Positions 1 through 64,000 of a stretch of 64,000 nucleotides of DNA are shown here, one piece after another. The position numbers and the translations under genes were made by a program. Numbering within the stretch: position 1 is the stretch's first letter; each line of letters starts with the position of its first letter. The notes beneath the pieces are model-generated. The model was not told the origin of the DNA, did not search any database, and worked only from the letters and a program-made list of their open reading frames with translations. Where the stretch lies: NCBI GenBank assembly GCA_030704615.1, contig CM060732.1, positions 24,862,001 to 24,926,000 of the forward strand. The letters run 5' to 3'. This stretch comes from Takakia lepidozioides. Taxonomy: Eukaryota > Plantae > Bryophyta.

Positions 1-550
1 TCCGAAGATTGGCCTGTCCGTGGCCAACTCAATACGAATCTCCTGACCCTTCAGTGCTCCCAAATCCTTCAAACTGAAGGCAAAGCAATTCATGTAAGCC
101 CTCAGGAACCGCCGTATATGTTGTCTCTCTCCTCCAGTGACAATGGGTCCAATGTCGGGCTCCCAATTGTCCTACGTAACTGCAACCTTAAGTCCAGCAG
201 ACTTAGAGGTGGAGGACGCGTCCCGTGGTTGTTATGCCACAACCTCTTGAGCAATACTCCTTGCCTACTCAGTCAATGACAAGGCCTCATCCTGCCCCAT
301 CATCTCATCCTTCAGGACCTCCTCAACCCAAGAAGAATCCCCAACCTCATCTATCACAGCCGCCTTGGCTGCCATCTCCCTCTGAACCTCGAGCACCTCC
401 CACGTGTGCCATGGATGTCTACACCCCGTGGTCCTCACCGGCTCGCCCCCACTCGCTGCATGTACCGTCTCGGTAGGCAAAGAGACTGTCAAGGGAAGTG
501 CACTCCGCACTCTACGTTGCTCAACCATAGCCAAGCTGATAATCCTCATT
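1..550 (-). mobile_element. Degenerate Ty3/gypsy pol fragment (region just N-terminal of RT), runs off window start
   Basis: Minus-strand translation with stops/frameshift reads ...RRFLRAYMNCFAFSLKDL..LKGQEIRIELATDRPIF, resembling the linker preceding gypsy RT. Confidence 0.55.
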
Positions 551-1589
551 CGAAGTCCAAATGGAGCAAACAGATGCCAAAATAATGCTGGGGCACTTTG
601 CTTGTCAAATAGGATTTGAATAAATACTTCGAAGAAAGATTGTTGGAATATCCAATTATTCCTCCCCAACTACTTTTCTTTTTTTATTGGATTATTTTTT
701 CTTTAATTACCCGTTCGAGACGTGTTTCTCGTTACTTGGCCATTGCAATGGCTACTTGACGTTGAATAACATAAGTACTACCCAATATGATTTTATTGAT
801 GTTTGGAGTTAATTATGAGGTGTTACCGGCGCTTAAGTTTCTTGTTTGTCAGGGCTATGTATTATTCCTAATGATGGTATCTTAAGTTGTAGTTATATGC
901 TAGGGTTTCAACTCCAGGCCACGATTTGTGTGGAGTCGTTTTATCTAGGGGGCTCACTAGTTAGTCTGTAGTTTAGTAGTCTTGGCTCCTCTTCATTCTA
1001 AAGAGAAGACTGACACACATCAATGTCAAAAATCGCTAAACACTTGTTGTGCCTTCTTAGGTGTCACCTCCCTACTTATGAGAAATAAATGGATGACTAT
1101 TCAAGTTTATTATGGATGAAAGTAGATTCCACTATTCATAATGAGGAGCCATACGTGACTAGCCGTTTGTTGGCTCCTCCCTATAAGGGAGAGACCACGC
1201 ATTGGTGCCAAAAATGAGTAAGATCCTGATATACCTCCACTAGATAATACCTACATGAAGCACATAACCCTCCCCCACTTAAATGTTAACTTGAATGTAC
1301 CTTGATTGGATAAGACCCATACATGAATCTTACATATGTAAATATTCATAAATAAAGACCCATAAATAAAGGGTATATAGTATATATGGATAGACATACA
1401 ATATCTATATTTTCCTGTATTTCAATCTTTGCCTGCTCAATGGCACCGTGGTGGTTCTCACACACCAATCCGACATTACCAGACTACAGACACAAGCAGC
1501 ACACACAAGAGGTCCTTTAGGGTTGATGGTCGGTCAAATCCTCTATGGGTCATGACACAAGGTCAAGGACAATGAGAGGACAATGTGGT

Positions 1590-3360
1590 GAGGCACCTTC
1601 TTCTTCGACCTATTTCAGCTTGTTTTGCCCTCTCATCAGACTCGGCCTTGAGATGCATATCGACTTTTGTAAGTAGCTCGTTGGGTGGATCTGTGGTGGT
1701 TTGGAGTGACTTTGACAAGTTGCTGCCGATGTGGCAGCAGGAAAGTACCCAAAAACAAATAACAAAGATTTGCAGTACCTACATGTGAAATGGTCAGGTA
1801 GTTTAGGTTGATGGGGGTCTCCAGTTTGCATCCTTTGTCAAACAAGGGTGCATGTCCATAAATGGAAATGGTGAGTGTGGGGGGGGTGAGTTTGCAAGTT
1901 TGTTGTTCAACTCTTGTTTTTCTTATTGCAGGAAGCTTTGTGGAGGGATGAAGGCCGGAGTTACCAGTCATATAATAATCAGTTGTTTGAGAGGTGGCAA
2001 TCCAGGGAAGAAATAGATGGGCCAGGTCAGGATGGCCCCCAAATACTTGGAGACAAATGCAACACGACCACCACAAGGAAATAAAGTAAGATAAGATGCG
2101 ATATCATTTTGAAGGTTGATGTCGAGATCAAGAGCGTCTGGAATGGTGTTTTTTCAAGAAAATGTGTTTGTTTGGGAACATGTTTCAAACTGATGAAGTG
2201 TCAACAGTGGGGTTCAACCAAAAGTCACATTCTTTGCCTTCATTGCTAGCCTCGGTGGACCTATGCAGTGAGTTGTAACAGCATTGCCAAAACCACCTTG
2301 TTCTAGTTGTACGCCATTTCACACTTATGACCACATGGTGGGTGGGTGGATGGGCGGGTGCATATAAACACTACATGGGACTGGTGTGATATGAGTTGGG
2401 CATTGACCCAGAATTAGCCATTGGGAGCCCAACGGCTTAACCAGGGTGTCTACTCTGTTGGGCAGACTACATGAGCAATTTGCGGACAGATGGGAAGGAA
2501 ATGTTGAAGCATTGAAGAGGTATCAGCTCTGGAACCTCTAAACTGAGATGTGTTCGTTAATGTTAATGTCAGAAGATGCAAGGAAGTGAACATGCAAGAG
2601 ACAGGTGCTAGGCTAAGAAACAAAGTGAGAAAATCACAGTCCCTGCAAATGCTGGCTATGTGGTATCTTGGCATGGTTTTCGTAGGTCATACACCTTACT
2701 GCTACATTACCATTTATCTAAAATTTCTCTTGTTTAATTTTACATCAAAGCTTTTACTCAGCTGTGGAATGAACACTTTTCCAACCCCAGTCAATGGTGG
2801 GACAATGGAGGCAAAAAGGTGCATGCCTGTTGGATTACTGAAAAGCTGATGCAATTTAGAATTGGACTCTACTGTAATAAGTAGGGTTGGGGTGTTTGCT
2901 GGAAGAACTTCACGTCGTGCTGAAGGAGCGGGGATAGAGTGTGGGTCCAGATTCATCCAAGAGGGCCGGATTTGAAGCTCCAGATTATCTATGATTCCCT
3001 GTGGAAGGATAGCTACAAGAAACCTACATGGGTAGATGTGTCAACTGGAAGCCACAGCAGCAGCGGCTTAATTGATGAAATCAGGCACTGCTAGTCAAGG
3101 CATCTTCTTCAACACATTTCACCTTGTTTTCCCCTCTTATCAGAGTCGGCCTTAAATTTTCATGTTGAATTCTGCAAGTTAGCTGGTTGAGTGAATCTTT
3201 GATAGTTTGGAATGATTTGACATCATACTGCCAATGTGACATCAGGAAAGTATCCAAAAACAGGTAACAGAGACGAGGAGAAGTTGTGGAATGAATACTT
3301 TTCTAACCCCAGTCAATGGTGGGACAACCGAGGCAAAAATGTGATTGCCTGTTGGAAGCA
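1590..3360 (+). pseudogene. Degenerate tandem exons of an OSB-like (organellar ssDNA-binding, PDF-motif) gene
   Basis: WNEHFSNPSQWWDNGGKK (~2765), IHPRGPDLKLQIIYDSLWKDSYKKPTWVD (~2951) and WNEYFSNPSQWWDNRGKN (~3286) match the OSB PDF motif, split by a GT-AG intron. A diverged related copy lies at ~1590-1780. The array is interrupted by the MULE insertion. Confidence 0.65.
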
Positions 3361-3398
3361 ACGCAAGTAGCATAGGAACTAGTGTGATAAGTAGGGTT

Positions 3399-3450
3399 CA
3401 GGGATGCCTCGGCGTGAGCCTGGTCGCGTGAGCGCAGCTGCGCTCACGCC
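3399..3450 (+). repeat. Left terminal repeat of MULE, with GCGTGAGC motifs and a 24-bp palindrome (3426-3449)
   Basis: GCGTGAGC at 3412 and 3426 and inverted at 3442; GCGTGAGCGCAGCTGCGCTCACGC is a perfect palindrome; the same motif pair occurs at 15388 and 15401. Confidence 0.8.
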
Positions 3451-3619
3451 ATGTCACCTTGCGCCCACGCCACATCACCAATATCACTCCACGTCATTAC
3501 GCTTAAACGCCACGTCACCGCGCGCCAAGGAAGAAGCGGAGTGTATTTCCGCGGAATTGACCGCGGTAACAAGTTGGACGACATAATAAAAGGATGTGGT
3601 CACTCCCACATGAAAGTAA

Positions 3620-3960
3620 AAGATGAATGCGGTATGGATGAATGTAGCATGGATGAAACATTGATGGATGGGTGCGAACAATGCAAGCAGATGGATGAAA
3701 TACAGATGGATGAGATTTCAATGGATGAATGTATGATTGATGAATGTACAATGGATGTTGAACAATGGAAAACATTCATGAATGGAGGATGCATTCATAC
3801 ACAATACATGAATGCACAATGTATATGACATGAGTGTGAGGGGTTTGTAAGATGGATTCGAGAGTGCAGTGGATGAATGTACAATGGATGTTGAATAACG
3901 GAAAATATTTATGAATGGAGGATGCATGAAAACAGTGTAGATGAATGCACAATGGCTTTG
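3620..3960. repeat. Subterminal degenerate tandem repeat (ATGGATGAA-based) inside the MULE
   Basis: Repeated atggatgaa/atggatg units about every 15 bp, plus a larger duplication of about 125 bp (~3740-3820 vs ~3871-3950). Confidence 0.8.
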
Positions 3961-6413
3961 ACATGAGGTTGTGGTGGTTGTGGGATGGATTCATGAAGAT
4001 TTCCATTTCATTCTGAGTGGATTCTTTGTTCCTTTTTCTTTCTGCCGGAACATCTGCAATAAAGTAGGGGAATTCAATCTTTTACGAAGAGGATGAGAAA
4101 TGAACATAAAAAATGCGTAGTTCAGTCTGACTCAGAATCAGTACAATCTATCCCCGCGTCCTCTGCATCCAAGTCCAAGTATTTTAGAACTCCGGATCTA
4201 CGATGGCTACACCTGCGGTCGGGCAATAAAAAGTCAAGGGAGAGAGCCTCGGCCATTTGAAGTGCCATTGCTTCGGCATACACAGGAAGCACAAAAGTGG
4301 AAAGGGGGCTGTCGAAAACAGTCTCGCCACAAATGGGGGTGTCTCCTGAAGATCCACCGCTGCCTTTCTTGCAAGTCACAGCAAGAAATACGTTATTACT
4401 GCAAATTTGATGTCTGCGATTGAAAAGGGCACCCAAATTGGAATGACAATTCCATTGCAGACTTACTCACATGAAAAATCGTTGTGGACCTGCTTATCCT
4501 CGTGATCCTCATCATTTCGGATTCGAATCGTTTCAGTTTGTGTGCCTGATGTAGAGCCAGACAAAAGGGGGAGGAGCACAGTCTTGTATAGGTCAGAGTT
4601 ACCCTCCATGCCAAAATGGGATCTGCCGCCTGCCTTGCACGCATGGTAAGTTCCTCCTGCAACAGACAAGAGAAAATGAACAGCTTGTAGGGGGGCGATT
4701 AACGAAGATGAAAATGGTGAAAGAAAACGAAATCTGAAGGGAGAAAACGAACCTGTGGATACCGAGAGGTCGACCACCCGTGCAGAATAGTGGCTGCATG
4801 ACTCCATAGTGTCTGCATTAATGTTGGTCTTTTCTCCTTTGCACCTCTCCAGGGAGTGCCATCTGGTTTTTTGAGAGTCTGAGTGGGCTACATGAAGTTG
4901 TACAGGATGTCATCGACATGTGGCTCATATGGGGGATTGATGAAACTCCCTTGGTCAGAAATCTCGAAGCTGCGAATGGAGGATGATGTCTTTGAGGTGC
5001 GAATCCTCTGCAGGCAGATCGCCTCGAACATCCTCGTCTGCGAAAGACAGGAGGTTAGGGTGAGAAACATAAACAACAGTGGAGTTTTGTAGATTGGCAC
5101 TTCAAAACATACGCATGCAACAAACTGATAAGTCAAGTCTTTTTGATGATCGGTGCCGATAGAGTTACACTGTAAAATACATTGAAATAAAGCAACAAAG
5201 CACACCCAAGAGGGAGGTGTCATACCAACTGACCAGGACAACCCCCTTTCACAAGGTAGAGGATGTTCATACAATTCCATGTGCGCAGAATTTCAAACCC
5301 AGAGGACTTTAGGTACGATGCCAATGCCCGACGACTATCCTTGTCACATGACTGAAAGAGTAGAAGTGTCCCTGCATCAGAAAGGAAATAGTTGCAGAAC
5401 CCGAACACCCAACTCCAGTAGTTGTCATCGTATTTATTCCAGCTTGGCGTCTTGCCCTTCGGAAGAACATCTGGCACAGCCTGGCCGTCCGGGATGTCAA
5501 GAATGACCATGTCTGGAGCAAACTTTTTCTGCACACCGCACACGAAAGAGGGACCAGTGCTCACCTGCGACAGACATGTTCAATTTCAGAACGAAGAGAA
5601 GAATGACTACAAAGAAACGAATACCAATACTGCCAATGTCACCTACGAATGCAAAAAAAATAAAGTTAAATTCCTACCAGATTGAGGAATGAGATCATGT
5701 TGTCCCAAGTAGGCAAAGGCACCCCGGTGTATCCTTTCTTCCGACTCTCCATCATCGCCAGCCATCCCTCATTGACAATCTTAATCTCCCCTGCAGAATC
5801 AGCACGGGAAGGGTGTGGCCTGGCATCGAACACGCACTGAATTGTGCGGGTATACCTTCCGGCGGTGAAGTCCTTCTCACTCTCCTGCTCTTTTTTCTTC
5901 TCCTTTTCTTTGTCCTTCCCCTTCTCCTTTTCCTTTTCCTTCTCCTTCTCCTTCGACTTGTCTTTGTCCTTTGTCTTTGCTGGTGACTTGGCTGTGCCAT
6001 CTGCAGCCTTGTCTTTGGGTTTACGCCCACCCTTCTTGCCCTTCTGGGCTATTTCCAGAGCGTCAGGCTCCTTGGCAGCCAGTGCTGCTATGTTTCTTTG
6101 GTACTCCTCATCGTTCAGAGGTGCCAGCATCTCAGCATGATTGTTCTAATATTTTATTTGCTGCTCCTGGAAAGTCGTGTGCTCAGGAGGGCAGTTTAGG
6201 TACCAACCACAGTCCTTGAAGTGTGTAGGACTCCAGTCCTTCAGTATCCTTGCAGTATACATGGTTGGATCGTTTCCCAGGTCCGACCACATGTCAAGAT
6301 AATCCGGGACACCACTGAGGTGATTTCCATCCATCAACACATATTTTGTGTACCTGCGAACCACGAGACAAACTGGAAATCAACCTCTTTATGCAGAAGC
6401 CCATTGTTCTCAA

Positions 6414-6671
6414 AGTGAATGTCGGTACCGACATTCAGAAATTCATGAGAGAAACACTGCATAGAACTATTGGGCACCCTAGAAAACGTACAAGAAATCT
6501 CTCGGTATAGAAGCTCACACTAGTTTTGGATGCGATGGTCGTCAACGACAGTCACAAAATTCCATTCAAGAACACTGCCAACACACCCTAAGTTCCGTGA
6601 TCCAAGAGAATGAAATCTTTGTCCATAAGAGCTCACAGTCATGGAAGTGAATGTCGGCACCGACATTCACT
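6414..6671. repeat. Three copies of a 26-bp palindrome in an intron of the ParB-MTase gene
   Basis: 6414-6439 AGTGAATGTCGGTACCGACATTCAGA; 6531-6556 TGCGATGGTCGTCAACGACAGTCACA; 6646-6671 AGTGAATGTCGGCACCGACATTCACT. Confidence 0.9.
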
Positions 6672-8478
6672 TCCTATTAGTGAAGAGCCCTTCTAACAAC
6701 GCCTAAGGATTACTCAGAAGATGCAACATAGTTTCTAGTTGGAAATGCACCTGTACACAACTCGCATCATGGCCCACTCCCCCCCAACCTGACTGTCAAA
6801 GTCGTTGGACCGCAAAATGTTACCATCCTTCGAAAATTCCTGGAAAAAACAGTAACGCCAAGTGAGTCCTCTCCACTTCCTGATGTATGCTTCCAATGTC
6901 ATTTGAGGCGGGGAAACAATAGAAATGTTCAAGTCCTTCAAATTCTGCTCGAGGACAAGGATGACGTGCTTCTCCAGCTGCAAAGGGTACATTTGTCAGT
7001 TTTGCAAATAAGGTAGTCATGACATTCATGAAGTCAACAAAGATGAAACTTCAATGAATACACACCTGACTCCAAAATGTAGCCTTGTGAAGCCGGTTGT
7101 CAAACACAATGTCACTGATTCCCTCCACCTTTGTGCCAGGCTGTATAGTGCTCTTAGGGAACTGATTCAAGTCCTTCATTGTTTGATCTGAGTTCCAAAT
7201 CTCCAGCCATCTAGTTTTGGTTTGGGGGTCAATCATGGAGATGGCCCGCCTGTGCTCTCCAAGGCCAGGATCTACTATTCTCAGCTGCTTAGAGAAGGCG
7301 GACATCAGTTTGGTTCTCTGAATTTCATACTCCTTCTTTATTGCTGCCTCCACACCCTTTGATGTCCTAAGTTCCTCTGTTGTAGTGCGGTAGTATTCGG
7401 ATTTCCCCTTCTCAGCTGCATTTGCTAGTTCTTGCTGCATTGATCAAAGTAGGGATGAGTAAAAACGAATTACAAACATGTGTTCAAAAAGGCAAGTGAG
7501 TACAGGCTTGGCCTTACCGCATACATGTACTCCAGAAACGCCTCTCGAGTTAAAGAATACCAAGTGCATGCAGCTCTTCCTGTTTCGCACTTCTTGATTA
7601 TATCGGGGTGGAGTACTGTGCGAAAATCATCGAGCTTCATCAGACCAATCCTCTGAATTCGGAACAGTGCGTGGACCAAGCTTGTTGTCACATGCGATTT
7701 CTCTGTCGATCTGCAAAAAGATTGGAAACAATGCATTGGTAAACATCATTTTTTGGTGGGATCAACAAGACATTGGAGAGGCAATGGAGTCTCTAGGACG
7801 ACTTACTTGTTCACGTCGTGCATAGGTGTAAGAAGCCTAGCGATGTTGTTTCCAGGATCCAGAACCATTGCCTCTACAACAACATGCTTGTCTTTGTCTT
7901 TTGAATGATGTTTCTGAATATATCCCATCCATGCCAGCAATCGGTGGTTGCCGTCCCAGACGTAGAACATGTGGTTGCAGAATTGATGGGTGTTTCTTCC
8001 CATCATGAGGCCCAGCTCGAACTCCTCATTAACATCCTTCCAGCACTCATCCCAAGTATCTGTGATCTCAGGAGACACTAATGTGCTTTTCCCATTTGTA
8101 TCCGTCAGTGACACATAAAAAACTTGTGCACCAAGTCTGTATCCATGCACGAAATCAGTTTCCAATTTTGTAATGTCATGGGAAAGAGGAGGACGCATAA
8201 CAGGCATAGATATCATCCGACATAGTGGGATGTCCAGACGCCCTCCAGAGACGAGCATGTCCCTAATAACCTCCTGAGAGTTTACCTTCTGGAATGACAT
8301 GAGTTCTTTCACCTTGTCAAGGTAGTGCACTTCAGGTTCATCTGCTTCATCGCTATTCTCAGAGCTCTTGGCAGACTCGTCCCCATCTCCAGAACCTTTT
8401 GCCTCTGTTCCTATCTGCTTGGACTTCACAGTTTTCTGCACGATGCCATGCCAATCAAACACTGAGTTATGTGCAAAT

Positions 8479-9400
8479 AGTGAATGTCGGTACCGACCAT
8501 CAGTCTGTCCGTCTCAAATCACAGTGAATGGCGGCACTGACATGCACAATCATCTACACAAACAAAGCTGATACAGACCAAAACACTATGACTACATAGT
8601 GATGGTCGGTACCGACAATCACTATGTTTCTGGGCAAGCAGGTACAAAGAGGTTCTGAGCATTAGCGAACGGCGTTAACGACAATCAGTATGAGAGTACA
8701 TTTGAAGGACCTACAAGATCGGTTTGGTGCAAGGAAATATATCTCTTAGTGATTGGCGGCACCGACACTCACTTTAGTTTAGGGCAGAAAGTGAGTGCAC
8801 ATAAGTCAGAGAGACTCCGTTGTGATGATCGTCACAAACAATCACTATTTCTTGTCTGTTTGGAATGTACTTTGCAATCGATACTCTACATGAAGCTACA
8901 GTATGGTCTCAAAAAAGTGATTGGCGGTACCGCCATTCCTCTTCCCTAATCTGTTCAACCTGAAACAGAGAAAATGCAATGCAAGACAATATGACTGAAT
9001 ATGCCAACCATCACTCTCTCTCCACGCATACAGGTACAGGAAGCTCATGAGGAGAATCGAATGGCGTTAACGACATTCACACTACACTAGAATGGAAAAC
9101 ATTGCGTTTGGTGTAAGTCAATACTGGATCATAGTTACTGTCGGCACCGACACTCACTTTCTGTTGTATCAAAATGAGAGTTTTGAAAAGAAAGAGAATG
9201 ACGTTGCCGACAATCACAGGTTCCTGCTACAGAATGAAAGAGAAAGAGTGCTTGGAAGGAAATCAGACTGACTCTATGATATGAAGAACAGTGAATGGCG
9301 TTACTGCCAGTCACAAACTGCTGGTTTGGAAAACCATTAACATTGGAGTACAAAGCAAATCAACATGACTTCATAGTGATGGTCGGTACCGACCATCACT
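8479..9400. repeat. Twelve copies of the same 26-bp palindrome in intron 1 of the ParB-MTase gene
   Basis: Starts at 8479, 8523, 8598, 8664, 8748, 8821, 8916, 9056, 9133, 9193, 9290 and 9375; 9375-9400 AGTGATGGTCGGTACCGACCATCACT is a perfect palindrome; the spacers do not appear to be copies of one another. Confidence 0.9.
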
Positions 9401-10744
9401 TTCTAGGACATTTCACTCACTCTCTTCGTAGACTGTAAACAGGAAATGGAAGGTAGAGAACACATACTGGCGCCTTCTTAGGTTTGGAGTTTGGATCCCC
9501 TTCTGCAGCTTTCCTCTTCCCCCTCACATCTGCTGGAATTTATGTCTGCTCTAGGGTTTGTAGACCTTCTCCCGGTTCTGCGTTCCCCGGACTTCCACCT
9601 CCTTTTTCAATTTCCTTGCGAATCATCTCTGTTTCCACAGTCTGGTTTCCAATGCTCACTGTTCCCTCTGACTGTGTGACAGCTGCAGCCTCATTCTCGG
9701 TCTGCTCTTGTGTTGCAGTCTCCGCATTCACCTGCTGTCGTGGCCCTGTGTTCTCCATCAAACGACGCCTTGTCATTTGCTCTCTTGCTCTGAGTCTCTC
9801 TCTAAGGAAAGTAAAATAAAGTGACTTTCTTCTCTTTCGTATCGTAGAAGGAACCCTCTCCAGCTTGACTACCTCTCTCCCTCTAAGTGCGGAAACGAGA
9901 AAGACAAAGTGACTCTCGATTTCTTGCGGAGTTGCGTGCGTTGGGGATTGTTTCTAGAAGCATCGGATTCCCTCTCGCGTGACCGTTACACAAATGTCAT
10001 TCCCTTATTAGTGCACCTGCCAGCCATTAGTGGACAGCTGTTTGTCTGCAATGTAGTTATCGATGTCTGACGTGTGTCGCCCGAAATGAACGGCGTGTCA
10101 TTTATTTGAAGGGTTTCAATAATTTAAAATAACAGCGACAGATATTATAGATGAATATAACATTGCACATAAAAAATTAGCTGGTCTGACTGCTCAGCCT
10201 CAGACAATGCCTATGCCATCAGATTCATGGCACCATGGAATTAAAAATATGGGGCCATCTGGCGCACAATCTCAGACAAATAAATGTAAATGAACGAGTG
10301 TTTGATGACAAATTTCTGGATATCATTCACATTCATCCTTGTAAGCCCACCGCACGTTCGTTTCATAGTTTGGAATTTCCAGGTGCGCATGATCAATGAT
10401 ACTAGTGTAAAAATGCATTTATTTCATCTGCTATCCCACCCTCAGATCCTTTGGCACACTTCTGAGAAGTCGGCTGGTTATTATGTTAATTGATGAGGTT
10501 CTGAATAAAGGTTTCACAGCTACCGAAATTGTTCCTAGGGATACTTTGAATTCAGGGCCCACAAAAAAAGTAATTAAAATGGACGGCTGCATGTCTGGAA
10601 GAGCTTGCCAGAGGCAAGGAATAACAGAATGTGTACTTTCTCCGCGATATTCTCTGCTCATTCTTCAACAGTGTTTTGGAGACCTCAGTCAACAGATTTC
10701 AAAGAACTGCGATAACAAGGCATCTTCGTACGAGAGGAGGCAAG

Positions 10745-13700
10745 ATGGTTTCCTCTGAAGCGGAGTTCTTCTCAGACGAGAAACCAGTGCCGTTCTCCAA
10801 GGAAGCCCTTGACAATGGATTTGCAATTGTTCAGGAACATGTCTTGGCTACCCGGTTTGAGCTTCAGAATGGCTCCATTTTCTTGGAGAAAGAGGTGTAC
10901 GATTTGGATGGGAAGTTGTTGAAATACTCTTTCCAAAACCGTGATGAGACGGCTCATGTCAGCCAGATACAGAGTACTTGGAGAGCCTCGGCGAAAGTCC
11001 CTTGGATCATATATGACGCTCGGGACTGCTTGTTCAGTCGTTGAAGACAAGAGGGAGGTGGTGGTGAAAAAAGAACAGACGTTCTCCATTCCTATCGTTG
11101 AGCTTTCGGATTCGTCCGATGATGATATAAACGAAATTCCAAATGCAGTCCTTCCTACTGTAGTTGTGGAAGCGGATGAAGAAGAGATTTGTAGTGTCAT
11201 CCCAAAACTACGGGCGATGGGAGGAATGGCAGGTTTTAAAAGTGAGTTGCGAGGAATTGATTGGGAATCTTTGAAGCAGGTACCTGTGAAGTTCCTGCCA
11301 GAGACTTTTGATGGGGATATCCTATTCGAGCTGCCTCCTTCTCCACGAGTTGGAGGTATAACAAGCATGATGCACAGAATGGACAAAAAACACGACGAGC
11401 ACCCATGGTGCAAAACAAAAACATCCAATATTCAAAATGATGACAAGCTTGTTTTCAGGAGAACAGTTTGCAATGGACACCTTAGGTGTGATAATTTGAA
11501 TTGCAGACATTTTTTTCAGTCTGGGGTTCATAATCAAAGCGAGTGGGAGGGTCTCGCGGAAAATCCATTTAAGCCTGGGACTGCTCCTCCATCGGCAAAC
11601 ACTTTCGTTTGCAAATTCTGCAAACTTGTACCATCTTGCCTGGCGCTGTGCGGAACAAGAATGTACTATGTTGTCCACCGTTTGAAATTAATGACAAGAG
11701 CTTGTGTGCATTTCTATTTCCATAACCATCCTATCTCGAAGGGGGATTACAGGGAGAGTGTTGAGACAGTATCGAGGTTGATTAAACAGGAGTACGAGAG
11801 AAACCCATCCACAACAACATCTGCAATTGCTCTTGGCGCAAGCAAGTCCTTCTTGGAAAGCCATATTTTGAGTGAAGGGGATTCTGTGGGGACTAAACTT
11901 GACGGTGTAGCGTTGGACGTTGTCATGGATCATTTCTCCACTTTGAGTTCACCTAACATTCGGCATCAGATCAATGCATTGAGAATGGGTTCTGGGATCT
12001 GAGGCTACATAGACAACATTTTGGAATTGAAACGACTGAGCAAGTACGACTTTATCCAGGACAATGTTTTTCCAGGTCAAGGTGCCATCAAAGTATTTCT
12101 TTTCAAAATGTCGACTGCTGGGGAGGGCAGTGGGGTTAGCCTCGTGAAGCGGATGCAGAAGACTGGGGACCTGCATAATTATTTTCTTATGTTTGATCAT
12201 GTGAAACGAGTGAAAGATTGGACGACAATGGCTTGTCATGTCTACGATCTAGTGTACCAACGAGTTATGACAATTCCAGTTTGTGTCATGCAATCCAAGG
12301 ATACGGAATCCCAGAAGCTCATGTGGAATTCCCTGATACGTGTTATGGGATGTCATATGATGCTATCTCTAAATTTCGCTGGTTTCATGGCAGATAGTGC
12401 TCAGACGAATTTCAATGCAGTTCGAATTGTCTTCGGATCAGGCGACCCAAAAGTGCCAATGCCGGGAAGAAAGCGTACATGTCTATTCCATTGGACACAA
12501 TCTCTGGAGAAACATACAAAGTCGGACATCAAACCAGAGATGCAGACACAGCACCGTAAATTGTGCAAAGAGTACAAAGATGCTAGAACAATGAAGGAGA
12601 CAGACACTTTGTTCCAGACAATTCGTGTCTGGTGGTTCTCTTCTGGAGCTGCATCGCTTGAGAGTATGAGAGCATTGGAAGATTGGCTGGCGTTTTGACA
12701 CTTCCGGTACAGACAGTGGGGAGCAGCCATGACAATGGTGCGAGGTTTCTATTGCGTGCTTTATTCATACATTTACTTTCCAAATTTTGCTCTCCTTGCT
12801 TTCTTTATGTTGTTCCCTGTGCACTATTCTGAAGTGTGGTTCTCTTCTTTGCAGAACATGTCCATTGAGGAAATGGCGGACTTGCCATCTTGCAATTTGG
12901 CAGAGACTGTGCACAACGCATGGTTACAACATTCTGGGAAATGAGGTCGGGATTTGTATGTGGCAACAACAGATGATCTGATACGTGCCTTGCAACTACA
13001 AACCAGATACCGTGATTTCTTGCGAGGTGGGGTTGGTGGCAAGGGTCCGGACAAACTGGAGTTGTTGTTGCGTGCTACAAACAGATCTAGGGATCCAAGC
13101 AAGATAGCACGGGCGGTGAGCATGTATGCCCAGGGAACGCCACTTATTTCTAGAATTCCACATCTTGAAGGGGAGGAGAGATTCGGCTCCTGTAAGAGGA
13201 AATTGAACACCCCACCTGGTTCGGATTCCGATTCGCACAGGGCAGACCGTGATAACTTCTCGAAGCCTCATGTTCCCCTGCATGACAGATCCATTTCCGG
13301 AACCTCCATTCTGGAGGAACCTCCGACACGACGGCAGGCTCCAGCATCAAACAGTGCCATTGAAATGGTGCAGGAGAGAAACTACCCCCTTGATGTGCTG
13401 GAGTCCGCATGCCCCGACCACGTTTGACACATAGAACGCACAAGTGCAAGGTCTCGTGTGAAATGTACAGCGATCAGGGCAACTAATTTCGAGAAGTACA
13501 CTTCATCTATATCCAGAGGCAGTGTCCGGACTCCTGCTCCGACTTTCACGGGTTTGATGCGTCCATACGGCCAACTAGAAGCCAAGAACCACAAGTTCTG
13601 GTTTTGCGCAGACGATTGTGGTAGATGTGTGCATGGAACTGTGCGTCCTTCCGTGGTGATGAAGCCAACTCCTCCAACCGTTTGGCCCGTCAAGGTGGGA

Positions 13701-14126
13701 ACACATCTCACAAGTCAAGAGATTGCAATGCTGGAGGAGGCAGGCTTTTCCCTTGCGAGACAACCCCAACTGCATACATGTGCTTCTACTTCTGCGTCTT
13801 CTCGGGTCCCTCCGGCAAATCCTCACTTGTGGCCAACCAAACGAGATGGAAAGTTAATTCGGCGTTTCCCTCCAACCGCTGAACACTTCGGCAAAGTGAA
13901 GTCCGCAAGAATGCTCCAAGCTCGTGTTGCAAGCACCACGGAAGTGCCCGATCCAGGATATGGTCGGGTGTACACAATGATCACTTCGACATCTGCTGTT
14001 CATGACAGGGCTTACGACATCACGGTTTCCAATTTCCCCAATTGCACATGTCCTGATTTTGTGAATATGCTATCAACCAGTTTGGGCAAGAGATGTAAAT
14101 TCATACCCTGCAAACATTTGTATTTC
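10745..14126 (+). pseudogene. MULE transposase (GCM/WRKY-like Zn finger, DDE core, SWIM finger), decayed
   Basis: CNGHLRCDNLNC..CKFC..ACVHFYFHNHP; MFDHVKRV..FMADSAQTNFNAVRIVFG..CLFHWTQSL (CxxH)..CNLAETVHNAW; CTCPDF..PCKHLYF (SWIM). Intron at about 12738-12854. In-frame TGA stops at 12000, 12696, 12942 and 13425, consistent with CGA/TGG transitions. Frameshift near 11000. Confidence 0.9.
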
Positions 14127-14167
14127 AGAGAGGAAAAGGAGAGTGCAATTGCACCCAACTCAACTTT

Positions 14168-14290
14168 ATTGAAATACTTGCTGAAAAGCTCGCTGAAATA
14201 CTGAAATACTTGCTAAAAAACTCGCTGAAATACTGAAATACTGAAAATCCTGATTGAAATATTGAAATACTGAAATAGATACTAAAATAG
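14168..14290 (+). repeat. GAAATACT/GCTGAAA minisatellite, half of an array split by the inversion
   Basis: gaaatacttgctgaaaagctcgctgaaatactgaaatac repeats; the reverse-complement array is at 16055-16205. Confidence 0.85.
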
Positions 14291-14829
14291 AGTCCCAGGG
14301 AACGTTCCTAAGATTTTAAGCTGCACATCCACTTGTTGGATCAGAACACAGAAAACCTTGTCTAAATAATATGCATTGGCTTCATGACATCAACCATTGG
14401 GGACTACATACATAAGCCCTACCTCGTGCTCCAATCACTCGCAACTTCATGTATTCAGAGAGAATACCCTAGACAATGTAAAGTAAGATACAAGAGAGAG
14501 AGAGAGAGAATGTACTCATAAGACGTAATGAAGGGAAGCTTCAGTAACCTGGCAAGTCCAGACTATTTTGATGATGACAAAAGATGGACACTTGAGAAAT
14601 AAATGGAAGAGAATCGAACCGTTGCAGCACTTACAATGCAGTAAGGGGAGCCACCATGGCTCTCAGCATTGCAAACGCATACAAACGTTATGAGGTCGGG
14701 CTTCACCCCTTCCCCCTATCATTTGCTCATGGGTCTCTAAAGCCTCCATTTCGCGCTCCTGCTCTGCATACCCTGGAAGCATCGCACTCCACGACACCAC
14801 AACTTGTTCAGCAAGTTGACATGTTAGAA

Positions 14830-15330
14830 TGACATCTGGTAATCTGACGGGCATTCACTTTTTTGCCTGGGTTGTCCCATCATTGACTGGGGTCAAAAAA
14901 GTATTCATTCCACAACTTCTCCTCAATTCTGTTGCCTGTTTTTGGATACTTTCCTGTTGTCACATTGGCAGTATATTGTCAAAGTCACTCCAAACTAGAT
15001 TCACTCAACCAGCTAACTTGAAGAATTCAACATGGAAATTTAGGCCGATTCTGATAACAGGGAAAAACAGGGTCAAATGTGTTAAAGAAGGTGTCTTCAT
15101 TACCAGTGCCTGATTTTATCAATTGTGTCGCTGCTGCTGTGGCTTCCAGTTGACCATCTACCCATGCAGGTTTCTTGTAGCGATTGATCCACAGGGATTC
15201 ATAGGTAATCTTGTGCTTGAAATCTGGCCCTCTTGGATGAATTGGGACCCACACTCTATCCCTTTATCTTCAGCTATCAATGCCTCTGCACAAATCATGC
15301 ATACATCATTGCCTTACTGCTAGCAGTTGA
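14830..15330 (-). pseudogene. OSB-like PDF-motif exon unit (original right flank of the MULE, now inverted)
   Basis: IHPRGPDFKHKITYESLWINRYKKPAWVDGQL in ORF 15027-15254; the region is a reverse-complement homologue of ~2900-3360. Confidence 0.7.
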
Positions 15331-15374
15331 CAATGACAGCCTAGATTTTTTCTAAGAAACACCCAAACCCTACT

Positions 15375-15410
15375 CAACGACGCAATGGCGTGAGCCTTGC
15401 GCGTGAGCGT
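15375..15410 (+). repeat. Right terminal repeat of MULE (appears in direct orientation because of the inversion)
   Basis: CAACGACGCAATGGCGTGAGCCTTGCGCGTGAGCG aligns with the left end and abuts the reverse-complemented TSD. Confidence 0.8.
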
Positions 15411-16054
15411 GATATCAGCAGGCTGATATGGCGACAAATGTTGATGTGGCACTGCGCCGTCATCTGCCACGTCAGCATGAACATGCGCTGCATATAACCG
15501 AGGATGGTCCTATGACCGTGGGATTAATGCAGGGAATCCTTGGCTGAATACAATCAAGACTATCATGAGGCCTACAATTGTAGCATCCAACATTGTACAA
15601 TTACAAATGTTTGTTTCATTTTTACACTTACAAGGACGAGAAAATATCCTCACAAAGTGTGCGCCATAGAGGCTGCAACGGGAAGACCTTGCTCCCTCCC
15701 CAAACAACAATGAGAGTTAGGATCATCTTCAAAAGATGATTGAAGTGCATAACGACAGGAAGACATGTAGACTTCGAAAGGTGCAATGATGCATGTGCTT
15801 TTAAAAATTTCCACTCAGAGCTCACTCAGTATAGTTGGAAGGATAATGGAGGGATAAGGGACACCATATCATTGCACCGCCGACGATGTTGCAAACGAAT
15901 TGATTTGAATTGAATTTCCATGACAATGTTGTAAATTGCACATTTCATAGCATGGTCGTCCACATACCACATTGCATAGTTGATGCTACCTATGTGTTGT
16001 ATCCCGCTGCAATAGACGAAGTTGTCACGTTTGGGATCGCAAACCATCCTCTTC

Positions 16055-16205
16055 TTTCAGCGAGTTTTTCAGCAAGTATTTCAGTATTTCAGCGAGTTTT
16101 TCAGCAAGTATTTCAGTTTTTCAGCAAGTATATTGATATTTCAGCCAGTTCTTCAACAAGTATTTTAATATTTCAATGAGTATTTCAACAAGCATTTCAA
16201 TATTT
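16055..16205 (-). repeat. TTTCAGC/AGTATTTC minisatellite, other half of the split array
   Basis: Reverse complement of the 14168-14290 repeat units. Confidence 0.85.
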
Positions 16206-18505
16206 TAATAACTAGTAAATTGGAAGATCAGTTTTGTAATATCATACATCAATATTTAATTCACACATCAATAAAGTTGTGCCAGGACCTCTGTCCCCAA
16301 ATAAATAAATAAATAAATAAATATTTTTCCTCTTATGTAGAACATGTTTGACATATAATTCGAATATAAAGTAAACGGCCAACGCCCTTACAAAAAACAT
16401 AAAAATAAAATAAAATCGAATATGTCATATGCAATATGATATATTTCAATATAATATTTTTGGGGAAATTTTCAACTTAAAGAGTTGTAGGGTGGAGCCA
16501 TTACGCGACTAGCCGCTTGTTTCATAAAGAAATGATGTGTTTTTCACACTAAACTAACAAGAACATTTTCTGATGAAGTGCGACATGTAAGATGAATGTA
16601 ATCATTTAGTACCCTTATATATATATATATATGTACATATATAAATAGATAAATATAAGACGCCAACATAAGCTAGCCTAAATAAGAGCCTCTTCCCTTG
16701 CGGGTATTGCCCCTTTTGGGTGGGCTCTTTACCAGACCAGCCCCGTATCAGCTAGCGCCACTACCTAGCATATACCTTATTGGCCCGAAATTGTGTTTAC
16801 AATTAATCCTCTGGTCGATACCCTACCAGCCTGATCGGTGGTTGAAAATTTGGTACCTGATACCAGTAGTAGATCCATTTTGAGAGGAAAACCTAGGTAT
16901 GAGCATGGACGGCGCACGCGACATGATATGAATGTGGCTCTTTCAATAAGAGAAGTGGAAATCAGGTGTTGGTGTTTTGGTGGGGTTGTCGTGATTGATC
17001 CTCAACATGCTTGTTACTATCGCTCGATGATTTTTATCAAGTGCGCAAGTAATATCAAAATATAGCGAGTTTTTAACCAATATTAATAATTCCTTGGTAT
17101 CAGATACCAATAAAACACCACAGCAATAATGTATTGTTGATACCACCATGGTATTCAAATATCAGATTTTTCCCAATAATTGCGGTCGCGGTCGAACTTT
17201 ATACCAGTAGCAGTATGGTATGTTCAAAATACAATACCAGTCCAACATTGGTGTGGAGTGGACTAGCGACCTTTTTGACCAAACATACTTCTACAAATCA
17301 GTGTGAATTCTGATCTGAGAATCTACTGCTAAGCGAACATGCATCCACAGTCCCACCGTGACTTGGGAAACATTTTTCCTTATTACATTGGCTCCTATAG
17401 GGCCCACCCCTCAAAGGGGGCCATAGGGAAGGTGAAGCGGTTCTTTCGTGACGCCGTACCGGGGAGGGTTCTTCTCCTGTAAGATTTGAACCGAGCCGGC
17501 CAAAGCCGGAGTCTTCTGTCTCTCGGCACTTGCTATGTACGTCGGCCCTTTACCCACCGACCCTTCAGTAGATCCGGAAATTGTTCTTCCACTTGCATCC
17601 CGCTAGGGTTACAAACCACCCATGCAATAATATTCCCCCACAAAATAAATTAACTTACAACTTTGGTAAAATTGGAGGGACCAGCGTCCTCGTACTCTTG
17701 CATTTTCGGCTCGAGGGCGGCGTTGCTTACCGTGCGGTACAACTCTCTTCCCAGTGCACAATGCCTTTTGCTTGCTGCTTATGTCGAATTTGGAGCAAAA
17801 CAAAACCATTCGGGACGCCGGTCCCTTCTTCCCCCAAAAAACCGTACTGAACCGAATCATTTGCCCGCCGTGCTCATCCCTCCCATGCCGTGTGATGCGC
17901 GACTAGACTTTTCTTCATACATGTTCATGCAGACAAGGCAGCGCGGAGCCATGCATTGCGCTTTGGAGCTGCAATTATGGTCGGTTCCGAGGCACCTTAC
18001 CCTCTCACCAACCATACTGGCAGCTGTGGGCCCACACCTGGGCTCCCGTTGTCTTAGAGGGGACGGGACCTACAGAAACGTGGATGCGAGGTACATTCAT
18101 CCAAAGCTCATTCCTACGTCGGGTCGCATTGCGGTGGTCGTTCGCCCAGCCCGTGGCGCCCACGCGGCGGCCGTACGTTGCCCGGGCGGAAACCGAGCCG
18201 GAGGCATGGGGAAACCCGAGGCAGCATGGGAGGGGCAGGTTCGGAGCCGAGGCGGGAAGGTGTTGCGCTGGCCAGCATCGGCGGCTAGGACCGCTGCGCT
18301 TGCACCACGCGGGCAGTGAGGTGCGGAGAGAGAGGACAGCGCTGAGTGAAGGCGTGAGCTCGTCCTTGTGTGCAGGCAGGAAGGAGGTTGTGAGAGAGGG
18401 AGAGAGAAGAGAGGAGGGGTGCGATGCGAGAGTAGGCCTGCGGAATGCGCGAGTCAACCGGGGATTTTCGAGAAGCTGGCATCGTGTAGTGGCGGGAGTA
18501 GAGCC

Positions 18506-21500
18506 ATGGATATCCCGGGCATGCATGACATGGACCGATATGAGCTTGTGAGGGACATTGGGGCTGGGAATTTTGGAGTGGCCAGGTTGATGCGGGACCA
18601 GAAGACTCGCGAGCTTGTGGCCGTCAAGTATATCGAGCGTGGTGAGAAGGTATTGTGCGTCGCACTTCATCTGGGGATGTAATTGTGAGGTGGCCACCTT
18701 CTTCCAAGAGTGGAGAGTTGGTGTGGGTGTGGGTTGGTTCTTGGAATATGGAGCGCTTCTGTAGTGATGTGCTCAACCGGTTCAGATGGGGTTTGCTTTA
18801 GCGGTCTTTTGGTGTGAAGCGCGAGGCAGTGTTAGGTTTGGAAAGTTTGGTGTCTCTTCGGATGGCTGTTCAGCGTGGGGGAATTGTGTAGCAGGTAGAG
18901 GAGCAATGCAGTCGTAAGCCTGCTAATGATGTCCTGTCAAAGCTGTCGTCTCCATCTGTCCTCACTCGATTAGCTTGCCACACACACCCCATTGGAGGGG
19001 ACTGTGGCGTTGGGGCGATGTCCTTGATTGAAATTTTCACGAGACCTATGTTGGTGGTGGTATGGCCGCGTCAAACTGCGCATGTATTGGGGAGGATGAA
19101 AGTATCTAGTGCGTGAGTGAACGGGTCCTCAATCGATCTCCTATTGGGAAGTTTAAAGCAATTGGAACTGCACCTGACTACCATCATGCCATAGTAAACA
19201 GGCACTACAACGGTAGAGAGACCCGAGCCCTCAGACTAGATGATTGAAATGAAATAAAATGGGTTCCTGTCCTCAGCACACAGCACAGAAGGCCTGGTTT
19301 ATGCTGGTCTCACCTCGCAATGCCAGTTCAACTGTCAGGCGGTAGGAAGCAGTCGGTTTGGAACAGTGCCAGGATGGTTGATGTTGGTAGAGTTTGATGG
19401 ACATGATTTGTGACTGACAGATCGACGAGAATGTCCAGAGGGAGATTATCAACCATCGTTCACTTCGCCATCCTAATATTGTGCGATTTAAAGAGGCAAG
19501 TTTGTTTTATTTTTATTTTTTAAATATATATGTTTCCCTCTATATGTTTGCAATTGCTGTCTACTGTGCCACAAGGGATCTTTACTTTTGTAGGCCTCCA
19601 GAACTCGAGGACTGGAGGTTGTAAATCCCTGTGGCGGGTGTACACCTGTCTTTGCTGTCTATCTCAAACTGTTGTGCATCTAGGGAGACTTGTTGAACTG
19701 ATAGCAGAAATTCGTGCAGGTCATGCTGACCCCATCTCACCTGGCAATTGTAATGGAATATGCGGCGGGAGGGGAACTTTTTGAGCGAATCTGCAATGCA
19801 GGGCGCTTCAGTGAAGATGAGGTTAGCACTTGGTGTGTCAACTTTTTCTGGTTGCTGATATTGATGCCTTGGGTGTCAAATTAACGTCATCATAGTTTCA
19901 GTTTCCCAGCTGCTTTGAGTAGAAATTTGTTGTTGCTAAATGATGTCTGCGGTTATTGACGTGGTATCCTCGTTGGGTTTTGAACAGGCCAGATTTTTTT
20001 TCCAACAACTTATCTCTGGGGTCAGCTATTGCCATTCAATGGTATTTCTCTCTTGCACTCTCATGTTTGATAACTTGCAGTGCAATGAAGCGTAGCAGCT
20101 TGTCTTCGTACTGCAGTTGCTTGTAGATTATTCTACCTCTAATGGAAGGTGATTGTGTTCTGTGTTGTGTCACAGCAAATCTGTCATCGTGACCTCAAGC
20201 TAGAAAATACTCTACTTGACGGGAGTCCTGCTCCTCGCCTCAAAATTTGTGACTTCGGCTACTCAAAGGTGACTCTGTTGTTCAGGCTTGGCGGCAGTTG
20301 TTTGATGACATGTACGACTGTGGTTTGTTGAGGTGCAATATCATGGATAAGGATATGAGATTGACGAGGTGTTTGTTACATGTCGTTGCAGTCATCCCTG
20401 CTACATTCTCAACCCAAATCGACAGTTGGCACTCCGGCGTACATTGCTCCAGAGGTGTTGTCAAAGAAAGAGTATGACGGCAAGGTGAGCTTTGTCTTGA
20501 GTACCATCTGGGCTCCAATATGCAAGCCTGTATTCACGAATCTATGTTTACCCAGGCTCGATGACAGCTGTCAGAAGTGACCGTGTGTTGGATAGTGCCT
20601 CTCCTTGAGTGCCTCTGTTGGTTCTGAAGAGGCAAAAGTAAGTCAAAGGCATGAGTTGAGCTAGAATGCAGGGACACAGCATGTCTATTTGTTCGAGCGC
20701 TTAGGTCCACGCATTGAAGTGATTCTGGATGGTCGAAGTGGGCTGCAGATTGCTGACGTATGGTCCTGTGGAGTTACTCTTTACGTCATGCTGGTGGGAG
20801 CTTATCCATTCGAAGACCCAGATGACCCAAGGAATTTTCGGAAGACTATAGGGGTGAGGGTCTTTTGCATTCTGGCTGACATCTTTTCATATCGTTGATG
20901 GAGCAGAAGGACATTTTGTTGGGTCCTACAGAGTGCTGTGTGTGTTCATATTGGCAACTGTGGTGGCGATGTGTGCAGAGGATATTAAGTGTGCAATACT
21001 CCATCCCTGACTATGTACACATTTCTGCCGAGTGTCGTCACCTGCTCTCCCGCATATTCGTTGCCAATCCTGCCAAGGTAGACACTTGTCTCAGACGCTA
21101 AGCCTTGTGAGTTTCTTGGCAAATCTCTGGAACACTCGTAAAAGTAGGACTTATTCTGATCCTACAGGGATATAAGAGGGGCCTCAATGCTAGGGGGTGC
21201 ATTGGCAGATGGAAGGATGCTAACAACACTTGGGTGTGTGGGTGTGGGTAGCGCATTACTATTCCTGAAATACGGAATCACGAGTGGTTTCTACGGAATC
21301 TGCCAGCAGACTTGGTCGATGTGGCAGACCGAAGTTACGACTTTGAGGATCCCAACCATCCACCACAGAAAATAGAAGAAATCATGCGCATAATTGCGGA
21401 AGCAAGGGTGGCAGGGGCAGGCTCAGGGCTTGGGCAATATCTCGGCGATGCTGCGCTAGATGGCGATGACATGGACTTGGAAGGTGATGGGGACCCTGAT

Positions 21501-21536
21501 GTGGACAGTAGTGGGGAGTTTGTTTGTGCCATGTAA
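18506..21536 (+). CDS. SnRK2: SNF1-related protein kinase 2, subclass III-like (ABA signalling), 9 exons, 349 aa
   Basis: Exons 18506-18649, 19421-19495, 19720-19821, 19988-20041, 20176-20268, 20392-20484, 20749-20853, 20979-21077, 21252-21536 (internal sizes 75/102/54/93/93/105/99, the typical SnRK2 pattern). Motifs [39 protein letters not shown]; acidic tail ending [10 protein letters not shown]. Confidence 0.97.
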
Positions 21537-22559
21537 TCACATTGGGTGACTCTGCGAGCTGTCAAACAACATGGGGCAGGTTGCTCGTGGAAGGCAGGAT
21601 GCCTCATATGTGTGATGTCATTTCACACATAAGAGGAAGATGCAGCTGCGTGTGATGCTTGGATTCAAAGTGTAGTAAGAAGGACGAGTGCTAGCTGCTC
21701 TGCCTCTCTGCTCTGTTCTGTAATTTCAAGAATTTGTAATCAGTGCCAAGCTCAGGCCTTGTCTTGTCATTAGATTCTCGTGTTGATGCTGCTACCAGTC
21801 AGGAAACTGAATGTGTGTGGTTGAATCAAGCCTAACTCGGGTTCCTGAAGGAGAGCGAGCTTTGTGCTTGATCGAATCTTCAATTTAAGGATGGATACTG
21901 CAACTTCTGGGGTTATGCGTTTTAAAAAATTTGGTTTAATGATGTAATGTAGTGATTGTGCTAAGTGATATATCAGATACACTTATTCATATGGGCCTCT
22001 GGGGGTTCCCCGGTTGCCCTCCTTACTAGAGGTTGTCTGAAGTAAAAATTGGTCTTGAGTAGTACGTTTGAGAAAACTTTATGCATTGGCTCTGCATGGT
22101 CTAAATGCCACTGGGAACTTTCTTCTTCTGGTTTCCATGGGCATGGATGGTTTGCAGCACTCCAGAAAGGAGGTGTAGAAACTTGGGAATGTGTCTTGCA
22201 TTGTTGTGGAGTTAGTTCGGATCTAATTCACTACATAGTTTGCTGGTCGTATCTGCCAATTCCCTTCACTGTTAATTTGAGGGGACATGTTTCCCTCTCG
22301 CTTGTACATGAGAAATATTGTCAACCCATACAGGGCCAGTGTTGGCTCGCGGCCTTGTTTGTTTACATTATCATCTCTCAAGTCATCTCTTCCCTTTTGA
22401 GCTCTTAATCACAAATCTGCAACATCTTGGGAGTTTGCATTCTGATTAGAAACACAATTCTCTCTTGCATTTCTTTCAGAATTTGTGCTCTGTAGTGATG
22501 ACGACCAAAACTGATCCTTGCCTTTGAGGTGGTGCAATTCCTTCATGATGTTGCTTGTC

Positions 22560-23240
22560 TCACCAGCAATCCCCACAAGAACAAACCCCATCTTTGAAGT
22601 GGTGAAAGCGGTTGGCATCCCTGACTCCCAACAATCTTGGAAATGAACTTGGTGGCAGAGTGGCAGTCATCACACACACGAAGGTTCTTTAAAAATCACG
22701 CGGATAGGCGTACCAGGGGGGGTGTTGACGAGCCCAAAGGCAATGGCCAGCTTCTCACTGTGGTGGCAGAAAGAACTCTCCTCCTCAAATTCATGCATTA
22801 CGGAGTGTGTGTCAGTCATATACCCGATTTCCTACATCTGCCCAGTCAACCTGTCCAGCTCAGCATGGATTTCTTTAATTTCTGGATGTAATTCATCATG
22901 GACCTGGTTTTTGATCTCAATGGAGCTGGACCCTGGCCGCTTTCTGACACCTCTGTCCTCCATCATTTTTCTCACCTTTGCCTTATCGTCCCACCTGCCT
23001 GCTGCAGCATAGATGTTTGATAGCAGCACATAAGCGCATCGTGCTGTGGATCCCTCTCAAGGATGCTTTTTGCCACACGTTCTGCTAGCTCCAGTTACCC
23101 ATGGATTCTGCAGGCACAAAGCAAGGCCCGCCAAACTAAAGCATCTGGCTCAACTGGCATATCGTTGATGAAATTCTGTGCTTCATCCAATCGCCCCGCG
23201 CGTCCAAGAAGGTCCGCCATGCAGCCAAAATGCTCCACTG
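22560..23240 (-). pseudogene. PPR-E-DYW RNA-editing factor C-terminal remnant
   Basis: CMADLLGRAGRLDEA..MPVEPDALVWRALL; VLLSNIYAAAGRWD..KRPGSSSIEIKNQVH; HHSEKLAIAFGL; [17 protein letters not shown]; ends CSCGDCW*. Stops, frameshifts and deletions present. Confidence 0.9.
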
Positions 23241-23663
23241 TACTATTAAACATTTTATGAATCCGCTGGTTTCAGCATCAGAACTCATGGCTCTTCCTTT
23301 TCTACACCAACATTGTGGCGAAGGAAGAAAAGAAGGGGAAATGGCATCAAGCTGCCTCGATTGAAGTTGTTGGATGGATGGATCAACCAAGCATACACTA
23401 GTATGTAACTGTCATGTTGATTCCTACGTATTGTGTGAACTTTCGTAGTTTTGAACGAGGGAAGGAGAAGAGGGAGGGAAGCCCATGAGGTCCGAGTACT
23501 TAGGTCACGAGTCGGGGGGCACGACACAGTGAGGTTCTGAGTGGGTACCAGAAAGAGAGTTAAAAAACAAGAAAATGGCAGCGAGAGTTGATGTACATTT
23601 TGATCTACATTCTTCGATGCTGCCCTCTAGCATGTAGCAGAATCCGAGACGGGCATTTGCAGC

Positions 23664-26600
23664 ATGGAGCACTCCACGAGTGTGATAGGGGGAATACTGG
23701 CGTCGCTGGTGTCCCGATGGAAGATCAGGCCACCCAAGGCTCGAGGGGGCCTTCCCTTGCTACTCGAGCCCCCACACCCTGCTTCAGTGTAAGTTTCTCA
23801 TACAATTGTCCATTTATGTGTTAACCAAGGTATGACTATCACCTAGCTGTGCGTGTATGCGGTCCACTGTCGAAGTGCAAGTAAGGCATGGCATACTACC
23901 TGGATGACGGGATTATGTCACTCATCGGCTCTGCAGGGAGTTCATCTTTGCGCGTCTGTATCGGCTACAACGTACGTGCAGCTGTATTACATAGTGATAC
24001 TTGTGTTTCGCTTTCTTGGGCATGCGTTCGCTCAGCATGGGCCCAGAGTAGGAAATAAGTCTAAAATCTCTGTCTAATTGACAGAAGACCGTTTCTATTA
24101 CCATAACACAGGGAAGATATGGCGGCGGTAGAGAGAGTGCTAAAAGTGATGGGGGATGTGGCCGCACAGCTACTGGAGCACCTTCACCATGTCAACAAAC
24201 ACTTACGATTCTGGCAGAATCGTGCTCAGGTTGCTCTCCTATTCCACTACTTGGGCGCACATGCCACTATGCAACTGAATGCTGATGTCCTCCACCTCAT
24301 AGTGTAGTTGGAACTTAAGCATTTGTACAGTGGGGTGAATTTGACATGAACTCTTGGGACGTTTGTAAACATATCACTCTTGTGCGAACCAAAATCAATT
24401 GAGATTGGCAATATTGGACAGCCTGGACACTGCCCAACAATACTATTTTCTGTTTGGACATCAACTTTGTCTTTGGAAAGGTATAGATTACGCCTTTCTT
24501 CATATTTGAGGAACCGCTTGTTAGATACATTTGAAGTTGTAATGCTCTAGAGCTCCACAGCTTCAGGGTCAGACTACTCCTTGACTGGCTACACATCTGT
24601 GTTGGCATTACGTGTAGTATCTCGGATGACTGTACGAATGGTGTTTTGCTTGGTTTTCTGTTGATTTGTTCCTTCTTTCATGAAAACAGGCCCGCCCTGA
24701 TTATCTGGCCTCCTTTCAAGGGCCTTTCAGCAACTCTAGTTACTCTCAAGGGGCTTTGAAATTGTTTCTATAACTTGATAATCTCTAGCCCAATTGCTAC
24801 TAATCTTCGAGGGCCATCGTTAAATTTTCACTCCATACAAATTGGTGGGGACAGGGGTCCCTAACATGTGAATTTTTAAACCCTAGATTGGAGCTGTTAA
24901 ACCCTAACCCCCGACAGGTCGCGAATTACAACAAACGAGGAGTAGTTCTGTAATCCTGCGTCCCCTTGCTCTCTTGACGGTTTCTGAAAAGATTTGGATG
25001 GACTAATCTACTACTGCCTTGGGATTGGCCCCACCAGGCATCCATGAACCTTTTACCAGAAAGCTGAAACAGCAGTTCAGGTCATGAATAATTGTGATAG
25101 TGTGACCTTGGGACTTCCAAATGGATTAGGATTTGCTGTTCTCCATCTATGAAAAACGGAGCTATCGCAACTGAAATTCTGTGTCATATGATCTGCAGCA
25201 TTTTGAAACATGTCAATCATGGTGTAAAGTGATTTGCCATGCATGTGCGTTGCAGTTGTTGGAGTTGGGTTGAAGGATCAAGACATGTTGAGAAATATGA
25301 AGCTTGTGACCTTGTGCTGGGGTGGTCTTGGAGAGGCAGGGCTCAGAACTGGACAAAGTGAAGTTCATGGTATTAGAGAGAGGGCCATGGGCATTTGCCC
25401 AAGGGGTTACACAGCTACTACGGGCTTATTTATGGGCCACCTCACCCACACTGGAGCTAGTGTCTGAGGCAGCCAAGCGGATTTCCGAGAGAGTTACAAT
25501 GCTGACTGACCTGTGCAACCGTCTTGCTGCTCTCATTGGACAGGTCAGTTCTGTTTGTACTTCTGCCTATGTGTTTGTGCAAGCTGTTGTTGAAGAAGCT
25601 GAGGTTTTAATTTCATTGCTTGGAAGTTGTGATCCATTGTGACTGATCCATGGGGTTTCCTCTTTGATCAACTTCAAAGCGCAGGGCAAGCAATTAGGTG
25701 GGAGGATCAGTGCTCACTGTATGTGCCTGCTCATACAATGGGATATCCAACTTGCTATCATCCCTCCCTGCCTGTCTTGAATGAACTATCCCATTGTGCA
25801 GATGACAGGTTTCCACTGTCATAATCAGGTGTCAATGTGAGAGCACTTTGGGCAGACTGGCCTGTCAACACTATAAACCTGAACTTTGTTATCGGAGTTT
25901 AAGGCCCATCCAAAAGGGTTGGTCCATTCATCAAGGACTGCAAGTTAACTGGGGAAAGCTACAGGGCTAAGTTTTTGATGCTAATGTCTGAAATGTAATC
26001 AACAATGGCGGGGTTAGGTGTACATAGCAGTGGACAAGATGGTGCAGAAAGTTAGCAAAGGACGCAGCAGTCATGCATTGGCAGAGTGTGTGGTTGCGGT
26101 GCTTGAGGCTGTTGCTATTTTGGAAGGAGCATATGATCTCCCAAAGGCAGGTGACAAGTGACAACCCCCGTTGCAGATATTTGTAAATTGTGCTCTAGTT
26201 TTATTTCTAATATTTCACCTTTTGACTGGCTGTTGGAGTCCTTCTCAATCCCTCATCTCAGAAGCCCTAATAGTCACGTTTTGTCCCTGCTAGTACGTGA
26301 TGCAGTAGTTGCCTTTCATGTATTATTTCCTGTATTTTGTAGAACCCGGACATTATATTTGACAGACCATTGACTATCAGATGTTGTTGTGAAAATTCAT
26401 TTGACGTCTAGGCAGGGACAACAGGCAAAAACCAAGTAAGATTCTTATGTAATAATCAGCTGTTCATTGTGGCAGAGTGATTATCACAGTCCGGGGAATG
26501 TGCTGTCATCAACACAAATTGTCCTGGAGTTTGACGGTTTGTCAGAGAAACTGATGCGGGGATTCGAGTGGACAAACAGTGAGATTAATGATGCTTTAGA

Positions 26601-29600
26601 TCTGCTGTTGGGCAGTATGTGGAAGCTTGAAAACTTCTTGTCTAACCTTGTGAGAAACTATCACCTTCTTGTTCTATCCGAATTGGTCTAATGATCAGAA
26701 TGCACATGCCAATTGTCCACATCAAGTGCTCATTACTGATGTGATACATATCATGAGCGAGGAGAAACACAGACTCAATTAACCTGTTCAGGCAGTCAGA
26801 TTTTGAACCATGGCCTGCAGCCTCAGCAAGTTCAATTTTCTCTTGTGGACCATTTCACTTTCCACTTTCAAACAGCGGTGGGCCAACCCCACAAAAGGCC
26901 CCGGGAATAGTAAACAGCAGCATTTGTTGTACTAGCTTCTGTGGTCAACCTCTCCAGTTTTATCTTTTCTTACACTACCTGTCCAATTGATCTGAGGTGA
27001 CAACACAGTCACTCTGGTTTTTTGTCTCACTGCAGATGTCCTACTACCGAAGACCGAGAAAGGTGGTGAGGCACTGGATACAATACAGTGGGGGTGCAGT
27101 AGGTATAGGATTGGCATCAAGCTGGCTTGTTCGCCATAGTCGCTTAGGAGGGAGTGATGACCTGGATCGTTGGCTGAAAGAGGCAGGCACAGGCACATTG
27201 AGCTTCTTGGATGAGCATGTGCGACAACCGGTAAATCGATCTCCTTGACCCTTGAGAGGTGGCAGTCCGCATACGTCTATATTGTCTCCTCGTGGATGTT
27301 ATATAATGTCTTTATCTCTCTGTTTTCCGTCTCCCTTTTATGTCACCAAGTGGCTAGAGTTTCAGCCTTCAGGTAAGCCCACCCATATGCATTGCTGGCA
27401 CTATTGCCAGTTTCTGCATAAACTCAACTTCTTTTCACCTTTGGACCTACAACCTTCATTTAAATAAGGTACACTAGCACATTGACATTTTTCTCTCTTT
27501 TGGTTGTCCACCTAATGTCTATACGAAAGCCTCTCAGAGGTTGCAATAGAAGTTATATGCACTGTCTACGATTGTTGTCACAGAGTGCTATTGAGCCCAC
27601 TCCAAACCAGAGACGGTGGGTGGATATATGAAAATAAGATATTGCCAGGCATACAAAGACCGAGTCACCAAGTGTTTATCTAGGCTCAGGAATCTGTGGT
27701 GGTTCAAACATCAGAAGTTTTGGGAGGGGGTAAACCTCGGGCATGTACTGTGAGAGCTTTTGGGCGAGGCAGTGCTTTTAGTTGCACCCCGTTAAATTTG
27801 ATAATTCCACTCTTGAGTGTTTCTGTCATTGTCCCTGCCACAAATCTAGATTTGTTGGTGATGGATTGTGAGTGCAGAACATGTGGTTGTAATGGCACGT
27901 GCATACAAAAGTGAGATGTATGGATTTGTCTGGTGTCAGCTTTTGTCCATCAGGGACGAGCTTTTTGAGACCTTCCACAAACGCCACCGCAGTGCTGCCG
28001 AGCTTGGTGATGTGCAACTCACTTCTGACTCACTACACCGGTAAGGCAAGACTTCTCTAAAACAGTCAGCATGTTAGATGGTTAAACACATGGGAAAACC
28101 CTAGCCCAGGTGCCGAGCATGCCAGACAGAGCAATCAACTGCCCACTTTGAGTGGAGGGGCTATCCCCAAGTGGTAGGGATCCGCTTGTTACCATTCAGA
28201 GATCATCACTCCGAAGGAGCTGCAGGGAATTGCCCACATATACATATTCTAAAGAGGGAGAGGCCCCTTCTCTCCAACCAAATCCAATGTACTGCCTTAC
28301 CCAAAGCGGAGTGCTTCGGGTCAAATCAAACATGGACACAAGGTCACAAGGCCGGCATTTAGTCAGAGAGACATTTATCTACTCCCACATCAAGTCCAAC
28401 CAATAGCAATAGGCTGCCTAGTGGAATGTACTCGTAGACGTTGTTTGCGTAGCCTTGTGAGAGGCTGCTGCATTTGAACCCTACACCTTTGGTCAGATTG
28501 TTGGGATCTGGAAGCTGGGTAACAAGGGCTCAAGTCATAAACATTTGTGGGTTGTGGTTAGAATGATGGTGGAGTTCGTGACAGAGACAAAGGGAGAAGA
28601 GGTGGCTTCAAAGGCATCAGAACAGGAGTTGATGGAAATGATGATGAGCAGGTGTGTTTGCAAATTTTATGTTCACCTCACCACTGCTGGTGATCCCCAT
28701 ACAGATTTCTTCTTAAGGCTAGAAATTTACCACTTACCCTTGTTGGTACTGGTATGCTGGTTCCAACTCCGTGCTATGTCGAAGTTGAGTGGAATTGTCT
28801 TATTTGGAATGCTTACTAGACCATGCGTGAGCTTGATGAGGAGGCCAGAACAACTCATTGTTGCCACTAGTGAGCCACGACCCATGAAGTAGGGCCCATA
28901 GTAGATCTGAGGTACTTTGACTGTGATTCTTTGAGCATTGTGGGGATATACGTCAAGTTGATTGGGACTACAAGTCTGGCCTTTGGGTTGCTTAGACTTC
29001 CAAAATATTCGTTACTTTTTCTCATCAAGCCTATTATGTATGGTTCCATGGTTGTTGCTTGCAGATATGAACAGGAATTGACTCATCCTGTGAAGAACCT
29101 GGTGGGAGGGGAGCTGGCCCGGGCTTTGCTTATCCAGGTATTTTATTTGGCCTCTGATTTGTGAGCTTCGGTTAATTCCGAATTTTTCCCATGGCAGAGT
29201 TTGATGAACCTTCAATTGCACTGTACTTCCTGTAACAAAGTATTCCTATGGTTCCAGTTACTTCCTTGACTATGTTGTCATGCATAAAGGCGACCTTTAG
29301 ATGAATGAGGGTGGGCTGCATCATTGGTGGGTTGCAGACTACTAGATGTGACTTACTCTCTGCATGGTGTGTGACTGAGTGGGACAGGTCCAAAAGCTCA
29401 AACTCGACATTGAGACGTGAGTGTTTCCATCCTGCAGAAGCTCCTCTCTAACATCAATGACCAGTCAGCGAATTGTTGAATGGAGATTCCTCATGAAAAC
29501 TTGTGCTTTAAGCAGCTTAGAGGGAAAGGGAAGGCACATTAGAGCAAAGTTTGTAAAGCGAAACCCCAACCACAATCCTGTAAGCTAAGGAATTTCTGCT

Positions 29601-32600
29601 TTTGAATGTCATCCTCATGTGTGTCAGATATGTTCTTCACTTCAATTGCAATTACCTGTGTTTTATGTAATCTCAATAGTGATCACCAAGATAGGATCAC
29701 TTAAAGGTAGTTGTAGTGTTCATCGAAGGCGATCTATAAGACTGGAAAAGATGACAAGAATCTTGGACGGACCTTGCATTTGAAGTCTACCTGGTACTGT
29801 TCACTGAAGGCGATTTATAAGACTAGAAAAGATGACAAGACTCCTGGACAGACCTTGCATTCGAAGTCTACCTGGTACTGTTCACTGACGGCGATTCATA
29901 AAACTAGAAAAGATAACAAGAATTTTGGATGGACCTTGCATTTGGAGTCTACCTGCCACAGGATTTAAGTGCCGAATTGTAACTGGATCTAGAAGATGCA
30001 GAGGTGGAAGGCTAATAACCAAAACAGTTGAATACAAACAGGCCCTTATGATGGAGGTTGGGGTGGTGTTCACACAGGGCTATGCTGGAGCTCAATCAGA
30101 TTCTACGTGCAAATGAAATCAATTTTGCTATTTTGGCAGCTTTGCCAGCCTTCTTTTTTGCAATCACTCTTGGGTGGCTGTTGCAACGGCCCTTCACTGA
30201 GGTTTTGATTGATCATCTCTACTGAATATCCTTATGATCTGACATTGCTGATTTATATCATTGAACAGTTTCTAGGAGACAGTTTACATCCAAGTTTTTC
30301 TGTAATGGTCTTCAGTGCCAGATGTTACTGTAGATGTTCATGAGGCATGAATTCAGCTAGTAATGGCATCAGCCTGATTGCGCCCAGAAGTGGCACTTCT
30401 GAAAGGCAGTGCTCTAGTTTCTTGCTTTGAGTCAGACAGTAAACTGTTCTGGCTGCAGGGCAAGGGGGCAGAAGGCCGGGGAAGGGAGGCCCAGACAATG
30501 AGGCGCATGCTTATGGTGGATGTTGATAAAGCAGTCATGACATGCCAAATGGCAAGTGACGAAGGGCTGGTAAGTTCCCTTGGGTTCTAAATTAATTGGG
30601 AGTGCTTCCAACTCTTTCAGTGCTTTGCATAGTCACACGCGTCTATCATGTCATACTCATGGATACTGTAACTGGGCATGCCATCCTGTACACAACATCA
30701 GTTTGGGAATAGGAGCACATACCTCATCTTTTGATACAAAAGCAAACGATTTAAGTGTCCATGTGATAGCATCCCACAGATATCTGTGGTGAGACTGATA
30801 TCTGTTGGACCCCAGTGTTGGACATGTGGAGATGGACGCCAATGATGCCAATGATTTCCAGTGTGGGGGTCTAGTTGTGTTTTGAACCTGACACACTAGG
30901 ATTTCTCGTGGGGAAAGGGTTTTCTAGCCATATGTTCGTCATCTCCTTCATCATGTCTCTTCAGGGGACATGAACAAGGACAAAAAATGGTGTACTTAAA
31001 AGACTTCATGCGCGGTTGCTTTTGTGGCCACAGACCCCAATGCCAGTTCACGCAGAGCAAAAAAGGGTGTAAGAGGAGAGCAGACATTGTGGACCTTCCT
31101 CATCCAGTAGTGGGACTCAGCTTTGTGAAATATCCGCCTTCCAGAGTAGCACAACAAAAGCCTTTGGTCAGTGTCAATATCATGGGGGGAACTCCTCCTT
31201 AGTTCAGTCTCAAGGGGTAGCACAGCTTTCAGCATTGTCACAATGCCTCTCAAGTGAATGAAAAGAGATGTAGTGTCAAGGGCAAGAGATTGTACTCATA
31301 AGACGTTGTTTGCCGTAGCCTTGTGGCCATTGACCCCGCGCCCAGTTTGAGCGGGAACAAAAGGGACAGAACCTACCTCTGTCAGGGGCTGATGTTGGTA
31401 GTAAGACTTACCTCCATATAAAGAATTAATCCGGGTTTTCCAGATATCCTCTAGAAATCCCTTCACACAAGCATCAATCTGCTGTGTGTGATTTGCCCAA
31501 AAACTAGGCCTCAGGAGGGCCTGGGCTTTTGGCTCAGCCTCGAGACTTTCAAAGTTGGCGAACAGGGGTACAGGCACAATTCCCTTAATAGATTTGAAGA
31601 GAGCGTCTCTTTGGTGAGAGAACCCCGGACAGTGTATCAGAAAATGAATACTGTCTTCAGATTGCCCACACAAGGGGCAATTGCACTCTCCCTTTCCTCT
31701 CTGCTTCTGTTTGCTGTTCAAAGGTAGGCTTCCTGCCCTGAGTTTAAATTTCAGTCTAGTGCCGAGAGTGGGTAGACCCTTGAGGTCATCCAAGATGTCC
31801 TCCCCACGTCACAGACTGGAAACAAGTTCAGGGAAGTTTTCTGCCTAACTTCATTTTCATCAGACAATCTCATGGCAACAGACATGGCTGAGGACACTAC
31901 AGCCTCTAAGTCAGATTTATCCAGCAGGGTCAAGACTTGCGGATCCAGGTCCAGGTCCTTGAGGATCTCTTCTACTCTCTTCTGCCAGGACTTAGCCTGT
32001 TTGACAGGGCAGTCCTGTTTCCAAGATATAGAGTCGATTAACTTAGGATATCTGGTGTTGGGCATATGTTGCAGCTGACCCCACCATCTGACCTTGAATT
32101 CATCTCGTCGGGAGCTTAAGGACGGAATGCCAAACTCACCCCGAACAGCCACATTGGCTGTTTTGGAGCATGCTGACATACACTCCTTAAGCACCCCCAC
32201 TTGAATGGATTCTAGAGACTTAGCCTGGTTGGAGTTATCAACCCATATAGCAGATCCGTACTCCAAGGCAGGTCTAATAACGCGACAAAGCATGGTTTTC
32301 TTAACCTCAGAGTTGACCCCTCTGCAGTGGAAAAATTTAGTGAGCCCCAGAGCTTTGCCCTTGCCAGTTTGAACAACTTTCCGGATATGTGCATCCCAAT
32401 TACAATTGGAGGAGAACTCAACGCCCAGGTAAGTGTAGGAAGGGAGGACCGGGATCTCTTGGCTACCCCACTGCCACTTAAGATCACTTCCTCCCTCTCC
32501 TCTGTCGTTGAATGCTACCACTGCACATTTGCTGACATTAGCCTCTAGCCCCCAAAGATCAAAGTATCTCTTCGCGCAATCAATCAACTCCTGGAGATTG

Positions 32601-33930
32601 GTTGGAGTCTCCCCTATGCCTGCGAAGTCATCCGCAAACATAAGGGCTGGTATGGTGGTATCACCCACCCTTAACCCAAATCCCTCACTTTCCACATCCT
32701 CGAGGAGTTGATTGGTGAAAACATTGAAGAGCAGAGGGGAGAGAGTACATCCTTGAGCTACACCTTGGTCTATGTCAAAGAAGTTGGACTTCTGTCCGTT
32801 AACAGTGACACAGCTTTTGGTGTGAGCATACAAGTTGTGGACAACTCTCCACATCTTTCCCTTGATCCCACAAGACCAGAGGCGGAACCATAGGCCATCT
32901 CTCCACACTGTGTCATAAGCCTTTTTGACATCCAGGAAAAAGACATAAGTGGGTTGCCCTTCAAGGGCAAGACAGTAATGTAATAGTGTGGCCGAATTAC
33001 AAATTGTGTGAATAGTGTGTACATTGCCTGCTTATCAAAAGTGGGTTTTGCCTAACCCATGTGCTTCAGTCGAACCCTTCATTCTAAACTGACAGCAAAT
33101 GGATGCTCCAGGAAGAGGATGCCGTTATGGACTTTGGCATGCTGATCTACTACCTCGATCGCTTATACAAGGCTGTCAAGAGGCCTGCAAAATTGACTGA
33201 CGAGTGGTCAAGGTCAGTCAATGCTTTCCACCATTATAAAGTGCTTGGTACTTTCTTTTCTAACATCAGTACTTTCCTCTTTAGCCTCTGCATGGTTCCT
33301 AAGCATGGTGGAACTTAAAAAATGGGTCTAGTCTCAGTCTCAGTTATATGTAAAAGCCTATTTTTATGTTTGGGATTCCAGCCCCATGTAGGTACATTGC
33401 CTTGTCCGTTGCTCTACCAATGCATGAAGTCACTGGGATAACCTGCCTCCTGCTCACTGAGGGTGAGAAGCTGTTATGAATTGGAAATTGGTTCAACTAG
33501 GCACGGTAATTGGGTGGAAATAAAGTAGCAATGAAGTTTATGTGATTGGTCTCGCTTTAAACCAATTTGCCATGTGTACTGGATCAGAAAGATCAGTGGT
33601 ATTAAGTTGTGCTGTCAGGAAACGGGTGCACACCGTGCACTATTTTTCCGCATTTTGGACTGGTGGTTGGGTGTTCCTTGACCAGGTCAGGTCAAGAGAG
33701 TGACACCAGATGGATGCAACCTAAAGCATAGAAGCCAAGCCATCTACAGTGATGCTTGGTGTGTTGCGTTAGTTTTCAATGTTGCTGACTGGCACACTTT
33801 GGCTGTCTTCAGTTTGCAGCAGGATATTGTTGACCTTGCAAAGCCGAGGATGTCCACCTACTACAAACTTGCAATTGCTGCACGGATGGAGCGGGTCTAT
33901 GATTGCCTTGCTCCCATACCAAAAGTGTAG
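23664..33930 (+). CDS. DGS1: DGS1-like (NCA2-domain) mitochondrial outer membrane protein, multi-exon; start codon uncertain
   Basis: Exon peptides HLRFWQNRAQ (~24200), FMVLERGPWAF (~25370), YYRRPRKVVRHW (~27040), RYEQELTHPVKNLVGGELARALLIQ|VQKLKLDIE, EINFAILAALPAFF (~30115), GAEGRGREAQ (~30470), FGMLIYYLDRLY (~33130), RMERVYDCLAP* (33930). Not all splice sites were verified. Confidence 0.85.
29715..29955. repeat. Three-copy ~81-bp tandem repeat in a DGS1 intron
   Basis: Unit like ctgttcactgaaggcgatttataagactagaaaagatgacaaga...ccttgcatttgaagtctacctggta, repeated three times. Confidence 0.85.
31288..32960 (-). mobile_element. 5'-truncated non-LTR retrotransposon (LINE; RT plus C-terminal CCHC) in a DGS1 intron
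   Basis: FLDVKKAYDTVWRDGL, GVAQGCTLSPLLF, LMFADD, YTYLGV; CPLCG..HFLIHC; one frameshift near 31790; 12-bp TSD TCAAGGGCAAGA at 31276-31287 and 32961-32972. Confidence 0.93.
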
Positions 33931-35049
33931 GCGATGGTTTAGAAGGATTGTTATTAATTCGGTGAAAATTTCCTCATAAATACAACTAGAAGAACAGCCA
34001 AATGCGATAGATGCTTTACCGGCAGCAGCCCAACTGTGCAAGCTTGATTATCCACCCCTTGGCATCCCATGTGTTTGGGAGCGAATCCAGTAATGAAATC
34101 TTGTTACACTAGGGTAGAATGGTTGACATAGCCAGCACAGAATTTTTTCACAAGCATTGACCCAGGACCAGTGCAGACTTGTAGAGCGATTCAAGTCAAG
34201 CAATGGGAAGTTCGACTGGTGGTTGAACAGATCCCCGCTGTCCATTCGAATATTGTCTATGTTCTGCCCTCCAGGATAGTAACCCTCCTTCTTGAATCGT
34301 TACTGGGTTTCTTTTGGCCTCTGTTGATCCTCCTCAAAACAGAGGTGACACCTTGCTTGGATGCTCTGCCAGTCATGCTCTGGACAGCATACAGTCAGTA
34401 CACGCACGAGTTTAGAATTGTGTGACAACTTTTTTCTTAGGATGAACATGCACAGCAGCCTCCTTGTTGAACCTTTGCATAGAGGCCTCTCAAATGTGAA
34501 TCTGAAGGATTGAGCGAATATAGTGGTGTACTGTGAGGAGTGCTGAGACCTGAGAACAATGCTCAAAACTTTAGCTTTTGCACTCGCTTAGGTTGTGGAA
34601 TGTCTGTTAATGGACAAACAGTAGACCTTAGAGAGGGGCACACACAGGTGGGAGTTAAGAATATGAGAGACTGCAGCAAATCCATCATTCAGGAAGTGTG
34701 CACCTCAACAAATGCATCAAGGGGCGATGGAAAGGCCATGTTCAAAGCCAATGGGAGCTGCAGGTACGGGTAGATGAGATCTTACGCGACAGGACAGAGC
34801 TACCATCAGGTGAGGTTACTTTGAAAGAGGTTATATTCTCCTCTCTAATGAGGGGCCTGACTTGTGAGCGGTCACTCTCGGAAAATTCATTTTCAAAAAA
34901 GTTTGAACAAAGTGTGTGTAATGTTCGCACTGTATATGCTACCCCCAGTGGGGCGCATCGAAGGTGCATGTACATGTTGATGCCAAGAGTGGCACTTTTT
35001 CTTCTCCATGGGAAGAATGCACGAGCTAGCAGCACATTAGGAACGAATT

Positions 35050-37493
35050 TCACTCGTACAAATGGGCAGCCAAGCGAGGGTGTGCAACAACATGCAGGGA
35101 GTGTTCCCTGCCGACTGTCAGTCCAAAGTGTTCCGACATGTCCAAAGTGTCAGGGTCTTGCTCTTTTGGCAGACTCCAATTGAAGCTCTGAAGAAGGTGA
35201 GCTAGTAATATTTGAACCATAAGTAGTCCCAGGGAGAGTCCTGGGCATCCCCTTCTCCCACTCCCAAAAGGCAAAAGCTGAAAGTTATGGCCTTTGACAT
35301 CAATGTCAGGATGCTGCAATATAAATCTATCAGGTTCAAACGCCAGAGGTCTCTCCCAGATGGAAGGATCGCGCCCAATAGCCCACACGTTGACGAGCAC
35401 TCGGGTCTTTGCTGGCAGATTATAGCCCAGTACTTGGCATGCCTCACGACACTCATGGGGAAGCAAGAGTGGCACTACGGGGTGGAGGCGAAAGGTCTCT
35501 TTAACTACAGCTTGTAGGTACTTGAGATGTGGGAGGTCTGACTCCTGGACAAGGCGAGTGGTTCCCACCACAGCATCCAGCTCAGTCTGTGCGCGCTTCA
35601 TAACATCGGGGTGTCGCAAGAGCTCGGCCATCGCCCACTCTGTTGTGAGCGCGGATGTGTCTGTTCCACCATTTATCAAGTCCTACATACACACAAGGAC
35701 GGACAACAAGTTCTTTTTTGTGAGTTGTGATTCAAGATTCCGCCAACTTGCATGTGATCAGGAGTCTACCTCGAATTTCAAAACTCCACAAAATTGTAGC
35801 TCTAGTGTATCTACAAAGAAACTACGTACGATGTATATATATGCTAGTCTCAATTTAGGAGAAATCCGAGCTTACTATGATCACGAGTCTTATCGATTCG
35901 TCAGAGAGATGGTCACATCCATCGTCTGAAGGCACGGTGCTCAGGAGCACATCAATAAAGTCTGTTGGAGCTAGAGAAGTCGTACCCCCACGTTCAATAG
36001 TTGCAGCGTGTCTGTGGTCGTCAATGAACTGTTGAAGCAAGCTGGAAACTTCAACATTTACCTTCCTCATACGCGCGTCGATGCCTTGCAACTTTGATAC
36101 CCACTGTAAGGAGGGGTTAAAGTCACCAATGATGAACACCCCCATCCAGTGGAGAACCTCTTCCATACTTGTCTTGAATCTTCGCGCCTCCTTCTGGTCT
36201 TCCAATGTCTCCGATGTTCCGAAGTACCTGAATGGACCCATGTGGGCTTGTCTATATTCTCGCCTCTATTACTACAGTCTACCCTCTATATGTGTTACAC
36301 CTGGGGAGTAGAGAAAATGTAACAAATATAGATTATAAAAATCACACTTACAAAAGGAACACGTACACCAGAGCTTGAAAACCAGAATCTTGAAGAGTTT
36401 GAATGATCCCCATGTTCAATAAAATTAAAGCGCAGACAGGTCTAATTGAGATATGTCACAAGGTCATGAGTCATGACCCTTAGACCAAGTTCAGTCTTGT
36501 TATACATCTATACCTGCATTTGAAGAAAATTAACACTTATTAAGGGTCAATTAGTAAAGCAGGGAGTAACCGAAAAAAACATCATAGCACATAACATTCT
36601 ACACTTGCTTAAAAACAAGATAACAGATAAAGAGGGTTAACAGATATGGAGGGTAGACTGTATGGCGCTAATAAGATGAAGGATAGACCCCAGGTGGGGT
36701 TCGGCAACAGTTTTCCCCAACTTGAACGTGAAGATTTGCAGATCAGGATCTAGTACATAGGATGTGGGAGGTGGCCAACAATAATTGTTTTCTGATGTTT
36801 TTTGAACGTCAGACGTCAATCCACTATTCAGTGCCAGCAGGTAAAACGATTCTCAAATTCTATTCACCTTTTTTTGAAAAGCATGCGTGTCATGTTGTTT
36901 GCAACGGTCGACCAAAGCTTGAAGTTGAGGTCCACCACTTTCCCTTCATGCGACTCCTCAATGATGGTCTTCATTGTGGCAGTTATCTCATCTGTTCTTA
37001 CAGTTCGAAACGATTCCAGGCGTTTTGGCGTGAATAGCTCAAGCAGGCATATCTTGCGCAAAAGTCGCCAATAGGCACCATTAGCAAAAGCAATGTCCTT
37101 GTCCTTGGCAACGAGGATGTCGGCAGACAACAAGTTTGGACGGTAAGAAAACTCCTGATCATGCGTACTGAGAAACTCTCTTGCCATGTTTGGGGAGGAT
37201 ATCACGACAGCGGGGGTGGATCCGAGCCGCAGGTACATCAGAGGGCCATATTTCGCAGCCAGGCATGCCAATGCCTGGTGGGGCCGCTCACCCAAAAGTA
37301 GAAGACTGCCCAGGATCGGCCATGGGTACGGCCCCGGAGGTAGCCTACTTCGTAACTTTCTCAGGAAAAGAGTGTGCACTGCAACAGCGCCGAGTATACC
37401 TGCCAGCGCTAGCAGCCCCACACAGTCCTGAATCAACCTGCAAATGGTTGAACCAGGCTGATCTAGCTGGGTGGATGCTTCCGTGCCTTCCAT
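35050..37493 (-). CDS. Cytochrome P450, CYP71 clan (A-type), 3 exons, 536 aa, apparently intact
   Basis: Exons 37493-36868, 36227-35876, 35682-35050 (1611 nt). Motifs PPGPYPWPILG, GGTDTS, ETFRLHP, FEPDRF, PFGSGRRGCPG. Confidence 0.95.
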
Positions 37494-38151
37494 CACCTCG
37501 CTCTCCTTTTTAGTGAAGCTGCAACAGCGTCTCAATCTTAGCTCAAACTTGTTGTTCTTATTCTCTCCCACGCTCCACCTCTACATCTCTCACAAATCCG
37601 TCTCCTTCCTGTCTGTCGACATCTACTGATAAGGTAACGAGGAACGTTGCGGACACGCCACGCTCGGGGGGCCACGTGCTCAAGCGAAATGTTGGAGACT
37701 CAGTCAAACTGTCTGTTGTAGAGTCAAACTGTTGTTCCCAAGTTATTGTTCCCCTTGAAATACTAATATCAGGTTTTGTTTGTACTACACATGAGTCAAG
37801 GATATAGAATATAATAAGGCTCTCCCACATGTTTTTCTTCTTTTTTATTCTAAAATTGGAAAAAACAAAAATGGAAATCTTACCAAATAAAGTTCTTACC
37901 AGGGCCTATGTCAATATGCGTCAATATAAAAATAAATAAAAAATTGGCAATAGATCAGAGGGGGTGGAAAAAATAACCACCATGAGGCCGTGGAGGCTAA
38001 CAGCCTGTTTGCGTCTACAAAAGAATTGCAAAGCAAAAGACTCGATTTATATCTGAAAAACAAAATTTGCAAAGCGAAAGTCATAGCCAGTGAAATAGTT
38101 TGGCCAGACATTTGCCAATATCCTGATAAAATGAGATATTCTGGAAAAATA

Positions 38152-38480
38152 CGAGTGTTGGGAGGTTCTTTGATTCAGCTACAGACCCCCCCAAGTGTAG
38201 ATCCGCGGTTCAACAAAGGACCTGCAAAGGCTCATAATCACCTGTTACGTAGTTTTGAAATAACCGGCCTAAAACCGTGAAAGATCCGCAAAAGACCCGC
38301 CAATAATTTGATGAAAACTGCCCAATTTAATTGGTTAATTGGTTCTTACAATTAACCACAAGCGGTGGTTCTTTCTACAAAAAGAATATGAAAAAACCGG
38401 AATTGGTGTTGATTCTACGATTTTGTAAAAACCAGAACCGGAGGTTAATATGAAAGAAATCAAATAATCATCCAACACAG
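38152..38480. mobile_element. MITE-like element with AGTGTTGG...CCAACAC ends; partial second copy at ~40460-40665
   Basis: agtgttgggaggttctttgatt ... aaatcaaataatcatccaacac inverted ends; the internal gcaaaggctcataatcac..gaaataaccggcct..ggttcttacaattaacc sequence recurs at 40470-40660. Confidence 0.6.
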
Positions 38481-41400
38481 AAAAATACCTGATTTTTTCA
38501 AATTTGATTAATCCTTGAGGCTACTAGGAGACTCTGCCAACAGATGTACTTCCATAGCCACAGTTCATAAAAATTGAAGATATCCCAAAATTATAACACT
38601 ATTATTTTGGCAGTGAAGTGCACATTCGAAGTAAAAGTTTGGGATCTCCGACAGGGTATCCCATGTGTTTAGGCCTCATGGCAACGTTCCGGTTTGTAAG
38701 GGTTTAATTTTTTCCTTTCAATAATTTATCAATAAAAATCTCAGGGCCTCTGTCCCTGTTCTGAATATATATATATATGACACCTCCCCAAGGAAGCGGA
38801 CATTATGCTGTCTCTTGACCCTGAAGGGCTCCTGCTTCCGGCGGGAAGGTGGACACCTTTGTGATCGCACCAATCCGTGGATTGAATCCACAACCACTTT
38901 CCAGATGGTATGTGCCCATTGCCACTGGGCTACAGCTTGGTTGACGGTACACGTTACACTGGCTACAAATAGTTGACATTATTTTTCGTCTTAAAAGGTA
39001 ATTTCTTAAACTTCATCAGTCGCTATGATTGCTTGTGCAAATCTTTGATGTAGAAATTTAAAATTAAGCACACTGGGGGCTGTGGCCCAATGGTTTGCTG
39101 ATCCGGTGCATTGGCATTGTGGGTCTTGGATTGAATCCCATGTGGTTTTGTTTGCCTTTGGGTTGGCCTCTCAAGGAAATGCAGCTGTTCTAGTAACGAA
39201 GACTAGATTTAGTGTCGAGGAGGAATAGGGTGCCATAGTGCCACATTTCATCGCCACATCAACGTTGCCACGTTTCATAGAAGCGTCATCAACATAATTT
39301 TTGGAAGCTGCCCGGAAAAAGAAAAAGAAAAAGAAATTAATGTCATCATTGCCACATCATCATGATTCATTGCCAAGTTTTGTAGAACAAAAATCCATGG
39401 GTATATAGTATATAAGTGGATATATGAAATAATAGAGTGCTCCCACCAATGATTCCGTTCCTCAGTGGTGGCAACGCTTGTAGGGGTATGTAGCAACGAT
39501 AAAGGGTGTCTCCTTAGGAAAAGGAATCTCACTCTAGAGGACTTCGAGATCCCATAGGACGATCCTCTTGACCAGCACGTATTCAATGTACAGCAGCACA
39601 TCCATCCACACAGGTACACCGGAAATGAACACCCAAAAATCAGCGCCCCAGGGCTCAAATCGCCCTTCCTTAAATAGCCAATCCATCCCTAAACATCTTG
39701 GGTAGATGACCGCCACTCGTTGGCTCTTCGTATTGCTATCTAGATGTCGTGACAAATAAGCCGCCAACAACACACTTGCTTAATATAATACTAGCGGTTA
39801 AAATAACACAACAGTACAGCCTGCTCCTGACTGACACATCCATTGTAACAGTTGTCTTCATCCCAACAACACTCCGCCATTCATTCACGAGGAACACAGA
39901 CTAGAGAGGAATCTGGCCCTTCACAACAGGCAATTTTGAAAATTCAATAACAACCCATTATCCAAAATAATGGTGCCTTCCGAAGAAGGCATAATTTACT
40001 GAGTACTCGTGACAATTGCCTTCCGTTTCGAAAGTGGACACTTGACCCTACATCAGCTAAGTTACGGATAAGCAAGGCACAAGCTCCCAACCACTGAGCT
40101 ATGTGCTTACCAAATTCTATATGACAATTTTCAAACATGTGTTCTATGACATAGTAGTCTAAAAGAAATTCGATAAAAACTCTAGTATTTTTCTCTGTAG
40201 TCGTCATCTTAAGATGTTCTATCCAATATTGCAAAAACTTATTCCAAATCATTTAATTTACTTTCCTACTAGATAATGTTTGCTCTGAGGGTATCTCTGA
40301 ATTAAAATGTCAATGAGATTCGAATAATCACAGCTTCTGAAGGATCATCTAGAAATTGATCTCCATTCATTGTGTAGCAACAATAGAAAGCATTCTTGAT
40401 TTTACTCTACATTATCTCTTGATATATGGATATATAACCCCGGTTCTAAAAAAACACAAATTAGAATCGGCAAAAGCTCATAATCACCGGTTACATAGTT
40501 TAATTGAGATAACCAGCCTGAAAACCGTCAAAGATCAGCCAAAGACATGTTGATTTTTGGAGGTTCTTACAATTAACCGGAACCATTGGTTATTTCCATT
40601 AAAAACATATATGAAAAAATCGGAACTGGAGGTTACGAAAGAAATCAAATAACCTCCCAACACTAGTAACAACCCTAGCTAAGTTGTAGTCCACCGATGT
40701 GTGTCCTACCAAGAGAATCAGATGACCTAAAATATGTACCCCACCCGTGATGGGTAGTCGACATCGAAATAGGTGTCTGAAAGTTGAGGAGGAGGGAGTA
40801 GTCTCATGGCTGTTGCATGGGGCCTACGTGGGCATGTATGGTGATTGCATGCTTTATAGGGCCCACCCCCAAAAGGGGCAATAGCCGTAAGGCGAAGTGG
40901 CTCTTAGTTACCGGTCCACTTGACCGGAGCAGGCAGTTGCAGGGTGATGAACCAAAAGAGGGAGATTTTTTCTCCATGAAAATCTATATAGGTACCTCAA
41001 ATTGAGGGAATTTATCCAAATATTTAATTCTAGATGATAAATATGATATATTTACCACTTTTAGTAAAAAGTCCCACCCAAATAGGCTAGAATTGTTTTA
41101 TTAGAAATTTTAGTATTTAATTCTGAAAATAGAAAAATATTTTTTATTTATAATAATTAGAATTGTTTTTCCATATATCACTTGGTACCTCTAGATTATG
41201 GGTTTTTACACCTTTTTAGTATTGATGATATCCCAAAAGCCTCTAAATGAGGATGATGTACATTAGGGAAAATAGACCCAGTTTGGGCCAGTGTTTAGTA
41301 TAAATTAGTCCATACCTCTCATTTCTTGATGTTTTTAGTCCATATAATAGTGCATTTGGGTAGCTTTCAAAAATGGCATCCCTAATGTGTTTTCATTTTT

Positions 41401-42412
41401 GCTATTACTTAGGTATATATGATGTGTTTTTAGTCCATATGGGTTTTTATGTGTAACACTGCAATCCATAAGATTCAACTTTAAGAGTCCATAGTTCTTT
41501 CATAGATAATCTTTTTTACAATAAAAAAAATTGGAGTATGTCTGTACTGTAGTTACAAATCATAGACCATATAAACTTGTATGAAATATTGAGTTATGAT
41601 TTTACTATAAAAGATACTATGAATGGAGGTCAATGCAGAAACTGCCATGTTATGCAGTTCTTGGTCCACCATAGCCTGCAACTACCCGAGTCTTCTCTCC
41701 CTCTCTCTGGTGATTGCATGCCTGCCCACCTTGGTATTGCATGCTCAAGAGAGAACGCCAAATATACAGTGGTAGAAATGTGGCTGTTGCTCAGAGGACA
41801 CATGACTATCAAAAAATTTCTAGATTCTTCATTGGAAAACAAGCGTAAGCCGATTGCGTCGTATTTACTTGAGTGTCTCTGCATCATGTTGTGTTTACTT
41901 AAATGTCTCTACATGAAGTAAGAGAAGAGGGAAGCATGCTACGATGCAAGGACGCTAAGATGAGCATCAACAATCAGTGCTCCAAGTGAAGGTTGCTGTC
42001 ACAGACATAGCCAAGAAGAACTTACCTAGAATAACTTCCAGAAGTTACCGAGTTACCGGGAATTTCCAAGTTATCAAAAGTTACCATGAGTTACTAAGTT
42101 ATCATGAGTTTACCAAACTACCGAGAGTAACTTGCAAAACTGCTGAGGAAGCTTCATTTGGAATAAACTTCTCAATCAAGAAACCTCTTTTGTTTAAGGA
42201 AACTTCTCCATAAAAAAACCTCATGAGATACAAAGTAGAAATATAGACCCTAAATCATATCAACTGAAATGACGAGCTAAGAATGCATTAAACAGAGATA
42301 CATGTTGGGGAAGCTTCTTATAGAACTTCCTAGTAGCTAGTATATATAGAAGGCGAGACTGAACATTCCCCAGTCTCGCCAACACAAGTTCAAGCTACTT
42401 TTGTTTCCAGTA

Positions 42413-45400
42413 CTTCAATGTGCTCTTGCTCGAAGTCGCGGATATGGCGGAACCAGAAATGGTCTTCAACTTTGTGGTAGGATTGGCCCCATGGGCCAGG
42501 CGGAAGTTGGAGGAGAAGCCACCAAAGACTTTGAACGAGGCAATTGAAAGGGCTGAATGTTTCTCGTATGTCCCTAGAGGCGAAAGACAAGACCGTACGG
42601 AGCTAAACCACAAGAAAGCCCGACGGGAGGGTGACTCCTTCCGACCGGAAAAAAAGTGGGATAGGCCACGCGGCGACAATGGCACATGGAAATCGAAGGG
42701 AGGGCCTTCACACGTCAAGGCGGCACCCGGTGCTCCGAAAGAAAAATCAGGTGCGGCGGCTTATGGCGGACAGAAGACAACCTTCGATGGAGTGTGCTTA
42801 ATTGCGGGGAGCCCGGGCACATGGCCAAGAAGTGCACGAAACCCCAACAATTGAACATGACTCGGGCGACCACGGAGCTGTCTGAAGATTCTATCATCAG
42901 CTTGGTGGAAGCGGTGGTCGCTAAGACTTGTAAGGTAGGCAACTACTCTTGTGAGTTGTATCAGGAGACTGGAGCCATGCGTAAAGGGAGTCAGTTAATG
43001 TTTGTGAGTGGGATAATTTCCGGAACTAACGTGTCGTTGTTGGTGGACATAAGAGCGTCGCACTCCTTCATGACACTGGCAACGGCACGAAAGCTGGGGC
43101 TTCCGACAAGTGATGTGGGGGCCTCTATTGAAGTATGTTCTGCCAAAGAAGAACCACAACTAGCGACGAGGTTGACATTCGATGTTTCTCTTCAGCTGGG
43201 GAGTTGGGATGGACGTGAAAACTTCACCATTTGCGAGATCGATGGAGTGGATCTCATTTTGGGGATGATCTTTTTGAGCAAATCTGGAGCGGTCATAGAT
43301 GGCCACAAGAGAGTAATCACACTACCGTGTGGAAATGGTGACGAAGTTTTACGGGTGTCGAAAACGCCCAACCGAGTGGGAGGGCGAATAAACCTGCTAA
43401 CAGCAAATGAGTGGGCCGTGGAGGAGCCACACGAGCTGAGCCCAGATTGGATCAATGGGATCCTGGAGAAATACTAGGATGTGATGCCGGAGGATTTACC
43501 AAGCAGCTTGCCACCGCGAAGAGGAGTTGACCACAAGATAGAGGTGATACCGGGATCGGAGCCGCCTGCCAAGGCGTCCTACCCGTTGAGCCACAGAGAG
43601 TTGGTCGAGCTGAAGGCCCAGCTCAAGGATCTAATGGCAAAGGGGTACATCCGGCCAAGTAAGTCACTTACGGAGGATATGACGCTGCGGATGTGTGTCG
43701 ATTATAGGGCTATGAATAAAGTGACTATAAAAAACCGGTATCCTTTGCCAATGATCAACGACCTCTTCGATCGGTTGGCAGGAGCAAAGTATTTCAGCCT
43801 GATCGATTTACGTTCGGGTTATCACCAGATCCGGATAGCGGAAGGAGATGAGGAAAATACAGCATGGAGAACAAGGTATGGCTCATACAAATTTTTGGTG
43901 ATGCTTTTTAGGCTCACCAACGCGCCAGCAACCTTTAGCACCTTGATGAACTGCCTCTTTCAGGAGTGGTTGGATGACTTTGTGATCGTGTACTTCGATG
44001 ACATCTTGGTGTACTCGAAAACGAAGGAAGAGCACTTGGAGCACCTCAAAAGGGTGTTCCAGAAATTGCGGGAAGGGAAGCTGTATGCCAAAGCTTCAAA
44101 GTGCGAATTCGGGGTCACAAAAATGGAGTTCCTAGGGCATGTGATTACACAGGATGGGATCAAAATGGATGACAGAACGGTGAGGGCGATCTTGGACTGG
44201 GGACCTCCGACTTCGGTCCCGAGAGTGCGATCCTTCCTAGGATTCGCCTCCTATTACCGAAAGTATGTGAGAAATTTCGCCAAGATCGCGGGGCCGTTGT
44301 CAGACTTTCTATGTAAGTCCAAGGTATGGGTATGGGACACCTTTTGTGGCCAAGCTTTTGCCGAGTTGAAACAACGGATGGCGAAAGCTCCAGTCTTGAA
44401 AATCCCGGAGTTCGACCATTCATTTGAGATTTATACAGATGCGTCGGACTTCGCAATCGGGGGTGTGCTCATGCAGAATGGACGTCCAATGGCTTACAAA
44501 AGTAAGAAACTGAATGAAGTGGAGCGACGGTGGCCTACGCACGAGAAAGAAATGAAGGCGGTGGTGCATTGCCTTGAGCTTTGGCGCCACTATGTTGGTT
44601 CCAACCCGGTGAAGGTGTTCACAGACAATGTCACGGTGAAGTATTTTGCCGCACAACCTAAGTTGTCCCCAAAACAACTTAGGTGGCAAGACACTTTGGC
44701 AGTGTTTGACGTGGATATCTAGTACAAATTAGGACGGGGCAATGTGGTGGCCGATGCTTTAAGTAGAAAGCAGCAACTCATGTTGGTATACAGGGGCGAG
44801 ACGGCACTCCAAAGGAAGATCCGGAAGGCTTACCGGAAGGATGAAATGACGAAGTCTGTGATGCAAGACTTGAGGTTGGGGGTTAAATCGCGGTTCCACT
44901 TGCACAATGGACTGCTCCAGTACAAACAAAAGCGTCTCTATGTACCAAAGAGAGGAATCAAAGATAGTCTCTTGAGAGAATGCCACGATGGCCCGCTTGC
45001 CGGCCACGGCGGAGCCAAACACACCGCGACACTATTGAAGAAAGAATATTTCTGGCCCAAACTGAGGAGGAGGCCGAGGAGTATGTCAAGATATGCACCA
45101 CATGCCAACAAAACCGAAGCGAGTACAAAAAGCAAGCGGGGCTGTTACAACCTTTGCCGATTCCAGAGGGGTCTTGGGCAGTGTCTCGATGGATTTCATG
45201 ACTACTTTGCCGCTTTCAAAATGATTCGATACAATCATGGTGGTGGTGGATAGGTTCAGTAAAATGGGTCATTTCATCCCCACCAAGGAGATGACAACGG
45301 CGCAGGAGATGGGGCGACTTTACTTCGCCCATGTTTTCAAGCATCATGGACTCCCGAAAGATATTGTCTCGGACCGCGATCCAAAGTTTTCCAAGTAAAT

Positions 45401-47877
45401 TTTGGAGGACACTTTGGAAAAAAAATAGGGACGAGGCTCAAGATGAGCACGGCATTCCGACCTACAACAGACGGCCAAATGGAAAGAGTGAACTTCGTGA
45501 GGAAGCAAATCTTGCGGAATTATGTGCTGGCAGACTAGTCGGACTGGGTGGAGCACTTGGATGCGGCAGAATTCTGTTATAATAAGACAAAACACTGCGC
45601 AACGGGAGTTTCCCCTTACGTATTGGTCTATGGAAAAGCACCGCTGATGCCGACAAGTTGGGCCGCCCAGGACGACGAGGAACCGGCAGCACTGAAAGAA
45701 CGCGAGCGTTTGTTGGAGCTCGCAAAGTACAACATTGCCAAAGCTAGGAAACGGTATGAACGGCAGGCGAATCGGAAGCGGAGGGAAGTTAAGTTTGAGG
45801 TAGGCACGGAGGTTTGGTTAAACATCAAGAATTTTTTACTACCTCCGAAAGTGAGTCCAAAGTTCATACCTCCGTATGCGGGGCCTTTCCGCATCCGGAA
45901 GGTTATGAATGAGGATGTGTATGATTTGGAGTTGCCGACAAACAGCAAGGTGCATCCGGTATTCCACGTTTCCCTTTTGAAGCCTTACTTCAAAGATGAA
46001 GCGCGTCCAAATCGGCATCAAGTGTTGCGTCCGCCACCTGTGCTGTTGGATCATAAAAATGAACCCAAGTACGAGGTGGAGGCAGTGCTTAAATCGAGGA
46101 GGTTTCAAGAATAAAAAAACGGAGTATTTCATGAAATGGAAGGGCTATCATCAAGTGGAGGTAACTTGGGTGTGTGCCTCAGAAATGGGAAACGCATTCG
46201 AGGCGGTTGCTGCTTTCGAAGGGCGACCTCAAAAGCGGAAGAAGCGTTGATGGGGACATCAACCTTGGATCGTGGGGGAGGAAATGCATGCTTAGTCCGG
46301 CTTAGCTAGCTTAGGAATCCGATTGCAAAAACTTGTGTTGTGCAAATTTTGTTTATAAATGAAATGGTTTCCAAATGTTGTGCTTCATATTTTTGTTTGG
46401 AATGGTGATGCATGGTATGGTTGGCTAGTGTATAGAATGCATGCTAGCTTACAAAAGTGGGAGAGGTAAGTTGGATTAATCGTGTGTTTGCGCTGTGCCA
46501 AAATCGGGTGGCTCCCATCCAAGGGGCAAGGAAACTTGCACCTTCTTTGGGAGTTCACGTGCTAGTGCACACCTGGCGCGTGCACGTACTATAACTGCGC
46601 TACCGAGGGGGTTGCCTTGTAGTGCGGGCTAACGCGGAAGCTACGTGCTTCCGTTCACGTACTATAATCGTGTAGCCTCGGGACGAAGTCGTAGTGCGGC
46701 TTCGGCGTGTTCTCGTACCTCAGGCCAGCATTCCAAGGCGGACCCAATTGTAGTGATTGGGGCACATGGTTGGTTCAAGGTTATCTTCCTAGTCAAAAAA
46801 TGGTTCAAGGTGAACCCTTGCTCAAGGTGATGCCAACAGCGACATCATGAGCGGTCGCAAGCAATGTTGTTGCAGTAAGGTGATTCGATCCTCGGGGAGG
46901 ATCGTTCCTTGGCCTTAAAGTGGGCCAAGAAGAGTGCACTGGGTGGAGCTTGAGAGGTTCTACCCTTGGCCAGGACTTCGGCCGAACTAACTAGTGGAGA
47001 GTAGAGACAAGTGGGGGTTTGGTTCTTTGCCATGGGACGCCATGGTATGGAAACAAACTCCTTGATGTGGGACGCCACAACTTGGATGTTAGTTTCTACA
47101 AAATGGACAAGTCCATGAGGACATCGGCTCCCTATTGATAGGGGTGTGTGTCGCGGCCATTTGCCTTGAGAGCAGGGGGTCGGGACACAAGAAGGGCTGC
47201 CCCTGTCGTGGGGGCAGTGGCAACAATAGGTATGGGGGCTGAAGCACCCTTGAGTACCCAAGGCACTCAAAGAGGCGGCGTCACTCACTAGGTGGAGCCC
47301 CGCACACCTGGTTGCGGTGGGGGTGGTTCCACGAGGGGTGGTGGTAGCTTAGTGGGTCTTAATGGGGGTGACATAGTACTCACCATAGGGCTGAGACCTT
47401 GTGGTGGGAGTCGTGGGGAGTGTTGCGACTCATCACGGTCCATTGTCCAGGGCCGTGGTGGGTGGGCCAAGACTCACCGTGACTCATCACCGGGAATCAA
47501 GGGTCTTCGTGATGGTTCGCCATAAAATGACTGTGTTGTTTGTGAAACCCCCCGGATAGTCACAGAAATATATATAGGGAGTAGTAACCCCGAGAACAAT
47601 GCAAGCCCGTTGGTGACCAAAAACTAGTGAGTAAGCGTGCGAGCCGGAAAGCGACCAAGGTGTGGGGAGCTGTTCCGGACTGCCAATAACCAAAGGGAAT
47701 TTCCACTAGGCCCAAAATGTGCGAGGGTCCTGTGGAGGAGCAAAGGGGGACCGTTATGCCCCGGTGAGCAGCCGAAGCTCCGAGTTGGCCCGACGGCCAA
47801 TTTAGAGAGTTAGGCGCGCGCACCAAAGCGAGTAACTATGACTTGAAGGGGAGCTTACCGAAGTGAGGTGCGTGACA
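42413..47877 (+). mobile_element. Ty3/gypsy chromovirus, 3' portion (gag C-half, PR, RT, RNase H, integrase, chromodomain, 3' LTR), decayed
   Basis: NCGEPGHMAKKC zinc knuckle, LLVDIRASHSF protease, VYFDDILVYS RT, YTDASDFAIGGVL RNase H, HHGLPKDIVSDRD integrase, YEVEAVL..EYFMKWKGY chromodomain. LTR 47149-47877 (TGTCGCG...CGTGACA) followed by GTATG. Confidence 0.95.
47149..47877 (+). repeat. 3' LTR of the chromovirus
   Basis: TG...CA ends; preceded by purine-rich GATAGGGG; reverse-complement homologue at 50397-51115. Confidence 0.9.
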
Positions 47878-49702
47878 GTATGAGTATATAATAATGCAGC
47901 TAGTTATAACATGTACTACAATTTGGTTAATTCAAAGCTCCATGTTGCAATTCAGACTTCATATGTTGTTTCGTGCTACTTGGGTTACCTTTGCCTACTG
48001 TTTCACGGCTTGGATTACAATTAGCTATGTGCTATGGTGAGCTGTAGAAATACCATATCAATGCTCATACCCCCCCAGTATCACTACAGAGAAAAGGCAA
48101 TATCAGTACCATACTCATATACAGCCCAAAGTACAACTACTCATACCAGATTCATACCCAAGTTGCTCATACCTGTATAGATACTTATACCAGCCTGGTA
48201 TGAAAAAAGGGTGGGACCCTTCATACCAGGACCAGTCTGGTATTAAAAAATGGACATACCAGTCCAACATTGGACCTTACCTTTCTTGTTGTATGGTTCA
48301 TCCACTCGGATGACTGTTTCCTGCAACTTACATCCAATCGTGTCAAGGTATAGTATGTACCATTTTTGAGCGAAAGTCCAAAAACAGCTCTGGACACTTA
48401 GGGGTTAACACCCTCCAATATTTTCGAGATGGCAGTCATCTATCACCTTCACCAACGCTATGGGAAAGTACAGTTGACAGGTTTGCTTGAGGATTTTCAA
48501 GAAATCGGAGCTGTACTACGTAGCCTGTAGTTGAGGACGATATCAAATACGATAGAAAACTAAATTTTTCCATATAAAAATCAGAAACGTCTTTCATATT
48601 GTAATCAATCAAATTTCAATATATGCATCAGGATTGACATGTCCATAGTACAATGTACGGATCCTTATTAACAACGGCCTCTCTAAAGCGATCACCATAT
48701 GCTACATTGAAATCGAGTGGTTCTTCTGTACATGAGGGCTCGTCGAAATATCGTGAACCTTGTTTACAGTCATCTTGAAAAAATATATCATTAACCGCTT
48801 CAATGCTAGTCTCTGTTGCAGGCATTAGCATTATACGTCATAGAGCCTTACACCAATGCAGGTTCATTTCCTGCGGGAAAAACATACTCGATGCATAAGA
48901 CTTAATCGATTTTAGCATTGATGACAAGCAGCCCGAAAATGTACATGTCAACTGTTTTCAAGAGCATTGGTGAAGTGATAGATGAACGTTATCTCGAAAA
49001 CATTGGAGGGAGTTTTTCAGCTCTACACTACCATATAACGCATACATTTCTTTCTCTTTTCCATATTATACGTTGTGACATTATAACTAAAAAGCTTGAA
49101 ATGTAGTCGATCATAATCCTTTAGACAATAATATCCAAATATACCTTTCCAAGTGTCTAGCCGCACCTGTCATAATGTTTTGTGTCCCACTGGTGCGCTA
49201 TATCCCATCCTAGAAACTTTTATGAGTTTGTTGATTTGAATGATACTTTTAGTTAGAATTCTAATTACCATTTGAAAACCACCGCAAAAAAACCAGCGAG
49301 ACATCTTTCATCCATAAATTCTTTTAACGATTAAAAAATGTCAACATGGACATCACATCCTCCAACACCAATGGTGCATGAAACCTCGAACACTTTCAAT
49401 GCAGCTTTCTCCATTGCCGTAACTTCTTAGTGCCGGCCCCTGTCTCTCTTCTCACTGCAACTATCAAGGACGAGGGCATGACTGAACACAAACAAGAGAT
49501 CAAACTTAGAGGTACAAGACTAGACACGAAGTCAAGGTCGGCTGGCCGAATGCATGATGGATAAAGAAGAATCAAGATGATCTTTATAGCAATGGACAAG
49601 AGTACAAGATACTGGAACTCAACTTGAATACTGGAATGTTGGAAACTGGACTGGAGTACCAGATACTGGAAACTGGACTAGAGTACTGGAGTCTGGACTG
49701 GA

Positions 49703-51115
49703 GCCTGAACATATCCTCGAATGTCATCCGTTTGCTTCAAATTTCTCATCTTGTCCCGGGCAAGCCAGAACACGTTGAGGGGCACGAACTGTTTCTTCAT
49801 TAGTTCATTGAACCCACTCTAGCTCAAGGTCTCTAGGTTTGGCCCTTGGTCCTGAAGACGTTTCTGCCACCATTGTTGAGCATAACCCCTCAAATAGGTG
49901 GGTGCCACTTCCACCCGATTCCTCGTCACTCAACTTGGCCGCCCGGAAGTACTGCTCTAGCTCCAGGAGCCAGGTGTTGAGTGCCTTCCGATTTCGGACG
50001 CCCTCGAAGGTGCCGGGTTCCTTAGGCTTCACCTTAAACTTTGCCTTAGTGGAAGTGGCGTTGGCAGCTTTCATTACGTCATTCAGTGTCCCGCTAAACT
50101 GTGCCAGAAGCCCTTCCCAAAAGGCTGCTGGCATGGAAGACATCTGTTGGTCTGACGGAACTTTTGGGAAGTCCTCGGGCTCCGTCCCCTCAAATTCCTC
50201 CCGCTCTCGAGCGGCCTCGCTATCAGAAGCATAAATTGCCTCTTCCAGTTGTCGCTCCGGTGACACGGCGCTCCCACCGGGCTCACCATGATCATCATCT
50301 TTCGGGCCATTCCGCTTTCGTTTTGTCTTGACCGACCCTATGATGAGGCCAATCTCAAGGACGATCGTGTACTGAACTATAAGCTCTGATACCAAGTGTC
50401 GCGCACCTCACTTCGGTAAGCTCCCCTTCAAGTCATAATTACTTGCTTTGATGCGCGCGCCTAACTTCCCAAACTGGCCGCCAGGCCAACTCGGAGCTTC
50501 GGCTGCTCACCGGGGCATAACGGCCCCCCTTTGCTCCTCCACGAGACCCTCGCACACTTTGGGCCTAGTGGAAATTCCATTTGGTTGTTGGCAGTCCGGA
50601 ACAGCTCCCCACACCTTGGTCGCTTTCCGGCTCGCACGCTTACTCACTAGTTTTTGGTCACCAACGGGCTTACACCGTTCTCGAGGTTACTACTCCCTTT
50701 ATATATTTCTGTGACTGTCCGCGGGGGTTTCACAAACAACGCAGTCATTTTATGGCGAACCACCACGAAGACCCTTGATTCCCGGTGATGAGTCGCGGTG
50801 GCCCACCCACCACAGCCCCAAATGGACTGTGATGAGTCGCAAGACTCCCCACGACTCCCACCACAAGGTCTCAACCCCATGGTGAGTCATATGCCACCCC
50901 CACTAAGACCCACTAAGCTACCACCACCCCTCGTGGACCACCCCCACCGTAACCCAGTGTGCGGGGCTCCACCTAGTGAGTGCCCCCGCCTCTTTGAGTG
51001 CCTTGCGCACTCAAGGGTGCTTCAGCCCCCATACCTATTGTTGCCACTGCCCCCACCACAGGGGCAGCCCCTCTGGTGTCCCGACCCCCTGCCCTCAAGG
51101 CAAAGGGCCGCGACA
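49703..51115 (-). mobile_element. Same chromovirus, 5' portion: 5' LTR (51115-50397), tRNA-iMet PBS (50394-50383), gag N-half
   Basis: PBS TGGTATCAGAGC 2 nt after the LTR; gag KVKPKEPGTFEG..WLLELEQYF..RDKMRNLKQTDDIRGYVQA; outer flank CATAC (51116-51120) is the reverse complement of the TSD GTATG. Confidence 0.92.
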
Positions 51116-54100
51116 CATACCTACCTCCATTCGCCATGAACTCACCGCAATACTGGTATCGGGACCATGCTATTCTTTTGTATACCCAGACTGGTATGGT
51201 ATGTGTGGGGGGGAATCTGAAAGACATACTCCCCCAGTACGTGTATCACATGGGTACATTGGTTCTTTCATACCCGACTCGTCTGTTCTTCAATATATAT
51301 ATTCATACCTATATTCCATACCTAGGTTCACCCAGGTATACCAGTCCAACACTATCATGCATGTGGTCAGACATTTTGTAGCTGATTTCACTGTTTCAAT
51401 CAAAAAATTATAAGAAATGAAAATGGTGGATTTTTCAAGTCCACCAAAAAATCCACCTGCATATCAGGGTTGACCAACTATTTGCTCTGTGATTTATTTC
51501 TTTTTCCTACCAACGTCACCACAGACTCATTGCCTACTAGATGTATAGAACGTGCTCTCCAAATTTGCAACCCAAATTCCACGTTTTTGGGTGGGTACAA
51601 AACCCGAATTCCCCGAATAAAGGGGGGTTTTGGGTTTTCCACCCATTGCATTTTGGCTATGCAACTGGTGAATTTCGGGTTTCGGGTTTCGGGTTTCGAA
51701 ACCCCCCCTGCATGCAATAGCAATGAGACTTCACCAGACACTCGCTTCGATGTTGACGGCCCATTGCGAGGTCTCCTCCTGAAATTGGAGGACCAAATTC
51801 CCAAAGAATCTACTAGCTGGTTTGTATGTGCAATAAGGAGGGGTGCACTTGGTAGTGACATAGAAAATGCTGCATAGATCCTACACATTGTAACCAAATG
51901 CAGTTTCCTCTGGTGCAATCCTGCAGTGCCCAAAGTTGAACATGAATGTAATTTTTTTTTAGAAAAATCCAAAAGCACCAGTGTAGATGGGTGCACACAG
52001 TTACCTGCCACGTGGCAGGTCAACGGGCCCAGGCCATGGATTCCAAGGCTTATAAAAATCGTGGCGGCCCGAGGTTTTGTCCGATGGGGGCGCATTAATT
52101 TCCCTCGTGCGCACCTCCACCCCGTGCTCACTTTTCCTTTGGCGATTTTTTTTCATCCAAGTACATCCACGGAAGCTATCCATGGATGAAAACGGCTGCG
52201 ACCCAATTCGGGTCGTGCCGACCTTTAGGGGTCAAGATCTCCTAGACACATGTCTCAAATCCAAGATTGATCCTTATAGCCCATGAATTCTTGACCCTTC
52301 AGCTTTCCAAGATTTTTGACCCAAATTGTTCCCCGGCAATGGCCTCGGGCACGGACCTCAAAGTTTTGGGCTGTCCTATCCCTTAACCCTAAAGGACGAG
52401 AGTTTTTTTGCAATTTTTTCGAAAAACCTATCATGGCCTGACTTGAGTGGATGTATGTTGTTGCCAAAATTCATCCGGAAGGATGAACCATACAATGTTG
52501 TCAACAACTACATCATACATATGGTCAAAACTTCTCAGATCATTCCACCGCTGGAATGAGCAGATTATAATGTGGGAGTCACCTCCAATTTGTAGGTTTA
52601 TACAAAACTCATGGAAAAACTTGGTTTTGACTAGTGTTGGGCGGTTCTTAGCTTTTATTAATATCCGCCGGGTCCGGATACTTGACAAACTAGAGAATGA
52701 TATATCCTGCGGATCCGGATATTAGATTAATCTGCATTTCTCATATCCGTCGGTTATAGTATAAGTTCTTAAAAATCTGCCGGATATAAATAAGTCCGGA
52801 TATTCAGATTATAATATCCGGCGGTTATAGAGTAATCCGGATATATAAATCATAAAAATAATATCTTTTAAATTTTTCATTTAATCAATTTAAATCATTA
52901 CAATTCTAATAAAATATTAATTTTTAAATGAATTGTTTTTATTTTTTATTTTATTTTCTTAACCATTCTTAACCATTCTTAACCATTTCCAGTGTCATCT
53001 AAATCCCACTATGTATCCAAGTGCGTCTCCTATGTCGAGGCCCATCTAAGCTCCGGTGCAATCTTCTATTCATATCCAAATGCATCTCCAATGTAGAGGC
53101 CCAAGTGTCAAGTGTCATATAAGCCCAAGTGCAATCTCTTATGTCTCCAAGTACATCTCCAATGTCAAGGCCCAATTTTTTTTTTTCATGAATTTATTGA
53201 GTAGTAATATATCCAATCATTATTGATATATCTCATGTCGGGGCTCCAATCGTTGCCCCAGGAGAGTCAAGCCCACTTTGCTATTTTTCACGAATTTCCC
53301 GCGACCAAAAGTACTTGAAATTCCATATCTCCCACAGCACAGGTCCAAAAATCACGAGACCAAGCCCAAGCCCGTGCACCCCACCTCGTTGAGGGCTTTC
53401 CAACCGTACCAAGCACGAGGGCTGGGCCCGCGGTTTGGACATCTCAACTCTACAAAACAAACAAAACAAGTTGTAAACAACAAGAGGCTCTATCCATTGA
53501 GGCAACAATTTTGACAAGCTGCCACGTGGTTTATATTTAAGAGTTTTTGTAGACCAATCATACTCTTGACACGGTGTAAGGTCCGTTGACCACATTTTCT
53601 ACATTGACTTCAACATGATGCAAAGTCTGTGCCCTGAAAACAAGCCTCAAACCTCTTGCTTTGCTTTGGCACAAATAAGAGGAAGGTAAGACTAGGGAGC
53701 ATGACTCAGCACAACACACCAATCAGCGCCTTGACACGGTGTAAGGTCCTTGGACCACATTTTGTCCATTGACTTGCATGTCTCCGCAAAGTCTCTCTCT
53801 ACCATAGAGCCAACAAACAAACTGGCTTCCTTCATATGTTGATGGCTTGCTATTTGTAGAGGGCCAAGGATGAGGAATGCAAATGGCTAGCAAAAGCCCT
53901 TTGAAAGATATCTCCTCTCACTTTAATCAAGAAAATAAAAGTGGACCACGACAGATTGGATCTCTGAGGTCTAGAAAAAAGACAAACGAAAGAAAAAGAA
54001 GACATGAGAGAGTCCAGATTGTGATGCTCGAGGAGAGCATCGAGATTGTGTTCAATTTTTTTTGAGAGATGGGACAGAATCCTGCTTGTGTTGAGCAGGA

Positions 54101-54474
54101 GACTCTGGAACGATCGTTGGGATACCCGCAGAGACTAGAGACTGTCCAGAGTGTGAAGCATCAGACGCAGTGGACGGATCCCAATGATGTCGATGGAGCG
54201 AGCAGCAAGAGTGGCCGATGGTCGAGCACGTGTTTTATGGTGCTCATTTCTTCAGAGCCAGTTGCAATCACCAGCTCGTTTAGTACCTCGACGATTTACG
54301 GATATCTAGATTGAGTAACTGTAGATCTGACGTCTGACAGCAACATATCTAACTCTCCCCAGCAAGAGAGTTCAAGTATAGAACCGGTCCACCAATACAT
54401 AAACAATACCCACGTGGAGAGCGAGAGAGAGAAAATCATAACAGGAAGTCTGCGAAGAAGAGAGCGCGCAAGTG

Positions 54475-56786
54475 ATGATGGACGGCATAGAAACATCCGG
54501 CGCGCAGATAGATCGACTTGGAACCCTTTGGTGGGCTCAGGATAGTGTTAGTGTGGTGCTGCTAGTCGTGGTAGGGATAATCGGCGCTGTTGCTCTCTTC
54601 CTGAGAAAAACTATGAGGATACCTCCTGGGCCACGGCCATGGCCCATCCTGGGTAGTCTACCACTTTTGGGGGAGCTTCCCCACCAGGGATTGGCACGCC
54701 TGGCTCAGAAATATGGCCCTCTCATGTATCTGCGGCTCGGATCCACCCACACTGTCGTAGCATCCTCTCCAGAGATGGCCAGAGAGTTTCTCCAAACGCA
54801 CGATCAAGTGTTTTCTCACCGCCCGAACACTTTGATTGCGTACTTGCACCATGGCAAAAACGTTGCATTTTCCGAAGGTGCCTATTGGCGGCATCTGCGC
54901 AAGATATGCATGCTTGAGCTCTTTAGTCCAAAACGCCTGGAATCTTTTCGAAATGCAAGGACAGAGGAGGTGACTGCCACGATGAAGACCATCTTCGACG
55001 ATTGCCGAGAGAGGAAAGTCGTGGATCTGAATTTAAAGCTCTGGTCCCTCATCTCCAACAACATGACACGCATGCTTTTCAACAAAAGGTTGAACAGAAT
55101 TTGAGGATCATCGATATATTTGCCAATGAATAGAGGATTGAATCTTGAGTACTGAATTTTAGAATCACTTGCTGGTTACTTGTCCATTCACTTTACTGAA
55201 TATCAGTGCCAATTAGAGAGGAAGCCTCAGCTCCAGATTTGAAAGGTGGCAGGTCGCTAGTGCCCACTTCATGTAGACATTTCGACATCCCTGGTGGAGT
55301 TAAACTAAGTCAACATCTTCACATCAGGTGGGTGTTCTAGACTATTTGTAAACCTGTCGTAATTACACATTCATCGGTTTGAAACTACTTACCGACCGAG
55401 ATGTTGAGCAATCGATAGCATTGCCAATCCGCATTGATTTGGCAGGATGTAGTCCAAGGGAAAGTCCACATAGCGGGATTTCGTGCAGACGGTCCATATC
55501 TATGTAATTTGAGGACATGGACTTTCCCGTGACAGCCATAGCAACAATCTATCAGAATCTGTCATGCAAACATGTTAGACAACTTGCAAAAATTTGAATG
55601 CTTGCAAAAACGATGTGAATATTTTGCCGTCCCTGATCTTCACTTCAATCATTGATTAAGAATCACGCCCGCATTGATCCTACCCAGGTACTTCGAATCG
55701 GGGATGGAAGGTCAGAAGGAGGCGCAAACCTTTAAGGTACTTGTGGAAAAGATTCACTACTGGGCTGGGGCGTTCATCATCGGTGACTTCAACCCCTCAT
55801 TACGGTGGCTGTCCAAGTTGCAAGGCATCGATGCATCCAGTTTTTATCAGCACTTCATTGACGACCACAGAAAAGCTGCAGCTACGGAACGGGGGAGTAC
55901 TTATGGGCCGTCAACAGACTTTGTTCAAGTGCTCCTCAGCGTGCGTTCAGAGGATGGACGTGGCAATCTCTCTGACCAGTCGATAAGACTTGTGCTCATG
56001 GTAAATATCCGATAGGTCAGTCTCCTAATTTGCTTTGTTTTGCACTAGAGCTGCAATGTGGAGTTCTGATGATCTAGGTCCTCTTCTTGGAATGAGTATG
56101 AAGATTGCTTGAAATTACAGCTCACATTAAAAATGTTCGTGTCTTCACTTCCGTAGGATAGGTTGAATGGTGGAACGGACACATCCGCGACCACAATAGA
56201 GTGGGCGATGGCCGAGCTCTTGCGCAACCCTGATGTAATGAAGCGCGCACAAACTGAGCTGGATGCTGTGGTGGGAACCACTCGCCTTGTTGAGGAATCA
56301 GACCTGCAACATCTGAAGTACCTAGAAGCTGTAGTTAAAGAGAACTTTCGCCTCCACCCCGCAGCTCCACTGCTGCTTCCACACGAGTCTCGTGGGGCAT
56401 GCCAAATAGCGGGCTACAGTCTCCCAGCAAAGACCCGATTGCTGATCAATGTGTGGGCTATTGGACGAGATCCTTCCATCTGGAAAAGGCCCCTTGCGTT
56501 TGACCCGGAGAGATTTGTAGAGTTCCCTGACATTGATATCAAAGGCCATAACTTTCAGCTTTAACCTTTTGGCACCGGTAGAAGAGGATGTGTGGGACTT
56601 TCTCTCGGACTACTTATGGTTCAGATAATCTTAGCTCGCCTTCTTCACAGCTTCAATTGGTCTTTACCAGACGTGCAAGACCCCAACACGTTGGACATGT
56701 CAGAGCGGTTCGGAATCACTCTTGGCAGGACGCACCCACTGCACGTTGTTGCACACCCTCGCTTGGCTGCGCGTTTATATGAGTGA
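54475..56786 (+). pseudogene. CYP71-clan P450 paralogue of the 35050-37493 gene, with a premature stop
   Basis: Exons 54475-55088, 55688-56000, 56157-56786 with the same intron positions as the paralogue. In-frame TAA at 56562-56564 immediately before PFGTGRRGCVG. Short in-frame deletion in exon 2 relative to the paralogue. Confidence 0.88.
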
Positions 56787-56795
56787 ATCTTCATT

Positions 56796-57800
56796 TTAAC
56801 CCTAAAGTGTCAAACCGACCCGTTTTGGGTCGGTTAGGTTTCTTTAACCAGCCATAACTTCCTGTGGTTAAGGCTGATTGGCCTTTTTTTTGGCTCAATC
56901 GACAGATAATCGGGTCCCCCTTCATATGGCATTGGCCAATTGGTCAATGCCTGAAGGGGTATGGGTCTGGACCAATTGGAAGGGGGCACACTCAGCTTTT
57001 TGAGGCCAATTTGGCCCCCCTAACCTGCCCAAGTTGCTGACATGGCAACTGCGGTCAGGTTAGGGTGACTGAAAGATACCCCATAAAGGTTAGGGTGGCA
57101 CGCTCCCCCAAACCCCTTGATTGCCCGGCAGGGGCATGGCTGCTGGCGCAGGTCTGGGCATTCCCAGGCTTTGGCCTAGCCTGAATCGACGGCGATGGCA
57201 GCTCCGGCCAACGCCATGCAGGACGGGCTGGAGGGAGTGCAGCCGCGATGGCGGCAGAGCTCGGGGCTCGAGAGAAACGCCACGAGGGGTGGGCCAGACC
57301 TAGGGCGGGGTTTTGAGAGGGTTGAGGGTGGCGTGGCCCCCCATGAAAGCAGGGCCGGGTAAGCCAGAGGAGCTCCCAAGCCCCGTGCCCTTCTGGGCTA
57401 TGGCTCCAAATATCCTAGGCCTGCAGGCTATAACATAGGTGTGCCATTTGAAGTCTTGGGCAGGGAACCTAAAGATGTGAGGGCAGTTACCGATTGGTCC
57501 CAAACTTTTTTTGGGATCTCATATGGATGTTCATGACACTTCAACCGGAGGGATTAGGAATTGAACGGCTGACGTTTTTTGTATAATTTTAGGAAGAGAG
57601 ATTTTGGCCTGCCCAAAGAAAATGGCATATTTTGACCCCCCCAATTTGTCACTACAAAGGAGCCCACTTGAGAACATTTCAGAAAAAACTGAAATTTTAT
57701 GAGAATGTGTGTTATCAGGTATGGAACAACGTTCTTGAGACTCTCACACAGAAAAAATTAAAAATGCCCAAATACGAGCAAAAAACTGTTTTTTTGGCAC
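56796..57800. mobile_element. Putative non-autonomous piggyBac-like element (right end truncated)
   Basis: Begins TTAA-CCCTAAAGTGTCAAA; at 57790-57800 TTTTTGGCAC is a partial inverted match; a similar right end GGACACTTAGGGGTTAA lies at 48392-48408. No coding sequence. Confidence 0.4.
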
Positions 57801-58676
57801 CTAGTTCTTAGTGGAGATTTGTTTTTGTCCCCATTGTAAAGCCAGATTCTCGCCCACCCCGTTATTCCTCTTCCTCTCGGGGTATTGAGCTATAAGGGGG
57901 ATATATGCTCGGTAAAGCAGGCTAGCGAGATAGGCAAGATCCAACGCAGAGGAGACATAATCACTCACCCAACCTAACAGCACATCCTTACTCAGAGCCC
58001 TTTCATCCAAAACTCCTACACAGGTATAATAGGGTTTCACACCAAACGTACACCACCGCCTTAAGCGTCGTGTTGATCCCTTTTATAAACGAAGGCCCAC
58101 AATCTTATCTGACCAAGTGGCAAGCCTTGATTGGTCACCTAAATGCCATCTGGGTGTCTGTCCAGATAGGACGTCACTTCATTCTAATTTAGAGATAAAC
58201 TAGCTGTTAACATAAGACAATACTTAGTTTAAAAATAAATTGTCTCCAGCTGTTTCATCCAAGCCCTCAACGGTCATCATCCAACGTCTGTTCCAATGAC
58301 AAAAAGGTAGGTAGAAGGAATCTGGCCATTACATATGTAAAGCCTCCTGGCACATAGAGAAGTGAGCTCCAGTGAGCTAGCTAAAGAAACACTCTGCTCA
58401 AAACAGGGAGCAGGGTCACTCAAGGTTACACCAAGATAGAATGAAAAAACCGCAACAAGGAAAACCTTGCTCTGCAATGTGAGCGAAGGACAAAACCTTG
58501 ATGTGGAAAAATCCTAGCTTGTGAGGTGTGCAACCTGAAGAACGAGAAAGAAATTGAGAGAGAAGACAGTGTGATGAGGAAGTCTAGGTAGCAACTGAAG
58601 CAGAATCAAGCCGAGCACGTTTCTTCGGAGTTAAAACCACATGTCGATTCTCCACGTTGATGCAGGTCAAATCAAA

Positions 58677-59387
58677 CTACAGCTTAGAAGGGACCAGTTG
58701 AGAAACATGAACAGTCCCTGCAATCTCCGCCGTAGAAGGATGTTGAGGAAGAAGACGGTACTGCCGACCAGGCAGAATCGCATGAATCAGATAAGGCCCA
58801 TCAATCCGCATCTTGGATTTGGTGACCTGTTTGCCAGGCTGCAATCGAACACAAACAGTCTGGCCTAGAGAAAAAATTTCAGAATAAACAACCCTACGGT
58901 TGTAATTTCTAGCCTGAGCAACTTGAGAAACCTGAATGTTGTGCTTAGCAGTCTCTAATAAACGTAAACGATGAGAAGTGAGGTGAGTAAGAAAGTCTTC
59001 CCATATGATGGGCTCCGCAACCTGAGTCTGAAGCACAGGGACATGAAGAGGGGTGCGAGCCTTGCGGCCATACAGTAATTCAAAAGGGGAAAAGCGAGTG
59101 CTGGCATGCACCGAGGTCCTGTAGGCAAATATGAGAATGGGTAGAGTAACATCCCAGTCTTCAGTGAGAGCTCCGTTCTTTTCTAACAACTGGCACATGG
59201 TTTTGTTGAACCTCTCTGTAAGCCCGTTGCACTGGGAGTTGTAGGGAGCAGTCAAGCGATGCTTGACATCTAAATTAAGCACACAACCTCCATAAGCTGA
59301 TTACAAAACTCCGTACCCTGATCAGTTAAAATTTCAAGGGGACAACCGTGGCGTAGCAGGATTTCATCAAAGAAGAATTGAACCACC
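58677..59387 (-). mobile_element. Ty3/gypsy integrase, C-terminal half
   Basis: VQFFFDEILLRHGCPLEILTDQGTEF..TAPYNSQCNGLTERFN..FAYRTSVHASTRFSPFELLYGR..GPY. Confidence 0.9.
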
Positions 59388-62300
59388 CTTGGACAAGATC
59401 AAGTCTGTGATGACGACAGTGATACATGTAGTGACCCAGACATAGATGAGGATGATGAAGATTAGATATGCTAGATTTGTGCACTCCAGTTATAGACCAT
59501 GCATGATAGTTTAAGGTGGTAACACTCCCTTCGCATTCCCATTAAGATATCATGCTTGGACAATGGATTTTATGATCAATTATGGAGTGCTTTCCTATAG
59601 CACCCTTTATTCATTTGTTGTTGCAATTGGCTTTGGACCAACCCGTGCTGGTACCATTGCCATGGGTTCTGCCTGCAATGTTTTCTTGCCATGGATTCGG
59701 CACACGCCACGAAAGGCCATCCAGACCATCCTCTGGAAATGCTCCAATGTTGTTTCAAACATCTCCACATTGCAATGGATACAACACTGACATTAGATGA
59801 GTGAAAGTGAGACTAGACCTCCAGCCAGCCGGCTTTCCCACATCAAATTGAAGGGGATCTGTAGAGGATAGATAACATCTGTTGCCTTCTCAATGTCTTT
59901 TCCAATCACCTCTGCAATGAACTGGGGTATAAGATCCTTCAAATCACAAGTTTGAGCATCACGCACAAGCCACTTACGGGGATAGAGTTTCCAATGCGAA
60001 CCATTGGTCTTTTATTGATAGCATTGTTGTAAAATACATGGACCAACATGGTCATTTTCGGGAATGACATATAGTACGCTTTCATGTACTATGTAATCAT
60101 GCAACTATGTACCAGTGACGTGGCTTATTTGTCACTTAACCTGTTTGCCCATTCAGCCATCTCCACATTGCCATGGATTTTGCATGCTGGATTGTGAGGC
60201 CATCCACACCGTCCTCTGGAAATGCTATCATGGGGTTTCAGCTATGTCCACATTTTATGTCTGCACGAAGCAAGGCCAACTACATTCAGCACCCTCCACT
60301 TTATTATAGTATTGCAGCAGCATTCAAAGCACTTCAATTTGTATCCATCGATAATATCTAGGCTGGAAAAAGACATTGTTGCAGCGGAACTTATGAAAGT
60401 ATTTCTCCCCTTCCACTGCACACGTGAAATGAAAGAAGCCAACCAACATCATACCAGCCAAGAAAATATGAAACCAGCCAAGAAAAGAGCCAATATATGC
60501 AGTGAAGGTCGACACTAAATGAAACTTATCCAACACTTACATTAGAGGAGGGAAGCTAAGTTTTACCTCCATAAGCTTGCCCACATCAAATTTGGGAGCT
60601 TTCAGAATTTTTCCTTTCCGGTTGAATGAGCTTGGCTACAAGATCCTTCAAATCACAAGTTTGAGCTTCACACACAATGAACTTACAGGGATTGAGCTTC
60701 CAATGCGAACCAGAAGTCTTATATTGATAGCATTGTTATAAAACACATGGACCAACAATGACAGTCTCTGGAATGACATATAGTACAGTTTCTTGTAGTA
60801 TGTCGCACACAACTATGTACCAGTGACGTGGCTTCTTTGCCACTTGCCTCCTTTGCCCATTCAGCCATCTCCACATTGCCACGGACTCTGCATGCACCAC
60901 GCAAGGCCATCTACACCATCCTCTGGAAATGCTATAATCAGCCATCTCCACATTGCAATGGATTCTGTCCGCACCAAGCAAGGCCAACTGCATTCAGCAG
61001 CCTCCACTTTATTATGGTATTGCAGCAACATTGAAAGCACTTCAATTAATATCCAACAAGAACATGTAGGATGGAAAACAAAAATTATTGCAGCAGAACT
61101 TACGTTCGTACTCCTCCCTTTCCACTACACACGGGCAATTTAACCCCTGGTACCTCAACATGCTCCCCTTCAAGCTCTTCCAACTCACCAACACGTCGCT
61201 CTATCTTTGCTCCCACCTCCTCACTGTATGTGATCCCCATGAAAGCAGCCAAGCAACAAGATACCAGCCAAGAAAACAGCCAATGTATGCAGTGAACGTC
61301 GACACTAAACTGAAACTTATCCAGCACTTAAATTAGAGGAGGGAAACGAGTTCTACCTCCATAAGCTTGCCCACATCAACTCTGGGAGCTTTCATAACAT
61401 TTACTTTGTGGATGAAGGTGTTCTGTATAGGATACATACTGGCTGATATCTTCTCAATGTCTTTTCCAATCACCTCTGGAATGAACTTGGCTACAAGGAC
61501 CTTCAAATCACAAGTTTGAGCTTCATGCACAATGATCTCCCTCATCTTCCACCGAAGCAAGCCGAGACATGGTAACACTACTTACATCAGGCTGCATATC
61601 GCGAAACTGGTGAAGGACCTGCATGGAAATACTGGCTGCATACAATGTTTTGCAGTGTTCCTGACAAGCAACCACCATTGCAACCATCATGTTCTATGGA
61701 AATTTCTGTCTTTGTCTCTCTCTTTCTCTCTCTCTCTTTCCCACTCATACATGAATCTCAGAAATGGACATCAGAGACCTGAAATGCCTTCATTATCCCC
61801 AAAAACTATTGGCTGGTGTACTTGAGGTTCTATTTCTTTCAGAGACTGCCATTCAACTTCCAAGAATTGCATCATTTTGTCGAAGAGCCCTAGAAATTGT
61901 CTAACATTTTTGAAATTGTGCGTAGCAAGTGCGCTTAATGTGGTTGGGTCGCTTCTTTGTGAAGCCAATGCAGAAAATCCGCAACATGTAATTGTCTGTT
62001 GTTTTCACATCCACATGTGACTCTATCAGACTCTACCATTTCCGCACCAGCCTCCATCAACTTGTCTGTGGTGAAATTTATTCCCTGGACCAATTCCAAG
62101 TCAATTTACAACACGGCCTTTAACCCTGACAACAAAAAAAGCTCACTTTAGAGTGCCAAAAGACACAGATTTACATGAGAATAAGCACTTCAATTTCGCT
62201 ATGATGTACTGAGTGATAAGAGCCCCATACTAGAAGCAGCACTGCACCCACTAAAAATGAGAGTAACCTAAAAGTTAGTGAGGACATTGCGACCCTGCAC

Positions 62301-63603
62301 ATTCTTTGTGAAGCCAGTTTGGCAATTCGCAGAGAGAACACATATACTGGCGGCCAGCTTCAACCTTTCCTTTGTAATATCTTCCATTATTTGACCAGCC
62401 AACCTGTGATGACGACAATGCTACCCATATCCTAACAACATTGCATTCGAAAAGAATTCCCAAAATCAAGATCATGAGGGGAAATGTGAAGTTCCCTTTG
62501 GAACCTTCCACATAGAATGAAGGGTTTGACAGCGAAATAAGGACAAAAAGGGGGAGGAAGATGCAGGTTCCGATTGGGATTTCGCATCGGGCCTGTAGCT
62601 TCATGATGGTGATTGGTTATAACTGCTAATGGAAGAGATGTAGACTTGGCAGTAGATATTTAAACGTTTCGATTATAACTTACCAATCTGACACCAGATA
62701 ACCTTTGTAAATCTTATCGAACTCTCCCTTTGAATTCGCATCGTCGATGCTTCCATACATGTCCATGAAGGTAACGTTCCAAATTTCTTCAAGTAGATGC
62801 AGTTCTTGCCTATGATATGATCACCATGCTATCCTGCAATCATCGCATTTGAAGACACGACCCGTCGTTCAGCCAAACTGTCGCACATTCCCTCTCTGCA
62901 AACGCCACATTCCAAATGGCATCCTCTGCAGAGTCTCACTTTACAGACTCAATGAAGAATGCGACTTAGTGCTCTACGGTAACTACAAAATGCTTGAGCT
63001 ATATCAAACCAATAGGAAACTTACACATGTACTAAGCTGATAGGATTTCGGCAAACATGGATGGATGAGCTCATCCAATGGATGGATCCATTCATTATAT
63101 GTCTTCAAAATGACACGTGTACTAATAAAGTCATATAAATGCCTTTAAAATGCCATGTGTAGTGATGTAGTCATATATATAAAGTCATGAATCAATCTGC
63201 AGTCAAACAGTCATAAGTTTACATGTCATGTCATGTTGTGGATGAACTCGTCCAATGGATGAATACATTCATGTATTTGCCTTCGAAATGACACGTGTAG
63301 CGATGTAGTCGTATAATTAGAGCTGTGAAACCATCTCTAGTCATGGAGTTATAACATTCCATGAAACGTCGTCCACGTGTAGTCAAACATATCACACTAG
63401 TCATATAAACCATCCCTGTCATTGTGGTCAACAATGTTTGACCAAAGCTTCCTAACTTTCCGGAATCATGTAGTGATATCCGGCGTCATGTAGTGATAAA
63501 ACTATGACTGCAACGCATTTCAGTGCTCTGTAGTCATCTACCTAGTGCAGTTTTTATGACTCCGCCAAAGCCGTAGTTCTAAAAACGCTCATCTCTTGTA
63601 GTG
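59388..63603. mobile_element. CACTA-ended insertion splitting a gypsy integrase and carrying RPS3a fragments (Pack-CACTA-like); left terminus not recognisable
   Basis: Right end TCTTGTAGTG (reverse complement CACTACAAGA) at 63594-63603; 3-bp ACC duplication at 59385-59387 and 63604-63606; TGTAGTGAT/TAGTCAT subterminal repeats at ~63110-63540. Confidence 0.65.
59815..61560 (-). pseudogene. RPS3a: Three tandem fragments of the 40S ribosomal protein S3a (eS1) C-terminus
   Basis: [65 protein letters not shown] at ~61356-61555; shared anchor CCTTCAAATCACAAGTTTGAGC at 59936, 60645 and 61500. Confidence 0.85.
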
Positions 63604-64000
63604 ACCTCATCACTGTCCTTAGCAACCAACGGTCGGATCTCAACCCACTTAGACAGGAAATCAGTAGCCACACCAATGTAGCTATTGCCCTTAGTCGTAG
63701 TTCTGAGGGGTCCAACAATATCAAGACCAACTCGGGCAAACATCTCAGTCACCGGAATTGGTTGTAATTTAAGAGGAGCTATGGTCCTAGGCAACAGTGT
63801 TTTAGACTTACATGGAACACACTTAGAAATGAAATCTGCCACATCCTTAGTTAACCCCTTCCAATGGTACTTTTCCTGGAGTCGCTTGACAGTTTTGTCA
63901 ACGCCTAGATGACCAGCATATAGTGAGCAATGGTAAAGCTCAAGCAACGCAGGCATAGAGCTCCTAGTAGGGACCTCCACGGCAGTCTCTTGCCCCTAAA
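63604..64000 (-). mobile_element. Ty3/gypsy integrase, N-terminal half (HHCC plus first catalytic Asp), runs off window end
   Basis: YHCSLYAGHLGVDKT..CVPC..RVGLDIVGPL..TDFLSKWVE..AKDSDEV; joins VQFFFDE at ~59384 when the insertion is removed. Confidence 0.9.

Follow-up and report, generated by a model that had tools for sequence, protein, structure and literature searches.

The window, a 64,000-nucleotide stretch of Takakia lepidozioides contig CM060732.1 (positions 24,862,001 to 24,926,000), carries on its minus strand a gene of roughly ten exons, the 3' part of which consists of methylase exons. The product likely has a ParB-type N-terminus and a methylase-fold end. A nine-exon model running from 9776 to 4464 contains eight GT..AG introns, in phase, and 1,073 codons. 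Exon 1 (9468..9776) holds the probable start codon, and exon 2 (7807..8435) encodes the likely ParB/sulfiredoxin-type domain. Exons 3-6 (5678..7710), a middle region and Lys/Glu-rich linker, are supported by tblastn with moss and other relatives, the matches including exons 4 and 6. Exon 7 (5226..5564) encodes the motif IV strand, a W-N pair and the subsequent helices. It is followed by a 188-nt GT..AG intron (5038..5225) and by exon 8 (4753..5037), which encodes motif X (GAKEK) and motif I (VVDLSVSTG) and is interrupted in the window copy. At the end of motif I lies a 96-nt GT..AG intron (4657..4752), at a position common to relatives, and beyond it exon 9 (4464..4656; 3' border provisional) with the post-motif I helix and motif II (GMEG). 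A probable last exon (4121..4413; 5' border provisional) resembles the C-terminus of the Ceratodon relatives (43% over 54 aa, E 7e-4, tblastn, 4319-4161). An earlier sequence-only reading of this DNA had assembled a methyltransferase from three exons; these were found on the minus strand at 5564-5226, 5037-4753 and 4656-4464, with the 96-nt intron exactly where that reading had put it (4752-4657) and the second GT..AG intron at 5225-5038. Its suggestion that the introns reflect long residence in a eukaryote is supported by the conservation of intron positions in relatives.

The window copy of this gene is a pseudogene. Three stops (9542-9540, 6148-6146 and 4890-4888) and one frameshift interrupt the nine-exon model. 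Within exon 8 there is an in-frame TAG at 4890-4888, and one base is missing at 4807/4808, which shifts the frame; neither lesion is found in other copies, in which contigs show the extra base at 4807/4808 and a sense codon stands at 4890 (29,204 of a summed depth of 29,258 in run X1). Position 6147, within the second stop, is likewise a different letter in other copies. Because of the missing base and the TAG, the spliced frame of the window copy stops short of motif I. The peptides quoted in the sequence-only reading and their order, IV...X-I-II, could all be recovered, although EKRPTLMQTLMESCS spans two frames in the window copy. Broken here by the frameshift, that peptide nevertheless fits intact copies, since these have both the extra base and the sense codon.

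Evidence on splicing comes in part from sequencing runs X6 and X7, which are taken as RNA by guess, no run containing the stretch being recorded as RNA. One X6 contig from a diverged copy skips the 188-nt intron exactly (193 skipped, with 5 letters between); this single contig has two further inserted letters. The same contig reads through the 96-nt intron and is the sole presumed-RNA contig to span it. Retention of the intron in this one presumed transcript speaks against the splicing that had been proposed to join motif X-I to motif II. Relatives count for the intron: all seven unspliced gene-caller products depart just past the motif I Gly, whereas the three annotated Ceratodon proteins all run on from that Gly into the next helix. 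The 96-nt intron (4657-4752) is in frame and stop-free, and its equivalent is also read through in one relative, P0017. Its retention would insert 32 residues in the SAM loop and could act as a regulatory switch.

A phmmer search with exon 7 returned 84 proteins at E<=0.001, many of them fragments from gene callers, possibly of dead copies. Profiles confirmed 81 of the 84, the remaining three (P0004, P0060 and P0081) being excluded for want of such confirmation; two of the 81 lack motif IV coverage, which leaves 79 for counting at that motif. The relatives have identities of 23-41%, and those with names are hypothetical proteins of Ceratodon purpureus. These moss relatives, like the P450-like genes that flank the stretch, agree with a plant host. 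A word-index protein search with P0047 as query found three Ceratodon proteins, and longer relatives were absent from such searches (one of them limited to 1407-4015 aa). A metagenome scan with exon 7 gave 0 relatives in 177 stretches.

Structure comparison supports the assignment of the C-terminal domain to the beta-class N4C/N6A amino-methyltransferase fold with permuted motif order, in agreement with the fold and IV...X-I permutation that had been claimed. The model used is that of the domain of the moss relative P0047 rather than of the window protein (39-row alignment, pLDDT 79), with which the window protein aligns across all motifs. Its top Foldseek match is CcrM (6PBD, E 5.5e-13), and VIA-align places it on CcrM with Z 18.4 and rmsd 3.4 over 221 aligned residues. 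M.BceJIV, M.PvuII, M.MboII, a type III Mod and rotifer N4CMT come after CcrM (Z 16-17.5); the top 11 rows are bacterial-type amino-methyltransferases or rotifer N4CMT throughout, and MT-A70 enzymes come next (Z 9-12). Identity of the beta-class enzymes to the model is 10-15%. Pfam N6_N4_Mtase had no match at E<=1 in the three window exon pieces scanned, but the same profile (PF01555) matched a moss relative weakly, at E 0.015 and 15.7 bits vs a gathering cut-off of 26.7. A PHROGs DNA methyltransferase match was obtained at E 4.9e-5, and phage matches to the methylase domain are weak (best E 3e-3 among the best 20 of 283). In a 14-row tree, a long branch parts ten eukaryote-type rows from four phage rows and names no donor. 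One locus, L007, was kept out of the alignment, its gene being in pieces.

The DIPD reported for motif IV is present at 5498-5487 on the minus strand, and the question whether the family consensus is DIPD or DxPY is answered by the relatives, most of which read DxP[ED]. Among the 79, position 1 is Asp in 64 and Glu in 9, position 2 is never Pro, position 3 is Pro in 66, and position 4 is Glu or Asp in 68 and aromatic in none. The catalytic (D/S/N)PP(Y/F/W) motif, which would need a second Pro and an aromatic residue, is therefore missing from all of them as well as from the window. Downstream of motif IV, W is kept in 78 and N in 80 of the 81 confirmed relatives. This near-invariance beside a non-canonical motif IV indicates a domain that is conserved and a motif that is not canonical. 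Since the same substitutions recur across relatives, DIPD does not represent decay, with the proviso that the search was seeded by exon 7 of the window, so DPPY-bearing relatives may have been missed. In ten long relatives, motif I keeps its Asp and last Gly in 10/10, its first Gly in 3/10 and its Phe in none. Motif X keeps a Lys equivalent to CcrM Lys193 in 8/10. The motif II Glu is kept in the window and in the three aligned relatives that extend that far. The four phage methylases read DPPY, DLPY and DPPY at motif IV (one is without the region) and have GSG and the first Gly in 4/4, with the motif I Phe missing in two. Part of the drift seen in the gene family is thus tolerated in annotated methylases.

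What these changes may mean for the pocket can be judged against enzymes of known mechanism. According to the available part of the CcrM account, the adenine is held by Asp31, by main-chain atoms of Pro32 and Tyr34 and by Lys193, and is stacked by Tyr34 and Thr191 (PMC6787082). A change of SPPY to APPA abolishes the activity of rotifer N4CMT in the corresponding part of its own report (PMC8885841). With the Asp mostly kept and the Lys present in eight of ten long relatives, CcrM-type adenine contacts could survive. Retention of the hydrogen-bond partners and loss of the stacking Tyr across the gene family, as far as sequence comparison can suggest, favours a weak or dead enzyme. The shared non-canonical motif IV gives substance to the proposal of a pseudo-enzyme, a reader or altered chemistry, although it does not choose among the three.

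The N-terminal assignment is a lead. Exon 2 has Atlas feature matches of 0.91-0.95, a ParB-named cluster among them; its neighbours include a cluster named for ParB/sulfiredoxin (0.94) and another in which 11% of the members carry ParB_N. Its VWDGNHRL motif presumably corresponds to the ParB/sulfiredoxin-type motif that it resembles. Comparison of the exon with Pfam, NCBIfam and the named PHROGs returned no match, a single-sequence fold reached pLDDT 34, and a tblastn search of phages with the ParB-like exon found nothing. For want of a profile match and in view of the fold score, a ParB/sulfiredoxin-type domain is given here as likely, and as a lead only.

The introns of the gene contain a further conspicuous feature. 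Twelve copies of a 24-bp imperfect palindrome, with 9-bp arms around a GGYRCC-type centre, lie in intron 1 (8480..9399), and three more lie in intron 5 (6415..6670). These 15 copies are all that occur within the 64 kb, and 0 fall in exons. Shuffling intron 1 thirty times gave at most one palindrome vs the 12 observed. As beside the red-algal ParB genes discussed below, an inverted-repeat array adjoins the ParB-like exon. The arrangement recurs at a relative locus, L001, which is 40% identical in exon 2, shares the next intron and is degenerate; upstream of the ParB-like exon it carries a 24-bp palindrome six times, vs at most two in 30 shuffles of the region. At L001 the 9-bp arms are not those of the window, but the GGYRCC-like centre recurs. 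L002 differs so little from L001 that the second array counts as one locus. A scan of viral contigs with the palindrome found none.

Divergent from the ParB-methylase gene, a MULE-like transposase lies on the plus strand (10740..14127), cut off near 14127. Its motifs D, D, CxxH and E and its SWIM-like end were recognized by eye against the description in the accessible text of PMC5225508. Among profiles, SWIM scored E 0.26-0.33, under the cut-off, and the MULE Pfam domain had no match; a PDB sequence search and a viral-contig scan with the transposase found none. The window copy has four in-frame TGA codons; at two of them, 12698 and 12942, other copies read a sense codon. Many copies of the stretch exist, since run X1 yields 37,153 contigs that match 2500-15600, with all 30 bins covered. 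Contigs of both presumed-RNA runs cease matching at 14127 and then continue with other letters. Among the contigs listed from other copies, none reaches from the ParB-methylase gene to the transposase. The element ends, where a Mutator-like element would have terminal inverted repeats and an 8-10 bp target duplication, were not found, the right end being lost near 14127; linkage of the two genes beyond the window copy is therefore something we infer. At the point of cut-off, a 30-bp piece (14126-14155) matches a LINE-like region at 31674-31703.

An inverted pair at 2931-3352 and 14847-15262 was considered as the terminal inverted repeats and rejected, since partial copies occur at 1599-1768 and 2760-2888; the position of the right arm (14847-15262) within another repeat-bounded stretch also counts against that reading. 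The pair is 423 nt long, 87% alike and very abundant in DNA and presumed-RNA runs, and is probably a separate dispersed repeat. Its translation contains a WNEYFSNPSQWWDNR motif without a Pfam match, which we take to resemble the PDF motif known from ssDNA-binding proteins of organelles. After the PDF-like arm, in the same orientation each time, is a GGCGTGAG-rich motif (3405-3440 and 15385-15420) that may mark an element end. Inverted arrays of GAAATACT-type short repeats (14167-14287 and 16023-16214) flank a 2-kb stretch that is like a non-autonomous element, and terminal repeats similar to these arrays occur at L001 (3223-3377). Downstream of the gene and within the multicopy stretch, short repeats of the ATGGATGAA type occur at 3619-3992 together with a 121-nt duplication.

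Genes of this kind are known from algal transposons; the motif variant and the target-site layout were not found in print. In the available part of its description, the accessory gene of Ectocarpus Sola1-1_Ec32 encodes a 1104-aa ParB-methylase opposite the transposase, a protein suggested to bind the element it belongs to and to modify it (PMC12477816); that part gives no motif IV sequence and mentions no palindromes. It is alike in its size of about 1,100 aa, its ParB-like and N4C/N6A methyltransferase parts and its placement on the strand opposite the transposase, and differs in belonging to a brown alga and a Sola1 element; the likeness is one of description only. As far as the accessible preprint text goes, the red-algal Plavaka/Mutator genes PAG2 and PAG3 provide transposon-borne PF01555 methylase and ParB-like genes, and in Bostrychia tandem inverted repeats adjoin the ParB gene and are proposed as ParB sites (10.1101/2025.02.11.637652). 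The window gene would share the transposon-borne ParB and methylase, and it has an inverted-repeat array beside its ParB-like exon as well. PAG2 and PAG3, however, keep ParB and methylase apart, in different genes with fusions to a 2OG oxygenase and a SET domain, whereas the window gene likely has both in one gene with a non-canonical motif IV. The algal ParB-methylase genes are, in these same partial sources, predictions from domain content. The preprint states, in the part available, that an ability to bind and modify its own sequence has been described for VANDAL elements only (10.1101/2025.02.11.637652). The Arabidopsis VANDAL protein VANC binds motifs of its own family in introns and other non-coding DNA, according to the accessible portion of its report (PMC5735166). 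VANC is comparable in serving a plant DNA transposon as an accessory protein and in having motifs, specific to the family, gathered in introns and other non-coding DNA. It differs, on the same partial account, in its DUF1985/DUF287 domains, in its short tandem motifs and in that anti-silencing is shown for VANC and is conjectural for the moss gene. DUF1985 and DUF287 had no Pfam match in the window exons or in the long relatives. CcrM, M.PvuII, M.MboII, rotifer N4CMT and Marchantia DN4MT1 share the fold and permuted motif order and differ in keeping DPPY or SPPY and in being active, as given in the parts of their descriptions available. The available portions of PMC4738411 and of the Marchantia preprint contain no description of the window gene family, and a literature search covering few subscription papers found no report of a land-plant ParB-methylase version or of a DxP[ED] motif.

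The gene is likely an accessory gene of a Mutator-like transposon. For its working, we hold with about even confidence that the product is a VANC-like transposon accessory protein which binds its own palindromes and in which the methylase domain is a pseudo-enzyme. The intact protein would join a ParB-type domain to the beta-class fold, likely without methylation. Its pocket would keep the Asp and Lys for a flipped base but be without the stacking Tyr and, in many cases, the first SAM-loop Gly; given those losses, the methylase fold would read a sequence or a base and act as a scaffold. We infer that the protein binds the palindromes of its own element as a dimer, with specificity for the family residing in the arms, and that it thereby protects the element or activates it. 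By loading on many sites in the introns it would maintain transcription of the element despite host silencing, in the way that VANC acts on VANDAL elements.

The main alternative, which deserves weight though on the whole it is unlikely, is that the domain is a working methyltransferase whose pocket has been remodelled and which writes 4mC or 6mA at the GGYRCC centre of the palindromes. Asp and Lys would then hold the flipped base, and an Arg/Lys with the near-invariant Trp would replace Tyr stacking. The motif I Asp and last Gly in all ten long relatives, the motif X Lys in eight and the motif II Glu wherever aligned speak for such an enzyme, as does a palindrome centre of one type common to two lineages with differing arms. 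Part of the contact in CcrM is made through main-chain atoms of Pro32 and Tyr34, and the algal relatives are themselves presented as predicted methylases, in both cases as far as the partial sources go. Set against this are the absence of an aromatic residue at motif IV position 4 from all 79 relatives and the loss of the first SAM-loop Gly in seven of ten; searches of titles and abstracts found no amino-methyltransferase that is active with an acidic residue at that position. We know of none ourselves.

A bolder form of the same idea is that land-plant transposon beta-class methyltransferases with Tyr replaced by Glu or Asp are still active, or perform other base chemistry, at the shared GGYRCC centre as a private anti-5mC mark; we regard it as doubtful. 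If it were true, the private DNA mark of each element would block host 5mC silencing. The land-plant variant offers candidate target sites whose centre is conserved while the arms are swapped, together with a change of the catalytic motif that is conserved as well, so a direct test is possible of whether the protein reads or writes a mark on its own element.

The likely ParB-type domain also suits a protein that clamps or loops the element through its palindromes for synapsis, or that represses its own promoter, and the palindromes of intron 1 lie about 1.3-2.3 kb from the divergent transposase start. Such a helper of transposition, as opposed to a chromatin regulator, has little probability, however: the palindromes are internal and intronic, near no known end, in a layout like that of VANC targets. 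It is very improbable that the gene is neutral cargo whose odd motifs reflect decay in dead copies; the window copy and L001 are both broken and many hits among the relatives are fragments, but the same substitutions persist at 23-41% identity with W and N near-invariant, intron positions are common to relatives, and the domain is open in three named Ceratodon proteins. A ParB-type partner would point to DNA, and with DNA enzymes scoring higher (Z 15-18) than the MT-A70 RNA methylases next in structure (Z 9-12) and perfect-centre palindromes that leave no loop, it is hardly credible that the palindromes, intronic though every one is, are RNA hairpins in pre-mRNA that the protein binds or modifies.

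Elsewhere in the window, features recognized by eye include two cytochrome P450-like genes in opposite orientation, judged from open reading frame translations (35050-37580 on the minus and 54442-56564 on the plus strand), a LINE-like reverse transcriptase (31296-33031, minus strand) and LTR-retrotransposon-like fragments at 42363-46114 (plus strand), 49805-50407, 58677-59300 and 63579-63995.
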